NCBI GenBank assembly: GCA_050698735.1 | Contig: JBOHCG010000001.1 | Coordinates: 1-55,963, forward strand | Reading direction: 5' to 3' | Source: Streptosporangiaceae bacterium | Lineage (GTDB): Bacteria > Actinomycetota > Actinomycetes > Streptosporangiales > Streptosporangiaceae | Length of the DNA: 55,963 bases | Shown here: in pieces, positions 1 to 55,963 of the stretch | How the letters are laid out: every line of letters begins with the position of its first letter | How positions within the stretch are numbered: position 1 is the stretch's first letter | Made by a program: the position numbers and the translations under genes | The notes under the pieces: generated by a model | Database searches by the model: none | What the model saw: the letters and a program-made list of their open reading frames with translations, nothing else | What the model was told of the DNA's origin: nothing

Positions 1-238
1 CGCCGGCCCCGGCCCCAGCCCGCCCGGGCCGGGGGAGGGGGACGCAGCCGAGGAAGGCGACCAAGACCGCCCGATTCCTTTCCCTAGTTACCGAACGAAA
101 CGGCGAACTCGCCTCGGTCCCGCTCGATCGTGTCGCGGGGATCTCGGCAGACCTTGCCCCCCAAGTCCACCTGCACCCCGGCGCCGCCCGCGCCGCCCTG
201 CGCAAAGCGGTCCTGTCCGCGAAGAACGGAGACCCCCG

Positions 239-1858
239 ATGATGATCAAGCTCGCCGTCGCCCTGGTCATCGTGATCGCCTTGGCCGCGTTCCTCGCCTG
301 GGCATTCCTGCCAGCCCGGTACCTGCCCGGCAACCGCGCCCGCCACCTGCGGATCCGCCTGCATCTGCGGCTGCACCCCGGCAAGGGCTTCGCCCACGTC
401 TTCACCCTGTGGCTGCGCTGGAGCCGCCTAGCCTCCCTGCGCCGCTCCGGCCGGATCCGCGCCTCGCTTCCGCTGCGGTACCGGATCGCCGACCCTCGCC
501 AGCACTCGGTGTTCCTTGGTCGCGCCCACTACCGACACGGCCTGCGGGTCCCGCTGGAAGAGCACTTGCTCGTCATGGCGCCACCAAGGACCTATAAATC
601 AGCCTTCCTGGCCGACGTCATCCTGCGCTACCCCGGCCCCGTCATCGCCACCAGCACCAAACCCGACGTGTACGCCCTGACCAGCGCCGTGCGCGCCCAG
701 CGCGGCCCGGTGCACGTATTCAACCCGCAAGACATCGGCGCCGTCCCCTCCACCTTCCGCTGGTCCCCGGTCGACGGATGCGAGGACCCCGCCACCGCGA
801 TCCGCCGCGCCGACGCGTTCGCGTTCGCCGTCTCGCAGAAAGGCGTCGAGGACGGCACGTTCTGGTCCGCCAAGGCCTCGGACTACCTGCGCGGCTACTT
901 CTGTGCCGCCGCCCTGGCCCGGTATGACCTGCGCGCGGTGGCCGCGTGGGTGTCGGGCGCCGACCCAGACGTCCCTGAGCGGATCCTGGCCGCCGCCGGT
1001 GCCCGCCAGTGGGCGCTGACCCTGGCCGAACTCCGGTCGGAGGCCCACAAGACAGCGGCGACAGTCCGGATGGTCATGAGCAGGGCCCTGGCCTTCATGG
1101 CCGACCCTGCCCTGGCCGCCAGCGTGCTGCCCGGCCCCGGCGAAGGGTTCGACATCCCAGTCTTCCTCCGCCAGGCCGGGACCGTGTACCTGATCGCGGA
1201 GTCCGTCTCCGAGGAAGCGCCGGTCGCTCCGCTGTTCGCCGCGATGGCGTCGGAGATCCACTACACCGCCACGCAGATCGGCCAGGCATCCGAGGCCACG
1301 CGCCTAGACCCCCCGCTCTTGATGGGCCTGGACGAGGTGACCCAGATCTGCCCGGTTCCGCTTCCGTTTTGGCTGGCCGACTCCGGCGGCAAGGGCATTG
1401 AGGTTTGCGCCGTCGTCCACGGCGAGGCCCAGCTGGCCGAACGGTGGGGCGATCACGGCCGCCAGGTCGTCCTGGACACGAGCTCGGTAAAGGTGTTCCT
1501 GCCCGGCATCAGCGACACCACCACATTGCAGACGGCCAGCACCCTGTGCGGTCAAGCGTCATGGAAGCTCCGTGGCCAGGACCACGCCACGCGCCACGAC
1601 GTCGCGACTCCGGACATGATCCGCCAGCTGCCTGCCGGGTTCGCCCTGATCATCCGCGGCGGCTACGCCCCCGTGATCGCCCGTCTGCCCCGCGCCTGGA
1701 AGAACCCCGCCTACCGCCGCGCCCGCCGCCTCGGCCAGGCCCCATGGAACGCCATCGCCGAACTCACGGCCGCCGACGCGGAACAAGAGCCCGATCTCCC
1801 CGATTACGTGCCCGCCGAGTGGCTCCCCGGCGACGACACCTCCTTCCCCTGGAGCTGA
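239..1858 (+). CDS. Type IV coupling protein (TraG/TraD/VirD4-like conjugative DNA-transfer ATPase)
   Basis: 539-aa ORF. N-terminal hydrophobic helix MMIKLAVALVIVIALAAFLAWAFL. P-loop-like LLVMAPPRTYKS and Walker-B-like PPLLMGLDEV. The stop shares a base with the next ATG (TGATG at 1856-1860). Confidence 0.7.
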   Translation: MMIKLAVALVIVIALAAFLAWAFLPARYLPGNRARHLRIRLHLRLHPGKGFAHVFTLWLRWSRLASLRRSGRIRASLPLRYRIADPRQHSVFLGRAHYRHGLRVPLEEHLLVMAPPRTYKSAFLADVILRYPGPVIATSTKPDVYALTSAVRAQRGPVHVFNPQDIGAVPSTFRWSPVDGCEDPATAIRRADAFAFAVSQKGVEDGTFWSAKASDYLRGYFCAAALARYDLRAVAAWVSGADPDVPERILAAAGARQWALTLAELRSEAHKTAATVRMVMSRALAFMADPALAASVLPGPGEGFDIPVFLRQAGTVYLIAESVSEEAPVAPLFAAMASEIHYTATQIGQASEATRLDPPLLMGLDEVTQICPVPLPFWLADSGGKGIEVCAVVHGEAQLAERWGDHGRQVVLDTSSVKVFLPGISDTTTLQTASTLCGQASWKLRGQDHATRHDVATPDMIRQLPAGFALIIRGGYAPVIARLPRAWKNPAYRRARRLGQAPWNAIAELTAADAEQEPDLPDYVPAEWLPGDDTSFPWS

Positions 1859-2451
1859 TGACCATGACCAGCAACGACCCGATCACCGCGATCGTCGACC
1901 AACTCGCCGCCCAAGCCGAGCAGCTCACCCGCCTCGACACCCGTGAAGCCGACCATCACGCCGCCATCAGCGGACGGCTGACCGAGCTCACCGACCAGAC
2001 CGCCAGCATCGGTCAGGTAGTTCAGGAGCACGCTGCCGCGCTCGGGCACCTCACCGCACCCAGCCAGACCGCCCCTGACGCCGACGGTTACCACCCAGAC
2101 CCGGCCCCGGGCTGGTGGAAGCTGACGGCCGACGACCGCCGCGAGCCGGTCGCCCGGCTAAGGGCCTGGGTCGAGCAGGTCTACCGGCCCGGCTACGGTC
2201 ACCTGGCCGCCGCCCTCGGCCCCTGCTGGGAGCAGCACGACCTCTGCCTGTACGCCCTGGACATCCTGGCCGAACTGTGGCAGGTGCTCTACCTGCAGCC
2301 CGTCCGCAGCCCCGGCCTGATATCAGCCCAAGCCGAATACCAGGCCCGCCTCCTGCCCGCCCTGGCCGACCAGCTCCGCACCGAGACCAACGACTGCGCC
2401 CATCTCCGCAACCCCGCACCGGCCATCGGCCAGCCCTGGAGCAGGCCATGA
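1858..2451 (+). CDS. Conserved ICE backbone protein of unknown function
   Basis: In-frame ATG at 1858 inside the longer ORF 1405-2451. Translationally coupled on both sides. Clear paralog at 26368-26865, sharing WWKL...VYRPGYGHLAAAL.PCW..HDLCLY.LDILAELW.VLYLQP. Confidence 0.6.
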   Translation: MTMTSNDPITAIVDQLAAQAEQLTRLDTREADHHAAISGRLTELTDQTASIGQVVQEHAAALGHLTAPSQTAPDADGYHPDPAPGWWKLTADDRREPVARLRAWVEQVYRPGYGHLAAALGPCWEQHDLCLYALDILAELWQVLYLQPVRSPGLISAQAEYQARLLPALADQLRTETNDCAHLRNPAPAIGQPWSRP

Positions 2452-3251
2452 CGAGTGCGAGACTCAACCAGGCTCTGGCGTATGCCGCCCGCGGCTGGCC
2501 GGTGTTCCCCTGCCAGCCCGACCAGAAGACCCCCGCCACCGCGCACGGCCACCGCGACGCCACCACAGACCAGCGACAAATCACCGCCTGGTTCACCCGC
2601 AACCCGCTGTGGAACCTCGCCATCGCCACCGGCGCGCCCGGACCCGACGTCCTCGACGTCGACGACCACGGCCCGGCCGGCAACGGCTACGCCGCGTTCG
2701 CTGAGCTCAGCCGCGCCGGGCTGCTGGACAGCGCATCCGTCTACGTGCGCACGCCCAGTGGCGGCCTGCACGCCTACTTCCGCGGCTCGGCCCAGCGCAA
2801 CGGCCACCTGCCCGCCCACCACCTGGACTTCCGCTCCAGCGGCGGCTACGTCCTTGCCCCTCCATCCCGGGTCGACGGCAAGCCCTACCAGCTCATCCGT
2901 GCAGTGGACGCCGACGGCGGACTGAACTGGGCCACCGTCACCGAACTGTTGGAACCTCAGCGGCAAGTCCAACGGCTCCAGCCGCACCTGGCCCCCGGCC
3001 GCGACCTGGCCCACCTAGCCCGGTGGGTCGCCAGCCAGCATCAAGGGAACCGCAACGCGGGCCTGTTCTGGGCCGCCAATCGCGCCCTCGACGCCGACCC
3101 CGCCGCCGACCTCAGCCCCCTGGCCGCCGCCGCCCGCCAGGCCGGCCTCGGCGACAAGGAGATCACCCGCACCCTGGATTCCGCCCGGAAGACAGGCCAG
3201 CCTCGCCCGCCCGCACCCGACCACCAAGCCGAGGCAGGCGACCCGTCATGA
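2448..3251 (+). CDS. Bifunctional DNA primase/polymerase (Prim-Pol) domain protein
   Basis: MTSARLNQALAYAARGWPVFPCQPDQKTPATAHGHRDATTD...NLAIATG...VLDVD matches the Prim-Pol N-terminal signature. ATGA overlaps at both ends. Paralog at 26862-27665. Confidence 0.8.
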   Translation: MTSARLNQALAYAARGWPVFPCQPDQKTPATAHGHRDATTDQRQITAWFTRNPLWNLAIATGAPGPDVLDVDDHGPAGNGYAAFAELSRAGLLDSASVYVRTPSGGLHAYFRGSAQRNGHLPAHHLDFRSSGGYVLAPPSRVDGKPYQLIRAVDADGGLNWATVTELLEPQRQVQRLQPHLAPGRDLAHLARWVASQHQGNRNAGLFWAANRALDADPAADLSPLAAAARQAGLGDKEITRTLDSARKTGQPRPPAPDHQAEAGDPS

Positions 3252-3928
3252 CCGCCCCCAACATCCCGCCGACCAGCGAGAACCCTGCCAGCCCCAGCCT
3301 GCACCAGGTCGCTCGCGACCACGTGACACAGCTTCGGCACGACGGCGGGACCTACCGCTCGATCGCCGCCGCGGCCGCGCTCTCCCCAGCCACTGTCAGC
3401 GCCCTGGCCACCGGCCGCAGGAGAGCACACCCCGCCACCGCTACCGCCGTCCTCACCGTGACCGCCCGCACCCTGCCCAGGTCCCGGCCGGACACGAACG
3501 GCACCCGGCTGCGGCTGCGTGCCCTGCACATCATGGGCCACGGCTCAGCCCGCATCGCCCGCGCCGTCGGCGCCCACCCCAGAACCATCCGCAAACTCGT
3601 CCGCGGCGACACCACGACGATCAGCCCGCGCCTGCGCGACGCCATCACCGCCGTCTACGACGCCTGGTGGGACAAGCGCGCCCCCGCCCGCACCCCCTCC
3701 GAGCGCGCCGCGGCGACCGCCGCCCGCAAACGCGCCATCGCCGGGAACTGGTGCGCCGCCGCCGCCCTCGACGACGACCTGCTCGACACCCCCGGCTACC
3801 GGCCCAAAGCCGGCTGGAAACCCGCCACCGGCACCGGCACCGCCCCCGACATCCGCCCGCCCGCTCGACACCACCAGGCCGACCCGGCTCAGCCTTATGC
3901 GCCCCAGACACGGCGGGCAACGGCATGA
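3248..3928 (+). CDS. Putative HTH DNA-binding protein of the ICE backbone
   Basis: ATG at 3248 overlaps the upstream stop. Two HTH-like segments (TYRSIAAAAALSPATVSAL; GHGSARIARAVGAHPRTIRKLV). A shorter paralog lies at 27662-28084. Confidence 0.55.
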   Translation: MTAPNIPPTSENPASPSLHQVARDHVTQLRHDGGTYRSIAAAAALSPATVSALATGRRRAHPATATAVLTVTARTLPRSRPDTNGTRLRLRALHIMGHGSARIARAVGAHPRTIRKLVRGDTTTISPRLRDAITAVYDAWWDKRAPARTPSERAAATAARKRAIAGNWCAAAALDDDLLDTPGYRPKAGWKPATGTGTAPDIRPPARHHQADPAQPYAPQTRRATA

Positions 3929-4119
3929 GCCAGCACCAAGACAACGACCCCAGCCGTCCCCGCGGCAGCCGCAGGCCGCCCGACTACGTGATCGTCGTAG
4001 CCGCCAGCGACTGGGTCAAGGAGCACTTCCCCGCCGCTGCAGCCAACCTCACCGACGCCCTGCGCACCGGCCACGACCGCCACCGCGACCCCGAGCCCGA
4101 CCTGGAAGCCGAACCATGA
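3925..4119 (+). CDS. Small conserved hypothetical protein (64 aa)
   Basis: ATGA coupling to the upstream gene. Paralog at 28081-28266 sharing RRPPDYVIVV.AS.WVK..FPAA.ANLT.ALRTGHD. Confidence 0.45.
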   Translation: MSQHQDNDPSRPRGSRRPPDYVIVVAASDWVKEHFPAAAANLTDALRTGHDRHRDPEPDLEAEP

Positions 4120-4140
4120 CCCCGACCTGGAAGTGACGCC

Positions 4141-4476
4141 ATGAGCCTGACCATCACCGATACCACCATGACCAGCGACCATTCCGCCCACGCCGCCCGG
4201 CAAGCACCCGGCGGCCAGCAGCGATGGGAAGTGTCCTGGCTGCCCGGCCAGACCCTGGACCGCAACGCCGCCATCACCGCGATGATCCTCGCCGACACCA
4301 CCGCCGCGGCCGACCTGCACGAGGGCCACCGGCTCTGGCCCCACATCCAGGGCTGGGCGGCAGAACTCGGCCTGACCGCCCCCGATGCCATCGCCCAGGC
4401 CGCCCAGCCACCCGGCGACAGCACCCGCCAGCAGGAACAAGCCGCGCGCCAGCCCGACCGCGAGGCAGCCGATTGA
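4141..4476 (+). CDS. Conserved hypothetical protein (111 aa)
   Basis: Paralogs at 28295-28666 and 28689-29024. Shared motif: LTITDT.M.SD..AH.AR.APG...GW.VSWLPG..L.RN.A.TAMILAD. Confidence 0.5.
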   Translation: MSLTITDTTMTSDHSAHAARQAPGGQQRWEVSWLPGQTLDRNAAITAMILADTTAAADLHEGHRLWPHIQGWAAELGLTAPDAIAQAAQPPGDSTRQQEQAARQPDREAAD

Positions 4477-4566
4477 ACGCCAGACCTAGCACCCAGACCA
4501 GCAGGACCCGCCGCACCGCCACGCGGCGCGTGCCCAGCTCCCTGTTCACGGAATACGGCGTGACCC

Positions 4567-5418
4567 ATGTATGAGACCGATAACGGCGTCGCACCTCCGG
4601 CAGCACCCGGCTACCGGCTGCCCGAGCGCGGCCCGCTCCCCGACCTCCCCTTGTACGAACGCCTCATCGACGACGGCATCGCCGCCGCCGACAACCGCGG
4701 CACCATCGTCGACCACCTCACCGCCCGACGGCTGGCCATCTGGCTGGCCGCCCACCGCCAGGAACCGGACCTCGCCCGCGGCCTGGTCCGCTTCGTCCAG
4801 ACCGGAGCGATCCGCGCGGACCTCAAGACCCACCTGCGCAAGCACGCCCTCTCACCCGCTTACCCCGACCAGCCGCAGGCCGCCCGGCTGCTGAAGTACT
4901 GCAACAACCGGGGCACCGAGCTCGGGCCTGTCGGCGAGAACTTCGCCGCCGCCTGCGACCAGATCGACCGCGCCGACGTCCTCCTCGCCGGCTACCGCGA
5001 CCGCGTCCGGCAAGGCCGCGTGCACCCCGACCATTCCTGGCCCGAGACCGACGGCCCCCGCATCCTCGCCCTAGCCCGGCGCGACCCCGACACCCAGACC
5101 GTCACGCTCGTCCTCGACACCACCACAGGAAACATCGCCCTCTTCGCCATCGCCGCCCACGCCGACGAACGCGAAGCCCACGTCCGCGAAGTCGAACGCT
5201 TCGGCCGCACTCTCCCCGAAGACTCCTACGGCCGCCGCAACCGCCAGGCCATCGCCGCCCGCGAAACCCGCGTCGCCACCCGCCTGCGAGCCGTCGAAGA
5301 GGCCTACCGCGCCGCCACCGACCGCGACACCACGTACGGTCCGCCCGAGCCCACCCGGATACCCCGCTCGCCTGAGCATCAGATCGCCAGAGATCTCGAC
5401 ATGGAGGCCGAGCCGTGA
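4567..5418 (+). CDS. Conserved hypothetical protein (283 aa)
   Basis: Paralog at 29091-29951 sharing GPLPDLP.YER.I.DGI..AD.RG..VDH.TARRLAI.LAA and [36 protein letters not shown]. Confidence 0.55.
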
Positions 5419-5629
5419 CCCGCGAAAGTGCGGCCATCAACGACGATCGAGGCAGGAATAACACGCATCGTCGCATGGATCTTCGTCCAGGTCCGCCTTT
5501 GCCAGGAGCAGTTGTCCGCTCAGATACAAATGGCTGGAGATGACCGTGCGCGGCGGCAGGGCTGAAGAGTCACCGAGACTGCCGGGTAGTTTGGCTTCGA
5601 GCCGCGCAACCACCGGGATCCCTACTTCG

Positions 5630-6010
5630 ATGACCGACGTCGGTCACGCTGCCGTGAAGCAGGCCCCCGCCGCACCCGAAGTGAGGCAGCGCCGACGAGG
5701 CAGCCGCAGGAGTGGCATGTCTGTGCCGGAGGCCGTCGACCCAGTCGGGCTGAGCACCAACGCAATCGCGCGACTGCTCGCCACTGACATGCGGGACGAC
5801 CTGCTCGCCATCGTCCGCGAGATCCTCGAGCGCAACGCCTTCGCCGAGCGACTCGCCTACAGCCCCGACGAAGCCGCTGAACTACTAGGCATCTCCAGAG
5901 AACTCGTCCACGACCTGCTGCGCACCGGTCAACTCAGATCGGTAAAAGCAGGACGCCGCAGGCTGATCGCCAAACACCACCTTGAAGCCTTCCTGGCAGG
6001 CGAACCGTGA
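5630..6010 (+). CDS. Excisionase-family / MerR-type HTH DNA-binding protein (putative Xis)
   Basis: The C-terminal YSPDEAAELLGISRELVHDLLRTGQLRSVKAGRRRLIAKHHLEAFL is a typical excisionase HTH. The start is uncertain (ORF opens at 5540; ATGs at 5630 and 5717). Confidence 0.6.
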   Translation: MTDVGHAAVKQAPAAPEVRQRRRGSRRSGMSVPEAVDPVGLSTNAIARLLATDMRDDLLAIVREILERNAFAERLAYSPDEAAELLGISRELVHDLLRTGQLRSVKAGRRRLIAKHHLEAFLAGEP

Positions 6011-6248
6011 GGCAACAACTGCTTGCCAGGTGCTCTATGCCCGGAAGCACCGGATGAACACGCCAGCGACAGATAAAGGGCATGCCTACTATAGGACGTG
6101 CCTTCCGGTTGGCCCTGCAGAGCAACGGGAGGGCGGCCTTGCCCGCTTATTGTAAAGGTGTGCCGCCATTGCGGCGACTACCGATCGCAATGGCGGCACA
6201 CCGAGGGTCGCGAGAATGGGCGTCAGCCTGTGACTGCTCGTTGGCTCA

Positions 6249-7001
6249 TCAGCACGCGGGAACGTTCGGGTCCACGTAAGGAGTTCCTCGGAGGCTTCCT
6301 GAAGTAGCGCCATTGTTGTAAAAAGCGTCCGCACTTGCGTAATAGGCATTATTCCACGGGCTTGACGCGATGAGGTACCAGTTCGTGTTCCCGTCTGCGA
6401 CCTTGAATCCCCGTACGACGCAGCTTATCTGGACGCTTTTGCCTGTGGGTATCGTGGCGCCTTCGTAGCCGCCTGCATTGGAGTAGTTTGTCCAGGTGTG
6501 CGTCGGACCGCCTACAGTCTCCGTAAAGGTTGGCGTGGTGTAGCATCCGGCGAAGAACCAGTTGATGTAGTGCTTCTGGCCGAGTTCGTTAATGGACCAC
6601 GCCTGGAAGCCGGCGCAAACCTGTTCCCCGCCGACGGCGCCGACCTCGCTCGTCCAGTCTGTGTTATCGATCTGGTACTGGCTGGGCTGATCTGGGTTCC
6701 ATGCGGACAGGTGGATGATGAGTGCCGTGCCATACCTGAGTGTTTCCATCCGAGCCCATCCCGCCATGCAGGGGTAGGAGTGACGCAACTCCACACGGAC
6801 AATGTCGCCTGCGACGTTAAAGTCCTTATATTTCCACGTAACGGCATTTGCGCAATTTGCCGGATTCTGGCCGACGGAAGCCGAAGCCGATGACGCGGTC
6901 ATTGTCAGGGCAGAGAGTATTGAGAGCGAGACACCTATGGTGACTGCCATCCAGACCCGGAAAGATGCGCGCACGTATCGCTTAATGTTTGATAGGGACA
7001 T
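6249..7001 (-). CDS. Secreted protein with a DUF2690-like N-domain and a conserved C-terminal Cys-bounded domain
   Basis: ATG at 7001 preceded by AAGGAGG. Signal peptide ...LSALTMTASSASA. VELRHSYPCMAGWARM resembles DUF2690. The C-terminal domain is shared with 8729-9196 and, more distantly, 7097-7738. Confidence 0.6.
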   Translation of the reverse strand: MSLSNIKRYVRASFRVWMAVTIGVSLSILSALTMTASSASASVGQNPANCANAVTWKYKDFNVAGDIVRVELRHSYPCMAGWARMETLRYGTALIIHLSAWNPDQPSQYQIDNTDWTSEVGAVGGEQVCAGFQAWSINELGQKHYINWFFAGCYTTPTFTETVGGPTHTWTNYSNAGGYEGATIPTGKSVQISCVVRGFKVADGNTNWYLIASSPWNNAYYASADAFYNNGATSGSLRGTPYVDPNVPAC

Positions 7002-7096
7002 CCTGAACCCTCCTTGAGGCTTGACGAATCCCGCTACGGTCTGTTCTGTCGGAAGTGCGGGCTGTCGGTAGTACATGCGGTAAGGCAGATATTGGT

Positions 7097-7738
7097 TCAC
7101 GTTGCTGGACACTCATGAACGTCGGGGTCTAGCGCTCCCGTGGTGTCCGCATTGAGGAAGGTGTTCGCGGGAGCATACTCACCTGCCCATGGCCTCGTTT
7201 CTATCAGATAGAAAACGTTTATACTACCCATGCCCGATTCATTCGGTGCCCAGCATTTAACCAACACCTGCGTGCCATACGGAATAGATATCGGGGCGCT
7301 GGTAACTGCATCCCCCATTGGATCTTTGAATACGTCCGTCCCGAGATGGTTGTCGGTTACCTCCGTGTAAAGCTTGTCTGTCGACCGGTTTGGAGCGCCG
7401 GACTGCTCGGCAGAGCCCGAAGACGGCAACTGGGTAGTTCCGACCGTCGGCGACTGGCCCTGCGAGTTTCCGTCTGTGGGCGACTGAGTCTGCGAGTTTC
7501 CGTCGGAGAACGCGATCGCCAGGCTCACGCCCCCGGTGATGGCGGCGGCGATGACCGTGGCGACCGCCTGGTTGAGGCGTTTCCGTCGCCGTCCGGCTTT
7601 GCTCTTGCCGCGCGCTGGTTTCTCCGGGTTACCTATATCCCATGGCCTCTGTGGTTCCACTCTTGCCTCCGAGTGATCAGAGGTAACGTCTGCACCGTAC
7701 GTAAGTTTGCTAAAGCATGCCCGACGAATCGCGATCAT
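7097..7738 (-). CDS. Membrane-anchored exported protein, distant paralog of 6249-7001 / 8729-9196
   Basis: One TM helix (AVATVIAAAITGGVSLAIAF), a low-complexity linker with a repeat (DGNSQTQSPT / DGNSQGQSPT), and a C-terminal domain ending DPDVHECPAT. Confidence 0.5.
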   Translation of the reverse strand: MIAIRRACFSKLTYGADVTSDHSEARVEPQRPWDIGNPEKPARGKSKAGRRRKRLNQAVATVIAAAITGGVSLAIAFSDGNSQTQSPTDGNSQGQSPTVGTTQLPSSGSAEQSGAPNRSTDKLYTEVTDNHLGTDVFKDPMGDAVTSAPISIPYGTQVLVKCWAPNESGMGSINVFYLIETRPWAGEYAPANTFLNADTTGALDPDVHECPAT

Positions 7739-7834
7739 GCAAAAAATTTACGAATTCAGGGAATCTACTGCACTGGTCATCTCATGCGTAAATGATCCAA
7801 GTACCCCGAGCGCCCGGATCCGAAACAAGCCGGC

Positions 7835-8584
7835 TCAGCTTGTGCCGCAGGCCGCGCGGAGCGCATTCATGTCGTGGATCGTCACCGCCCTGTAGCCCCA
7901 GCTCAGGATGCGGCGCGTGCGGAGATCCCGCAGCGCGTCGGAGACAGCCGCCTCCCGCGCCCCAATTAAGGTGGCGAATTCCTGCTGGGAGAACCCGAGA
8001 TGAAGGAGGCACTCCGTCCTGCCGGGGACGGCCTGGCCGTAGTCGTCGGCCATCTCCGCCAGCACCCGCGCGACACGTGTAGGCACCTTGTGCGCGGTGA
8101 AGTCCGCTCTGCGCCGGTTGGCGGCGCGGAGCTTGCAGGAGAGTTCGGCGGCGAGCAGCAGCGCTGCGGTGGGGAACTTGCTCATGACCGCCTTGAACTC
8201 CTCGCCCGGAACGGCGACGGCCACCGTATTGTCGCGGGAGGCGGTGACCGTGGCAGAACAGATGCCCCCCTCAGCGACCGCCATTTCCCCGGCGATGTCG
8301 CCGCCTGCCATAACGGCCAAGAGCTTGGTTCCCCGGCTGAGCCGTACGGTGACCTTCACGATCGCGTTGATGAGCAGGAACACTTCACCCGCCGGGTCGC
8401 CCTCGACGACGAGAGCCTGGCCGGCCGCGAAACAGGCGACCTCCCGGTCAGCGACGAGATCGTCGAGTACCTCTTGGGTCAAGCGCGCGAGGAAGCTTCC
8501 CGGCGGCCAGGATTCCCGGTACCTCCGGATCAGGCGTTGTGCCTGGACGTTGCGCTCTTCTCCCACTCTGGGGTCCCCCTGCAT
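7835..8584 (-). CDS. Crp/Fnr family transcriptional regulator
   Basis: A cNMP-binding-like beta-roll (GQALVVEGDPAGEVFLLINAIVKV...GDIAGEMA) followed by a C-terminal HTH (FSQQEFATLIGAREAAVSDALRDLR). ATG at 8584. Confidence 0.8.
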   Translation of the reverse strand: MQGDPRVGEERNVQAQRLIRRYRESWPPGSFLARLTQEVLDDLVADREVACFAAGQALVVEGDPAGEVFLLINAIVKVTVRLSRGTKLLAVMAGGDIAGEMAVAEGGICSATVTASRDNTVAVAVPGEEFKAVMSKFPTAALLLAAELSCKLRAANRRRADFTAHKVPTRVARVLAEMADDYGQAVPGRTECLLHLGFSQQEFATLIGAREAAVSDALRDLRTRRILSWGYRAVTIHDMNALRAACGTS

Positions 8585-8728
8585 AAGCACAGAGTTCACA
8601 GTAGAACGCGTCGGGCGACTATGCAGCGAGATCCGGCCAGTTCGTGGGAATGTCCGGCTATCCGCGCCGTTCGTACCGTGGTCCTTCCGTGCCACTGGTG
8701 CAAGAGGCCCAGACTGTCGGCGTCGTGG

Positions 8729-9196
8729 CTACGTACACTTGGGAACCCGATTATCAAACCAAGGAGTATGCACCAAGCTTCCTGTAACCCGGCCATTGTT
8801 ATAGAATGCGTCAGCTGAGACGTAGAAGTTCTCGTTCCACGGCGCAGACGCCACCCGGTACCACCACGGATTCCCGTCCGGCTTGACCGGCAATCCGGCG
8901 ATCCTGCATGACACCTGGACCGTCGCGTATGCCCCTATCAAAGGACCTTGCTGACCTCCGCCGATAGTGTAATTAGACCATGTATGCGCGACCCCCCCGG
9001 TAGTCTCAGGGTAGGTAACTTGCCGAGACTGGGCAGGCGTCGGCTGTACGACGATCGTGGTCGACCCGAACGCGCCATCGACAGCAGCACCAGCCACAGC
9101 GGCCACGATCCCACCCACAACACCAATGATGGCGATCCGATAAGGCTTTTTTGACCACCAGGCACGGTGCCGACGGGACGACTGAGCGACGGGCAC
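8729..9196 (-). CDS. Membrane-anchored exported protein, paralog of the 6249-7001 C-terminal domain
   Basis: TM helix IAIIGVVGGIVAAVAGAAV. HTWSNYT...VQVSCRIAG...WWYRVASAPWNENFYVSADAFYNNGRVTGSL.HTPW.DNRVPKC aligns with TWTNYS...VQISCVVRG...WYLIASSPWNNAYYASADAFYNNGATSGSL..TPYVDPNVPAC. Confidence 0.55.
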   Translation of the reverse strand: MPVAQSSRRHRAWWSKKPYRIAIIGVVGGIVAAVAGAAVDGAFGSTTIVVQPTPAQSRQVTYPETTGGVAHTWSNYTIGGGQQGPLIGAYATVQVSCRIAGLPVKPDGNPWWYRVASAPWNENFYVSADAFYNNGRVTGSLVHTPWFDNRVPKCT

Positions 9197-9456
9197 GGCA
9201 ACCCCCGGATGATAGGAAGGGCTTAAACAACCGACAAATTATTGCAAGGAGCATATTAGCGCTCTTTCACCATGGACTGGCCCAGAATCGTCGTTCCTGG
9301 CACGCACCTATTAACGGTAACATGGCCTGATGTTATGATTCTGTAACTTTAGGACTAACACTGGAGGATCCGAGTTTGCCGTTGGATGGTTGCAGCGCCG
9401 ACGGACAGCTCGGTCAGAGTTCGCTGGTGCGGATGACTGCGCTGGCCTTTGGCTTG

Positions 9457-10707
9457 CTACAAACGGCTAGCCTCCCCGAAGACCTCATCCATGATCTCGG
9501 CGCCGGTCGTGATCACCGGTCGCAGTTCGCGGCGGTAGACAACCTCGGTGGTCCGGGTGGAGGCGTGCCCGACGAGATGGGCGATCTCCTCGATGCTGAC
9601 GCCACGGTGGCTCATCAGGCTCACGAACGAGGTCCGGAGCTCGCGCGGCGTCCAGCCGTCCCCGATGCCTGCTGCCGTGCAGACCCGTTTGAACATCTTT
9701 CGGACGTTCCCCGCGTCGAGTGCACTGCCGAGGTGAGTGGTGAACACCAGCCCGGTGTCCTGCCATCGTTCACCGGCCAGGAGCCGCTCATCGGTTTGGC
9801 TTTCCCAGAGTTCGCGAAGCGCCTCCACCGCCATCTGGGGCAGGCCGAGCGTGCGGCGTGACCGCTCGGTCTTGGTCTCGCCATGCACGCGCACCGATCG
9901 CCACACGGCCACATGAGGTGGTATAGGCGGCCTAGCGGCCTGGTCGCCATCAAGGTCCACGTGCTGCCAGCGCAGTGCCCTTGCTTCCTCGGTGCGGAGC
10001 CCGCACAGCAGGCTCAGCACGATATAGGCGTACATCAGCTCGGCCGGGCGACGGACATCCTTGAGGCCGGGGTGCAGTTCCATCACCGGCAGAGTCCTGG
10101 CGGCGGTGATCACCGCAATCGCCTGATCGAAGGTCAGCGATTGAGACGGTCGGCCCTCCTGGCCCTTGGGGGTGTCGACCAAGGCCGCGACATTGCGGCT
10201 GACCAGGTCGTCGGCTTCGGCGTGCCGGATGGCGCGCTTCAGCGCGAGGTGTCCCATCGTCACTACCGCGCTGGAGTACCCGGCAGCCATCGCGGCCAGC
10301 GCCTGCCGCACGTCGGCCGCCGATAGCTCGCGAAGCTTGCAGGCGCCGACAACCTTCAAGATCGGCTCGAGGACGTTCTGGTTCTTCTTGATCGTCTTGG
10401 CCGAGCGTCCGTCCAGCCCATGCGCGAGCCACTCCTCCGCCGCCTGCCGCACGGTGTAGTGGGCGTAACCCGTCTTCGGGATGATCCCTTCGTCGAGCGT
10501 CTTATGCAGATCCCTGAGCTTGTCCACGACGGCGGCCTTGGTCTGGCCGCTGACCTTGCGCTTGCGGCGCTTGCCGTCTTCGGCGTATCCCAGCGTCACC
10601 TCACCGCGCCATAGCCCCGGACAGTTCCGGTGGCGTTTCGGGTCACGGCAGTCGCCTCGGTGTTCGAAAGAGATGCCGTCTTCACCGCGTCTGCGCCGAG
10701 CGGTCAT
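9457..10707 (-). CDS. int: Tyrosine recombinase (phage-type site-specific integrase)
   Basis: 416 aa. The N-terminus GISFEHRGDCRDPKRHRNCPGLWRGEVTLGY is typical of actinomycete ICE/AICE integrases. C-terminal catalytic region: GLRTEEARALRW...H.LRTSFVSLM...IAHLVGHASTRTTEVVY. Lies directly beside the att core. Confidence 0.9.
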   Translation of the reverse strand: MTARRRRGEDGISFEHRGDCRDPKRHRNCPGLWRGEVTLGYAEDGKRRKRKVSGQTKAAVVDKLRDLHKTLDEGIIPKTGYAHYTVRQAAEEWLAHGLDGRSAKTIKKNQNVLEPILKVVGACKLRELSAADVRQALAAMAAGYSSAVVTMGHLALKRAIRHAEADDLVSRNVAALVDTPKGQEGRPSQSLTFDQAIAVITAARTLPVMELHPGLKDVRRPAELMYAYIVLSLLCGLRTEEARALRWQHVDLDGDQAARPPIPPHVAVWRSVRVHGETKTERSRRTLGLPQMAVEALRELWESQTDERLLAGERWQDTGLVFTTHLGSALDAGNVRKMFKRVCTAAGIGDGWTPRELRTSFVSLMSHRGVSIEEIAHLVGHASTRTTEVVYRRELRPVITTGAEIMDEVFGEASRL

Positions 10708-10725
10708 GGTGACAGTCTACCCTGG

Positions 10726-10745
10726 GTGGGGACTAAAGTGGGGAC
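10726..10745. promoter_or_regulatory. Putative arm-type integrase-binding direct repeats (GTGGGGAC x2, 12-bp period)
   Basis: GTGGGGAC at 10726 and 10738, 127 bp left of the att core. Equivalent paired repeats occur at the same distance from the second core (45525) and at 50267. Confidence 0.35.
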
Positions 10746-10852
10746 AACGGCCACACATTCCGAGACACTTCCAGACTCATCCAGACCATATACTCGCAGC
10801 TGAATGGCACTTCGACTCATGTAGCTTCTGGACAACCGGATGTCGGAAGCTC

Positions 10853-10896
10853 CATGGTAAGGAGAAGGTCTACGGTTCGATTCCGTAACGGGGCTC
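10853..10896 (+). repeat. att core 1: 3' portion of tRNA-Thr(GGU), anticodon loop to discriminator, no CCA
   Basis: CATGGTAAGGAGAAGGTCTACGGTTCGATTCCGTAACGGGGCTC, identical to 45649-45692. It folds as anticodon loop ATGGTAA, variable loop AGGTC, T-arm TACGG-TTCGATT-CCGTA and acceptor 3' strand ACGGGGC. There is no matching 5' half upstream. Confidence 0.75.
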
Positions 10897-11569
10897 TAGC
10901 TTATCGCAGTATTTCGGTTTTGATTTCTAACACTGATTCCAAGATCAAGTGACTATCTATGGCAGTACGGCTCAGACCGGCCAGCGCCCACAGCGTGACG
11001 CGCCCGGCACCAGGACCCTCTGGCCTGCGGTAATCCCCTATGGGCAAACCGGGAATACAGCATTCGGCCGTAGCGCGTCTCCGTGCCGCGGATAATGGCT
11101 TCGTCCGGCCAGGTCGCGTCGGGTCAGATTAGCAGCGACCGAGGTGATGGGCCGTCTGAGGACGTCTGGCCACCTCTGCCGTGGCTTGGGGCCGTTGCCA
11201 TCCCTTGGCTTGTCATAGGCTCGCGGAGACGAAGCGGACCGCACCGGAGGCGCGCATCTGGCGAGGCACTTGGCCAATGTCCCGGGACAGCCCGTTCTGG
11301 GAACCGGGCATGGCCGCAGCGCTCTATAGCACCGGTTCCCCTCGGATGTGCTACGCGGATACCTGAGGCGGAGATGATCGGTCTGGGTGAGCCCCCGTAT
11401 CATCCCGCTGCGATGCACGGATTCCTCGTCTACTCCGCAACTCGTAGCCACTCGCGGACCGGGCTCAACGCCCGCTCGCAATCGCGGAAGCGTGGCTGTG
11501 GCTCCGGGCGGTTCGTTACAGTCGCGCTGGAGGACAGCGGGTTTCCGAGGATGCGGGAGGATCAGGGCT

Positions 11570-13936
11570 GTGGTGACAGCGGCGCGTGAGCGGCTGGCCA
11601 GGACGCTGCGCGGCGATGCGCAGAGCGCATTCAGCGTGGAGGTGACGGCCAAGACGGTCGACTTGAGCCTGCAGGTTGAGGGCTTCGGGCAGGTCAGGTT
11701 CCCTGTGACGCCGGCGAAGTCTCGCAAGCTTGCCGGCCTCGGTCAGCCGGCCAGGTTCGGCCGTGGCGAAAAGACGCTGACCAATCGGGATGTGCGTGAC
11801 ACATGGGAGATCCCGAAGCACCTCGTCCGCGCCGAGTGGGACGACGCCGCGCTGACGGACATTCTCGTTACGGTAAAAGACGAGCTGGGACTGCCGAACG
11901 CCGCCGAACTGACCGCCGATCTTCACTCCCTCCTGGTCTATGAGCCGAACCAGTTCTTTCTCGTCCACCAAGACTCCGAGAAGGACGACTCGATGGTCGG
12001 GACCCTGGTGGTGACCCTGCCCTCCAGCTACGCCGGGGGCGAGCTGATGGTGGGTCACAACCAGGAGTGGAAGGCCTACCGGGGATCGAAGACGGCGCTG
12101 TCGCTCGTCGCCTTCTACGCCGACTGCAGGCACGAGGTGCTCAGGGTGACATCAGGCTACCGGATCACGCTCACCTACAACCTGCTCCTGCACGGCGTCA
12201 CCAGCCGCCCGGAGGGCGATGACGGAACCGTCGCCGAACTGGCTGACCTGCTCCGCGAGCACTTCAGCACGCCGGTGCCTCGTTATTATGGCGGACCCGC
12301 GAGTGACCCGCCGAACCGGCTCGTCTACCTCCTCGACCATGAGTACACGCCCCGCGGGCTGAACTGGCGGCGGCTGAAGGGCGCGGACGCGAGCCGGGTG
12401 GCGCTGCTGCGCGCAGCGGCGGACAGGGCAGGCTGTGAGTCCGTCCTCGCGCTCGCCGATATCAAGACGACGCACAGCGCGTTCCCGGCCGATGAAGGCT
12501 ACGGATACCGGCGACGCCGGGGCTGGTACGACGACGATGACGAGTACGACGAGGAGGCGAGTGGCAGCGACCGCGAGTATGAGATTCAGGATCTGATCGA
12601 CTCGGAGGTGGCCCTCACCCACTGGACCGGGCCGGAGGGCACCCGCCTGGAGGAGACCTCGCTGTCGGTGGACGGCGATGAGGTGTGCGCGTCCACCTCG
12701 ACGGGCGACCTCACGCCGTACTCCTCGGACTACGAGGGCTACATGGGCAACTGGGGCAACACGCTGGACCGCTGGTATCACCGGGCGGCGGTCGCAGTGT
12801 GGCCTCGTGACCAGGCATTCGCGAACCGCGCCGAGACCTCCCCGGCCTGGGCTCTGGACGAGCTCGCCGCAGTGGCGTCAACAGGCGACGTGCCGGGTGC
12901 GCAGGCCGCCGCGGCGACGCTGGCGCCATTCTGGGACGGCACGGTGCGCGGCCGGGCTCCGGGCGAAGGCGGCAGGGCATCCGGGCTGTTCGGCAAGGCG
13001 CTGCGGGCGGCCGATGCCGTGGCGGACCCCGGGACCGCGGCGCTGCTGCTTCGCCCGTTCCGCATCGAGGACCTGACCGACGCGCAGGTGAAGGCGTTCG
13101 CGAAGATCGCCGGCGGGTACGGGCAGCAGTGGACGGCGGAACTGCTGCGGACGTGGTTCGGAGGGGATCGGCCGGCGTGGGTATACGGCGGGGGACAGGA
13201 ACGGCCGCGATGGGTGGCCGACTGGATGCCTGGCCTGTGCGAGGGGCTGCATGCCACCGGCAGTACCGGCGCCGCGGCCGCGCGCCGACTCGTTGACCTG
13301 GCGTGGGAATGGCTTGGCCAGGACATCGGTGCAGGACTGACGTCGTCGTCGCCCAGCCGCCGCGACGAGAAACTCGGCCGCCTGGGTAAACCGCTCGCCT
13401 CGGTGCTGACGGCCGCCGCCGTGATCGGGGCGGCTGGCACCCGGGACATGCTGACTGGCTATACCCGGGACCAAGGAGACGCGGTGACCGCGCTGGAGAT
13501 GTCCGCGCTGCGCGCCGCGGCGGAGCTGTCCCGGGACGGCGCGCGTGGCGACGCCGGCTTCGGCGACCTGGCCGCCGACTGCGGGGCACGGCTCCGCGCC
13601 CGGCTTGCCAGGCCGCGGCGCGCATCCGGCGACTGGTCGATCGAACTGCCAACAGGCGGCTGCACCTGCGAGCTGTGCGACACCCTGCACGTGTTCCTGG
13701 AAGACAAGGGCAGGCGAACCTTCGAGTGGCCGCTCGCCAAGCAGCGCAGGCAGCACGTCCACTCCCGGATCGACGCGGCCGAACTGCCCGTCACCCACCT
13801 GACCAGGCGGCAAGGCAGCCCCTACACGCTCGTCCTGACGAAGACCGACGCGCTCTTCGCCCGCGAGGAGGAGGCGAGGACCAGGGATGAAACGGACCTG
13901 GAGTGGCTCTCGGCACAGTGGAATCCCGATGTCTGA
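11570..13936 (+). CDS. Large 2OG-Fe(II) oxygenase-domain protein with a long C-terminal extension
   Basis: Prolyl-hydroxylase-like core: LLVYEPNQFFLVHQDSEKD...GGEL...FYADCRHEVLRVTSGYRITLTYNL (HxD...H...R). About 550 further residues have no recognisable domain and end in a CTCELC motif. The start is uncertain: the ORF opens at 11387 inside a conserved non-coding flank, and GTG 11570 was chosen. Confidence 0.55.
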   Translation: MVTAARERLARTLRGDAQSAFSVEVTAKTVDLSLQVEGFGQVRFPVTPAKSRKLAGLGQPARFGRGEKTLTNRDVRDTWEIPKHLVRAEWDDAALTDILVTVKDELGLPNAAELTADLHSLLVYEPNQFFLVHQDSEKDDSMVGTLVVTLPSSYAGGELMVGHNQEWKAYRGSKTALSLVAFYADCRHEVLRVTSGYRITLTYNLLLHGVTSRPEGDDGTVAELADLLREHFSTPVPRYYGGPASDPPNRLVYLLDHEYTPRGLNWRRLKGADASRVALLRAAADRAGCESVLALADIKTTHSAFPADEGYGYRRRRGWYDDDDEYDEEASGSDREYEIQDLIDSEVALTHWTGPEGTRLEETSLSVDGDEVCASTSTGDLTPYSSDYEGYMGNWGNTLDRWYHRAAVAVWPRDQAFANRAETSPAWALDELAAVASTGDVPGAQAAAATLAPFWDGTVRGRAPGEGGRASGLFGKALRAADAVADPGTAALLLRPFRIEDLTDAQVKAFAKIAGGYGQQWTAELLRTWFGGDRPAWVYGGGQERPRWVADWMPGLCEGLHATGSTGAAAARRLVDLAWEWLGQDIGAGLTSSSPSRRDEKLGRLGKPLASVLTAAAVIGAAGTRDMLTGYTRDQGDAVTALEMSALRAAAELSRDGARGDAGFGDLAADCGARLRARLARPRRASGDWSIELPTGGCTCELCDTLHVFLEDKGRRTFEWPLAKQRRQHVHSRIDAAELPVTHLTRRQGSPYTLVLTKTDALFAREEEARTRDETDLEWLSAQWNPDV

Positions 13937-14069
13937 CCGGCGTACTCCCAAAGCGGCGCGTGCCCTGTGGGCGTGAGAGCTGCGCGCACCTCTACTGACC
14001 TGCAGGATAGCTCTGATTTGAGCTGCATCGCAGTACTGCCTGCAGGATATGCTGCAAAAATAATCGAAA

Positions 14070-14831
14070 ATGAGCTATACTGCAGTAGTGGCCCAGTACT
14101 CGACGCTCAGCCGCATCGCCCGGATCGCTGAGGATCAATGGGGGCTCATCACGCGCCGCCAGGCCGAAAATGCCGGTGTCTCCCAGGCTACGCTGCAACG
14201 ACTCGCCAAGACGGGCATCCTTGACCGGGTTGCGCACGGCGTGTACCGCCTGACCGGGGCACCGCCGCCGGATTACCTCGGCCTTCGTGCCGCATGGCTC
14301 CAGCTCGCCCCAGAGGTTCCGGCGTGGGAACGGACACCGGAGCAGGGGGTCATATCCCACCGTTCGGCCGCGGCGTTGTACGGTCTTGGCCACCTGCCAG
14401 CAGACCGGCACGAGTTCACGCTGCCAGAGCGGCGGCAATCTCGCCGATCAGACATCCGGCTCCACCACCGCGCGGTCCGCCCCGAAGAGTGGATCGGTCT
14501 TCATGGGATGCCGGTCACGAGGCCGTCGCGCATCGCCGCCGACATGCTGGATGACAAGGAAGACCCCGAAGCAGTCGCACAGGTCATTGTCGACGCTCTC
14601 CGGCCCGTTTACGACTACCCGGGCGCGTTCGCGGACGCCCTCGCACCGTACGCCGCCAGTTTCAGGCTCAGGCGAGGGGATGGTCTAGCGCTCCTCCGCT
14701 GGCTCCTCGACACGGCCGGTGATCCGGAAATGTCCCGATGGATAGAGGAGGCGAGGGGGCATCTCGAACGTTCCGCCGGGAAGGACGGGAAGTCGCCAGC
14801 TGGTCTCCGCGTCGAAGCCAGGCGGCGATGA
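14070..14831 (+). CDS. abiEi: AbiEi family antitoxin (type IV TA system)
   Basis: The N-terminal wHTH WGLITRRQAENAGVSQATLQRLAKTGILDRVAHGVYRL is typical of AbiEi. Its stop overlaps the ATG of the AbiEii gene (ATGA at 14828). Confidence 0.8.
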   Translation: MSYTAVVAQYSTLSRIARIAEDQWGLITRRQAENAGVSQATLQRLAKTGILDRVAHGVYRLTGAPPPDYLGLRAAWLQLAPEVPAWERTPEQGVISHRSAAALYGLGHLPADRHEFTLPERRQSRRSDIRLHHRAVRPEEWIGLHGMPVTRPSRIAADMLDDKEDPEAVAQVIVDALRPVYDYPGAFADALAPYAASFRLRRGDGLALLRWLLDTAGDPEMSRWIEEARGHLERSAGKDGKSPAGLRVEARRR

Positions 14832-15480
14832 CCGGCGGTCGTTCATACGGAAGCCCTGGCGCCTTCCGGCGGGCTCTCACCGACAAGCTCAGGGTTCTCG
14901 CCTCCCAGAGCCGCTGGACGCTCCAGCAGCTCCAGCGGCAGATGGCGTACGACCGGCTGCTGGAGCGCCTCTACCTCGTCGACGAGGGCTGGATCATCAA
15001 AGGCGCGACAGCGTTGCTCGCCCGTGACATCGGCGTCCGGGGGACTATCGACATTGACCTATACCGCGAGGTGGCCCGGGAAATTGCAGAGACGGACCTG
15101 CGCCGGGCGGCCGCCCTGGAAATTGGCGACTGGTTCCGCTTCGAGATCGGCCCTCCACGGCCGCTGGCAGGTATCGGCGGTGCCCGCCTTCCGATAAAGG
15201 CCTTCGTGGGGAATACGGAATGGGCAGCCTTCACGTCGATCTCGTCGGAGAGGATCTCCGCATGACCAGCGACCCGGAGTACGTCCCGCCACTGGCTCGC
15301 GTGGTCATGCCCGATGTAGAGCAACATGGATACCTGGCCTATCCGCTTGTCGATCATGTCGCGGATAAGGTCTGTGCGATTTTCGAGCGGCATGGCTCCG
15401 CAGGGACACCGTCGACCCGTTACAGGGACCTAACGAGGCTGCGCCTCAGACCATCGAGGTTCCCGGTTCTGCAGGTGTGA
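14828..15480 (+). pseudogene. abiEii: AbiEii/AbiGii nucleotidyltransferase toxin, frameshifted and 3'-truncated
   Basis: YDRLLERLY...WIIKGATALLARDIGVRGTIDIDLY is the AbiEii NTase signature. The frame breaks near 15230-15265 and the sequence continues in ORF 15220-15480 (HVDLVG...TRYRDL). The distal part of the gene is missing. Confidence 0.7.
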
Positions 15481-15518
15481 TCGTGCGGGCGGGGTCATCC
15501 TGGCAACCGTAGGCACGG

Positions 15519-16648
15519 TTGCGGAGGGTGGCTATGGCGAAGCGTCCGGTAACGCTGTCTGATGTCGTCGCGGGGCATGTGAGCCTGGAGATCGAGAATT
15601 TCGACCGGATCTACCTGAACGGGTACGTGCCCGCGATGCAGACGCCGGGGCAGGTGGCGGGGTTCCTAGACTGGCGCGGGTTCCCGATCGCGTCCCCGGC
15701 GGCGCTGGGCCGGAACGGGCAGCTGTTCCGGGCCGGGGTCCGCCGGTACGCGCGGGACAACGACATCGCGTGGGTCAGCTTCCGCAAGGGTGACCGCAAG
15801 CTGGACGTGGTCCGCCCCCTGCTGGATGCGGCCGAGGCGGCGGGGCAGTCCAGGGTGGTCGCGGTCGGGGAGGCGCGGGAGTTCCAGTGGGTCTTCGACG
15901 CCACGAAGAAACAGAGCGCGGGCGGGGTGCCGTGGTTCAGGTTCTACCGCACGGAGCGGCTGGTGACCTGCTACTACTTCTACCTGCATGACCGGAAGAT
16001 AGGTCCCGCGTTCATCAAGGTCTGCGCGTACGCGCCGTACCCGGTGAAGGTGTGGTGCAACGGCCATGAGATCGCCCGCCGGATGGCGGCGGCTGAGGGG
16101 ATCGAGGTGACGCCGCTGGCCAACGGGTTCGCCGCGACCTCGGATCCGGGGCGGCTGCAGGAGCCGTGCGACATGATCCAGGCCGGGACGCTGCGGACCT
16201 TCTTCGAGCGGTGGATGGGGGGCTGCCGCTGCCGCTCACGGCGGCAGACCGGGCGGCCGGGTTCTGGTGGGACCTGTCCATGCGCCAGGTCGAGGTATCC
16301 CGCACCCTGGTCTTCGATGACCCCCGCCGCGTCCGGACGGTCTTCGAGGAACTGCTGGCCGGCAACATGAACCTGGGCCGGCCCGGGCACATGCAGATCA
16401 TCTTCGCCTCCAAGGTGACCCGCAGGACGCCCGGGGAGTTCTCCACCCGGCTGCTCAACCGCGGCGACCAGGTCACGGTGAACCTGAGCTTCAGGCATTC
16501 CCGGATCAAGATCTACAAGGAAGACCGCGCGCTGCGGATCGAGACGGTCGTCAACGATGCCGGTGACCTGGGCTGCGAGCGCAGCCTGGAGCACCTGGAG
16601 GAGCTATCGGCCAAGGCGCGTGCATGCAACGCCCGCCTGATGCTGTGA
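15519..16648 (+). pseudogene. Conserved actinobacterial hypothetical (possibly IS-associated), frameshifted and probably 3'-truncated
   Basis: Two overlapping ORFs (15519-16370 and 16166-16648) read as one protein if a frameshift near 16200-16230 is corrected. I cannot name the family confidently. Its 3' end abuts or overlaps the start of the adenylating-enzyme gene. Confidence 0.4.
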
Positions 16649-18135
16649 TAGCCGGCCAGGGCAGCGGCATCCTCGCGAATCCCGGCGGCGAGATGACCAC
16701 CACGACGTACGGCGATCTTGATCGGCACAGCAGCCGGCTGGCGAGCTGGCTGCGGCGGCACGTCGGAGTGCGCCAGGGCGGCGCGGTCGCCGTCATACCG
16801 CGCAATGACGCCGCATCGATCGCGGCGATCTTCGGCGTGCTCCGCTCGGGCTCTCCCGCGCTCCTGCTCAGTCCCGCGGATCCGGTAGCCAGGTTGCGGT
16901 CCCAGGCCGAGGCCATCGGCTGCGAGTTCGTGCTTCGCAGCCCAGCCGTCGGCACGGACGTCCTTCCGGGCTCCTGCGCCGTGCCCGACCCCCGCACGCT
17001 GCCGGAGGACAGGCAGTGGCGCGACCCCGACCTGGACCCGGCCGCGGACGCGCTGTTCTTCGGCACCTCCGGCTCCACGGCGACAGCCAAACTTGTCGCG
17101 CAGTCCCACTACAACGCCGCGGTCAACGCGGCGGCCGTGGGTCGGCACCATCGCCTGCGCCGCGGCGACCGCATAGTCGGATGCCTGCCCATCCACCACG
17201 TGAACGGGCTGCATCTCACGCTCTTCGGCACGCTCTGGGCCGGCGGGCACGTTCTGCTCGCGCAGGACTTCGACCCGCTCCGCTACCCGGAGTTCCTGCG
17301 CGGCTTCCGACCGCGCATCGCGAGCGTGGTGCCGAGCCTGCTCGAAGCCTTGACTGCGACATGGCGGAAACCAGGTGAGCTGGCTGGCTTCGGCTACTTC
17401 GTGTCGGCTGCCGCGCCGCTGTCCACCGAGACCGCGCGGCGGGTATGGCAGGCGATGGGCGTCCGCGTGCTCCAGGGGTACGGGCTCACCGAGACCACCA
17501 ACTTCGCCACGATGATGCCGTTCGGACTGCCGCCGGAAGCCTACCGCCGGCTGACGACCGACGCGGCGATCCCCTCGGTCGGGGTCGCCTTGCCCGGCAA
17601 TGAGGTCGCGGTCCTTCGGCCTGACGGCGCGCGCGCGGACCCGGGAGAAGCCGGGGAGATCTGCGTGCGCGGCCACAACGTGATGACGGGGTACGTGAAT
17701 AATCCGCAGGCCACCGCCGAGGCATTCCGCGGCGGCTGGTTTCACTCGCAGGATCTCGGCTTCGAGGTCGCGGACGCCGCTCTCGGCCGCCGCTTCGTTG
17801 TGATCACCGGACGCAGCAAGAACATCGCGAAGGTGAGTGGAGAGAGCGTCTCGCTGGAGGAGATGGAGCGCGTCCTGCTCAGCGTGCCTGAGGTGCGGGA
17901 TGCCGCGTGTCTGAGCCGCCCTCATCGCTTCTACGGAGAGGAGATCGTGGTCGCGGTGGTGCTCACTCCTGGCGCCCGCGTTGATGTCCGCGACCGGCTG
18001 CGGAGCAGATTCCCCTCCGTCGCCCTGCCCCGCCGAGTCGTGCACTGTGAGGCGATCCCGAGGACGGCGACGGGGAAGATCCTCCGGGTGCAACTGCTCG
18101 CCGCGCTGACCACATCAGACGGGGACGGGCAGTGA
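16624..18135 (+). CDS. ANL-superfamily adenylate-forming enzyme (acyl/aminoacyl-AMP ligase)
   Basis: Motifs FFGTSGSTATAKL (variant A3), GYGLTETT (A5), WFHSQDLG (A7), ITGRSKNIAKVSGESVSLEEME (A8) and PRTATGKILR (A10). The N-terminus is very short before TYGDL (alternative ATG at 16693), so the 5' end may be truncated. Confidence 0.85.
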   Translation: MQRPPDAVIAGQGSGILANPGGEMTTTTYGDLDRHSSRLASWLRRHVGVRQGGAVAVIPRNDAASIAAIFGVLRSGSPALLLSPADPVARLRSQAEAIGCEFVLRSPAVGTDVLPGSCAVPDPRTLPEDRQWRDPDLDPAADALFFGTSGSTATAKLVAQSHYNAAVNAAAVGRHHRLRRGDRIVGCLPIHHVNGLHLTLFGTLWAGGHVLLAQDFDPLRYPEFLRGFRPRIASVVPSLLEALTATWRKPGELAGFGYFVSAAAPLSTETARRVWQAMGVRVLQGYGLTETTNFATMMPFGLPPEAYRRLTTDAAIPSVGVALPGNEVAVLRPDGARADPGEAGEICVRGHNVMTGYVNNPQATAEAFRGGWFHSQDLGFEVADAALGRRFVVITGRSKNIAKVSGESVSLEEMERVLLSVPEVRDAACLSRPHRFYGEEIVVAVVLTPGARVDVRDRLRSRFPSVALPRRVVHCEAIPRTATGKILRVQLLAALTTSDGDGQ

Positions 18136-18136
18136 C

Positions 18137-19714
18137 ATGTCGCTCTTCAAGATCATCCCCGCCCGGCGCCCGCCGACGCTGACGCCGGACCTGGCCGCCG
18201 TTACGAACTGCGCCCGTGCCGTGGGCCAGATACGGGACGACTTCCTGCCGTTCGTAGACGAGCGGGTGCTCGACGTCTACGCGCGCGCCAGCGACCCGGA
18301 CGACCCGTTCGAGCTCCGCGACCTCTGGCTTGCTAGGGTCGAGCACGAGCTGGGTCCGCACGCGTGCCGCCTCGACCTCGCCGAGCGATGGCGGGGATCG
18401 CGGGTGCGCCGCCGCGTCCAGCCCGACGACGTCCTCAACTCGCGCGCTACAGTGCGGTTCGTCAAGGAGCTCTTCAACTGGTTCTTCCGTAACGACGTGT
18501 ATGGCGACCTGCGGCCGCAGGCGCAACTGATCCTCTCCGGCGGGGCAGTGGACGAGGAGGCCTGGGGACTGCCGGAGACGCTGAAGCAGTGCGTCAGGTT
18601 CGCGCTCGACCGCGACTGGTACGGCTACTCCGATTCGCGCGGCCGGGTACCGACGAGGGAGGCGGTGGCCAGGTACGAAAACGTTCGCATTGAGGGCGCG
18701 CCGTATGACGTCGGCAATGTCGCCCTGACGTTGGGCGGCACGTTCGCGATCAGTACGCTGGCCGACTTCATCCTGCTCGAGGCTGAGGCCACGGGCGTGC
18801 CTGCCCTGTGCGGAATCCCTAACTACCCGCCGCTGGTCGAGGCCATCGCCCGGCGACGGCAGACGCGGCTCGTGCCGCTGCCCGTTCGCGACGGGCACGC
18901 GTCGGTCGATGGCCTGATCGCCGCCCTGACACCGCACACGCCGCTGGTGATGCTGCAGACCGTGGCCAACCCGACCGGAGTCGGGGTCGCCGAGGCGGAA
19001 CTGGAGCGACTGATCTGCGCGACCGCGCCGTCGACCATGATCTTGCTGGACGAGTGCCACGAATGGCTCGGCCCGAGCCAGCGGCGCTCGCTACTGCGCG
19101 CCGCGCCGAACGTCGTCAGGGTCTCCAGCCTGTCGAAGACCTGGTCGGCACCGGGCCTCAAGGTTGGGTGGATCCTCGCCGACTGCCGGTTCGTGGAGGC
19201 CTACTACGAGTACGCGTCCACTTCATTCGGCGGCCCGCCGTCGTTCTTCTACACGATGGTCGAGGTGCTGGCCCGGATGGAGCGCTGGGTGATCACCGGC
19301 ATCGACCGGCCCGGTCCGACGGAGCTGGCCGAGTTCGAGGACTCGTACGGGATCGACCTCGTCGGCCTGGCCGCGGCGTATCGCGCCTACCGGCTTGACC
19401 GGCTTGCTCGTGAGCAAGAGCTGACCATGACCAGGGCCGCCGTCGTCAGCCGCTTGGCGGGGGTGCCGACCGACGTGGTACGGCCCAGGTACTCGATCAA
19501 CGTCGCCGTCACGTTCCCCGGCTACGACGACTCCTACCTGTGCTTCAGAGACCTACTACGTCGAACTGGCGTTTCGGTATACCCTGGTATACTCAATTTC
19601 TGTCTGTCCGGCGGAGTGGTCCGCATCACGACAGCGCGGCGCTGGGCAGATCTGTCGCGAGCGTTGGCGCGATTTCAGTCTCTACTGAGCGGTCAAGAGA
19701 CCGACCGTGGGTGA
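18137..19714 (+). CDS. PLP-dependent aminotransferase (class I/II fold)
   Basis: WYGYSDSRG, NPTGVG and the PLP-lysine motif SSLSKTWSAPGLKVGW. It starts 2 nt after the upstream stop. Confidence 0.8.
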   Translation: MSLFKIIPARRPPTLTPDLAAVTNCARAVGQIRDDFLPFVDERVLDVYARASDPDDPFELRDLWLARVEHELGPHACRLDLAERWRGSRVRRRVQPDDVLNSRATVRFVKELFNWFFRNDVYGDLRPQAQLILSGGAVDEEAWGLPETLKQCVRFALDRDWYGYSDSRGRVPTREAVARYENVRIEGAPYDVGNVALTLGGTFAISTLADFILLEAEATGVPALCGIPNYPPLVEAIARRRQTRLVPLPVRDGHASVDGLIAALTPHTPLVMLQTVANPTGVGVAEAELERLICATAPSTMILLDECHEWLGPSQRRSLLRAAPNVVRVSSLSKTWSAPGLKVGWILADCRFVEAYYEYASTSFGGPPSFFYTMVEVLARMERWVITGIDRPGPTELAEFEDSYGIDLVGLAAAYRAYRLDRLAREQELTMTRAAVVSRLAGVPTDVVRPRYSINVAVTFPGYDDSYLCFRDLLRRTGVSVYPGILNFCLSGGVVRITTARRWADLSRALARFQSLLSGQETDRG

Positions 19715-20519
19715 GCTTGTGCTGGGCACCACGAAGGCGGTCCTTGGCATGATTCATCTCCGCCCGCTGCCCGGCACGCCGTTTTACGAGAACGAGAGCT
19801 TCCCGCGGATTCTCGACGAGGCAGTGCTCTCGGCGCGCGCGCTCTACGAGGGCAGGGCAGCGGGCTGCCTGGTGCAGACGGTTGACCGCGTCTACCAGGT
19901 AGATGACGACTCCGACCCGGCTCGCACGGTTGCGGTGGGCCTCATCGTCCGGGCCATCGTCGAGGCCACGAGCACGGAGTTCCATGTCGGCGTGCAGCTG
20001 ATGCACAACGCGGTGAAAGCGTCGCTGGCCGTCGCCAAGGTGGCCGGCGGCTCGTTCGTCCGCGCCAGCGCCCTGGTCGGCATGACTCTCACCCCGCACG
20101 GCCTGGTGCACGCCGCTCCGATGGAGGTGATGCAGTACCGGGAGAGGATCGGCGCGAGCCGCATTCGCGTTCTGGCCGACGTCAGCTCGATGCACTTCAG
20201 CTGGTTCGGCGGGGGCGCGGGACCCGAGGACGTGGCCCGTGGCGCCAGGCTGGTCGGTGCGGACGCGGTAGTCGTGGCGCACCGTGAGGAGGACCGGGCG
20301 CTCGCGATGGTGGCCGCCGTCCGCGCTGCCGTACCCGACATGCCGGTCATCTTGGGCGGTTACACGAGCCACGAGAACGCGGCACGGCTGCTGGCAGCGG
20401 TCGACGGCGCGTTTGTCGGCACCTGCCTGGAACGAGGCGGGTGGGGCGGGCAGATCGACGTGGACCGGGTCAAAGCGTACATGGACCTGGTACACGGGCT
20501 CGGGCCGAGGGAACCTTAG
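19707..20519 (+). CDS. BtpA/SgcQ family TIM-barrel protein
   Basis: The N-terminal AVLGMIHLRPLPGTPFY and the overall pattern match the BtpA/SgcQ family as I remember it. The GTG start overlaps the aminotransferase stop. Confidence 0.65.
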   Translation: MGELVLGTTKAVLGMIHLRPLPGTPFYENESFPRILDEAVLSARALYEGRAAGCLVQTVDRVYQVDDDSDPARTVAVGLIVRAIVEATSTEFHVGVQLMHNAVKASLAVAKVAGGSFVRASALVGMTLTPHGLVHAAPMEVMQYRERIGASRIRVLADVSSMHFSWFGGGAGPEDVARGARLVGADAVVVAHREEDRALAMVAAVRAAVPDMPVILGGYTSHENAARLLAAVDGAFVGTCLERGGWGGQIDVDRVKAYMDLVHGLGPREP

Positions 20520-20534
20520 ATGGGCGCAACCTGC

Positions 20535-21572
20535 TCAGCAGATCGTGAACTCGTGTACTGTGCGCCGGCGGTAAACCTCTCCCGGATCGAGCCGGCACGG
20601 CGGGTAGTCGGGCCGGTTCGGTGCGTCCGGCCACCCGCTGGCTTGCAGGCACAAGCCCGTCCGAGGTGGGTCCAGCCGGTCGCCGGAGTACACACCGAGC
20701 CCGCGCTGATCGGTAAGGATCCGCATCGTGCGGCCGCTGGTCGGCTCGTGCAGCTCCGCCGCCCAGGCCGGGTCATCGAGCACGAAGAAGTCGTCGAGCC
20801 TGTCGTCGCCGACGGGCCGGGAGACGCGGTAGTCGAGACGGCCGCCTCCGACGGCCACCGGCGGTCCCGGCAAGGGGATCAGCTCCGCGTCGAGCGGAAT
20901 GCGGCGGCTGGCGTTGACGGCGAGCAGGTGATTCGCGATGCTCCCGCCGCCTGCCAGGTTCCAGAACGCGTGGCTGGTCAGGCCGAGGATGGTACTGGCC
21001 GTGGTGACGGCGCGGTACTCCAGGGCCAGCCGCAGGTCCGGGGAGGCAGTATACGTCACCTCCGCGGTCACCGCTCCCGGGTAGCCTTGGTCGCCGTCGG
21101 GGCGCGTCAGGCGCAACCGGACCGCCAGCGCGTCCGCCACGTGGCTCGCCTCCGCCGCCCAGACGAAACGATCGAAGCCGACCGACCCGCCATGTATGTG
21201 ATGCGGCCCGTCGTTGCGGTCAAGAACATGATCCACGCCGCCCAGCCGGAACCGGCCGCCGGACACACAGCGGCAGAACCGGCCAAGCACCGCGCCGAGG
21301 TAGGGATTGCGCTCGCGGTCCTGGTAGCTGGCCAGGTCGGTCAGCCGCCTAGTGACGTTCGCAGCCCTCCCGGCGCGGTCTGGGACGCACACCTCTACCA
21401 GGGTCGCGCCGTACGTCCACACGGTGACGGCCAGGCCGGCCCCGGTGTCCAGGGTGTACGCGCTGACCTCGGCGGGAGGCTGGGCGGCATGCCCCGCGGT
21501 GTTGCCAACGACCTCACGGCGGATCTCCATCACGGTCCCTCGCACCGGCCCGAGCGCAACGTTCTGTTCCAT
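20535..21572 (-). CDS. Aldose 1-epimerase (galactose mutarotase family)
   Basis: NPYLGAVLGRF..R...GRF...G....L..N.G.HHIHGG..GFD...W and TSHAFWNL are mutarotase hallmarks. ATG at 21572 lies within the longer ORF 20535-22088. Confidence 0.8.
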   Translation of the reverse strand: MEQNVALGPVRGTVMEIRREVVGNTAGHAAQPPAEVSAYTLDTGAGLAVTVWTYGATLVEVCVPDRAGRAANVTRRLTDLASYQDRERNPYLGAVLGRFCRCVSGGRFRLGGVDHVLDRNDGPHHIHGGSVGFDRFVWAAEASHVADALAVRLRLTRPDGDQGYPGAVTAEVTYTASPDLRLALEYRAVTTASTILGLTSHAFWNLAGGGSIANHLLAVNASRRIPLDAELIPLPGPPVAVGGGRLDYRVSRPVGDDRLDDFFVLDDPAWAAELHEPTSGRTMRILTDQRGLGVYSGDRLDPPRTGLCLQASGWPDAPNRPDYPPCRLDPGEVYRRRTVHEFTIC

Positions 21573-21605
21573 GCTAGTCACCGGGCGCGGGGGACTCGCT
21601 GAGCC

Positions 21606-22559
21606 ATGCAGATCCACGGGCACGCAATCAGAGTCGGCATCCACTCTGGGCAGCAATACGCGGAGTTCGGCGACCTGCTCGGACTGTGGCACCGAGCGGA
21701 GCAGCTCGGGTACGACTGGGTGTCCGTCTTCGACCACTTCCGTCCGCCGCTTGGCGGTCCCGAGGGCCCCTGCCTGGAGGGCACAACGGCGCTCGCCGCG
21801 CGGACCACGCGGGTCCGCTGCGCGATGCTCGTGTCCTCGGTAGCCTGGCGGCATCCCGCGGTGCTCGCCGCGATCGCCGCGACGATCGACCACATCTCCG
21901 GCGGGCGGGCAGAGTTCGGCCTGGGTGCGGGCGGGGCGGACCTGGGTTACCAGCAGTATGGCATCCCGTTCCCGCGCCGCGATGTACGGCTGGGCATGCT
22001 GGAGGAGGCGTGCCAGGTCGTGCGCAGTCTGTGGGCCGGCAAGCCGACGAACTTCGACGGCGCGCACTTCCGGCTGGTCAGCGCCCACCTGTCGCCACGG
22101 CCGCTACAGGCGCGGCTTCCCCTCATCGTAGGCGCCGAGGACGAGCGGCGCACGCTGCGCATCGTCGCGCGCCACGCCGACATCTGGAATGTGCTGGTCT
22201 GCGACCCGGTTACCTATCGCCGCAAGCTTGGCGCCCTGGCCAACCACTGCGCGGCCGTCGGCCGAGATCCCGCCGACATACGCAAGTCCATGACGTTCCG
22301 CGCGGTGCTCGAGGAGGACGAGCGCTCCGCGCTTCGCCGCGCGGAATCCCTCCGCCGCACGGCTTCGGCCGCGGGCGCGGTGTGGGCGGAGTACCTCGTG
22401 GCGGGCACGCCGGAGCAGTGCGCGTCCCGCCTGCGGCCCTACTTGGAACTGGGCGTCCGGGACTTCGTCCTCGGGATACGCCCACCAGTCGACTGGACCA
22501 CGATGGAGCTGTTCGCCCGGCAGGTCGCGCCGGCCCTGCGCACACACGCGGGGAAGTGA
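21606..22559 (+). CDS. LLM-class F420-dependent oxidoreductase (luciferase-like)
   Basis: IRVGIHSGQQYAEFGDLLGLWHRAEQLGYDWVSVFDHF...ISGGRAEFGLGAG is typical of luciferase-like F420 enzymes. Confidence 0.8.
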   Translation: MQIHGHAIRVGIHSGQQYAEFGDLLGLWHRAEQLGYDWVSVFDHFRPPLGGPEGPCLEGTTALAARTTRVRCAMLVSSVAWRHPAVLAAIAATIDHISGGRAEFGLGAGGADLGYQQYGIPFPRRDVRLGMLEEACQVVRSLWAGKPTNFDGAHFRLVSAHLSPRPLQARLPLIVGAEDERRTLRIVARHADIWNVLVCDPVTYRRKLGALANHCAAVGRDPADIRKSMTFRAVLEEDERSALRRAESLRRTASAAGAVWAEYLVAGTPEQCASRLRPYLELGVRDFVLGIRPPVDWTTMELFARQVAPALRTHAGK

Positions 22560-22594
22560 CCCGCCTGTCGGCGAACCCGGGGAAGGAGCGGCGC

Positions 22595-23461
22595 ATGAGG
22601 GCGATCGACGGGGTCTTCCGCGAGCAGCCCACGGACGCGCACGTCCGCTGCAGGCACCACCTGCTGGCCGGCGGGGCACCCCTGTCGCCGCCGCCGGTCG
22701 AGCCGATCACGGCGTGCTCGGGCGAGTTTCCCGGCACGGGCGCAGCGACGGTGCTGGAAGAGCTGGATCGGCGCGGACTGGCGGTGGTGCGGCTGGACGA
22801 GCCGCTGCCCGACGACCGGTTCGTGGCGTTCGGATCGATGCTGGGGACCCCACTACCCGAGACCGACCCGGGCGTCCAGCCGTTCGTGCGGGACAGCATC
22901 GTCTTCAACCTGATGAGCCGGTACAACGAGACCGAGGACACGAACCTGCAACCGTTCGCCACGAACTACCTGACCCTGCACAGCGAAGGCAGCGGTCGGC
23001 CGGTGAACGAGCAGCCGCGGTTCATCGTACTGATGTGCTGCGAGCCCGGCGCGGCCGCGTCGGCGCACACCGTGCTGGTCTCGATGGCCGACGTCGCCGA
23101 GGACCTTGGCGCCTGGACGCGGCAGGTGCTGGTGAATGCCCGCTACCGCCGCAGCCGGCAAGGACCCCCCATCTGCAGGGGTCGCGACGGCCGGGTGGTT
23201 TTCTCGTTCCGCGACTTCGCAGGCAGCGCCCTGGAGTGGACGTACACCGGTGAACGGTCGGCCCACGAGGTCAACGACGCCATCCGGTCCCTGCTGTCGG
23301 CCATGTACCAGCCGAATCTGGCGGTGGGCGTGCGGTGGGAGCGCGGTATGCTCGTCATCATCGACAATACGTACTTCTTTCACGGCCGGACGGCGGGGAC
23401 GGCCGCCACGGCGACCGCGGCCCGGCACCTGAAGCGGATGCGTATCCTCGGGCAGGATTGA
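22595..23461 (+). CDS. TauD/TfdA-family Fe(II)/2-oxoglutarate dioxygenase
   Basis: ATG at 22595 after GGAAGGAG. LTLHSEGS (HxE facial triad) and a distal NTYFFHGR (His+Arg). Only the last third of ORF 21686-23461 is coding. Confidence 0.75.
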   Translation: MRAIDGVFREQPTDAHVRCRHHLLAGGAPLSPPPVEPITACSGEFPGTGAATVLEELDRRGLAVVRLDEPLPDDRFVAFGSMLGTPLPETDPGVQPFVRDSIVFNLMSRYNETEDTNLQPFATNYLTLHSEGSGRPVNEQPRFIVLMCCEPGAAASAHTVLVSMADVAEDLGAWTRQVLVNARYRRSRQGPPICRGRDGRVVFSFRDFAGSALEWTYTGERSAHEVNDAIRSLLSAMYQPNLAVGVRWERGMLVIIDNTYFFHGRTAGTAATATAARHLKRMRILGQD

Positions 23462-23506
23462 GGTCGGTGCGCACCGCTCCCGGACGTGCACGGCAGAAGG
23501 AAGGAA

Positions 23507-24148
23507 ATGCGCCTTTACCTCTCCTCGTTCAGGCTAGGCAACGACACCAAGACGCTGCTCAAACTGCTAGGCGGCCGGACCCGCGCGGCCGTCATCACCA
23601 ACGCCGACGACTACAAGACCGGGTCCGACCGGCTGGCGTCGTTCGAGCGCGAACGCGGTGACCTCGGGAGCCTATGCCTTGCTCCGGTCGAGCTGGACCT
23701 GCGGAACTTCTTCGGCAAAGGCCAGCAACTGCGGCGGCACCTGGAGCGGTCCGACCTAGTCTGGGTGCGGGGCGGCAACCCGTTCATCTTGCGTCGGGCG
23801 ATGCGGGCAAGCGGCGCTGACACGGCGATCCTCGACCTGCTGGCCGCCGACGAGATTGTCTACGGGGGGTACAGCGCCGGCTCGTGCATGATGACGCCGT
23901 CGCTGCGCGGCATCGAACTCGTGGACGACCCGAACGACGTGCCAGAGGGCTACGACCCGGAGGTCATCTGGGACGCACTCGGCATCCTGCCGTACCACCT
24001 GCTTCCGCACTTCAGGTCCGACCACCCGGAGTCGCCGTTGATCGACAAGAGCCTTGAGTACATGATCGGCCACCACCTCCCATTCATCGCGTTGCGCGAC
24101 GGGCAGGCGCTTGTCCGCGACGGTGCGGACGAATTCGTCGCCGGGTGA
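23507..24148 (+). CDS. Peptidase S51 family (dipeptidase E / cyanophycinase-like)
   Basis: MRLYLSS..., VRGGNPF and YGGYSAGSCM (nucleophile-Ser motif), ...HLLPHF. RBS GAAGGAAGGA. Confidence 0.7.
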   Translation: MRLYLSSFRLGNDTKTLLKLLGGRTRAAVITNADDYKTGSDRLASFERERGDLGSLCLAPVELDLRNFFGKGQQLRRHLERSDLVWVRGGNPFILRRAMRASGADTAILDLLAADEIVYGGYSAGSCMMTPSLRGIELVDDPNDVPEGYDPEVIWDALGILPYHLLPHFRSDHPESPLIDKSLEYMIGHHLPFIALRDGQALVRDGADEFVAG

Positions 24149-24157
24149 GGCTGGGTC

Positions 24158-24718
24158 GTGATGGCAGGGCCGGACTTGTCGTGGCGCGTCGGCACGGACG
24201 CAGAGGCCGTGCACGCGCTGCTGCGCGCCTCTGACGAGCACCACGCCGCCTTGTACGGTCTCCCGGTGCCGAACAGGCGGCCGGAACGGACCCGGCAGCT
24301 GGTGCAGACCGGTGCGGTCCAGGTCCTGCAGGACGGGACCGAGATCGTGGCCATGTTCACGCTCACCGAGGGACCGCCCTACGACCAGGAACTGTCCGTC
24401 TTCCCAAGCGCGCGGCAGCCGCTGTACCTGCAGCGGCTCGCGGTTCAGCCGCGGTCGCTTGCGAGCGTCCCGCTGCTGGGGATCCGGTGCCTGCGCCGTG
24501 CCGTCCAGGTGGCGAGGAGCCGTCGCGCGGACGTGCTGCGGGCCGAGGCCAACCCCGACCTGACCGCTCAGGCCGACCTGCTGGCGACGTTCGGCTTCGC
24601 GCAATGCGGCCCGGTTCAGTCGGCGAACGGGCTGCGCCGCGTCTACTTGCAGAAAGTTCTCGCAGCGCAGTCGGGAACTGCGACGGTCGCGCACAGCTCG
24701 CCAGCCCCGTCGCCGTGA
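24158..24718 (+). CDS. GNAT-family N-acetyltransferase (probable)
   Basis: LYLQRLAVQP......G......A....R.....LR.EANPD...LLATFGF resembles the GNAT motif A/B region. Confidence 0.5.
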   Translation: MMAGPDLSWRVGTDAEAVHALLRASDEHHAALYGLPVPNRRPERTRQLVQTGAVQVLQDGTEIVAMFTLTEGPPYDQELSVFPSARQPLYLQRLAVQPRSLASVPLLGIRCLRRAVQVARSRRADVLRAEANPDLTAQADLLATFGFAQCGPVQSANGLRRVYLQKVLAAQSGTATVAHSSPAPSP

Positions 24719-24747
24719 CGGCGCTGGCCTAGCGGGGTGGAGGCGAC

Positions 24748-25854
24748 GTGGTGGAACCGGTAGCGCCGGACGTCATGGTCCGCCAGGTGGACACGCTCGC
24801 CTCCGACTTGCGCGCCCTCGCCGCTCCGGTGACCGAGCAAGTCCGGGCCGCGCTGCGCGGTCCGCCGTGGTCAGCGGTCCGCCAGGTGTACCTCACCGGA
24901 GCCGGCGACTCACACTATGCGAGCCGGTCCGTGGAGATGGCCTTCGAGACGGTCGCTGGGGTCGCGTGCCGGGCCATCAGCGCGCAGTTCTTCAACGATT
25001 ACGCCGCGCTCTCGCTGCGGCTCAGGCAGGGGCCGGCGGTGGTGATCGCCGCCTCTGCCTCCGGACGGACGCCGGAGGCAGTCGCGGCGCTTCGCACGGC
25101 GCGGGAGCAGGGTGCCGCGACCGTGGCCGTCACCTGCCGGCCGGACAGCCCGCTGACCATGGAGGCGGGGCACAGCGTGGTGGCCGAACTCGCCGACCTC
25201 GAGCGCTCGCCCGGCATCCGGACCTACCAGGCGACGCTGCTCGGTCTGCTGACAACCGCGGTCGAGTTGGCCGCGCTGCGCGGGACCGGGGCCGTGGGCA
25301 GGCAAGCGCCGGGAGGGAGGCTCGGCTGGCTAGCCGACCACGTGGCAGAGACCGCGCTGACGGTCAAGGAGCGCTGCGTAGAGGTCGCCGAGGCGATCGC
25401 CGCGGCACCGACGATGGCGATGCTCGGCAGCGGGCCGAGCCTGGGCGCGGCGATGTTCGGCGCGGCGAAGATGGCCGAGGCGGCCGGCGTCCCGGTGCTG
25501 GCACAGGACCTCGACGAGTGGTGGCACGTCGAACGACGTGTCGCGCCAGCCGACATGCCGCTGTTCGTCATCGCCCCGCCTGGGCAGTCGCATGTCCGGG
25601 CCAGCTACGTCGCTGCGGCCGGGCGTCGGCTCGGGCGGAGGGTGATCGCGGTGGTGGACGAGCGCGACGAAGGCGTCACGCGGCATGCGGACGCGGTGCT
25701 GCCCGTCCCGGCACGAGTGCGGGAGGAGTTCTCTCCCGTGCTCTACCACCTGTTCGCCGGCTACCTCGCGGCGTTCGTGGCGCGGCGGCGAGGGCGGCTC
25801 GCCTTCGAAGGCGACCCGCCCGATCTGCCGGGAACCCTGGAGCAGTTTGGCTGA
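24748..25854 (+). CDS. Double-SIS-domain protein (GlmS isomerase-domain / FrlB / AgaS-like)
   Basis: VYLTGAGDSHYAS...VVIAASASGRTPEAVAALRTAREQGAATVAVTC plus a second SIS repeat (MAMLGSGPSLGAAMFGAAKMAEAAG). There is no glutaminase domain. Confidence 0.8.
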   Translation: MVEPVAPDVMVRQVDTLASDLRALAAPVTEQVRAALRGPPWSAVRQVYLTGAGDSHYASRSVEMAFETVAGVACRAISAQFFNDYAALSLRLRQGPAVVIAASASGRTPEAVAALRTAREQGAATVAVTCRPDSPLTMEAGHSVVAELADLERSPGIRTYQATLLGLLTTAVELAALRGTGAVGRQAPGGRLGWLADHVAETALTVKERCVEVAEAIAAAPTMAMLGSGPSLGAAMFGAAKMAEAAGVPVLAQDLDEWWHVERRVAPADMPLFVIAPPGQSHVRASYVAAAGRRLGRRVIAVVDERDEGVTRHADAVLPVPARVREEFSPVLYHLFAGYLAAFVARRRGRLAFEGDPPDLPGTLEQFG

Positions 25855-25864
25855 GGAGGCAAAC

Positions 25865-26158
25865 ATGGACGCCAAGTCACCCGGCGAGGGCGGATCGGAC
25901 GTACTGGCCGGAACGCTGGCTCAGGTGCTGCGCCGTCACCTGCCCGCGGAGTCGGCTGCGGTGCCCGTCGATCCGCAGGTGGATCTCGGCGCGCTCGGAC
26001 TCGGCTCGGTAGAACTAGCCGTGCTCATCGTCGATCTGGAGGGGACGTTCGGGGTGGAGTTCCCCGAGCACATGCTCGTCCCCGAGACGTTCCGCACGGC
26101 CGGGACGGTCGTCGGCGCGATCGCGGCGCTAACGGGCCAACAGGGGCCTGGGGGCTAG
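25865..26158 (+). CDS. Free-standing acyl/peptidyl carrier protein
   Basis: 97 aa. RBS GAGGAGG. Phosphopantetheine-site-like LGALGLGSVELAVLIVDLE. Confidence 0.6.
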   Translation: MDAKSPGEGGSDVLAGTLAQVLRRHLPAESAAVPVDPQVDLGALGLGSVELAVLIVDLEGTFGVEFPEHMLVPETFRTAGTVVGAIAALTGQQGPGG

Positions 26159-26358
26159 CCGGCGGGCTGGTCGCCGTTTCGCGCCAGGTGGTCGGCGAGG
26201 CGGATCGCGAGCGCAACGATCGTGAAGGTCGGGTTGGCGAAGCCGCTCGTCGGGAACACCGAACTGCCCGCGATGAACAGGTTCTCCGTGCCGTGCACCC
26301 GGCAGTCGGGGTCGACTACCCCGTGGGCCGGGTCCGCGTGCATCCGGGTGGTTCCCAT
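26155..26358 (-). pseudogene. C-terminal fragment of a GMC-family FAD oxidoreductase
   Basis: MGTTRMHADPAHGVVDPDCRVHGTENLFIAGSSVFPTSGFANPTFTIVALAIRLADHL is the GMC_oxred_C signature. About 450 upstream codons are missing, and the homology stops at 26358. Confidence 0.7.
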
Positions 26359-26367
26359 GTCAGGTGA

Positions 26368-26865
26368 GCGTCAACAATCCTGGACCAGCTCGCCGCCCAC
26401 GGTGAGCAGATCACCCAGCTCGGCACCCGGCTCGACATCCTGGACCGGCACCTCGCCGGCCTGGCCGCCCACCTCACAGATGACGTCGACGCCTCCGGCC
26501 GCTACCGCCCCGATCCGGCTCCGGCCTGGTGGAAACTCGCGCCCGCCGGCCGCGCCGACCCTATCTCCCGGCTGCGCGGCTGGGTCGACCAGGTCTACAG
26601 GCCCGGCTACGGCCACCTCGCCGCCGCCCTCGCCCCCTGCTGGCAGGCCCACGACCTGTGCCTGTACGGCCTGGACATCCTCGCCGAACTGTGGTCCGTG
26701 CTCTACCTCCAGCCCGACCGCAGCCCCGGCCTGCTTTCCGCCCAGGCCGAATATCAGGCCCGCATCCTGCCGGCGCTGGCCGCCCAGCTGATCACCGAGA
26801 CCACCAGCTGCGGCCACCCCCGCCACCACCTCCACGGCCACGGCCCGGCCAGGAGCGCGTCATGA
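26368..26865 (+). pseudogene. 5'-truncated paralog of 1858-2451
   Basis: The frame opens right after a TGA at 26365-26367 and has no start codon until about 26698. It aligns from ILDQLAA... onward, so about 13 N-terminal codons and everything upstream (including the coupling protein) are absent. Confidence 0.6.
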
Positions 26866-27665
26866 CCAGCGCCACCCTCCGCCACGCGCTCGCCTACGCC
26901 CGCACCGGCTGGCCCGTCTTCCCCTGCCTGCCCGGCCAGAAAATCCCCGCCACCCCGCACGGCTACCTCGACGCCACCACCGACGAGCAGAAGATCACCG
27001 CCTGGTTCAGCCGAGAAGCCGGCTGGAACCTGGCCATCGCCACCGGCGCCCCGGGCCCCGACGTGCTGGACATCGACCAGCACGGCCCGGCCGGGAACGG
27101 CTACGGTGCCTTCGCCCGCCTCCAGGCCGCCCGCCTGGTCAGCGGCGCGGCAGCCTACGTACGGACCCCGGCCGGCGGGATGCACGCCTACTTCACCGGC
27201 TCCGGCCAGCACAACGGCCGCCTCCCCGGCCACCACCTCGACTTCCGCGGCGCAGGCGGCTACGTCCTCGCCCCGCCATCGGTGGTCGGCGGCCGCCCCT
27301 ACCACCTCATCAAACGGCCCGGCGGCCACGGCCACCTGGACTGGGCCGCCGTCACCCGGCTGCTGGCACCCGCCCGCCAACCCGGACGCCCCGCCCTGCT
27401 CCAGGCCCCAGACCAGGCCCTTGAACAGCTGGCCCGGTGGGTCGCCCGGCAGCCCGAAGGCAACCGCAACTCCGGCCTGTTCTGGGCCGCCAACCGCGCG
27501 CTGGACGCAGCCCCCGCCGCCGACCTCAGCCCCCTGACCGCCGCCGCCCGCCAGGCCGGCCTGGAGGAGCCGGAGATCACCCGCACCCTCGACTCCGCCC
27601 GCACGACCCGCCAGCCGCACCCCGGACCGCATCCGCGCCAGGCCGAGGCGGGTGACCCGGCATGA
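26862..27665 (+). CDS. Prim-Pol domain protein (second copy)
   Basis: MTSATLRHALAYARTGWPVFPCLPGQKIPATPHGYLDATTD... is collinear with 2448-3251. Confidence 0.8.
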   Translation: MTSATLRHALAYARTGWPVFPCLPGQKIPATPHGYLDATTDEQKITAWFSREAGWNLAIATGAPGPDVLDIDQHGPAGNGYGAFARLQAARLVSGAAAYVRTPAGGMHAYFTGSGQHNGRLPGHHLDFRGAGGYVLAPPSVVGGRPYHLIKRPGGHGHLDWAAVTRLLAPARQPGRPALLQAPDQALEQLARWVARQPEGNRNSGLFWAANRALDAAPAADLSPLTAAARQAGLEEPEITRTLDSARTTRQPHPGPHPRQAEAGDPA

Positions 27666-28084
27666 ACCCGCACGCCCGCCTCGACGCCGGCGGCACCCGG
27701 CTGCGGCTCCGCGCCCTGCACGTCATGGGCCACGGCTCAGCCCGCATCGCCCGCACCCTCGGCATCCGCGAACTCACCATCCAGCGTCTCGTCACCGGCG
27801 ACGCCGCCACCATCAGCCCGCACCTGCGCGACGCCATCACCGACCTGTACGACGAATGGTGGGACAAACGCGCCCCCGAACGCACCCGCGCCCAGCGCAC
27901 CGCCGCCGCCAGAGCCCGCCGCCGCGCCCAAGTCTGCAACTGGTGCGCCGCCGTCGCCCTCGACGACGACCTGCTCGACACCCCCGGCTACCGGCCCCGC
28001 AGCAACTGGAGACCCGCCACCGGCAACGGCACCGCCCCCGACATCCGCCCGCCCGGTCCCCGTCACTGGGAGAAGGGCGCATGA
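27662..28084 (+). CDS. HTH-like ICE backbone protein, short paralog of 3248-3928
   Basis: GTRLRLRALHVMGHGSARIARTLGIRELTIQRLV...WWDKRAP...NWCAA.ALDDDLLDTPGYRP. It lacks the first ~85 residues of the longer copy. Confidence 0.55.
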   Translation: MNPHARLDAGGTRLRLRALHVMGHGSARIARTLGIRELTIQRLVTGDAATISPHLRDAITDLYDEWWDKRAPERTRAQRTAAARARRRAQVCNWCAAVALDDDLLDTPGYRPRSNWRPATGNGTAPDIRPPGPRHWEKGA

Positions 28085-28266
28085 CCCGGCAGGACGACCG
28101 TCAGCCCGCCGTCCCGGTCGGGCGCAGGCCCCCCGACTACGTGATCGTCGTCGTCGCCAGCCAATGGGTCAAGGACCGGTTCCCCGCCGCCGGAGCCAAC
28201 CTCACTAACGCCCTGCGCACCGGCCACGACCTTCACCCCGACCGCGACCCCGAACCCGAACCATGA
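28081..28266 (+). CDS. Small conserved hypothetical protein, paralog of 3925-4119
   Basis: ATGA coupling. RRPPDYVIVVVASQWVKDRFPAAGANLTNALRTGHD. Confidence 0.45.
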   Translation: MTRQDDRQPAVPVGRRPPDYVIVVVASQWVKDRFPAAGANLTNALRTGHDLHPDRDPEPEP

Positions 28267-28294
28267 CCACCACCCCGACCCGGAAGTAACCGCC

Positions 28295-28666
28295 ATGCCC
28301 GTGACCATCACCGACACCGCCATGACCAGCGACCGCACCGCGCACACCGCCCGCCAGGCACCCGGCCGTGAACACGGCTGGGAGGTGTCCTGGCTGCCCG
28401 GCCAGGTCCTCAACCGCAACGCGGCGATCACCGCGATGATCCTGGCCGACACCGCCGCCGGAGCCGACCTGGACGAAGGCCACCGGCTCTGGCCGCACGT
28501 CCAGGGCTGGGCCGCCGAGCTCGGCCTGACCGGACCCGACGCGATCACCCGGGCCGCCCAGCCGCCCGGCATTCACCAAGCCCGCGAACCGGCTACCCGC
28601 CAGCCCGAGCCGGCCGCCGATCAGGTTCGCGGCACCCTCGGCCCCGGCCGGGAAGCCGAACCATGA
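28295..28666 (+). CDS. Conserved hypothetical protein, paralog of 4141-4476
   Basis: MPVTITDTAMTSDRTAHTARQAPGREHGWEVSWLPGQVLNRNAAITAMILAD. Confidence 0.5.
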   Translation: MPVTITDTAMTSDRTAHTARQAPGREHGWEVSWLPGQVLNRNAAITAMILADTAAGADLDEGHRLWPHVQGWAAELGLTGPDAITRAAQPPGIHQAREPATRQPEPAADQVRGTLGPGREAEP

Positions 28667-28688
28667 CCCCGGCCCAGACCCGGCCGCC

Positions 28689-29024
28689 ATGGCCCTGACC
28701 ATCACCGACACGGCCATCATCAGCGACCAGACCGCCCACACCGCCCGGCCGGCACCCGGCCGCCCGCGCGGATGGCACGTGTCCTGGCTGCCCGGCGAGA
28801 CCCTCGACCGCAACACCGCCACCACCGCGATGATCCTGGCCGACATCGCCGGCACCGGCGACATCCGCCCCGGCGACCGGCTCTGGCCTGTCGTCGAACG
28901 CTGGGCCGCCGACCTCAGCCTGACCGGCTCCGACGCCCTTACCCAAGCCTCACAGCCCTCCAACGACACCGGCCGCAACCCGCGGCAAACCACCTGGCAG
29001 CCAGACCTGGAAGCAGGCGACTGA
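28689..29024 (+). CDS. Conserved hypothetical protein, tandem duplicate of 28295-28666
   Basis: MALTITDTAIISDQTAHTARPAPGRPRGWHVSWLPGETLDRNTATTAMILAD. Confidence 0.5.
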   Translation: MALTITDTAIISDQTAHTARPAPGRPRGWHVSWLPGETLDRNTATTAMILADIAGTGDIRPGDRLWPVVERWAADLSLTGSDALTQASQPSNDTGRNPRQTTWQPDLEAGD

Positions 29025-29090
29025 CCAGCCACGCCCAGCGTCACGACGCCGATCTGACCGCATCACCAGCTAGCCGAGCTCCCGAACCCC

Positions 29091-29951
29091 TTGGAACCCG
29101 CATGGACCATGCCGACGACAGATAGCAGAGCAGCACCGGCAAACGGGCATGCCCGCCAGCCGCCCCAGGCCGGCCCGCTGCTCGACCTGCCCACCTATGA
29201 GCGCTTCATCGCCGACGGCATTAACGACGCCGACGCTCGCGGCATCCCGGTCGACCACGTCACCGCCCGGCGGCTGGCCATCTCGCTAGCCGCCCGCCCC
29301 CAATCTCCGGTCTTCGCCCGCAGCCTGGTCCAGTTCGTCAACACAGGAGCGATCAGCCAGGCGCTGCGAACCCAGCTGCGCATCCACGCCCGGTCCGGCA
29401 ACTACCCGGACCGGCCCCAGTCCGCCCGCCTCATGCACTACTGCGTCGCCCGCGGCGCCCAGACCGGCCCGGTCGGCGAGGACTTCGGCGCCACCTGCGA
29501 CCAGATCGACCGCGCCGACGTCATGCTCGCCGATCTACGCGAGCGGGCACGCAACGGCCTGTGCCCCCGTCAGCACGCCGAGCCGGAGGCCGACGGCCCG
29601 CAGGTGATCGCCCTAGCCCGCCGCGACCCCCAGGGCCGCACCATCAGCATCGTCATGGACGCCGCCACGGCCAACGTCGCCCTGTACGCCATCACCGCCC
29701 ACGCCCGGGAGCGGGAGGCACACCTCCGCGAGGTCGAGCGGTACGGCCAGACCCTCCCCGAAGACTCCTACGGCCGCGCCAACCGCCAGGCCATCGCCGC
29801 CCGCGAAGCCCGCCTCGCCGCCCGCCTGCGCGCCGTCGAACACGCCTACCGCACCACCCTCGACCGCGACGCCGCCCTCACCGCCTCCCAGCGTGCCCAG
29901 GCACTCAGCTTCAGCGACCACATGCCTGACTGGGAAATGGAGCCGGACTAA
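29091..29951 (+). CDS. Conserved hypothetical protein, paralog of 4567-5418
   Basis: Collinear similarity over the whole length to 4567-5418. The start may be the internal ATG a few codons in (MPTTDS...). Confidence 0.55.
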   Translation: MEPAWTMPTTDSRAAPANGHARQPPQAGPLLDLPTYERFIADGINDADARGIPVDHVTARRLAISLAARPQSPVFARSLVQFVNTGAISQALRTQLRIHARSGNYPDRPQSARLMHYCVARGAQTGPVGEDFGATCDQIDRADVMLADLRERARNGLCPRQHAEPEADGPQVIALARRDPQGRTISIVMDAATANVALYAITAHAREREAHLREVERYGQTLPEDSYGRANRQAIAAREARLAARLRAVEHAYRTTLDRDAALTASQRAQALSFSDHMPDWEMEPD

Positions 29952-29954
29952 AAG

Positions 29955-30290
29955 GGGCCGCAGCGCGCAGACGGCCCGCACTCGCGGCATTGCTCGTGTC
30001 TTACTTGCTCGCAGCCAGCCTGCAGTGCCCAAGCCAGCAGCATCGCGGGTGACGAGGAAGATCTCACTCCAGTGCCGATACGGGAGCAGCCGTGCCAGCG
30101 CGGCGAACCGCGCCCGGTGTCCGCTGGCTCACCGGACCTTGCCGACGGGCGGCGCAGGACCGCGCTTTCGTGCCGAGCACCAGCAACTCAGCATCCTTCG
30201 CACATGCCCCTGCTGAATAGCGGCACAACAAGACCGAGTATCCGGTGAACCAGCAGGTAGACGATCTTGAGCAGCACCTGGCACGCAATC
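29955..30290 (-). pseudogene. N-terminal remnant of an rve-type (integrase-core) transposase, multiply frameshifted
   Basis: VLLKIVYLLVHRILGLVV...AKDAELLVL...FAALARLLPYRHWSEIFLVT, read across three frames, matches the N-terminus of the transposase at 50465-51549 (MLLTIVYLLVRRVLGLAV..AKDAELLVLRHEN...). Confidence 0.5.
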
Positions 30291-30459
30291 GTCACAGCGC
30301 TGTCCCTGGCCGTTGGCGAACGCGCAGATCGACCATGCAATTGATTATTCGAGTGGCACAAGATGCAATGGAGTAAAGTCGAGTCAGTCCACACTTGCTG
30401 GCAAGGGGACTGTTGAAAGCATTCGTTCGGGAGACCCGGGTGTAGTCGGAATACTTCCG

Positions 30460-31686
30460 CTATCGCCGTCGGCTGGCTTCCCGGAGCAGTTCCCGGTGCT
30501 GGTGGAAGAGGTTCGCTTCGCGAGTCACTTTCATGCATTCGACGAGGTCCGCCGACATTGCCGCGTGGCCGGCGACCGTACGTGAGTGACGGTAGAGGGC
30601 GCGGAGCACCTGAACCCTGCGCAGCGGGGTCAAGTTGTCCAAGGTGGCGGCGGCTAGCCGCAGCCGTGCCGCAAGTTGGCTGGCTTTGCGCAAGCTCCGT
30701 GGCGAGGCGTGGGAAATGTAGATGTTCAGTAGCCGATATTCGGTAGCAACTTGTGCGATAGCGTTCGCAGTGGTGAGGCTGAGGGCGCGGTCTGCCATTG
30801 TTTCTGCCTGGTAGATGGACATTCGCGGAACGGACGCTAGCGCCGTCAGCTCCTGCTCCAGTAGCGACCGCGTCCAGACCTTCGGTTCGTACGAGCCTCG
30901 GAGGAATCCCGTGGCTTGGCGTATGGTGGCCAGAGCTTGGGCATTGAGACCGAGTGTATTGAGTGATACGGCTTCGGCGTGCATGGCGGTGACGCGGAGC
31001 TGAGCTGCCTCGTCGCGCTGCCGCTTGGGGATGTCGCCGCAGGACAATGCGACGAGAGCTCGCCGTGCGTGCCCGAGCGCCTGATCGTGTCGGTCCCACA
31101 CTTGTGCGGTGTCATGAAGGAACATGAGCGCTTGGGTGTATTCGACCGGCGTGCGCATCGGGTCGATGGCCTTGGCCAGCGGGGCCGCTAGGGACCATAC
31201 CCGCGCATACGCGGACCTGTTGGCGGCGGCATCCGGAGAACCCGCCGCGACTTGGTGAACGTCGCCGATCATCGTCAGCGCAGAGCGGGCGGCGTCCAAG
31301 GGCATGGTCGTGGGCGGCCCGTGCTGCTTCGCCGACGCCTTGGCCATGGCGATGTGATAGCGCAGGATGTCACGGCGTTCCGCCTCAGTGCACAGTTCGG
31401 CCGCGAGTTGGCTGGCGCGTTCTTCCGAAGGGGTCTTCAGGAACCGAAAAGTTTCGACGATCTCAAGATCCGGTCTCGTCAGTATGTCGGCCCAGTACGA
31501 CTCTCGCCGCCGTGTTCCCGCAGCGTGCAAGGGCTTCATCAGGAACGAGAGGTATGCCTCGGTCAGGCCGAGGGCCCGCGCGAGGTCTCGCTGCGACCCG
31601 TAATCACGCAGGTAGGCGCGGATCAGGTCCAAGTACATCTGACGGTGCAGAACTCGGAGCCGCAAGGTCTCCGCTGCGCTGCTCAT
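30460..31686 (-). CDS. HTH-containing helical (TPR-like?) protein of unknown function
   Basis: 408 aa. N-terminal YLDLIRAYLRDYGSQRDLARALGLTEAYLSFLM looks like an XRE-type HTH; the rest is alpha-helical. A truncated second copy lies at 43455-43700. Confidence 0.5.
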   Translation of the reverse strand: MSSAAETLRLRVLHRQMYLDLIRAYLRDYGSQRDLARALGLTEAYLSFLMKPLHAAGTRRRESYWADILTRPDLEIVETFRFLKTPSEERASQLAAELCTEAERRDILRYHIAMAKASAKQHGPPTTMPLDAARSALTMIGDVHQVAAGSPDAAANRSAYARVWSLAAPLAKAIDPMRTPVEYTQALMFLHDTAQVWDRHDQALGHARRALVALSCGDIPKRQRDEAAQLRVTAMHAEAVSLNTLGLNAQALATIRQATGFLRGSYEPKVWTRSLLEQELTALASVPRMSIYQAETMADRALSLTTANAIAQVATEYRLLNIYISHASPRSLRKASQLAARLRLAAATLDNLTPLRRVQVLRALYRHSRTVAGHAAMSADLVECMKVTREANLFHQHRELLREASRRR

Positions 31687-31903
31687 ATCGGACTGCCGGA
31701 TCTCGAACTCAGCACGATCTTAACCAGACTGCCGCTTCGAATCGCGTGACGCTGGATTCGACAGCTCATCACGTCAAGCGAGGGAGAGGACGATGGATCC
31801 GGACGGTTAGTAACATCGCGTGCCGCTGGTGTATACATGCCGGGGCCCGGCACCAGCGGTTGGATGGAGCGATAACCTCGCCGGATAGGCTCAGCCCGAA
31901 ACA

Positions 31904-32869
31904 TTAATAGGACCATCGCGCGCCGTAGGCCAAGCCAGTCCGGAGATATTCGTATCGCAGGCGAATATCACCCGCAGCATCGGGCCATACGAGCGCATCG
32001 GGTTCAGCGAAATCATCAACCATTCCGCGCGGCAGGCCGACCATATTCCAGACGCGCGTAGGCTGGGTGTCCGAGCTGAACCGGACGCGGAGATCAAACT
32101 CGTCACAGCGATGTAGCGGCTGAAAAGTATATCTGGGATTGAAAGGCTGATCGCCGGGAACCGTGATTGCCACGCCTACCTCGTGGGCCTCTCCGCGGTC
32201 AAGCGGGTGGGGAAATTGGATGAAATAGCGGAAGTAACTCGTAGAAGGCCGTTCGCAGTGCGCCAGCGATCCGCCGTAGATGACCTCGAACTCCGGCCTT
32301 TGCTTATGTTCACCATCAAGGTCGCTACCCTGTGGACCCGCGATCACAGGCCGAGGAATACTGGTCGAAATGACGAACTCCGTCAGGCCATCGACGTTCG
32401 CGACTACCGTGCGTTCCTCGATAGCGGTCGGCTGCTCTCCGTCGAGTCGCAGCAGTGTCCGGAGCCGGGCTAGGTACCAGCGTCTCGGCATGTACTCGCT
32501 ATCTTCCAAAGCCTGCGCACTCGCTGAGGCCTCGGCAAACCTGATCGCCTCATCGACACGACGTCTGGCGGTGCGTACGTCCCGCTCCAGCCTAGTCGCG
32601 AGCCAGCGCATCCGTTCGTCGAGGAACCTGTGCCGCGCGTCCTGATGGAGAGCCAAGGCCGCTGACAACGCCAATCCCAGGTCTTCCGGCAGGTTCCTGA
32701 CCAACTCATCGAGGAATGCGCGCAACCTGAGCCGGGCCTCCTCCTGACTAGCCAGCGGATCGATACCCGCCAGTGCCCGAAGGGACGGGCCCACACGCTC
32801 TTGCAGGTCACTGGTTATGATCCCACGCCCGCGGCGCAGGCGGCTCAACTCATTGCCAATTGCACCCAT
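31904..32869 (-). CDS. Hypothetical protein (321 aa), paralog of 43717-44889
   Basis: ATG at 32869 chosen from the alignment with the paralog (MGAIGNELSRLRRGRGI / MGALGDELSRLRRGRGI). Helical N-half, beta-rich C-half. No motif I recognise. Confidence 0.5.
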   Translation of the reverse strand: MGAIGNELSRLRRGRGIITSDLQERVGPSLRALAGIDPLASQEEARLRLRAFLDELVRNLPEDLGLALSAALALHQDARHRFLDERMRWLATRLERDVRTARRRVDEAIRFAEASASAQALEDSEYMPRRWYLARLRTLLRLDGEQPTAIEERTVVANVDGLTEFVISTSIPRPVIAGPQGSDLDGEHKQRPEFEVIYGGSLAHCERPSTSYFRYFIQFPHPLDRGEAHEVGVAITVPGDQPFNPRYTFQPLHRCDEFDLRVRFSSDTQPTRVWNMVGLPRGMVDDFAEPDALVWPDAAGDIRLRYEYLRTGLAYGARWSY

Positions 32870-33088
32870 GGCAGAGCTTCCGTTCCCCTCCAAGAGGGCC
32901 CACCAGTCACAGCATGGCATCGCCCGTCCTGGCCAGATTCTGTCACTTCGACCCCAAAATGTCCATCTTTTGACCATGAACAGCACGTCTTCGCGATGCG
33001 ATAATAGCTGCCAAGGTGGGGGTGCATGACACGCTTCATCGTCATGATCAACTAACCCTCCGGCATCGCTAGATGAGGGAGTCGGAGC

Positions 33089-33811
33089 ATGTCAAGCTTC
33101 CAGGAAGGCCGGGCGCAGGGAGAGAAGCTCGGCGGGATGATATTCATCTTCTTCCGCATCGCCTGGTTCTTTCTTAGGATCGCATGGTGGCTTAGCCAGT
33201 TCCTGATCTTCTCGCTTTTCGCAGGCATATTCGCACTCGTCAAGCTCGGTCGGCCAAAGCCAGATATCACTACGGGCTTTGGGCATTTTTCCGAGGATGG
33301 GACGCGGTGGCAGGATCAGCACACCGGTCAGTGGTACCCGATCAGTGAGGAGATCCGGGAACACTGTGTGATCGAGGCGAGCATGGGCGGCCTGGCCTGG
33401 CGGCGGAACGCGCTGTCGCGACTGGTAAAGCGCGGCGCGATCTATCGGTACACGTTTGCCGCGGTTAGCGACGCCAACGCGGGCAGGGCTGTTGAGCCTT
33501 TCGATCAGGAAGAATTCCTGAACGAAGCACGGCACAACATTACACTCGATCACCTCGACCCTGAATATGCGGCAAACGACCCTTACAATCTCAGCCAGAA
33601 CCGTGACGAGGCGGTCAGTGCACTGGACCATCTGGAGGGGCTTCTGACCAATAGGGGATGGGAGCGAGAAGATGATCCGTCGCCCAGCCATTGGTACGCT
33701 AGGAAATACGGCAGGCGCATATGCTGGGACGAGCCGATTCCCGCAGAGGCTGCAACAGCGGAAGCTACAGCCGATGCTCCTATCACGGACGGATCCCCGG
33801 CAACCACCTGA
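33089..33811 (+). CDS. Membrane protein of unknown function
   Basis: Two hydrophobic helices near the N-terminus (GGMIFIFFRIAWFFLRIAWWLSQFLIFSLFAGIFALV). Divergent from 31904-32869. A degenerate second copy starts at 45110. Confidence 0.45.
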   Translation: MSSFQEGRAQGEKLGGMIFIFFRIAWFFLRIAWWLSQFLIFSLFAGIFALVKLGRPKPDITTGFGHFSEDGTRWQDQHTGQWYPISEEIREHCVIEASMGGLAWRRNALSRLVKRGAIYRYTFAAVSDANAGRAVEPFDQEEFLNEARHNITLDHLDPEYAANDPYNLSQNRDEAVSALDHLEGLLTNRGWEREDDPSPSHWYARKYGRRICWDEPIPAEAATAEATADAPITDGSPATT

Positions 33812-34224
33812 GGCGCCGGTAACTGAATAGGTCTGCGTTTATCTGTAGTCCATGCGGTGCGCTGGGTAGCCGCTCACGACGAATAGGTCGCCGACACAAC
33901 ACTCGCTCCAGTCTTTTTGCCCGTTCTTCCAGCCCTTCCCGAACTCAGGCATGAACTCGCGCGGAAGGTTTGCCGCCCGGGCAGATTCCGGGAACGGCTC
34001 CAGGTAATCCGGGTATGCACGCAGATCGGTCGCGAAATTCTGTGGATCTTGCGCGAAGCTACACCGCACCAAGCACCTGACCAAGATGCCTGACGAGAAG
34101 ACGGTACAGGCAGCTGGTGTTTTAAAGGTCCATTAGTCAGTTAGAATAGTCTCACGCAACGAACTCGAGCCGCCGGGCTGCCCATTGGTGTCGGCGTGCT
34201 CTACCAGCCGAGACGTGAGACGAC

Positions 34225-34833
34225 ATGAACGAGCAAACCCTCTTCCCGCTCGCCGCCGTCCGAGGAGCGGACCCGGCACGCACTGGCGGGCTTCCCGTGG
34301 CCGCCGACGAGGCGTTTTCTTCCGCGGCGAGGATCCCGCTCGATGCGGACTCGTGGGTCGACTACGTCCCGGGCTGGCTCTCCGGTGACCGCGAGCTGAT
34401 GGCAGTGCTACTGGAGCAGGTGGTGACCGAACCGCGGCTCACCGCCGAGTACTCCGTCATCGCCGACGCTCCGCAGCCCGTCCTGCGGTACCTGGCACAG
34501 GTACTGTCAGCGCACTACGGGAAGTCCTACACACGCCTGTGGATGAACTGGTACCGGGACAACAACGACGGCACCGACTGGCACGCCGATCGCCCGGCTA
34601 ACCAGTTGGACGAGGCAGTGATCCCGGTCCTCAGTCTGGGGGCGTCCCGCCGCTTCCTCATCCGGCGGACCGGCGGCCCCGGGGTGAGCAAGGCGATCAA
34701 GGTGCACGGCGGCGACCTGGTTGTCATGGGCGGCCGCTGCCAGAAGGACTACGAGCACACGGTCCCCAAGCAGAAGCAGTCAGCCGGCACCCGGCTCAGC
34801 CTCAACTTCTCAACCGTCGTGCCGCCGAGGTGA
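34225..34833 (+). CDS. AlkB-like Fe(II)/2OG dioxygenase
   Basis: WMNWYRDNNDGTDWHADRP (HxD), GDLVVMGGRCQKDYEHTVPK (distal His) and TRLSLNF (Arg) give the AlkB/2OG-FeII_Oxy_2 pattern. Confidence 0.7.
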   Translation: MNEQTLFPLAAVRGADPARTGGLPVAADEAFSSAARIPLDADSWVDYVPGWLSGDRELMAVLLEQVVTEPRLTAEYSVIADAPQPVLRYLAQVLSAHYGKSYTRLWMNWYRDNNDGTDWHADRPANQLDEAVIPVLSLGASRRFLIRRTGGPGVSKAIKVHGGDLVVMGGRCQKDYEHTVPKQKQSAGTRLSLNFSTVVPPR

Positions 34834-34835
34834 CG

Positions 34836-34985
34836 GTGCCGACGAGAGAGATTCCGCCACTCCCAGGGGGAGCAGCAACCCGGGACCGCATCGTCCAGAC
34901 GGCGGCCGATCTCATGTATATGAAGGGCGTGCACGCCACCACCCTGGACGACGTCTGGGCGGCCACAGGCACCAGCAAGTCCTAA
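34836..34985 (+). pseudogene. N-terminal HTH fragment of a TetR-family regulator, cut after ~49 codons
   Basis: GTG 34836...TRDRIVQTAADLMYMKGVHATTLDDVWAATGTSKS-stop. This is the canonical TetR HTH, but the ligand-binding domain is absent. The break coincides with the start of the 250-bp repeat at 34992. Confidence 0.55.
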
Positions 34986-34991
34986 TTGAGA

Positions 34992-35241
34992 GCCCATAAG
35001 TTTGATCCACCTCGCCCCGGCGAGGCTGAGACCTTTGTGTATTTGCGGTGATCATTTGAGGCTATGTTGGCCTTTGTCGAGGAGGGGTCGGTTACTCTAC
35101 CTCCCGGATCGACTATCAAAGTCTAATGTCCACCTGATTAGGCTGCCGAGCCGGTCTCCTCGACGCGGCGGATGGCGGCCCTGGAGCGTGGCCGGGCGCG
35201 GGCAGGCTAACGGGGTGCGGATGCACCCTGCCGTGATGTGC
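34992..35241 (+). repeat. 250-bp direct repeat, copy 1 (3' end of a DUF4254-like gene plus downstream sequence)
   Basis: About 85% identical by eye to 42200-42448. It reads AHKFDPPRPGEAETFVYLR-stop-SFEAMLAFVEEGSVTLPPGSTIKV, against the intact C-terminus AYKFDPPRPGATETFVHLRRSFEAMLALVEEGSVTLPPASTIKDYCPTD in copy 2. Confidence 0.7.
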
Positions 35242-35270
35242 CGCCGCGCCCCGGGGCACACCCCGTTAGC
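35206..35270. terminator. Long-loop inverted repeat downstream of the oxygenase gene
   Basis: GCTAACGGGGTG (35206-35217) pairs perfectly with CACCCCGTTAGC (35259-35270) across a 41-nt loop. It lies 36 nt past the stop of 35306-36340. There is no clear U-tract, so its function is uncertain. Confidence 0.3.
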
Positions 35271-35305
35271 GCCGGTCTTTGTCAATCTCGACTTTAAGTG
35301 CAGAC

Positions 35306-36340
35306 TTAAACGGGAGCATCTCCTGGCTCACTGCGAACCATATATGGGACGCCGTCAACAAAGTGCGGAGAATGCGGACCTCTTGAGTCGACGTTCATCG
35401 TCTTGATCAACCAACGAGTCGCGAGTTGTCCAAGATCTACAACTTCGCTGACCTCTCTGTTGTGCACACAATAGTTGTTGCATATGATCACGAAGTCTCC
35501 CGGCTGGATGTCGAGGCCTCGCTTCACCGCATGGATGGTATTCACGACGTCACGGAGCACGCATTCTGCCTCGGCGTCCAGGCCTTCGGTCCTATTCTCG
35601 GATATGCGAAGACCCCAGGCGGCACTCACCAGCGAATGGACTGGTGGTTCAAGGGGCGTTTGAAATCGGGCTTGCCGCGCCACTGCGAGCGTCGTCGCAT
35701 CCAGTCTGGCGATCACGTCCTTGTTGCTCGCGAACGTGGTGTAGACGGCGTTTGCGCCACCGGAGCGCATTCCGAGCATGTATAGGTAATCGGGTCGGAC
35801 AAAGTGATTTGCTAGATCTCTGTGGAAAGGAATTGGTCCGAGCGTCTTTTGAGGCAGGCTGTCTGCCAAGCCGCGCTTTGGGTAGATGTCATGGAAGACA
35901 TCGCCGTCATTGGCGTTTTGGTACGAAATCCCTGGTGTTCCGGCCAGTTCGGCGTAGAGGGTCAGGAAGCCCTCGGCCACGAACGTTGTTTTCAACGCGC
36001 GCTTCGATAGTACCGGTTCGTCATGATCGAATACTGGTAGCGACAGGTCAATTGGGGTGTTCTTTATCAAACCCGTCGGATTGTCTACAACTGACTGGGC
36101 TCGTCGATGGGTCACGTACTCGCGAAGCCGGGACGGAGTGGCGACGGATTGCGTAATCTTGCGGATTTCGGCGCAGAAGTCTTCATAGCAGCGATATGGA
36201 TTGGCCTTCACTGCTTCAAGAGAATCAACGAGATTGTCGCGTTCCTGGTCGTCCATGATCAAGTCGACCTGCAGCGATGGAATATCGGGCTCTGACACCG
36301 CGCACCCCGGGTAATAGGTTCTGTAGTTGCTATGCGCCAA
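35306..36340 (-). CDS. Clavaminate-synthase/TauD-like Fe(II)/2OG oxygenase (amino-acid/peptide hydroxylase type)
   Basis: 344 aa with a TTG start. GPIPFHRDLANH (HxD) and a distal NNYCVHNRE (His+Arg), with spacing like the AsnO/VioC/CAS-type enzymes. Lower GC than the surroundings. Confidence 0.6.
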   Translation of the reverse strand: MAHSNYRTYYPGCAVSEPDIPSLQVDLIMDDQERDNLVDSLEAVKANPYRCYEDFCAEIRKITQSVATPSRLREYVTHRRAQSVVDNPTGLIKNTPIDLSLPVFDHDEPVLSKRALKTTFVAEGFLTLYAELAGTPGISYQNANDGDVFHDIYPKRGLADSLPQKTLGPIPFHRDLANHFVRPDYLYMLGMRSGGANAVYTTFASNKDVIARLDATTLAVARQARFQTPLEPPVHSLVSAAWGLRISENRTEGLDAEAECVLRDVVNTIHAVKRGLDIQPGDFVIICNNYCVHNREVSEVVDLGQLATRWLIKTMNVDSRGPHSPHFVDGVPYMVRSEPGDAPV

Positions 36341-36784
36341 CAGTACAGCGGTTCTCCAAGTTTTAGCTAGGTTCTAACTTAGCTCGGCTCATGAGTACAG
36401 AGGGCTGGGGACCTTGGTCTTGAACTCGTCCGGGTTGGTGACGCTGGCGGGCCTCACCCGCTTGTGCTTGATGTTCTTCCAGGCCCATCTCGTGCCGTGA
36501 CCCTTGCAGCGGTGCGCTCGGCCAGCATGACCGTCTCGGGGTCAGCGCGTAGAGGTAGCGCAGCAGGTCCCGCACCTGGTCGAAGGTCTGGTCCAGGAGA
36601 ATTGGCTACGGTAGGTCGAGGACGGGGTGCTCAATGCTGGGGTATTCGCGGCGTACGAGGTTGATCCTGCGACAAGCAGGACGCCCACCGGCAGATCACG
36701 CTGAGCCGCAACCGACGCACGCCCGCTCACGATCCATCGCCCGCCAAGATCAATAACAACGGCTTCAAGATCACAGTACAGCCG

Positions 36785-37302
36785 TTACGAAGGGTCGGGA
36801 GTGGCGCGGTGACTCGCTGGTTTTAGGGCCTTAGGCCTTCGTGGCCGCCGGTTTCCCGCTTGCTTGCGCCATCCCAGTGCGTGTCCTTGGCGGGGTCTGC
36901 CCGTTGTCCAGTCCCGCCGGCCTTGAACCGTGCGGTTTTCCGCACACGGCTCACCGGCGCCGTTCACTGTCGGAATTCTGCCTTCCCCCGCTGTCCCGGA
37001 AGGGCCTGGGGGTCGACGACGATTTCCGACAAGACAGCAAGTCCGAGCTGGTCCGGGGACTGGAAGGCGGCGACCGACTAGCCGAACTCCCGTGACCGGC
37101 GGTTGCGCTTGCTGATGAATAGCGCAAGCCTCACCTGCGCGTACCTCATGATCTTCCCGATGCGCGTAGCAGAGTTGCCGAACCGAAGTAAGCGGCCCAG
37201 CCGCCCGGGAACCGGATCAGGTCCTTCGCGGTCCACTTCGGGTCCAGCAGCAGCCGGGGACCTGCGGGCCAATTCCCTGCTCCAGTCGCGGCCGTGCTGC
37301 AT
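36785..37302 (-). pseudogene. C-terminal remnant of a group II intron reverse transcriptase/maturase
   Basis: LLRFGNSATRIGKIMRYAQVRLALFISKRNRRSREFG matches the maturase X-domain pattern YFR.GN....F...D.Y...RL..F..KR..R. Downstream frames are broken. No RT domain is present. Confidence 0.45.
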
Positions 37303-37405
37303 GGCTTTGTCCGCGGGTCAGCTAGTGAAGCTAGACAGCGAGTGGAATCTTTGGGAGAATACACGTATCTCGGCACGTACAGCCCTTTTGGGAGGGGAGA
37401 ACCAG

Positions 37406-37612
37406 ATGCCAACAAGCACACCGACAGGCCTCTCAGAGCGCGTAGCTCGTTTGCGAGCAGGCCTGTCATCTTCCGCTGAAGGTCATGACACGCTCTCGAA
37501 TATCTCTGCTACGGGCAGCGTCGAGGCTGACCAGTCGATCGGGGCCACGTGGCCGCAGGGCTGGGGGCAGGGCTGGGGGCAATACGCTGGCTACGAGGGT
37601 GATTTCGAGTAA
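37406..37612 (+). CDS. RiPP precursor peptide candidate (68 aa) with a C-terminal W-x-Q / Gly-rich repeat core
   Basis: ATG at 37406, 5 nt after GGGAGGGGAGA. Sequence MPTSTPTGLSERVARLRAGLSSSAEGHDTLSNISATGSVEADQSIGATWPQGWGQGWGQYAGYEGDFE. There is a 12-bp tandem repeat, GGCTGGGGGCAG / GGCTGGGGGCAA. It lies immediately upstream of the rSAM/SPASM gene. Confidence 0.65.
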   Translation: MPTSTPTGLSERVARLRAGLSSSAEGHDTLSNISATGSVEADQSIGATWPQGWGQGWGQYAGYEGDFE

Positions 37613-37908
37613 GACGACCCGAGTTGGGCGTGTTTGCCAGAGGCCTCGATTCGAAGACTTGCAAGAGTCTTGGATAGGCGGTCTGGAAGGCGTGCTTCGG
37701 CGCTGCCTCGTTGCGGTCGTGGCGCCGAAGCGAGACGGGCATCCCATTGTCGGCGGGCCGATGTTAGTATCGGCTTGGTTTTGTCGATATTTGGAAAGCT
37801 CGCTATATAAGCTTGACCAGCGCACCCACGCATTAGGCGATCTCCGGACCTACAGAGATCTTCTCTATGTCTTTACTGGCAGATTCCTTAGCCTAGAAGG
37901 GAAGGCTG

Positions 37909-39063
37909 ATGGCCGCCGATGCTCATCAAGTCGTTCACCGGCCCCTTGTTGTATTGCAGCCGACAACCTTTTGCAACATCGATTGCCAGTACTGTTACCT
38001 TCCCGGCCGCTCCAATACGAGGCGGATGTCGGTTGACGTAATTCGCCGGATCGCTGCCGAAGTGCTGGGGACCAAGCTTTACGACGGGGAGATCCACTTT
38101 CTCTGGCACCTGGGAGAGCCGCTGTCGGTCCGTTCTGACTTTTACGAGGAAGCCTTCTCGGAGATTGCGCGCATTAATCAAGCTTATGGCAGAGAATATG
38201 TTCACACGTTCCAGACCAACGCGACACTGATAGATGAGGGCTGGATTGAGCTCATCAAAAAGCATCACGTGCGGATAGGCGTAAGTTTGGATGGGCCGGC
38301 ATTCATCCACGATCGGGAGCGAATAACACGGAGAGGAACGGGTACGCATGCGGCTGTCCTCAGGGGAGTACGACTGCTGCAGGAGCACGGTGTCTCGTTC
38401 GCCGTTATAGCGGTGTTGACGAACTTCACCCTGGATTATCCCGATGAATTCTTCAATTTCTATATCGAGCATGGGATAAGCCGAGTAGGCTACAACATCG
38501 ATGAGATAGAAGGTGTTCATACTTCAACGTCTTTCACGCATCATGAGGCAGTTGCGCGCTACAAGCGGTTCGTAGCTCGCATCATTCAACTGTCCGATTC
38601 GAGTGGCGGCGCCGTGCGGTTTAGAGAGGTGTGGGACAACATGCGCTCGATTGTAATGGGAGCTGACCCGTACAATCTGGCGAACAAGCCCCTACGGATC
38701 CTGAATTTCGATGTAGATGGAAACTTCAGCACCTATTGTCCTGAACTCGTTGCCGCGAAAAGCGACAGGTACGGGGACTTTGTCATGGGAAACATTCTGA
38801 CGAATGGGCTAGACGACCTCCTGACCAACCCGATCTTTCAGTTGGTGAACCGCGAGGTTGAGGAAGGCCTCGCGCTGTGTGAGCGAACCTGTCCGTATTG
38901 GAGTTATTGCGGTGGAGGCGAGCCTTCGAGCAAGTTCTTCCAGTATGGCCGCTTTGACGTTGCAGAGACCACTACTTGCAGGATCCACAAGCAAGCAACA
39001 GTTGACGTTCTGGTTGATTATCTGGAAGCGAAGTTGCCGAGCAGCGTCCAGGGCAAGCTGTGA
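37909..39063 (+). CDS. Radical SAM / SPASM-type peptide maturase (GRRM / cyclophane-forming-like)
   Basis: VVLQPTTFCNIDCQYCYLP (CX3CX2C), GEPL, and a C-terminal Cys cluster YCPELVAAKSDRYGDFVMG ... CERTCPYWSYCGGGE ... TTCRIHK. RBS AGAAGGGAAGG. Confidence 0.85.
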   Translation: MAADAHQVVHRPLVVLQPTTFCNIDCQYCYLPGRSNTRRMSVDVIRRIAAEVLGTKLYDGEIHFLWHLGEPLSVRSDFYEEAFSEIARINQAYGREYVHTFQTNATLIDEGWIELIKKHHVRIGVSLDGPAFIHDRERITRRGTGTHAAVLRGVRLLQEHGVSFAVIAVLTNFTLDYPDEFFNFYIEHGISRVGYNIDEIEGVHTSTSFTHHEAVARYKRFVARIIQLSDSSGGAVRFREVWDNMRSIVMGADPYNLANKPLRILNFDVDGNFSTYCPELVAAKSDRYGDFVMGNILTNGLDDLLTNPIFQLVNREVEEGLALCERTCPYWSYCGGGEPSSKFFQYGRFDVAETTTCRIHKQATVDVLVDYLEAKLPSSVQGKL

Positions 39064-39479
39064 AGGACATGGAGGCGGCGTACAGTCTGCTTGTTGAGCT
39101 GATGGATCGTATATCCTACAAGCCCGGGTACGAATTCGCCCTCGAGAGAGTAAAGGGTGACGTAGCGCGTGTGTCACTTACTTGTAACACGCTGCCGAAC
39201 TCCTACGAACCGACTGCGACAATCGGCTTGACAATCATGAACGGTATCAACCTGCGAACTATTGCGACAGCAGCCGATGCACTTCAGGCGTTTGCTGCGG
39301 TTGTCGCTCGCTTTGAGCTTCATGAGACTGCGGAATTCTTCAAATGTGATGGGCGGACTATATTTGATGCCCACGCAAGGGGAGACAGCTTCGGCGAGTT
39401 TCTTTGGTCCGACTTTGCCAGTCTCGGGGGCTTGTATTTGAGGGCGCTCAAAGACGCCTTGGAGAAACAAGACGAGTAA
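39060..39479 (+). CDS. Hypothetical protein (139 aa) translationally coupled to the rSAM gene
   Basis: GTG 39060 overlaps the rSAM stop (alternative ATG 39069). No recognisable motif. Confidence 0.45.
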   Translation: MKDMEAAYSLLVELMDRISYKPGYEFALERVKGDVARVSLTCNTLPNSYEPTATIGLTIMNGINLRTIATAADALQAFAAVVARFELHETAEFFKCDGRTIFDAHARGDSFGEFLWSDFASLGGLYLRALKDALEKQDE

Positions 39480-39542
39480 GGCGTATGGGAGGCTGCTTGC
39501 GCGCTCGGGGCAATACGGGCCAGCTGTATCTGGGAGGCTCTG

Positions 39543-40490
39543 ATGCGTGACGATGGCACCTTGATTACCATCGTTGGCGGTTACGGGGATGCATTCCTTG
39601 CCCTTCCGAGTATTCGGGAAGTTGCAAGACGTCGCGGTCGCCAGCAGGTATATCTTCTCTGCCCCGAGGCGCATATTTCTGCCTTCTTCGCTGATCTGGA
39701 TCTGAACTATTTGCCGATCCCTCCCGACATGGAGAATGTAGCGGCTACCGACTTGGCTCCTCTTTCCATCCAGGAAGTGATAAGTTTCAACGTTTACTAT
39801 CCATGTGCGGTCGATCATCTGGCTGCAGAAGTATTCGCAAGCGCGCGTTGGCGAGGGTTTTTTGATAGATACGGGCGGTTGATGGTTCGCCCCTCCGCGC
39901 TGGTCAACAAGCACAAGAGAGACCAGTATTTTGAAGTACTTGGTCTGGATCCCACCTACAAACCGATGGACCGCCGCCTGGCATTGAGGCCGGAGAGAGT
40001 GGAGGATATTGCCGCTTTCTGCCTAAAGGAGCGCCCTCCGGGCGGGCGGCGATTCTATACTCTCCATCTTGATACTCAAGATATTAAGATGTGGCCGGTG
40101 GAGTCTTGGGTTACGGTTGTTGCGTACCTATGGAATCGCTGGCGGGCATGGCCGCTCATCATCGGTAAGCCTACCGAGTCATCAGATGCCTTGCTGCAGG
40201 AATTTTCATTTGCCCGGAGTATGTTTTCATATCCAGACGTAAGGGATCAGGTATGCGGCATCTCGGTGGGGCACGCATTCTTGGGCGTAGACTCGATGTT
40301 TGCTCATATCGCTGAGAGCCTTCGGATCCAATCGGTTGTGCTCTTTGGTCCTTTCGACCTGACAGTATGGGGTCCGACTAGCGACACGTCGTTGGCGATC
40401 CAAATGAAGGTGCCGGAGCTTCTGCGGGAGTTGAATCCGGTCGATGTGATTGAAAGCCTAGATGCCACACTGAGTGAGGCTCTTGGGTAG
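39543..40490 (+). CDS. Glycosyltransferase family 9-like (heptosyltransferase fold)
   Basis: N-terminal LITIVGGYGDAFLALPSIREVARR and C-terminal FLGVDSMFAHIAESLRIQSVVLFGPFDLTVWGP match the GT9 pattern (GDxL..xP ... G.DSG..H.A.A...P.V.LFGPT). Confidence 0.6.
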   Translation: MRDDGTLITIVGGYGDAFLALPSIREVARRRGRQQVYLLCPEAHISAFFADLDLNYLPIPPDMENVAATDLAPLSIQEVISFNVYYPCAVDHLAAEVFASARWRGFFDRYGRLMVRPSALVNKHKRDQYFEVLGLDPTYKPMDRRLALRPERVEDIAAFCLKERPPGGRRFYTLHLDTQDIKMWPVESWVTVVAYLWNRWRAWPLIIGKPTESSDALLQEFSFARSMFSYPDVRDQVCGISVGHAFLGVDSMFAHIAESLRIQSVVLFGPFDLTVWGPTSDTSLAIQMKVPELLRELNPVDVIESLDATLSEALG

Positions 40491-40738
40491 GGGGCTGGCG
40501 GTCGAAATGCGGTGACTATCGAACATCTGGAATATTGCCGCACCAAGCGGGACGCGTGCAGATATGATCAGCTCCTGTGTCAACTGGTCTCCTTGATCTA
40601 CAGATCCGGCGCTCGACTGCCTTGTGGCGGGTCGCTTTCGCGAGGCGGTCAGAATCGATTCGTCAGGCGAGCGCTCCGTCGTCGGCGATGACGGGAAAGG
40701 TTCAGTCAGCGAGCAGTCGAAGACAAGAGGATGGCGTG

Positions 40739-41602
40739 ATGGCTGAGGAGAGCGTACTTGCATGGCATTGGTGTCGACGCGATAGGCGTCTGGGATCGAT
40801 AGACCGCCGGGTGGTTCGCGCTGGTGGCGTGTATGACATAGATGGACCAATCGTGCTGTGCAAGCGAGGTCTGCACGGTTGCCGCACGGCTATGCAGGCG
40901 CTCCATTACGCCTCGGGTGACGTGATATGTCGTGTGCGGCTGTCTGGGGAGATCCGCGAGAATTATGACAAACTCGCCGCATCCCGCCGCGAGGTTCTGT
41001 GGTTGGCCGAGGCCGGGGCTACGCTCCACCGGTTCGCCGTCTGGTGCGCTGAGGCCTCGCTCGCTCGGTTGGAGACGAGGGTGACCGTTGATCCCCGGTT
41101 GCACGAGGCGCTGGCGGTGAAATTGCGCTGGGTGGAAGGCCTCGCATCGGACGACGAGCTGGCCGCGGCGTGGGCCGCTGCCAGGGAGGTAGACAGGGAC
41201 GCCGCCAAGGTCCCGGCCTGGACGGAGGCTAGTGACGCACCGTGGGAGGCGGCTAGATCGTCCGCCTGGCTTTCAGCGTGGGACATGGCTTGGATCGATA
41301 CTGGGGCCGCAGTGAGGGACGCAGCCTGGAACGCCGCGAAGGGCGGATCCTGGGGTGCAACGGGGAGGGCTGCTTGGGAGGCTGCCTGGGATGCAGGTGA
41401 GGCTGGCTCAGTGAGGGACGTGGCCTGGAATTCGATCAGGGACGCGGCGTGGGCTAAAGCATGGGACGCCGTGAGGGCGGCCCAGTCTGCGGAGCTTGAG
41501 CGGCGCCTCTTGTCACTCGCTCCCGCGTTGTCTGAGTACACCGCGGATGCTACAGCCACAAGCAGACGGTCCGTGGACGGTGGCACCGGGACGCTTGAGT
41601 GA
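40739..41602 (+). CDS. Hypothetical protein with a C-terminal Ala/Trp-rich repeat region
   Basis: ATG at 40739 after AAGAGGA. N-domain ...IVLCKRGLHGCRTAMQALHYASGDVICRVRLSGE. The C-terminus carries degenerate repeats (AAWAAAREV, APWEAARSSAW, AWNAAKGGSW, AAWEAAWDAG, VAWNSIRDAAWAKAWDAV). Confidence 0.45.
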   Translation: MAEESVLAWHWCRRDRRLGSIDRRVVRAGGVYDIDGPIVLCKRGLHGCRTAMQALHYASGDVICRVRLSGEIRENYDKLAASRREVLWLAEAGATLHRFAVWCAEASLARLETRVTVDPRLHEALAVKLRWVEGLASDDELAAAWAAAREVDRDAAKVPAWTEASDAPWEAARSSAWLSAWDMAWIDTGAAVRDAAWNAAKGGSWGATGRAAWEAAWDAGEAGSVRDVAWNSIRDAAWAKAWDAVRAAQSAELERRLLSLAPALSEYTADATATSRRSVDGGTGTLE

Positions 41603-41797
41603 GACATTGGAGAGGACAAGGCGACGCGCCGCAATACGAGGTCGGTTAAGGTGATCCGGAGCTCAGAGCGCGAGCAGGCAAGCACGTCGACAAGGATTTG
41701 TGGGTTTCTTGCCTTGCGTGTCGAACTGGAACGGAACGAGATCCTGAACGGGTAGTACCATCAGATAGTTGATGATCACATCGCTAGGCTAGGTGTT

Positions 41798-42349
41798 GTG
41801 CCCATGGCCGACTACGACGGAAGCAAGCAGTCCGCCGATTTGGTTAGCCGGTCTGTGGGGCCTGTCCTGGATAAGCTGTCTCATATCTTGGATGGTACGA
41901 GGCGCACTGATGGCGGTGAGATGGCGAGAATTGAACTCCGTCGTGTCGTGACTTGTCTACTACGAGTACACGAAGGGCAGTGGGAGCTTGAGGCATCGTG
42001 CCGAGCGGTCGATGTAAGCGCTATTGAGCTCGGACATCTGAAGCGCGCAATAGACGAATCAAATGCTCGGCGAGTCGCATGCATCAATTACATTGATGAC
42101 GCAATCCGAGAGTACGTGCCTACCGGTGGGCGCGACACGCTCTTGTGGCCCTTGACTGCCGGTCAAATGATCGACAATCTGTTGATAGCCGGATTGAAAG
42201 CCTATAAGTTTGATCCGCCTCGCCCTGGCGCGACTGAGACATTTGTGCATTTGCGGCGATCATTTGAGGCTATGTTGGCCCTTGTTGAGGAGGGGTCGGT
42301 CACTCTACCTCCCGCATCGACTATTAAAGATTATTGTCCAACCGATTAG
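41798..42349 (+). CDS. Hypothetical protein (possibly DUF4254-like)
   Basis: 183 aa. WELEASCRAVDVSAIELGHLKRAIDESNARRVACINYIDDAI resembles what I recall of DUF4254, a family often found next to GT9 genes. Its 3' end is part of the 250-bp repeat. Confidence 0.4.
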   Translation: MPMADYDGSKQSADLVSRSVGPVLDKLSHILDGTRRTDGGEMARIELRRVVTCLLRVHEGQWELEASCRAVDVSAIELGHLKRAIDESNARRVACINYIDDAIREYVPTGGRDTLLWPLTAGQMIDNLLIAGLKAYKFDPPRPGATETFVHLRRSFEAMLALVEEGSVTLPPASTIKDYCPTD

Positions 42350-42448
42350 CCTACCGAGCCGGTCTCCTCGAAACGGCGGATGGCCGCCCCTGGAGCGTGG
42401 CCGAGGGCGGCCCGCTAACGGGTCCGGATGTACCTCGCTGTGATGTGC
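42200..42448 (+). repeat. 250-bp direct repeat, copy 2
   Basis: Aligns with 34992-35241; see that entry. Confidence 0.7.
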
Positions 42449-42469
42449 TGGAAGCTGCGATGGTTGCGG

Positions 42470-42585
42470 ATCGTCGCAGTCGGCAACGACGGGACGACGG
42501 AATTCCCCTGCATAGTCTTCTCGCCGGACGGCTTCCGTCTGGCTACGAGCGGCGACCACACAATCAAGATCTCGGGCATGCCATA
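42470..42585 (+). pseudogene. Isolated WD40-repeat fragment
   Basis: CIVFSPDGFRLATSGDHTIKI is a single WD40 blade of the same FSPDGK.LA type as in 46432-49284. It has no start and no neighbouring blades. Confidence 0.4.
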
Positions 42586-42789
42586 TAGTACAGTCGCGGT
42601 TTTACGTTTAGTGCTGGCGATGTTGCGGTAAGGATTGGTCCCGCATGCCGCACCGGTGACGCTGAGTAACAGGTTTCGGCTGGGCGGCGTAGTTACACGG
42701 GTGAAATTCGGGGCGGCCGTGCCGTGTTGCCTGATGTGTGACCACAAACAACGACGACACGGCCGTACAGGCCAGCATAGAAGACGTGT

Positions 42790-43455
42790 CCGGGTGCTCG
42801 GCGAGGGCGGATGCGCAGGTCAGGGTGGTGCTGGGGCGGGTGATGGCGCAGCGCCGCAGCATGCCGGGTGCACCGGGCACGTGGAGAATTGCGTCACCAC
42901 GGTGTTCTCCGCGTGGGTGGCCACGTCCGGGCAGGCCTGGGCGGACTTCGACGTGTTCATGCCGGAGCGCTGGGAGAAGGACTGGCGGCGGCGCCGGGCC
43001 GCCCGGATCCGGGCGGGCTGGGACACGCGACCAAGCCGCAGCTGGCCATCGATCAGATCGGGCGGCTGCTGGATGCGGGCCTGCCCGCGAAGTGGGCGGC
43101 GTATGCGAGGTGTACGGCCGCAGTGGCGAGCTGCGGCGGTTCTGCGAGTCCAGGAACCTGGCCTATGTGGCGGTCGTCCCCTGCGACTTCCGCGTCACGC
43201 TGCCGTCCGGCTCTGTCATCCGCGCTGACCAGGCGGTGAACGACGCCGTCTTCGAGCGGCGCTCGTGCGGGAACGGGTCCAAAGGCCCCCGGTTCGCGGA
43301 CTGGGCGCTGACCGCCACCGCCAGCCCGCGGCACGTCCTGCTCATCCGCCGCCTGATCTCCCGCCCGGACCAGCTCACCTTCTACCTGTGCTGGGCGCCG
43401 CCAGGCCAGCCCGCGACCATGACCTATTTCATCACCATCGCCGGGCGCAGGTGGT
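42790..43455 (+). pseudogene. IS701-family transposase remnant (multiple frameshifts, both ends missing)
   Basis: Reading across three frames gives ...HAGCTGHVENCVTTVFSAWVATSGQAWADFDVFMPERW..., ...TKPQLAIDQIGRLLDAGLPAKWAAY..., and ...EVYGRSGELRRFCESRNLAYVAVVPCDF...FERRSCGNGSKGPRFADWA...LLIRR...FYLCWAP...ITIAGRRW. Confidence 0.6.
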
Positions 43456-43700
43456 CGGCAGACGTACTTGAAGGCTTCGGCGACCTCGTGGCCCGCTGCG
43501 CAAAGCAGGACGCTCCAATGCCCGGCTTGCCGGCCGTCGGCTGTCAGTCGCAGCGGCTCGAGCAGGTAAGAGGCATAGGCCTGGGAAAAGCCGAGAGCGC
43601 TCGCCAGGTCGCGCTGGGACCGTAGTCGACGAGATAGGCACGGATCAGATCGATGTAGGTCTGCCGGTGCATGAGCCGGTCTAGGTCCCACGACCGGCCG
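43455..43700 (-). pseudogene. 5' fragment of a second copy of the 30460-31686 HTH gene
   Basis: MHRQTYIDLIRAYLVDYG..QRDLASALGFSQAYASYLLEPL aligns with LHRQMYLDLIRAYLRDYGSQRDLARALGLTEAYLSFLMKPL. It contains a frameshift, and the rest of the gene is replaced by the IS701 remnant. Confidence 0.5.
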
Positions 43701-43716
43701 ACGGCGATCTCCCGCA

Positions 43717-44889
43717 TCACCGGGAACTCTGCACAATCTTAACCAGACCACCGCCTCGCGCCGCATGATGCTGGATTCGATATCCCATTACGTCAAGCGA
43801 GGGAGAGGACGATGGACTGGGACGGTTAGCACTATCGCGAACCGCTGGTGTATGCATGCTCGGGGCCCCGGCACCAGTGGTCGGAGGCAGTGACAACCAT
43901 TCCGGATAGACCGAACGCGAACATAAAAAGGACCACCGCGCGCCGTAGGCCAGGCCAGTCCGCAGGTACTGATACCGAAGATGAATGTCACCTGCGGCAT
44001 CGGGCCGCACGAGCGCATCGGAGTCAGCGAAATCATTCACCATCCCGCGCGGCAGGCCGACTATATTCCAGACGCGTGCGGGCAAGTTACGCGAGGCGAA
44101 CCGAATGCGGAGATCGAACTCGTCACAGCGATGCAGCGGCTGATGAGTGTACCGTGGATTGAATGCCTGGCCATCGGGAATCGTGACTGCCACGGCGACC
44201 TCGTGGGACTCTCCCCGGGCAAGCGGGCGCGGGAATTGGATGAAATAGCGGAAGTAGCTCGCCGCAGGCTGCTCATGGCGCGACATCGATCCGCCGTGAA
44301 TGACGCTTACTTCCAGTCGTTGCTTGTGCGCGTCGGTGAGGCTGCCCTGGCGCGGATCCGCGCTCGTAGGACGAGGAATACCGGCCGAAATGACGAACCC
44401 TGTGAGTCCGTGAACATTCGCGACCACCGTGCGCTCCTCGATGGCAGTCGGCTGCTCTCCATCGAGCCGCAGCAGCGTCCGGACCCGGGCCAGGTACCAG
44501 CGGCCTGGCATGTAATCATTAGCTTCCAGAGCCTGCGCGCCTGCTGATGCCTCGGCGAGGCTGATCGCCTCATCGACGCGACGCCTGGCGGTGCGTGCAT
44601 CTCGTTGCAGCCTGGCCGCCAGCCAGCATATTCGCTCGTCGAGGAACCTGTGCCGCACGTCCTCATCGAGAGCCAGGCCCGCCGAAAACGCAAGCCTCAG
44701 GTCCTCCGGCAGATTGCTGGCGAGTTCGTTGAGGAATGCGAGCAACCTGCGGCGGGCCTCCTCCTGGCTTTCGGCCGCATCGATCCCGGCCAGCGCCCGC
44801 AGGGTAGGACCCACGCGCTCACGTAGGTCACTGGCCATGATCCCGCGGCCTCGGCGCAGGCGGCTCAACTCATCGCCTAACGCACCCAT
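43717..44889 (-). CDS. Hypothetical protein, paralog of 31904-32869 with a 69-aa read-through extension
   Basis: Collinear with the paralog up to ...GLAYGARWS. The position matching the paralog's TAA stop is TTA here (43924-43926), so the ORF runs on to 43717. Confidence 0.5.
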   Translation of the reverse strand: MGALGDELSRLRRGRGIMASDLRERVGPTLRALAGIDAAESQEEARRRLLAFLNELASNLPEDLRLAFSAGLALDEDVRHRFLDERICWLAARLQRDARTARRRVDEAISLAEASAGAQALEANDYMPGRWYLARVRTLLRLDGEQPTAIEERTVVANVHGLTGFVISAGIPRPTSADPRQGSLTDAHKQRLEVSVIHGGSMSRHEQPAASYFRYFIQFPRPLARGESHEVAVAVTIPDGQAFNPRYTHQPLHRCDEFDLRIRFASRNLPARVWNIVGLPRGMVNDFADSDALVRPDAAGDIHLRYQYLRTGLAYGARWSFLCSRSVYPEWLSLPPTTGAGAPSMHTPAVRDSANRPSPSSSPSLDVMGYRIQHHAARGGGLVKIVQSSR

Positions 44890-45109
44890 AGTAGTACTTC
44901 CGCTTCCCTCGGAGACGGCCGACCGGCGCGGCATGGCCTGCGCGTCTTGGCCAGATTCTGCCACTTCAGCCACATAATGTCCATCCTTTGACCATGAATA
45001 TCGAGCCTTGGTGGTGCGATAATCGCTGCCAGATGGGGGCTAGATGGCAGGTTCTCCGGTCATGATCGACAACCCCCATCCGGTATTGCTAGATGAGGGG
45101 GTTCGGAGC

Positions 45110-45386
45110 ATGGCAAGCTTCCAGGAAGGCCACGCTCAGAATAGTCCGCCGATACCCGATCGCTTGCTACGGGAGGCCGTCACGCCGCCGGCGACTATTC
45201 GCGGCTGGCCGTTTTTTTGATAAGATTCGCTTCCGCTGGGGAGGCGCTGGTGAAATTGTAGTGGGCATCTCCATCGTGGAGGGCGCTCACAGCGTAATAT
45301 CCGGTATTCTTTTCATCCTGCTAACGTTAGGCGTCACGACGTGGATCTTCACCGGATTCGGCGTCCGAGGTCGATCAACCCCGTGA
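45110..45386 (+). pseudogene. Degenerate second copy of the 33089-33811 membrane-protein gene
   Basis: The upstream region and the first codons (MASFQEGHAQ vs MSSFQEGRAQ) are conserved. The frame stops after 36 codons, and a hydrophobic segment continues in another frame. Confidence 0.35.
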
Positions 45387-45524
45387 CCCCGGCGCGTTCA
45401 CGAAGCACGTCAGCCCGTACTCAGGTCCGTCAGGAGAGGGCCAAGCCGAATCAGGCACCCATGCCAGAAGACTTGAGGAGGTACCGAAGTCATTCGGCGA
45501 GCACGGGCACAGGCCGCCGGGCCA

Positions 45525-45543
45525 GTGACAAACCAAGTGACAA
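45525..45543. promoter_or_regulatory. Putative arm-type direct repeats (GTGACAA x2, 12-bp period) with no adjacent integrase
   Basis: GTGACAA at 45525 and 45537, 124 bp left of att core 2. The geometry matches 10726/10738 relative to core 1. Confidence 0.35.
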
Positions 45544-45648
45544 CCGCGCCATGCAGTGCCAGACGCAGCACGATACGCTCAGACACTGACACCTTCCTGA
45601 CCTGCAGTAATCCGACCCAGCTCGACATCATCAGACGAAACCATCAAG

Positions 45649-45694
45649 CATGGTAAGGAGAAGGTCTACGGTTCGATTCCGTAACGGGGCTCCA
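45649..45694 (+). repeat. att core 2: 3' portion of tRNA-Thr(GGU), followed here by CCA
   Basis: The 44 bp are identical to 10853-10896, and C45692 followed by CA at 45693-45694 gives a genomically encoded CCA end. There is no tRNA 5' half upstream. Confidence 0.75.
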
Positions 45695-46214
45695 GGTGAG
45701 GGTAATTTTTCGATCCTGATTTCATATCTTGATTTCAAGATCAAGTGACTAACTATGGCGGTTCGGCTCCAGTCGGCAGCGGGCAAGGTGTGACGTACCT
45801 GGACGCCAGGGCCTTCTGGTCTGCAGTAATGCGTTACGGACAGTCGAGTATGCGGAATTCTGGCGTCGCTCGTCTCCGTGAAACGGACAATGGGTTCGTC
45901 CGGCTAGGTCGCGTCGAGTCGGATTAGCGGAGACCGAGACGATGGGATCGTCTGGGGACGTCCGGCTTCGGCTGCCGTTGCCTGGGTCGTTGTCTCTTGA
46001 GCTGTCACTTCGCTTCTGGGTGAAGCGGACCGCGTCGGACGCGTGCATATGGCGAGGCCGCACGTTGACCGCTGCCCGGGGACAGCCCCGCGCCGGGGTA
46101 CCGAGCATGGCCAGGGCACTAGGCGGCCCGGTACCGCCGCGTCCGCACTTCTTTCAGACAGGCCGGTCAGTGGGCAGACCCGTTGCCTGAGCCGCGGAGG
46201 GAGGAGGCGCTTGT

Positions 46215-46413
46215 CATAAGTCACGAACGATGTCATTAAGGGGCGGGAGCGGGGGGCAGGACCGAGATGGACGGCGTCCAGGCTGCGCATCGGCGCTGGC
46301 GTGACCATCCGGGCCAGTATCCGGATGCGCTGGTCCAGGTCGATCAGGTCGATCTGGACCAGCACGGCGGGCAGGCGCGAGGCCGCCTCCGACGCGGGGG
46401 CTCCCAAGCGCAT
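46215..46413 (-). pseudogene. C-terminal fragment of a PIN-domain (VapC-like) toxin
   Basis: MRSLDAVHLGPA....LMTSFVTYDKRL resembles the C-terminal lR.lDAlHLA.A......fvTyD.rl motif of VapC proteins. No N-terminal half is present. Confidence 0.3.
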
Positions 46414-46431
46414 CGTCGTCCGTGACCATGC

Positions 46432-49284
46432 CTAACCCCTGCAGGGTGGGGCATACGGCAGCTGGGAGATATACCTGCTCCACTGAGCGGGGGTGAGGGT
46501 GTTGCTCGTGGTGGCGCAGATTCGCTGGATTGCGGCGTTGACGTTGAGGTTCCACAGCCTGGCGCCGTCATCGCTTCCGGCTGCCAGGAACTTTCCATCC
46601 GGGCTGAATGCCAGCGAACTGAGTGCCCCCGGCGGGCCGGTCAAGGGCTGTGCGAGCGCCGCAGGCTGCGCCGACGGCCCGATGCTCCATAGCCAGGCAT
46701 TGTCGTCACTGCCGGCGGCGGCCAAGGTCTTGCCGTCCGGGCTGAACGCCATCGAGTTGATGCTCGTCGCTGGACCGGTCACTGCCGTGTCGGTCCGGGT
46801 AGAGTGGGCCGCGTCGGCAAGGTTCCATAGCCAGACCTTGCCGCTGTCGACTGCGGTCAGCGCCTTGCCGTCTGGACTGAACGCCAGCGACATGACCGGT
46901 CCGGCGGCGCCGTTCAGGAGCTGCGCGAGACGGGTGCGGTGGGCCGGGTTGGCCAGGTTCCACAGGGAGACCGTGCCGTCGAGGTCGCCGATGGCAAGGG
47001 TCTTACCGTCCGGGCTGAACGCCACCGAGCTGACAGCCGCGCTCAAGCTGGGCAGGATGTATCCGAGCGATGCGGGGTGGGCCGGGTTGGCCAGGTTCCA
47101 GAACCAGACCGTGCCGCCAAGGCTGCCGGCGACCAGGATCTTCCCTACCGGGCTGAACGCCACCGATTCGACAGCTAGCGCGGGACCGGTCAGCGGGGGG
47201 CCGATCCGGGTGGGCCGCGCCGGATTAGCGAGGCTCCATAGCCAGACCACATCCTGGCCGCCGGCGGCCAGGATCTTGCCGTCCGGGCTGAGCGCCAGCG
47301 AGTTGACGTTTACCGGGGGACCGGCTACGGCCTTGCCGATCCGGGCGGGGCTGGGAGCAGCGGTCAGGTTCCATACCCAGACCTTGTCGTCGTTGTCAGC
47401 CCCGACCAGGATCTTGCCGTCCGGGCTGAACACCACCGAGTTCACGCTCCCGGTGGGGCCCGCGAGGATGCCGGATGGCAAGCTCCACAGCTGCACGGTG
47501 CTACCGCTGCCGGCGGTGGCCAGGATCGTCCCGTCGGGGCTGAACGCTACCGAGTTGATGCTGGCTGCGGTGGGCACTGGCTTACCGAGCGGGGTTGGGC
47601 TCTGCGGATTGGCCAGGTTCCACAGCCATACGTTGTCATCGCTGCTGGCGGCAAGGACCTTCCCGTCCGGGCTGAATGCGACCGATTCGACCGGGGCCGT
47701 GGGTCCGGTCAGGGGACGGCCGAGCCGGATAGGGCGTGCCGGGTCGGCCGTATTCCAGAGCCAGACGCTCTCGTCGGTGCCGTCGGCCAAGACCTTCCCG
47801 TCGGGGCTGAATGCCACCGAGTTGATCGAGACCGTGGGGCCGGTGAGCAGTTTGCCGAGCACAACGGGGCGGGCCGGGTCGGCCAGGTCCCACAGCCAGT
47901 TCCGGCCCTGGAAATCGCCTGTCGCCAGGACCTTCCCACTCGGGCTGAAAGCCAGCGAGTTGATGGAATCGGTGGAGTCAGCCAGGGGATGGCCGAGTAC
48001 GACCGGGTGCGCGGGATTGGCCAGGTTCCACAGCCAGACGTTGTTCTGGCCGTTTGCGGCCAGGATCTTCCCGTCCGCCCTGAACGCCAGTGAGGTAACG
48101 CTGTATGTCGGCCCGGTCAGCGGATGGCCGAGCAGCGTAGGATGCGCTGGCTGGTTCAGGCCCCATAGCAAGACCCCGGAGTCGCCGGCGGCGGCCAGGA
48201 TCTTCCCGTCCGGGCTGAACGCTACCGAGCTGAAATCCTCGGGACATTTCAGCGTATTGCCGGTGTCGCTCTGCGGCGAATAGCTCATGAGCAGCATGCA
48301 GGTGCCGGCCGGCGTAGTCAGTGGACGGCCGAGCAAGACGGGGCGTGCCGGGTTAGCCAGATTCCATAGCAGGAGGCCGCCGGAGTCGCCGGCAATGGCC
48401 AGGATCTTGCCGTCCGGGCTGAATGCCATGGAGTTGACGCTCGATACGGGACCGGTCAGCTGATTGGACAGCGGCGTGGCGGCTGCGTCCAGCAGCCGTG
48501 TCTCGCTGTCGGGTGTGGGGTCGAGCTGATTGGCGACGACATCGAGCTGTGCGGCAAGCGAAGTGGCTTCGGCAGGCAGTTGGCTGACCTCTACAGCGAT
48601 CTGGCTCGCGAATGCCTGGTCGCGTTGCCGGATCGCGGCATCGCGCTGGCTGATGGCCACGAGGCTGGCCGTAACAGCCAGTGCGGTGAACACGGCCAGT
48701 GCGGCTACCGCGCCACCGGCAAGACGCATCGTACGCCGGTGCTGGCGCAGATGCTCACCGACGAGCGCGTCCTTTGGCACGCCCCGGATCGGGGCCGCCA
48801 CCGCGGCGACACGGTGGGCCGGGAGCACGGGCCTGCGGCCGTCGTGCCGGGTATCGCTCAGGTCAACCCACAGTGGCTCGGCGGCGAAGGCGCCGCGCAG
48901 CGCCGCCGGTACCGGAGCATCAGCGGCCCAGTCTCGTTCCCGCGCGTCCCATGCCAAGCCCGAACCGGTGCCGACGACAAGCAGCCGATCCGGCGAACGA
49001 TGAGCCAGCCACCATTGCACCTCGCGATTCACCCATTCGGACTCAGCGGCATCCGGCGAAGCGAGCAGAATGAACCATTGCGACGATCCCAGCGCCTCCT
49101 CTATTGACGCCCACAACGCTGGATTCGCGGCAAGGTTAGCGGTATCGAGGAATATCCTTAGCGCCCGCATTTTGTGCCATGGCTTCGCGAACCGCTGAAG
49201 CTCGGTCTGCAACGTGGGCCCGAGCACAGCATCGTGCCTGTGACTGTAAGAAATGAAAGCGTCATAGCCAGATGCTGCGGTCAT
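46432..49284 (-). CDS. TIR-domain / transmembrane / WD40-repeat protein (950 aa)
   Basis: N-terminal YDAFISYSHRHD...FLDTANL...SQWFILLASPDAAESEWVNREVQWW is a TIR signature. There is one TM helix (AGGAVAALAVFTALAVTASLVAI), then about 14 blades of the (V/M)AFSPDGK.LA......VWLWNL type. Confidence 0.8.
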   Translation of the reverse strand: MTAASGYDAFISYSHRHDAVLGPTLQTELQRFAKPWHKMRALRIFLDTANLAANPALWASIEEALGSSQWFILLASPDAAESEWVNREVQWWLAHRSPDRLLVVGTGSGLAWDARERDWAADAPVPAALRGAFAAEPLWVDLSDTRHDGRRPVLPAHRVAAVAAPIRGVPKDALVGEHLRQHRRTMRLAGGAVAALAVFTALAVTASLVAISQRDAAIRQRDQAFASQIAVEVSQLPAEATSLAAQLDVVANQLDPTPDSETRLLDAAATPLSNQLTGPVSSVNSMAFSPDGKILAIAGDSGGLLLWNLANPARPVLLGRPLTTPAGTCMLLMSYSPQSDTGNTLKCPEDFSSVAFSPDGKILAAAGDSGVLLWGLNQPAHPTLLGHPLTGPTYSVTSLAFRADGKILAANGQNNVWLWNLANPAHPVVLGHPLADSTDSINSLAFSPSGKVLATGDFQGRNWLWDLADPARPVVLGKLLTGPTVSINSVAFSPDGKVLADGTDESVWLWNTADPARPIRLGRPLTGPTAPVESVAFSPDGKVLAASSDDNVWLWNLANPQSPTPLGKPVPTAASINSVAFSPDGTILATAGSGSTVQLWSLPSGILAGPTGSVNSVVFSPDGKILVGADNDDKVWVWNLTAAPSPARIGKAVAGPPVNVNSLALSPDGKILAAGGQDVVWLWSLANPARPTRIGPPLTGPALAVESVAFSPVGKILVAGSLGGTVWFWNLANPAHPASLGYILPSLSAAVSSVAFSPDGKTLAIGDLDGTVSLWNLANPAHRTRLAQLLNGAAGPVMSLAFSPDGKALTAVDSGKVWLWNLADAAHSTRTDTAVTGPATSINSMAFSPDGKTLAAAGSDDNAWLWSIGPSAQPAALAQPLTGPPGALSSLAFSPDGKFLAAGSDDGARLWNLNVNAAIQRICATTSNTLTPAQWSRYISQLPYAPPCRG

Positions 49285-49504
49285 CGTATGCCTCCACTGC
49301 TGATGCCATAGTACCGTTCAGGGCTCAGGGTCAGCAGGTGCTGTTGTGCACATTCAGCTTCCGCAACTCCACCTCACCGATCATAGCGTGACCGAATTCA
49401 CCATGGACGGATGAGCGTCATGGTCCAAGTCGGCCATCGGTCGAAGGCGCTCAGCTAGCGAATGCTAGCTGGTACCTTTCAACCTTTCCTGGTACCATGC
49501 ATCC

Positions 49505-49774
49505 ATGGCCCTGAACATCAAGGACCCAGAGACCGAACGCCTCGCGGCCGAGGTTGCCGCGTTGACCGGAACGACGAAGACCGGAGCCGTCCGGTATGCC
49601 CTGCGCCAGGTCCTCCAGGCGCAGTCGCGGCAGTCCACCCGGCAGCGCGAGGAACGCCTCACCCGGTTTCTGGAGGAGGAGATCTGGCCGCTGGTGCCGC
49701 CGGACCAGCTCGGGAAGCCGATCTCGAAGGCCGACCGCGAGGAGATCCTCGGCTTCGGCGAGCAAGGCGCATGA
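49505..49774 (+). CDS. vapB: VapB-type antitoxin (Rv0623-like)
   Basis: MALNIKDPETERLAAEVAALTGTTKTGAVRYALRQ is the typical N-terminus of this antitoxin family. Its stop overlaps the vapC ATG. Confidence 0.75.
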   Translation: MALNIKDPETERLAAEVAALTGTTKTGAVRYALRQVLQAQSRQSTRQREERLTRFLEEEIWPLVPPDQLGKPISKADREEILGFGEQGA

Positions 49775-50214
49775 TCATCGACTCCTCCGCAATCCTGGCC
49801 GTCATCGGCAAGGAGCCCGGGTACGAGCGGATTGTCCGCCAGCTCGCCGCCTCACCGGAGACCAGCATCGGCGCCCCGACCCGGCTGGAGACGGGGATCG
49901 TGCTGACGGCGCGGTTCGGGCCGCGCGGGAAGACGGCACTGGCGAGGTTCCTGCAGGAGAACGCGATCCAGACCGTGGCCTTCGATGAGGCTCACGCCAG
50001 CGCGGCGCTAGACGCCTATTCCCGGTTCGGCAAGGGCAGGCACCCGGCTGCCCTGAACTTCGGTGACTGCTGCAGCTACGCGGTCGCTTCGGTCGCGGGA
50101 GAGCCGCTGCTGTGCGTCGGAGATGACTTCGCGAGGACCGATCTGCTCCTGGTCAGCCTCAATCCCGATGAGCCGTCAGCTGCCCCCGAAGAGCCCGGCG
50201 AGCTTGGACACTGA
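49771..50214 (+). CDS. vapC: VapC PIN-domain toxin
   Basis: MIIDSSAILAV (first acidic residue), ...FDEAHA..A..AY..FGKG.HPA.LNFGDC.SYA.A......LL..GDDF..TDL. Confidence 0.8.
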   Translation: MIIDSSAILAVIGKEPGYERIVRQLAASPETSIGAPTRLETGIVLTARFGPRGKTALARFLQENAIQTVAFDEAHASAALDAYSRFGKGRHPAALNFGDCCSYAVASVAGEPLLCVGDDFARTDLLLVSLNPDEPSAAPEEPGELGH

Positions 50215-50266
50215 ATCAAGGGCTCGTCGCCGGTCTAAGGTAAACCAGGTCGGGGTCCCAGAACCA

Positions 50267-50285
50267 GTGACAAACCAAGCGACAA
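50267..50285. promoter_or_regulatory. Third copy of the arm-type repeat pair (GTGACAA / GCGACAA), orphan
   Basis: The roughly 130-bp segment 50262-50390 aligns with 45520-45648, including CTGC(A/G)GTAATCCGA. No tRNA-derived core follows it. Confidence 0.3.
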
Positions 50286-50464
50286 CGGCTCCAAACGATG
50301 ACAGACGCAGTGCGACGTAACCAGACGCCACTATCCTTCTGGGCTGCGGTAATCCGATCCAAAGCGACGTGATGAGACCAATCCTGTGCCGCCCGAATAC
50401 TCGATTGCATGACTGACCAGCGTTTTCGCCTGCGGCCTGGAGACGGTGATGGTTAGCTGGTCAG

Positions 50465-51549
50465 GTGCTGCTCACCATCGTCTACCTGCTGGTTCGCCGG
50501 GTACTCGGCCTCGCCGTCCTGGTATTCCACAGCGACCTTGCCAAGGACGCTGAACTGCTGGTGCTCCGGCACGAGAACACGGTGCTGCGGCGGCACACCG
50601 GACGGATTCGGTACGAGCCAGCCGACCGGATATGGTTCACCGCACTGGCACAGCTGATACCGCGCAGGCGCTGTGCCCAGGTCTTCCCCGTGACGCCAGC
50701 GACGTTGCTGGCCTGGCACCGCAGGCTGGCCGCCAGGAAGTACGACACGAGTAGACGACGCAAGCCCGGCCGCCCGCCGGCAGTCCGCAGCATCGCCCGC
50801 CTTGCCGTCCGCCTGGCGAACGAGAACCCGCTATGGGGCTACCGGCGGATCCACGGCGAGCTGACCAAGCTCGGCGTCACGATCGCGCGTCCACCATCTA
50901 TGAGATCCTGCGAGCCGCGGGCATTGATCCGGCGCCGCGCCGCACAGGCCCGACCTGGCGCCAGTTCCCGCACGCCCAGGCCGTCGGGACCCTCGCAGTC
51001 GACTTCCTGCACGTGGATACCGTGCTGCTGAAGAGGCTGTACGTCCTGGTATTCATCGAGCACGGCACCCGCCGGATGCACCTGGGCGGCGTCACCGCGC
51101 ATCCCACCGGGGAGTGGACCGTGCAGCAGGCCCGAAACCTCGCCCTCACCCTCGGTGAACGGTCCGGGAGTTTCCGGTTCCTGATCCGTGACCGCGGATC
51201 AAACTTCACCCAGTCCTTCGACGCCGTCTTCCAGGCCACGGGCAGCAGGATCCTGCGGAGCGCTGTCCAGGCTCCGCGAATGAACGCGACCTGCGAACGC
51301 CTCGTCGGCACCTTGCGCCGCGAGCTCCTCGACCGCACGCTGATCCTCGGCGAGGCCCACCTGCGCGCTGTCTTGACCAGATACCAGGCGCACTACAACG
51401 GCGCCCGGCCGCATCAGGGCATCGCCCAGCGCGTCCCCGATCCCGGACGCGACACTCCCCCGCCCGCCGTGACCGACCTGGACATCGGGAGGATCCGCCG
51501 AAAACCCGTCCTCAACGGCCTGATCAACGAATACACACACGCCGCTTGA
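50465..51549 (+). pseudogene. rve (integrase-core, DDE) transposase, frameshifted
   Basis: ORF 50465-51031 (HTH part, ...NPLWGYRRIHGELTKLGVTIA) and ORF 50833-51549 (rve core ...VDFLHVDTVLLKRLYVLVFIEHGTRRMHL...FLIRDRGSNF...YNGARPHQG) join only with a frameshift near 50880-50900. Confidence 0.7.
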
Positions 51550-51635
51550 GATCGGGACGAGCCGCAGGTCACCGGCCTAATCGTATTTTCGAGCGGGACC
51601 GGTGTAGGGGTGCCGGTAACAACCGGGTCGCGGGA

Positions 51636-53339
51636 CTATCCGGGGTCCCGGGCCGTCACGATCGCGATCTCGCTGCGCAGCTGGCCTGATGCCGGGATGA
51701 GCCTGCCGCGCGATGCGTGCACCATGCTCATCGAGTCCTCAACCGTCACGAACTGATCGCCAGTCGCCTGCACATCGCGCTCGGTGCGGCCGAGGCACGG
51801 CAGCAGCAGCGCCTCCTTGCCGTGGTACAGGTGCGAACGGTTCAGCTTGGTGGCGACGTGGACGGTCAGCGCGCAGTTCGCCATCGCGGCTGCGGTGACG
51901 TCGGTGTCGGGCGTCGCGGCGACGAAGTTGCCGCCGAGCGCGAAGAACACGCGTACCTTTCCGTCGCGCATGGCGCGGATCGAGTCGACCGTCCCCCAGC
52001 CGTGCTCGCGAGGCGGACTGAAGCCGAACTCGGCGTTCAGCTTGTCCAGGAACGCGTCAGGCATCTTCTCCCAGATGCCCATCGTCCGGTCGCCCTGGAC
52101 GTTGCTGTGTCCGCGGATGGGCGATGGCCCGGCGCCGGGACGGCCGATGTTCCCGCGCAGCAGCAGGAAGTTGACGATCTCCCGGATCGTGGCGACCGCG
52201 TTGCGGTGCTGGGTGAGTCCCATTGCCCAGCAGACGATCACGCTGTGCGCGGAGATCACATCCGACGCGCACTCCTCGATCTGGGCACGGGCCAGGCCGC
52301 AATGCTCCTCGATCGTGGCCCAGTCCAGGGCGCGCCAGCCTGCGACCGCCGCCTCGAAGCCGTCGCAGTACTTATCGATGAAGTCGCGATCGAAGACCTG
52401 GCCAGGCTGGGCGTCCTCCTCCTCAAGCAGGGCCCGGTTCAGCCCGCTGAACAGGGCGAGGTCACCATTGACGCGGATCGGCAGCAGCCGGTCGGCGAGC
52501 GTCGTGCCAGGCCCAACCAGACCGCGGTGAGTCTGCGGGTTACGGAATCGGGTAAAGCCGGCCTCTGACAGCGGGTTGATCACGACGATCCGCGCCCCGC
52601 GCCGCTTGGCTTTCTCCAGCGCCGTCAGCATCCGCGGGTGGTTCGTGCCCGGGTTCTGGCTGGCTATGAGGATCAGCTCAGCATGATCTTCGATGTCGGC
52701 CAGCGTGACCACGCCCTTACCGACGCCGATCGTCGCGACCAGGGCAGCGCCGCTGGACTCGTGACACATGTTCGAGCAGTCCGGCAGGTTGTTCGCGCCG
52801 AGTCGCCGGGCCAGCAGCTGGTAGGCGAACGAGCCTCGTTGCTAGCCCGGCCGCTGGTGTAGCACACGGCCTGGTTCGGATCGTCCAGCACGCGCAGCCG
52901 GTCCGCTGTTAGCTTGAGCGCGTCGTCCGATCCGATCGGGACATAGTGCGCCGCGCCCGGCGCCAGGTACATGGGCTCGATAAGCCGCCCCTTGTGCTCG
53001 AGCCAGTGGTCGTCCTGCTCACGCAGATCGGCCACCGAATGAGCGGCGAAGAACGCCGCGTCGACGCGCTTGCGGGTGGCCTCCCACGCGACGGCCTTGG
53101 CTCCGTTCTCGCAGAACTCCGCTGTCTTTGCGGTGCGCTGGGTCCGGGCCGGGCCAGGCGCAGCTAGGGCAGTCGAAGCCGTGGTCCTGATTCAGCTTCA
53201 GCAGCGCCCGCAAACTGCGGCCTGGCCCCATCTCCTCGAGTGCGTACTGCATCGAGTGCGTGATACCAGGGATACCGGCCGAAGACGTCTTCGGCGCGCC
53301 GACCCGGACCTGCTCGCCGCGTGCTGACTCATCGGCCAT
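51636..53339 (-). pseudogene. FdhF/YdeP-family molybdopterin oxidoreductase, at least 2 frameshifts and 3'-truncated
   Basis: Three ORFs in different frames: 53019-53339 (FDCPSCAWPGP), 52673-53035 (...CYTSGRASNEA) and 51636-52769 (MCHESSG...LIASQNPGTNHPR...GHSNVQG). The C-terminal molybdopterin-binding domain is absent, and the gene ends beside the transposase. Confidence 0.7.
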
Positions 53340-53359
53340 GGCTACTCCTCAGACTGCTC

Positions 53360-53962
53360 CTAGACCTTCCAGTGGTACCCGAGTGAGAAGTCGACCGCGA
53401 CGGCATAGGCCAGGTACATCAGCCAGCAGCCGGTGGCGAGATGGAACAGGCCGAGCGCCCGCTCGCCCAGCCGAACGCCGATCGCGGCGAAGAAGTCGCT
53501 GAAGTAGATCGCGAACAGGCCCAGGAACAGCAGCCCGACCGGCCAGTCCGACACCTTGAAGAACACGGTGGCGCCCATCGCTGAGACCGTCATGAACGCT
53601 ACACACATGCCCGCGTTCGTCCGCGGGTCGTTGCCGCGGTACCGGTTCCAGCCGAGCGCGAACCAATGGATGCCGTACGCGGAGAACGCGAGCGCGGCCA
53701 TGTACAACGGCGCCGACTTGCTGAACACCTGGAACCAGCTCAGCCCCACGAACAGGATCATGCCGGCTACGAACTGGCAGAATCCCGGCAGCCAGATGCC
53801 CCACACCCCGGTGGCGCGATCGACCCTGCCTTCCTCGTCTCGCTTGGGCCAGCCCGCCAACTCCTGCGGCCCGTAGATCAGGTAACCGGTGCCCAGCCCG
53901 AAGAAACCGAGGGCGAGCGGGGGGAAAGCAGACTGCGCAAACGTCACATCCATGCCATACAC
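53360..53962 (-). CDS. Six-TM membrane channel protein (AmiS/UreI-like or GPR1/YaaH-like)
   Basis: About 200 aa and strongly hydrophobic. AFSAYGIHWFALGWNRY loosely resembles the UreI/AmiS FGLDWRPY region. The family assignment is tentative. Confidence 0.4.
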   Translation of the reverse strand: MYGMDVTFAQSAFPPLALGFFGLGTGYLIYGPQELAGWPKRDEEGRVDRATGVWGIWLPGFCQFVAGMILFVGLSWFQVFSKSAPLYMAALAFSAYGIHWFALGWNRYRGNDPRTNAGMCVAFMTVSAMGATVFFKVSDWPVGLLFLGLFAIYFSDFFAAIGVRLGERALGLFHLATGCWLMYLAYAVAVDFSLGYHWKV

Positions 53963-54129
53963 CTCACAACGAGATCCGGTTGTTCACGATGCAAAGCCCA
54001 GCGATCGCGGTACGTGATCCCGCTGCCGCTGACTGACCATTCGTGGCTGCTCGGCGAACCGCTCAACCCTATCGAACTACGATATACCAATACTGCTTAA
54101 CGAAAAGCTCGCCTATACAGGCCAGCGAG

Positions 54130-55443
54130 CACTGCCCTTAACTTTCTGGACTTTTGGGGCTTGTGTCCCATTCGATCTGCCATCTTTCGGCGTACAGGGC
54201 GGCGATGTCGCGGGCGGGGTACGCCTCGTGGTCCAGGAGCGTGGTCAGGACCTTGATGGTCGTGGTCTTGGTCTTCCCGCTGCGGGTGCGGGATGTGATG
54301 GCGAAGCTGACCAGCCGGGCGACGGTGTCCGGGAGCCGGGGGGCGGCCGGGTCGCCGGTGTCGCGGCGGCGTCTTGCCCGCATGCCGTCCGATTCGCGGA
54401 GCATGACCAGCTCGGATGCGTCGGGCAGGGCGCGGATTGTCTTGAACGGGACGGATTTCGCGCCGTTCTTGACCCGCCAGGCCAGGTGCGCGCCGCCGGC
54501 GGAGAACCGGATCCAGCGGTCCATGGAGAAGAACCCGCGGTCGGCCAGGTTGATCATCCCGGGCCTGAACGAGGAGACCAGCTCGTCTGCCAGGGGGTTC
54601 TCGCCGTCGAGGTAGCCGCCGGCGGAGCCGGCGATCCAGCGGCGCGAGTAACAGCGGACGTGCGCCGCGATCCGCAGCTTCGGCTTGGTGCCGCCTTCGG
54701 GCACCCCGAACGCGGCGGCGAGCACCTCGTTCGCGAATACCTCGGCGGTGGTGCCGTCGAGCGCGGTGACCTCCATGCCCTTCCACAGGGTCCCGATCCC
54801 GAGCCCGGCGTCGGTGCGGGCGGCGTCCAGCTCGAAGATCTGCTTCATGACCTGCTCGCCGAGCAGCGCCCGGGCTTTCGACAGCGCCGGGCCGGTCGGC
54901 ACCGTCGTGCCGGGCTTGAGGTGCAGGCCGGGCAGGCCGAATGCCGTGGCCAGCACGCCGTCATAGCCCTGGCCGGGGAACAGGCAGCCGACGATGACGC
55001 TGATCACGGTCATCCTGGCGTTCAGCACGGAGTCGTAGGCGTGCCCGTGCGGCGCTTCCTGCAGCGCCCGGCTGATCACGTCATCAGCCAGGAGCTCTTC
55101 CAGCAGGCTCGCCCGGTCCAGCTCTTCGAGCCAGTCCAGCCACAGGCCAGGCCCGGACAGCACCCGGGCCGCCAGGCCCGCGGGCCGAACAGCAGCACCA
55201 TCACCGGCCGCAGCCGGCGCCGGCGAGATGGACGACGGCGTGACAATCATGGCAAACTGGGCGGACAACAAAGCTCCAGGTGGACGGTTTGGCGTGAATA
55301 ACCCCGTCCTACCGGGAGCCTTGTTGCATTCCAGGGACTGCCACGCCCCATCACGCCACCGTGATCAACACGCCCCCAGACCGTTACCAATCACCAGAAA
55401 ACCGGACGCTCACGCCTAAAACACTGGAAAGTTAAGGGCAGTG
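54130..55443 (-). mobile_element. Complete IS4-family insertion sequence (1314 bp) with 17-bp perfect terminal inverted repeats and a 10-bp target duplication
   Basis: IRs are CACTGCCCTTAACTTTC at 54130-54146 and its reverse complement at 55427-55443. The flanking direct repeat GGCCAGCGAG is at 54120-54129 and 55444-55453. Confidence 0.85.
54138..55271 (-). CDS. IS4-family DDE transposase
   Basis: 377 aa. ...LDGTTAEV...INLADRGFFS...YAERWQIE. The stop lies inside the left IR. Confidence 0.8.
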   Translation of the reverse strand: MLSAQFAMIVTPSSISPAPAAAGDGAAVRPAGLAARVLSGPGLWLDWLEELDRASLLEELLADDVISRALQEAPHGHAYDSVLNARMTVISVIVGCLFPGQGYDGVLATAFGLPGLHLKPGTTVPTGPALSKARALLGEQVMKQIFELDAARTDAGLGIGTLWKGMEVTALDGTTAEVFANEVLAAAFGVPEGGTKPKLRIAAHVRCYSRRWIAGSAGGYLDGENPLADELVSSFRPGMINLADRGFFSMDRWIRFSAGGAHLAWRVKNGAKSVPFKTIRALPDASELVMLRESDGMRARRRRDTGDPAAPRLPDTVARLVSFAITSRTRSGKTKTTTIKVLTTLLDHEAYPARDIAALYAERWQIEWDTSPKSPES

Positions 55444-55599
55444 GGCCAGCGAGTTGTAGCGCGGTGTCCGTGGCTCGCAGCCGAGGCCGGACAGCGAGCG
55501 TCGCCGTCAGCGCGCCGCGCCAGGCAGATGGAGCTCGCCTGGCGGACGACACGGCTCGGGCCGAGCGGGCGTTTCCGCTGGCATCGATCCGCTGCGACG

Positions 55600-55790
55600 C
55601 TCCCGGCGCGCATGTATGCCTACATGCTGGGCGGAACGCATAACTCCAGGGAGATCGGGGCCCCGCGACGAGGCGGCACGGATCGTGGCCGGCCTGCCCC
55701 CAGCCGGTTACGGAGTCCCTCGCCAGGCGGGCTTGATCACAGTCGGTCCAAGCATTCAGGCATTACCGGCGACACTCACCTAAGGGTCAC
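55600..55790 (+). pseudogene. Fragment of a SAM-dependent methyltransferase (Methyltransf_19-like), frameshifted
   Basis: ARMYAYMLGGTHNSRE resembles the conserved N-terminal aRvYDYlLGGkdNf motif. It continues in another frame (DEAARIVAGLP). Confidence 0.3.
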
Positions 55791-55862
55791 GTCGGACATT
55801 ACTTGACGGCCATCTCCTGTAGCTGCAAGATTTCGGGGCACCCCCAGCGGACAGGAGAATAA

Positions 55863-55963
55863 GTGGCCGCCGAGCGGAAGCCGCTCACACTTGAGGACAG
55901 GGAAGATATTTCCCGCGGACTGGCGAAAATCTGCCGAACAAGGACATTGCGCAGTCGATTAAC
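55863..55963 (+). other. Possible 5' end of an IS30-like transposase gene (runs off the window)
   Basis: GTG...AAERKPLTLEDREDISRGLA resembles the IS30 N-terminal HTH region. The reading frame after ISRGLAK looks shifted. Too short to be sure. Confidence 0.2.

Follow-up and report, generated by a model that had tools for sequence, protein, structure and literature searches.

The defining feature of triceptides is an aryl-to-C-beta link within an Omega1-X2-X3 motif (PMC11499958). In the GRRM/OscA-OscB systems (TIGR04261; Nguyen et al. 2020, as summarised in PMC11002830), the radical SAM (rSAM) enzyme OscB links residues i and i+2, joining Trp-C7 to C-beta of Asn or Asp and Phe-C4 to C-beta of Asn (PMC11002830). 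Their precursor is short, lies directly upstream and carries several aromatic-X-X units near its C-terminus, and an Fe/2OG-type accessory gene is often close by, for example on a Nostoc plasmid. Fe/2OG tailoring of triceptides has precedent in YhhC and MicC; the YhhA/B/C and FxsB-type systems yield three-residue cyclophane RiPPs, with YhhC acting as an Fe/2OG-type beta-hydroxylase. Minviopeptin (mic; PMC12912966) shows that a triceptide can be heavily tailored: its rings are formed first, and group-transfer and alpha-KG non-haem iron enzymes act afterwards. In WprA/B/C the W-P-x unit occurs three times, and crosslinking needs a small protein (97-103 aa) encoded next to the rSAM gene (PMC11851443).

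The locus described here, from a Streptosporangiaceae contig (JBOHCG010000001.1; the 55,963 nucleotides analysed are called the window), belongs to the known triceptide type and is distinguished by a W-x-Q target motif and by unusual accessory genes. The uncharacterised motif and the unusual accessory set, which comprises a sugar transferase, an oxygenase and a small protein related to phage proteins, make the cluster a good target for genome mining, without making it a new kind of system. The whole region is probably a horizontally acquired triceptide-type RiPP cluster, for which a crosslinking and tailoring pathway is proposed. All ORFs named in the initial annotation are present in the sequence with unchanged coordinates.

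Features of the cluster and its immediate surroundings (window positions)
Feature	Position	Strand	Basis or remark
AlkB-like 2OG-Fe(II) oxygenase	34225..34833	+	PF13532
Direct-repeat copy 1	34985..35241	+	86% duplicate of DUF4254 gene 3' end plus ~100 nt downstream
Clavaminate-synthase-like (CAS-like) Fe(II)/2OG oxygenase	35306..36298	-	H-x-D...H-x-R aligned to CS1
Sigma-70-like promoter match	37332..37360	+	TAGACA-17-TG-GAGAAT, consensus match only
Precursor peptide, 68 aa	37406..37612	+	conserved leader, W-P-Q-G-W-G-Q-G-W-G-Q core, YAGYEGDFE tail
Terminator-like hairpin then T-rich tract	37754..37777	+	consensus match only
rSAM, GrrM/OscB family, 384 aa	37909..39063	+	TIGR04261
139-aa partner	39060..39479	+	phrog_1540 superfamily
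GT9-like (GT-B) glycosyltransferase	39543..40490	+	PF01075 and conserved GT9 motifs
DUF7666 protein	40739..41602	+	32.1 bits; C-terminal Ala/Trp-rich helical repeats
DUF4254 protein	41798..42349	+	PF14063, 47.9 bits
Direct-repeat copy 2	42193..42448	+	257-nt repeat; native DUF4254 3' end and downstream sequence

The rSAM matches the GrrM/OscB cyclophane maturase model at 405.6 bits over profile positions 1-362 of 363 (curated cutoff 310 bits). It carries the CX3CX2C motif as CNIDCQYC (C22/C26/C29) and five C-terminal cysteines that are invariant in the family (C277, C324-x3-C328-x5-C334 and C357), and, as in the OscA-OscB systems, it has no N-terminal RRE domain. Among the GrrM/OscB, XyeB, FxsB and sulfatase maturase models that had been put forward for comparison, only the GrrM/OscB cutoff was passed, which confirms the proposed rSAM/SPASM maturase as GrrM/OscB-type. 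Assignment as a sulfatase maturase, AmcB, XyeB or FxsB was rejected, with scores below each model's cutoff, and the sulfatase maturase match falls well short of the TIGR04261 score. With 111 bits for YhhB and 90 for FxsB, both far under the cutoffs, the enzyme differs in rSAM subfamily from the YhhA/B/C and FxsB-type systems. Homologs at 90% and 74% identity are named GrrM/OscB by NCBI. The initial annotation placed such systems mostly in cyanobacteria and proteobacteria, but an actinomycete host is not unusual: GrrM/OscB homologs are already annotated in several actinobacteria (Solwaraspora, Catellatospora, Actinomadura, Thermobifida, Trebonia and a Streptomyces plasmid).

Its sequence features identify the 68-aa ORF as a genuine precursor. 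An RBS (GGGAGGGGAG) lies 6 nt upstream of the ATG, the C-terminal end reads ...GATWPQGWGQGWGQYAGYEGDFE, and the helical-looking leader conserves the pattern …RVARLR..L.SS..G…LSATGS…AD. Residues W49, Q51, W53, Q55, W57 and Q59, together with leader residues, are invariant in 20 homologous precursors with identity down to 35%. The dN/dS of the gene is 0.19 (against the homologous contig L006), and the triple W-x-Q, found once in the window's six-frame translation, never appears in 200 Markov shuffles. The pairing of this conserved aromatic-x-Gln family with a TIGR04261 enzyme upholds the GRRM/triceptide-type architecture suggested by the initial annotation. Its Gly/aromatic repeat had to be replaced, since what repeats is W-x-Q and a Gly residue offers no C-beta for crosslinking; nor did the peptide match any NCBIfam model, the suggested rSAM-associated Gly-rich-repeat model included, even at E<=10, a further difference from GRRM precursors. 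Because sister clusters (L011, L012, L014, L038 and L039) have contiguous W/F-x-Q triplets, in which only the i -> i+2 unit is universal, the repeat unit is aromatic-x-Gln, which agrees with the triceptide Ω1-X2-X3 rule with an uncharacterised Gln as X3. X3 is invariantly Gln here, unlike the classical GrrM loci (L001, L002 and the Nostoc plasmid), where W-x-N/D takes the place of W-x-Q; Gln at X3 was not found among characterised OscB substrates in the portions of the literature covered.

As initially annotated, the partner is coupled to the rSAM gene, its GTG start at 39060 overlapping the rSAM stop as GTGA. The protein is a member of a phage-borne family with an invariant signature, Y…E-x-HE-x-x-E…H (Y20, E86, H88, E89, E92 and H105), and is the most constant companion of the rSAM, kept down to 62% rSAM identity and also in Solwaraspora. 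The same partner (~50% identical) is found in triceptide clusters of the cyanobacterial YhhB/FxsB-like type, some of which include a GT9-like gene. WprC, in contrast, is a PqqD-type RRE and WprB belongs to another rSAM family (PMC11851443); a PqqD/RRE-like identity for the partner was rejected, since it has no Pfam match and its fold is different. The HxD…H protein common in classical GRRM loci (L002, L015, L022 and Nostoc) is absent from the window cluster, which instead has this partner, the GT9-like glycosyltransferase, the CAS-like oxygenase, DUF7666 and DUF4254.

In the proposed pathway, the precursor would supply its leader and a core in which Trp-x-Gln occurs three times. The rSAM would cleave SAM reductively and then abstract hydrogen from the third-residue side chain, at Gln C-beta by analogy with OscB, and the resulting carbon would be bonded to the indole of the Trp two residues upstream, giving three strained three-residue cyclophanes at -2 Da apiece. 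The partner may act alongside the rSAM or in the next step, and could be a metal-dependent factor or an adaptor that delivers the peptide to the tailoring enzymes. The GT9-like glycosyltransferase and the CAS-like hydroxylase probably decorate the product in this actinobacterial lineage, the hydroxylase possibly making the acceptor hydroxyl, while DUF7666 and DUF4254 may have accessory or self-protection roles. The atoms joined, the action of the partner, a bioactive product, and the occurrence and site of glycosylation and hydroxylation are what we infer.

The glycosyltransferase passes PF01075 only marginally (22.3 bits vs a gathering threshold of 22) and conserves the signature motifs G-x-G-D, H-x-x-T-x3-K-x-W and FLGVDS…H…FGP, in line with the GT9-type call made at the outset. 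Mycofactocin and glycocins are ribosomal peptides glycosylated by dedicated glycosyltransferases (MftF and SunS), but these are GT2-family enzymes, the precursor chemistry is different and no cyclophane is involved. Minviopeptin likewise differs, being ADP-ribosylated and oxidatively cleaved at the C-terminus rather than glycosylated, with a PasB/DarE-like rSAM and the motifs YSK, HAS and FTK (PMC12912966). The nearest solved relatives of the CAS-like oxygenase, which was recognised as such from the start, are CS1, Lys-3-hydroxylase, AsnO and VioC, amino-acid beta-hydroxylases whose substrates are free amino acids and not peptides; the hydroxylase of the YhhA/B/C systems is of the HExxH type instead, and the motifs of those systems differ as well. 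Comparison with L006 suggests that it probably starts at GTG 36298 (330 aa; the mechanical ORF extends to 36340). The protein first described as an Ala/Trp-repeat protein bears these repeats on a DUF7666 protein, which probably starts at ATG 40739 (mechanical ORF from 40577) and matches phage families, with a weak Imm5-like match; the DUF4254-like assignment is supported by PF14063.

The GT9, DUF7666, DUF4254 and CAS-like genes are confined to a single lineage, that of the window, with the same gene set in L006, L016-L021 and L023 and a partial set in L008, where GT9 is split and DUF4254 is absent. They could therefore be unrelated genes carried along on a variable mobile or conflict island, with only precursor, rSAM and partner forming a triceptide system. 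Core-only loci (L007, L009/L010/L031/L032 and L013), the relocation of the oxygenase in the window with no apparent harm, the phage-like and weakly Imm5-like DUF7666, and neighbourhoods rich in TIR, CHAT, NACHT-WD40, PIN and transposase genes all point this way. Such an arrangement is nevertheless unlikely. GT9-like genes adjoin triceptide-type rSAMs in three independent lineages with different precursors, L015 has a fusion of the partner with a GT4 glycosyltransferase beside a GrrM rSAM, and sister clusters have, in place of GT9, a GT-A-like gene coupled to the rSAM. Moreover, the accessory genes are same-strand, closely spaced and under purifying selection with a shared low GC3, and the YAGYE part of the precursor tail, whose YAG/YEG sequence is lineage-specific, co-varies with the GT9 gene set. 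The recurrent GT9, the GT4 fusion and the GT-A-like coupling thus lend comparative support to tailoring of the peptide by the accessory genes, which we infer.

It is quite unlikely that the rSAM performs on W-x-Q something other than the canonical Trp-aryl to C-beta closure, such as a Gln C-gamma or C-alpha link, a Gln(i)-x-Trp(i+2) direction, an ether or C-N link, or epimerisation. Regiochemistry does vary among related enzymes, with a Trp-C5 to Arg-C-gamma bond made by WprB and a Ser-O to Gln-C-alpha bond by TqqB (PMC11851443). The X3 residue can switch the outcome in DarE and XncB, Q-x-W is conserved to the same degree as W-x-Q in the window's subclade, and five positions (R46, L68, F101, W242 and T356) set Omega-x-Q enzymes apart from W-x-N/D enzymes. 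Against this, the enzyme exceeds the GrrM/OscB cutoff over its full length, the contiguous-triplet sister loci preserve only aromatic-x-Gln, and characterised OscB-family chemistry is, by the title of a 2024 OscB paper, reportedly uniform in topology.

The cluster stands out in its composition, with GC of 0.54-0.60 over 35-41 kb vs 0.65-0.76 in the rest of the window and GC3 of 0.58-0.63 in island genes vs 0.8-0.9 in flanking genes. The lower-GC island of the initial annotation is borne out, but its extent was drawn too narrowly, as the low-GC zone spans ~30-46 kb. The cluster adjoins mobile-element genes or remnants, and no protease, exporter or immunity transporter is evident within the island. 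Decay of the transferred island into a remnant that is not expressed might be suspected from the order rearranged relative to L006 and L021, the 257-nt duplication, ~900 nt of additional spacer ahead of the precursor, and the adjoining paralogous modules and unannotatable sequence (42.4-43.7 kb). This is very unlikely, as 8 of 8 ORFs are intact and full length, all cluster genes are under purifying selection (dN/dS 0.08-0.31 for those other than the precursor), and the RBS, promoter-like site and precursor upstream region are conserved. Barely plausible is a trimmed, peptide-derived cofactor or small molecule as in mycofactocin instead of a secreted bioactive peptide: the architecture of rSAM, small partner and glycosyltransferase, the missing exporter and the oxygenases at hand that could oxidise Trp would suit it, but mycofactocin/PQQ models are not among the best rSAM matches, the partner is not PqqD-like, a motif repeated three times is what multi-ring RiPPs typically show, and the cluster is sporadically distributed and mobile, with no dehydrogenase genes linked to it.

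The first repeat copy was left behind by the rearrangement that shifted the oxygenase to its upstream position. In L006 and L021 the AlkB-like gene is a conserved upstream neighbour of the precursor, from which the rearrangement separates it in the window; its codon usage is host-like (GC3 0.87), and its membership in the pathway is therefore uncertain. The promoter-like site lies 45 nt upstream of the precursor start within a segment conserved with L006, and the terminator-like hairpin between the precursor and rSAM genes could be an attenuator.

The radical SAM (rSAM) enzyme of the island is a member of the GrrM/OscB family by curated HMM test. It scores 405.6 bits against TIGR04261, the model of these cyclophane-forming rSAM/SPASM maturases (cutoff 310), with residues 16-373 aligned to profile positions 1-362 of 363. 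The initial annotation had left the choice of family to such a comparison, whose outcome favours its reading, in that only the GrrM/OscB cutoff was passed: the enzyme remained below the cutoffs for AmcB (285.3 bits, cutoff 425), DynA (135.6, 450), YhhB (111, 445), FxsB (90, 370), DarE (83.5, 650) and XyeB (79.9, 450). It also fell short of the anaerobic sulfatase maturase model (TIGR03942, 143.8 bits, cutoff 349.45). The radical SAM domain matches PF04055 at 73 bits, and its CX3CX2C motif (C22, C26, C29) is invariant in an 11-sequence family alignment. The same alignment holds C277, C324-x3-C328-x5-C334 and C357 invariant, a pattern common to the whole family; these five C-terminal cysteines suffice for one auxiliary cluster and one extra ligand, and the Pfam SPASM model gave no match at E<=0.01. 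An N-terminal RRE domain is absent. Its homologs number roughly 1,289. The nearest named homolog belongs to a Trebonia MAG (Streptosporangiales; 90% identity), and a scan of genome contigs with the rSAM found no close genomes, only distant relatives (37-43% identity) that were used as outgroups with W-x-N/D cores. Five positions (R46, L68, F101, W242 and T356) are invariant in 11 rSAMs with aromatic-x-Gln (Ω-x-Q) cores and different in three W-x-N/D enzymes; as alignment positions they offer a lead only as to what may separate the two groups.

All genes named in the initial annotation were recovered in the ORF list, with coordinates as given there. The precursor carries three invariant W-x-Q units, 297 nt from the downstream rSAM; on six-frame translation of the window this triple appears a single time, and none of 200 Markov-shuffled sequences contains it. 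Homologous short ORFs precede homologous rSAMs in metagenome contigs, and four leader residues together with W49, Q51, W53, Q55, W57 and Q59 are invariant in 20 aligned precursors, some of them only 35% identical. The YAGYE… tail is not conserved beyond the closest lineage. Kinship with rSAM-associated Gly-rich repeat peptides, proposed earlier, found no support: the precursor had no match at E<=10 to that model, whose presence in the searched release is unconfirmed, and it and six related precursors matched no curated NCBIfam family at the same threshold. In Solwaraspora sp. WMMD937 (L007, CP120738.1), a cultured strain and thus a practical experimental source, the precursor and partner genes are both uncalled in the record used.

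The best explanation of the core of the island is a predicted triceptide-type RiPP cluster, which we consider probable. The GrrM/OscB-family rSAM would install three Trp-to-Gln three-residue cyclophanes (a total loss of 6 Da), the conserved 139-aa partner would act together with it, and the GT9-like transferase and the clavaminate synthase (CAS)-like hydroxylase would then provide lineage-specific tailoring. Neither the type of system nor the family of the enzyme is new, and both are already annotated automatically in relatives; the new features are the X3 residue, a probable glycosylation and a phage-related partner common to two triceptide families. Among rSAM cyclophane peptides, triceptides form the largest subclass, yet few of them have known tailoring or activities.

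Features of the island, its surroundings and compared loci, with dN/dS against the close relative contig L006
Feature	Locus	Coordinates	Strand	dN/dS	Remarks
T4SS coupling protein (TraG/VirD4-like)	window	239-1858			
Prim-Pol module, two copies	window	2081-5331; 26495-29873			74-79% identical
Tyrosine integrase	window	9457-10707			
Diverged direct repeat	window	10853-11315; 45649-46112			75%
2OG-FeII_Oxy_3 protein	window	11387-13936			849 aa
Run of enzyme genes	window	16624-25854			AMP-binding enzyme, aminotransferase, aldose epimerase, SIS-domain protein
Diverged inverted repeat	window	29993-30364; 50751-50381			73%
Direct paralogous modules	window	31532-33118; 43555-45139			77% identical
AlkB-like gene	window	34225-34833		0.21	
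Direct repeat	window	34985-35241; 42193-42448			257 nt, 86%
Relocated segment	window	34986-36414			
CAS-like oxygenase	window	35306-36298	-	0.21	Clavaminate-synthase-like Fe(II)/2OG enzyme
Promoter-like site (candidate)	window	37332-37360			Consensus match only
Precursor	window	37406-37612	+	0.19	68 aa; GGGAGGGGAG six bases before ATG; C-terminal end ...GATWPQGWGQGWGQYAGYEGDFE
Terminator-like hairpin (candidate)	window	37754-37777			Between precursor and rSAM; consensus match only
rSAM	window	37909-39063	+	0.08	384 aa, with CNIDCQYC
Partner	window	39060-39479	+	0.13	139 aa
GT9	window			0.10	
DUF7666	window			0.21	
DUF4254	window			0.31	
WD40 protein	window	46432-49284	-		950 aa
PIN-domain protein	window	49462-50214	+		
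IS4 transposase	window	54138-55271			
Precursor	L007	9300-9497			…ATWEQSWPQSWEQSWEQSW
Partner	L007	11107-11520			
rSAM and partner-GT4 fusion	L015	1193-4166			GrrM-type rSAM, then 608-aa fusion
Cyanobacterial-type cluster	L022	4397-10420			
Partner homolog	L035	5760-6212			27% identical
GLH-x-D / H-D-G-(C/S) protein	L002	10935-12008			
GLH-x-D / H-D-G-(C/S) protein	L015	381-1196; 4163-5008			
GLH-x-D / H-D-G-(C/S) protein	L022	9017-9919			
GLH-x-D / H-D-G-(C/S) protein	L036	3593-4441			

The order precursor-rSAM-partner-GT9-DUF7666-DUF4254 is repeated in L006, L016-L021 and L023 and partly in L008, where the GT9 gene is frameshifted. Synteny among these loci is weak evidence alone because they are close relatives. 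Against L006, which is 81-86% identical, dN/dS is low for the rSAM, GT9 and partner genes alike. GT9-like genes that share their signature motifs adjoin rSAMs of the triceptide type in three lineages independent of one another: the clade of the window, the cyanobacterial clusters (L022, L027, L028) and the gammaproteobacterial locus L002. We regard the reading that the accessory genes are passengers as unlikely. The dS values in this comparison fall into 0.68-0.89 for rSAM, partner and GT9 and 0.36-0.43 for the precursor, oxygenase, DUF7666, DUF4254 and AlkB-like genes, an unevenness within the cluster that may reflect mosaic recombination.

The GT9-type assignment of the glycosyltransferase at 39543-40490 was upheld by a marginal match to PF01075 (22.3 bits, threshold 22) and by the conserved GT9 signature motifs; G-x-G-D…L-P, H-x-x-T-x3-K-x-W and F-L-G-V-D-S…H…F-G-P do not vary among the three lineages. 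Its nearest PDB entry is WaaC (E=1e-3, weak), and membership in the LPS heptosyltransferase I/II/III equivalogs was rejected (best 26.5 bits, cutoff 185.3). In the sister Ω-x-Q clusters, the rSAM is translationally coupled to a protein of 277 aa that has an E-D-D motif and weak GNT-I and Glycos_transf_2 matches, and in L015 a GT4 domain is fused to a homolog of the partner. The GT9-like, GT4-fused and GT-A-like occurrences indicate that glycosyltransferases of three folds or families accompany this kind of rSAM, and this convergent association, read from gene neighbourhoods, suggests that the peptides are glycosylated. The literature covered did not include the primary triceptide papers, in which a prior description is possible; within it, we found no description of a glycosylated cyclophane RiPP, of the W-x-Q motif, or of a GT9 or heptosyltransferase linked to a RiPP. 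The clusters form a natural series, with cores of one kind beside transferases that are GT9-like, GT4-fused or GT-A-like, and so provide a direct route to test whether and how strained cyclophane peptides are glycosylated.

For the oxygenase, the reported CAS/TauD likeness is borne out by alignment: its FHRD…VHNR motifs correspond to FHTE and THAR of CS1, which hold the metal and 2OG ligands. Its PDB matches are CS1, KDO1 (L-lysine 3-hydroxylase), AsnO, VioC and CmnC; it belongs to no equivalog (GntD 56.9, cutoff 345), and Pfam TauD remained below threshold. Precedents for Fe/2OG tailoring of triceptides are YhhC and MicC. The DUF4254-like protein, likewise recognized earlier, matches PF14063 at 47.9 bits (gathering threshold 27), has no PDB sequence relative and gave a low-confidence single-sequence AF2 model (pLDDT 41.5); no informative mention of DUF4254 was found in the literature. 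The DUF7666 protein matches PF24703 (32.1 bits, threshold 27), with Imm5_like (PF21805) below threshold (17.5 against 25). A protein of ~270-357 aa with GLH-x-D and H-D-G-(C/S) motifs and no family match recurs in classical GrrM and YhhB-type clusters. The island of the window lacks this protein, which may represent an unrecognised oxygenase family.

The core of sister clusters reads W-Q-Q-W-S-Q-W-S-Q in L012 and L014 (rSAM 68-71% identical to that of the window), W-S-Q-F-N-Q-W-P-Q in L038 (54%) and W-S-Q-F-D-Q-W-P-Q in L039 (53%). Cores beside classical GrrM enzymes read W-Q-D-F-A-D-W-N-N-Y-P-D in L001 (39%), W-D-N-W-G-N-W-N-N in L002 (43%) and W-D-N…W-N-D-S-W-G-N on a Nostoc plasmid (52.6%). 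The compared cores of the window's clade thus have a single universal element, aromatic(i)-x-Gln(i+2). Its geometry is precisely the Ω1-X2-X3 arrangement by which triceptides are defined (PMC11499958), and the same i/i+2 geometry is found in the Trp-C7 to C-beta(Asn/Asp) links made by OscB (PMC11002830). The main difference from the characterised enzymes is that X3 is Gln, where OscB uses Asn or Asp, and the clade would extend the triceptide substrate rule to X3 = Gln. A chemistry on W-x-Q other than the canonical link we consider quite improbable.

The island has a lower GC content than the rest of the window, as first noted (0.54-0.60 over 35-41 kb against 0.65-0.76 elsewhere), and a GC3 of 0.58-0.63 in its genes against 0.8-0.9 for typical window genes. 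The low GC3 and relatives closer than expected in non-actinobacterial contexts indicate horizontal acquisition. It is bracketed by two direct paralogous modules 12 kb apart, each with a minus-strand protein (360 or 418 aa) that matches no family and with the beginning of a protein of 240 aa. A Prim-Pol module is present in two diverged copies, with genes for a T4SS coupling protein, a tyrosine integrase and an IS4 transposase nearby, and one or two elements of integrative/conjugative type seem to extend across the window. Relative to L006 and L021, a segment comprising the last 155 nt of DUF4254 and the convergent oxygenase has moved to a site between the AlkB-like gene and the precursor, and this relocation left a 257-nt direct repeat of the DUF4254 3' end and downstream sequence. 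Such a rearrangement might be taken as a sign of a cluster decaying in this genome; the precursor has nevertheless kept its own upstream region, including the promoter-like site, and decay is very unlikely. That the product is a cofactor is likewise very unlikely.

No island protein was assigned to a defence system by PADLOC, in which the sole matches were generic (viperin-like, 2OG-domain). Rfam and tRNA scans found nothing, searches of plasmid DNA gave no match to the island or to the segment at 42.4-43.7 kb, and neither Pfam nor tblastx supported an IS701-type transposase remnant at 42738-43625. Two further diverged repeats, one direct and one inverted, occur in the window. The 950-aa WD40 protein has extensive internal tandem repeats (units ~65% identical) and adjoins a PIN-domain protein; elsewhere, homologous islands neighbour NACHT-WD40-trypsin, TIR and CHAT genes, a conflict-system-like neighbourhood. 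The gene for the 849-aa oxygenase-domain protein and the separate run of enzyme genes may form another small-molecule pathway.

The partner is translationally coupled to the rSAM, as had been proposed, its GTG start overlapping the rSAM stop as GTGA. Neither Pfam nor NCBIfam gave a match to it, and a sequence search of the PDB found no relative. Its AF2 model (mean pLDDT 77; residues 1-95 mostly >80) consists of a helix, three strands, a long helix and a less confident C-terminal helix. No significant match was found among PDB folds; a resemblance to type III secretion chaperones reached only TM 0.4-0.5 and was not relied on, and a PqqD-like RRE was rejected by the lack of a Pfam/NCBIfam match and by the alpha-beta3-alpha-alpha order, which differs from the winged-helix beta3-alpha3. 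Uncharacterised phage proteins gave TM about 0.6, and the sequence matches PHROG family phrog_1540. Word-indexed searches with precursor and partner reached close relatives only, whereas an exhaustive HMM search exposed a wider partner family of 249 relatives, mostly 100-120 aa. Y20, E86, H88, E89, E92 and H105 are invariant in 24 sequences down to 21% identity, and the Y…E-x-HE-x-x-E…H pattern suggests a metal-binding or catalytic site and not a passive chaperone. Members associated with triceptides share an additional conserved C-terminal segment, G-D-x-F-G-x-F-x-W-x-D-F.

In Gram-negative-like contexts (L009, L013), the partner still comes after the rSAM at rSAM identities down to 62%, and a homolog (~50% identity) is present in cyanobacterial-type clusters with a YhhB/FxsB-like enzyme and an HExxH beta-hydroxylase. 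These low-GC clusters (L022, with L024, L028 and L030 similar) also encode a small peptide ending …AWSDFSSHTTN and, variably, a GT9-like gene, a sulfotransferase-like gene and an HxD…H protein. The GT4 fusion in L015, on whose 8-kb contig a W-x-Q precursor was not found, hints at a link between the partner and a glycosylation step; its presence in core loci that lack a glycosyltransferase hints that it may be tied to the rSAM or the peptide itself. A broader reading, which we hold only tentatively, is that the Ω-x-Q clade makes the first glycosylated triceptides and that triceptide pathways include the partner as a component not recognised before. Trp/Phe-to-Gln cyclophanes would later be decorated by glycosyltransferases of at least three families. 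The partner, as a small protein that binds metal and comes from a phage-borne family, would be a new factor or enzyme for peptide handling, such as a hydrolase that processes the leader or an adaptor that passes the cyclised peptide on to the glycosyltransferase. A small partner without annotated function is common to two unrelated triceptide enzyme families and to phages. For practical purposes the cluster is a priority target for heterologous expression and genome mining; its conceptual value is moderate. The partner was not found in the plasmid search. In L035, a distant partner homolog keeps the E-x-HE-x-x-E…PH signature. It adjoins genes for SNF2- and UvrD-like helicases, in surroundings that resemble a phage or mobile element, which shows that the family also occurs outside RiPP clusters.

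Follow-up and report, generated by a model that had tools for sequence, protein, structure and literature searches.

The stretch of DNA analysed here (hereafter, the window) comprises 55,963 nt of a Streptosporangiaceae genome (contig JBOHCG010000001.1, positions 1 to 55,963). It harbors a 68-codon open reading frame (ORF) that encodes three W-x-Q units and is followed on the same strand by the gene of a radical SAM (rSAM) peptide maturase and by several accessory genes. The features of the locus are as follows:

34985..35241, + strand: partial copy of the DUF4254 gene (3' part), a rearrangement scar (258 bp, 86% identical to 42193-42448)
35306..36340, - strand: clavaminate-synthase-like Fe(II)/2-oxoglutarate oxygenase, 344 aa (weak GntD, CS1 and VioC matches)
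37332..37360, + strand: promoter-like site TAGACA, 17 nt spacer, GAGAAT, 5' of the precursor gene (consensus scan; putative function)
37406..37549, + strand: predicted leader, residues 1-48, with the motif L-S-E-R-V-A-R-L-R-A-G-L (R12, R17 and L20 invariant)
37550..37582, + strand: predicted core, WPQ-G-WGQ-G-WGQ, three W-x-Q units with four-residue spacing (six invariant residues, shuffles, covariation with the rSAM clade)
37583..37612, + strand: acidic C-terminal follower YAGYEGDFE and stop codon (Q-Y/F-A-G-Y-E/D-x-D-x-E kept only in the close clade)
37694..37731, + strand: RNA stem-loop GCUUCGGCGC ... GCGCCGAAGC in the precursor-rSAM intergenic region (fold z = -3.43)
37909..39063, + strand: radical SAM peptide maturase of the GrrM/OscB family, 384 aa (TIGR04261, Pfam Radical_SAM)
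39060..39479, + strand: 139-aa partner protein, p139 (start overlaps the rSAM stop codon)
39543..40490, + strand: GT9-like (heptosyltransferase-like) glycosyltransferase, 315 aa (Pfam PF01075, Glyco_transf_9)
40739..41602, + strand: DUF7666 protein with Ala/Trp-rich C-terminal repeats (Pfam DUF7666, 32.1 bits; in 6 loci)
41798..42349, + strand: DUF4254 protein, 183 aa (Pfam DUF4254, 47.9 bits; in the four closest loci)

The ORF at 37406-37612 (+) encodes 68 residues, MPTSTPTGLSERVARLRAGLSSSAEGHDTLSNISATGSVEADQSIGATWPQGWGQGWGQYAGYEGDFE, ending at a stop codon, and a ribosome-binding site, GGGAGGGGAG, lies 7 nt 5' of it. The reading of codons 37550-37585, from W49, which begins at 37550, to Y60, which finishes at 37585, is WPQGWGQGWGQY (W-P-Q-G-W-G-Q-G-W-G-Q-Y), exactly as an initial annotation made from the window alone had given it. 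A six-frame translation of the window contains W.Q.W.Q.W.Q a single time, and 200 composition-preserving block shuffles produced no occurrence of it. When this gene is compared with its counterparts in four orthologous loci, most nucleotide differences are third-position changes; in the comparison with L010, 9, 3 and 18 differences were counted at codon positions 1, 2 and 3, respectively, corresponding to 17 synonymous and 12 non-synonymous codon changes. The 68-codon ORF is a real, conserved coding gene under selection.

Among 5.8 billion proteins searched, 14 precursor homologues with identities of 69-96% were found, and related loci supplied more distant ones. In the resulting 18-sequence alignment, W49, Q51, W53, Q55, W57 and Q59 are invariant, as are M1, R12, R17, L20, A35, G37 and D42, while the middle residue of the unit (P/A/T/G/E/D) and the spacer (G/S/T/N) vary. 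This pattern supports the earlier proposal that W-x-Q, present three times, is the substrate unit. The small ORF that had been expected at homologous loci is indeed there, conserved and directly upstream of the rSAM gene.

The gene order precursor, rSAM, p139, GT9-like, DUF7666, DUF4254 is kept in L006, L007/L008 (a Trebonia sp. MAG) and L010, in which the rSAM enzymes are 96, 90 and 87% identical to that of the window. L012 (74%) has the same order without a DUF4254 match, and precursor, rSAM and p139 occur together in Solwaraspora sp. WMMD937 (L011) and in L016/L094.

The 12-bp tandem repeat described in the initial annotation was recovered with Tandem Repeats Finder at 37555-37581 (period 12, 2.2 copies, 100% matches), its units GGCTGGGGGCAG and GGCTGGGGGCAA differing by a single base. 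Its interpretation as a sign of recent expansion has to be abandoned. In the scheme GGN-TGG-GGN-CAR, 9/12 bases are set by the Trp, Gly and Gln codons; relatives encode the same three units with other wobble bases (L006 GGC/GGG; L008 GGC CAG GGA), and the close clade is uniform in having three units, with synonymous drift among the relatives. Thus, the duplication is old and the identity at the DNA level is unremarkable. In the comparison of repeat numbers, which had been suggested as a check, three units were counted in 15/15 close homologues, which speaks against recent expansion. The number does vary across the wider family, with four in Solwaraspora sp. WMMD937 and L016/L094 and four in L012, which additionally carries a duplicated WGQY-acidic block, WGQY(A/T)EVDAEEED.

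The adjoining rSAM gene begins 296 nt 3' of the precursor ORF. Its product scores 405.6 bits on NCBIfam TIGR04261 (cutoff 310, E = 1.7e-121), residues 16-373 aligning with model positions 1-362 of 363, and has 1289 homologues at E <= 1e-30; relatives bear the NCBI name "GRRM system radical SAM/SPASM domain protein". The cluster motif C22-x3-C26-x2-C29 and C324, C328, C334 and C357 are invariant in 26 homologues. A full SPASM motif comprises seven Cys, and this family keeps fewer, namely the four C-terminal ones; one further Cys, C277, is found only in the enzymes of the Gln clade and is Ser in the Asn clade (see below). A scan of genome contigs with the rSAM sequence returned only distant relatives (37-43% identity). 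The best sequence match in the PDB is anSME 4k37, which covers residues 14-190 only. Assignment to neighboring equivalogs was rejected on score in every case: AmcB (NF041718; 285.3 bits against a cutoff of 425), DynA (136 vs 450), YhhB (111 vs 445), FxsB (90 vs 370), XyeB (80 vs 450) and the anaerobic sulfatase maturase (TIGR03942; 143.8 vs 349).

These data raise a key question: is Gln at the third position of the unit a peculiarity of this locus or a property of its enzyme lineage? In a comparison set of 94 related loci, the residue two positions after each Trp was scored in the small ORF upstream of the rSAM gene. At enzyme identities of 50% or more to that of the window, Gln occupies position 3 in 39/44 W-x-X3 triplets; below 50%, Asn does so in 229/257 and Gln in 0/257. 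Gln at position 3 tracks, and is specific to, the enzyme clade of the window. Eight positions separate the enzymes of the Gln clade from those of the Asn clade (L65/V, L68/A, A105/G, D198/E, N244/A, N266/S, C277/S and W331/F, Gln-clade residue first). More speculatively, the switch from Asn to Gln may be matched by such clade-specific residues, for instance D198 against the Glu of the Asn clade; hypothetically, this swap would offset the difference of one methylene between Gln and Asn.

The N-terminal part of some 48 residues had been taken for a leader, and the alignment agrees with this, since it carries the motif (E/D)R(V/I)xx(V/L/I)R (here ERVARLR), which is common to W-x-Q precursors and to canonical W-x-N GRRM precursors. 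The latter possess an N-terminal hydrophobic, signal-peptide-like segment, while the W-x-Q precursors are without it. The precursor peptide gave no relevant match in NCBIfam at E <= 0.01 and none in Pfam. It was not placed in TIGR04260, the Gly-rich-repeat precursor family of the GRRM system; the leader motif and the aromatic-x-X3 logic are the only common ground. As previously remarked, the precursor displays no cleavage motif, and the cluster likewise contains no protease; an exporter and an RRE domain were also sought in the cluster and not found. The aromatic residues that follow the core (Y-A-G, Y-E-G, F-E) had been counted among the potential ring motifs, but they are not conserved as such: Y-A-G has Gly, a residue without C-beta, at position 3; the third residue of Y-E-x changes between homologues (G/A/P/D/E), some of which have N or S in place of Y63; and most homologues have Val in place of F67.

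Non-coding elements of the locus are conserved as well. The -35-like TAGACA hexamer is invariant and the -10-like hexamer similar across five orthologous loci. The 10-bp GC-rich stem between the precursor and rSAM genes is also kept in five orthologous loci, with a compensatory double change from C-G to U-A in L010 and a G-U pair in L013. The stem-loop has no U-tract, and Rfam yielded no match anywhere in 36300-38000. Its role may be to stabilise or attenuate the transcript and in this way to set how much precursor is made relative to enzyme.

Triceptides are defined by aromatic-to-C-beta links on aromatic1-x2-x3 motifs, and their synthases have been mapped to about 3,900 pathways (PMC11499958). 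At the locus studied here, three such motifs, the W-x-Q units, lie in a small ORF adjoining an rSAM enzyme of the three-residue cyclophane-forming type. It is therefore highly probable that the product of the 68-codon ORF is a triceptide precursor, from which a ribosomal peptide with three-residue cyclophane rings would arise, and the earlier suggestion of such a substrate now has behind it a RiPP precursor that is conserved and adjoins an enzyme of the GrrM/OscB family (TIGR04261). One Trp-to-Gln side-chain ring is predicted at each of the three W-x-Q units. The ring chemistry, including ring formation itself and the Trp and Gln carbons that take part, we infer by analogy with characterised enzymes, in particular OscB, which joins Trp C7 to Asn/Asp C-beta and Phe C4 to Asn C-beta between residues i and i+2 (PMC11002830).

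The same enzyme and the same units would also be compatible with a bond at another place, at Gln C-gamma or another atom, or with a C-N or C-O bond, any of which would put the product outside the strict triceptide definition. Chemical reasoning lends some weight to C-gamma, because the C-beta of Asn/Asp adjoins the side-chain carbonyl and the equivalent carbon in Gln is C-gamma; WprB joins Trp-C5 to Arg-C-gamma on three WPR motifs (PMC11851443), and the eight conserved positions at which Q-clade and N-clade enzymes differ point the same way. WprB, however, belongs to a different rSAM group, and the characterised enzymes use C-beta even on Arg, Lys, Ser and Ala, where no radical-stabilising carbonyl is at hand (PMC11002830, PMC11499958), so we regard such a bond as unlikely. 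The four-residue spacing permits, in addition, a reversed register, Q-x-W, which would close two rings (Q51-G-W53 and Q55-G-W57) instead of three. The precursors of L011 (WEQSWPQSWEQSWEQSW) and L016/L094 have one extra C-terminal Trp without a Gln partner, and the ending of L011 and L016 in Trp with no later Gln would fit W-(xQxW)n. This register nevertheless leaves W49 and Q59 partnerless although both are invariant in 18 sequences, and characterised family members act on aromatic1-x2-x3. Decisive here are sister clades whose triplets are contiguous, DWSQWSQWSQRQ in L021-L023 (WSQWSQWSQ) and DWSD-WRQ-FDQ-WPQ-SY in Actinomadura algeriensis (L093): in these, Q stands beside the next W, and aromatic-x-(Q/D) is the sole i/i+2 pairing and thus the register. 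Two reversed rings are accordingly a very improbable outcome.

Another important question is whether the small ORF is the substrate at all. It could encode a regulatory or unrelated small protein while the enzyme acts elsewhere, for example on the Trp-rich DUF7666 protein with its many A-A-W repeats, and the precursor does match no curated precursor family. Yet the small ORF stays directly upstream of the rSAM gene in loci from which DUF7666 is absent (L011, L016/L094, L093), the Trp repeats of DUF7666 have no consistent third residue, and the small ORF shares its leader motif with canonical GRRM precursors, with a position 3 that covaries with the enzyme clade. We consider this explanation hardly credible.

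If the 68-residue peptide is a triceptide precursor, its maturation might proceed as follows. The leader would be bound by the rSAM enzyme, possibly with the help of p139, which is translationally coupled to it. The enzyme would split SAM to yield the 5'-deoxyadenosyl radical, which would take a side-chain hydrogen from each Gln (from C-beta, by analogy with OscB); the resulting Gln carbon radical would add to the indole of the Trp that precedes it by two residues, whereupon the ring would re-aromatise. Each ring would lower the mass by 2 Da, and three rings by 6 Da. More speculatively, the GT9-like transferase and the clavaminate-synthase-like oxygenase would then decorate the peptide, and a protease encoded at an unlinked site would remove the leader.

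The protein p139 directly follows the rSAM enzyme in 10 loci, down to 45% identity and including loci without the glycosyltransferase. It matched nothing in Pfam, NCBIfam or PADLOC. Its AlphaFold2 model (pLDDT 77; a helix, three strands and two helices) had no significant fold match in the PDB (best E-value 0.18); the only resemblance was to uncharacterised actinophage proteins, with a TM of about 0.6 (phrog_1540). An exhaustive profile search gathered 260 remote homologues. In one of these, the 608-aa protein P0154 (L095, 2340-4166), a p139-like domain (residues 7-134) is fused to a GT4 glycosyltransferase, and its gene comes immediately after that of a GrrM-like rSAM enzyme; the fusion ties p139 functionally to both the rSAM enzyme and glycosyl transfer. 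The same contig starts with the 3' end of a second rSAM gene. We infer that p139 is an adaptor; that its role is RRE-like would be a guess.

The GT9-like protein exceeds the Pfam cutoff narrowly and over its C-terminal half only (22.3 bits vs 22.0), and against the heptosyltransferase equivalogs of NCBIfam all its scores are far under cutoff. It aligns with E. coli heptosyltransferase I (WaaC), keeping K-x-W-P, D-S/T-x-x-x-H and G-P-x-D, and is kept in 7 loci together with an N-terminal G-Y-G-D motif. Elsewhere in the comparison set, L002 (4333-5433, a Gammaproteobacteria MAG) has a GT9 beside a GrrM-family enzyme; L017 (6122-7776) has a weakly GNT-I-like 289-aa protein and a methyltransferase near such an enzyme, and a homologue of this GNT-I-like protein, 68% identical, lies in L093 (6137-7009). 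Sugar tailoring may thus recur in the GrrM family. In L052 (6724-7938), a RiPP enzyme of the MbnB/TglH/ChrH type (Pfam DUF692) is encoded downstream of a distant GrrM-like rSAM enzyme, and its ORF groups by similarity with ORFs in L055, L056, L070 and L076; loci of this type may represent hybrid pathways.

In the PDB, the sequence matches of the oxygenase are clavaminate synthase 1, L-lysine 3-hydroxylase and an asparagine oxygenase. Its orthologue in L010, 84% identical, adjoins the cluster at the opposite end. In the window, the oxygenase gene has a cluster-like GC3 of 0.62, and its product is a candidate tailoring hydroxylase. The AlkB-like gene (34225-34833) may be a further cluster member, being next to the cluster in L010 as well, but its GC3 of 0.88 is host-like. 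For the DUF7666 protein, the listed ORF starts at 40577 and homology begins near 40737; it has C-terminal A-A-W-x-A-A repeats and a weak Imm5-like match and could be an immunity-type protein against the peptide product. The literature on DUF4254 was uninformative as to its role.

It is conceivable, if doubtful, that the W-x-Q clade makes a decorated triceptide of a hitherto undescribed type, whose three Trp-Gln cyclophanes, possibly closed at a carbon other than that used on Asn, are formed by the rSAM enzyme with p139, p139 also recruiting the peptide for glycosylation by the GT9-like, ADP-sugar-type transferase. Should p139-recruited glycosylation prove true, the product would be the first glycosylated triceptide and p139 a new kind of peptide-recognition adaptor.

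The cluster is compositionally foreign to its surroundings. Within 30000-46000, total GC falls from about 0.70 to 0.54-0.63 and GC3 is about 0.55-0.63, as against about 0.88 in the flanks. Two pairs of direct repeats bracket the cluster. The members of one pair, 1.6 kb long and 77% identical (31532-33118 and 43555-45139), encode paralogous 360-aa and 418-aa proteins of unknown function; the other pair is formed by the gene fragment at 34985-35241 and its counterpart at 42193-42448. This fragment also aligns with the terminal part of the DUF4254 genes of L006, L008 and L010, and the oxygenase gene is upstream of the operon in the window and downstream of it in L010. Together, the repeats and the moved oxygenase gene look like a partial tandem duplication followed by deletion. 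Mobile-element genes are abundant in the window, including those for a TraG/TraD-like type IV coupling protein (239-1858), a tyrosine integrase (9457-10707, -) and an IS4 transposase (54138-55271, -). A run of genes of host composition at 16624-25854 (AMP-binding enzyme, aminotransferase, BtpA, aldose 1-epimerase (-), luciferase-like monooxygenase, peptidase S51 and double-SIS protein) may belong to a separate small-molecule pathway. On the other side, the 950-aa product of 46432-49284 (-) contains numerous WD40 repeats (AFSPDGK units) and gives a weak match to HEAT-ARM_XIII in PADLOC; a different large WD40/STAND protein is found on the corresponding side of the cluster in L010.

The triceptide class and the enzyme family are already known, and standard annotation would name the enzyme correctly. 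In the accessible literature, we found no description of W-x-Q with Gln at position 3, of the four-residue spacing, of a precursor without a signal segment, of p139 or of tailoring by a GT9-like enzyme and an oxygenase, and full-text searches for Trp/Gln cyclophanes and glycosylated triceptides returned nothing specific; W-x-Q may have been characterised earlier outside that literature. The locus reveals a natural substrate switch within one enzyme family, from Asn to Gln at the presumed cross-linked position, accompanied by a short list of clade-specific enzyme residues. This switch bears on efforts to engineer cyclophane synthases, which PMC11499958 names as an aim. The conserved GT9-like transferase, the oxygenase and p139 suggest, moreover, tailoring that the accessible literature does not report for triceptides. 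As relatives of the locus are present in the cultured Solwaraspora sp. WMMD937 and Actinomadura algeriensis, the product is experimentally reachable.

Among known systems, the closest is OscA/OscB together with the GRRM system (GrrA/GrrM), the Gly-rich-repeat triceptides of Nguyen et al. 2020 in the summary given by PMC11002830. Both have an rSAM enzyme above the TIGR04261 cutoff, a precursor directly upstream of it with the common leader motif, and a core in which several aromatic-x-X3 units have a carboxamide or an acid as their third residue. They differ in that this residue is Gln here and Asn/Asp there (Gln in 39/44 versus 0/257 triplets), and in that the units recur every four residues here, whereas contiguous WxN runs or GGFRN repeats are found there. 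The signal-peptide-like segment of W-x-N GRRM precursors is absent here, the W-x-N-associated enzymes are only 38-44% identical to the rSAM enzyme of the window, and the accessory set here consists of p139, the GT9-like transferase, DUF7666 and DUF4254. A detectable relationship also extends to the cyclophane synthases AmcB, YhhB, XyeB, FxsB and DynA/DarE, all of them rSAM maturases that make aromatic-to-sp3-carbon links, although the enzyme described here stays under all of their scored cutoffs.

WprA/WprB/WprC (PMC11851443) is alike in having three Trp-Pro-x units per precursor, each ring being formed independently, and WprC, of ~100 aa and no recognisable family, is required together with the rSAM enzyme, a role that p139 may, in concept, share. 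In contrast, WprB was found by expanding rSAM groups of the StrB/WgkB type, not GrrM, and WprA has WPR motifs 18 residues apart with a Trp-C5 to Arg-C-gamma bond. Minviopeptin (MicA-D, PMC12912966) differs in its PasB/darobactin-like rSAM enzyme, in its motifs (YSK, HAS and FTK) and in using an ADP-ribosyltransferase where a GT9-like enzyme occurs here; furthermore, MicC cleaves at Gly, while the oxygenase described here resembles amino-acid beta-hydroxylases. Nevertheless, it too is a triceptide with three aromatic-x-x units that undergoes nucleotide-sugar-type transfer (ADP-ribosylation) and Fe/2OG processing, and it thus provides a precedent for the tailoring proposed here.
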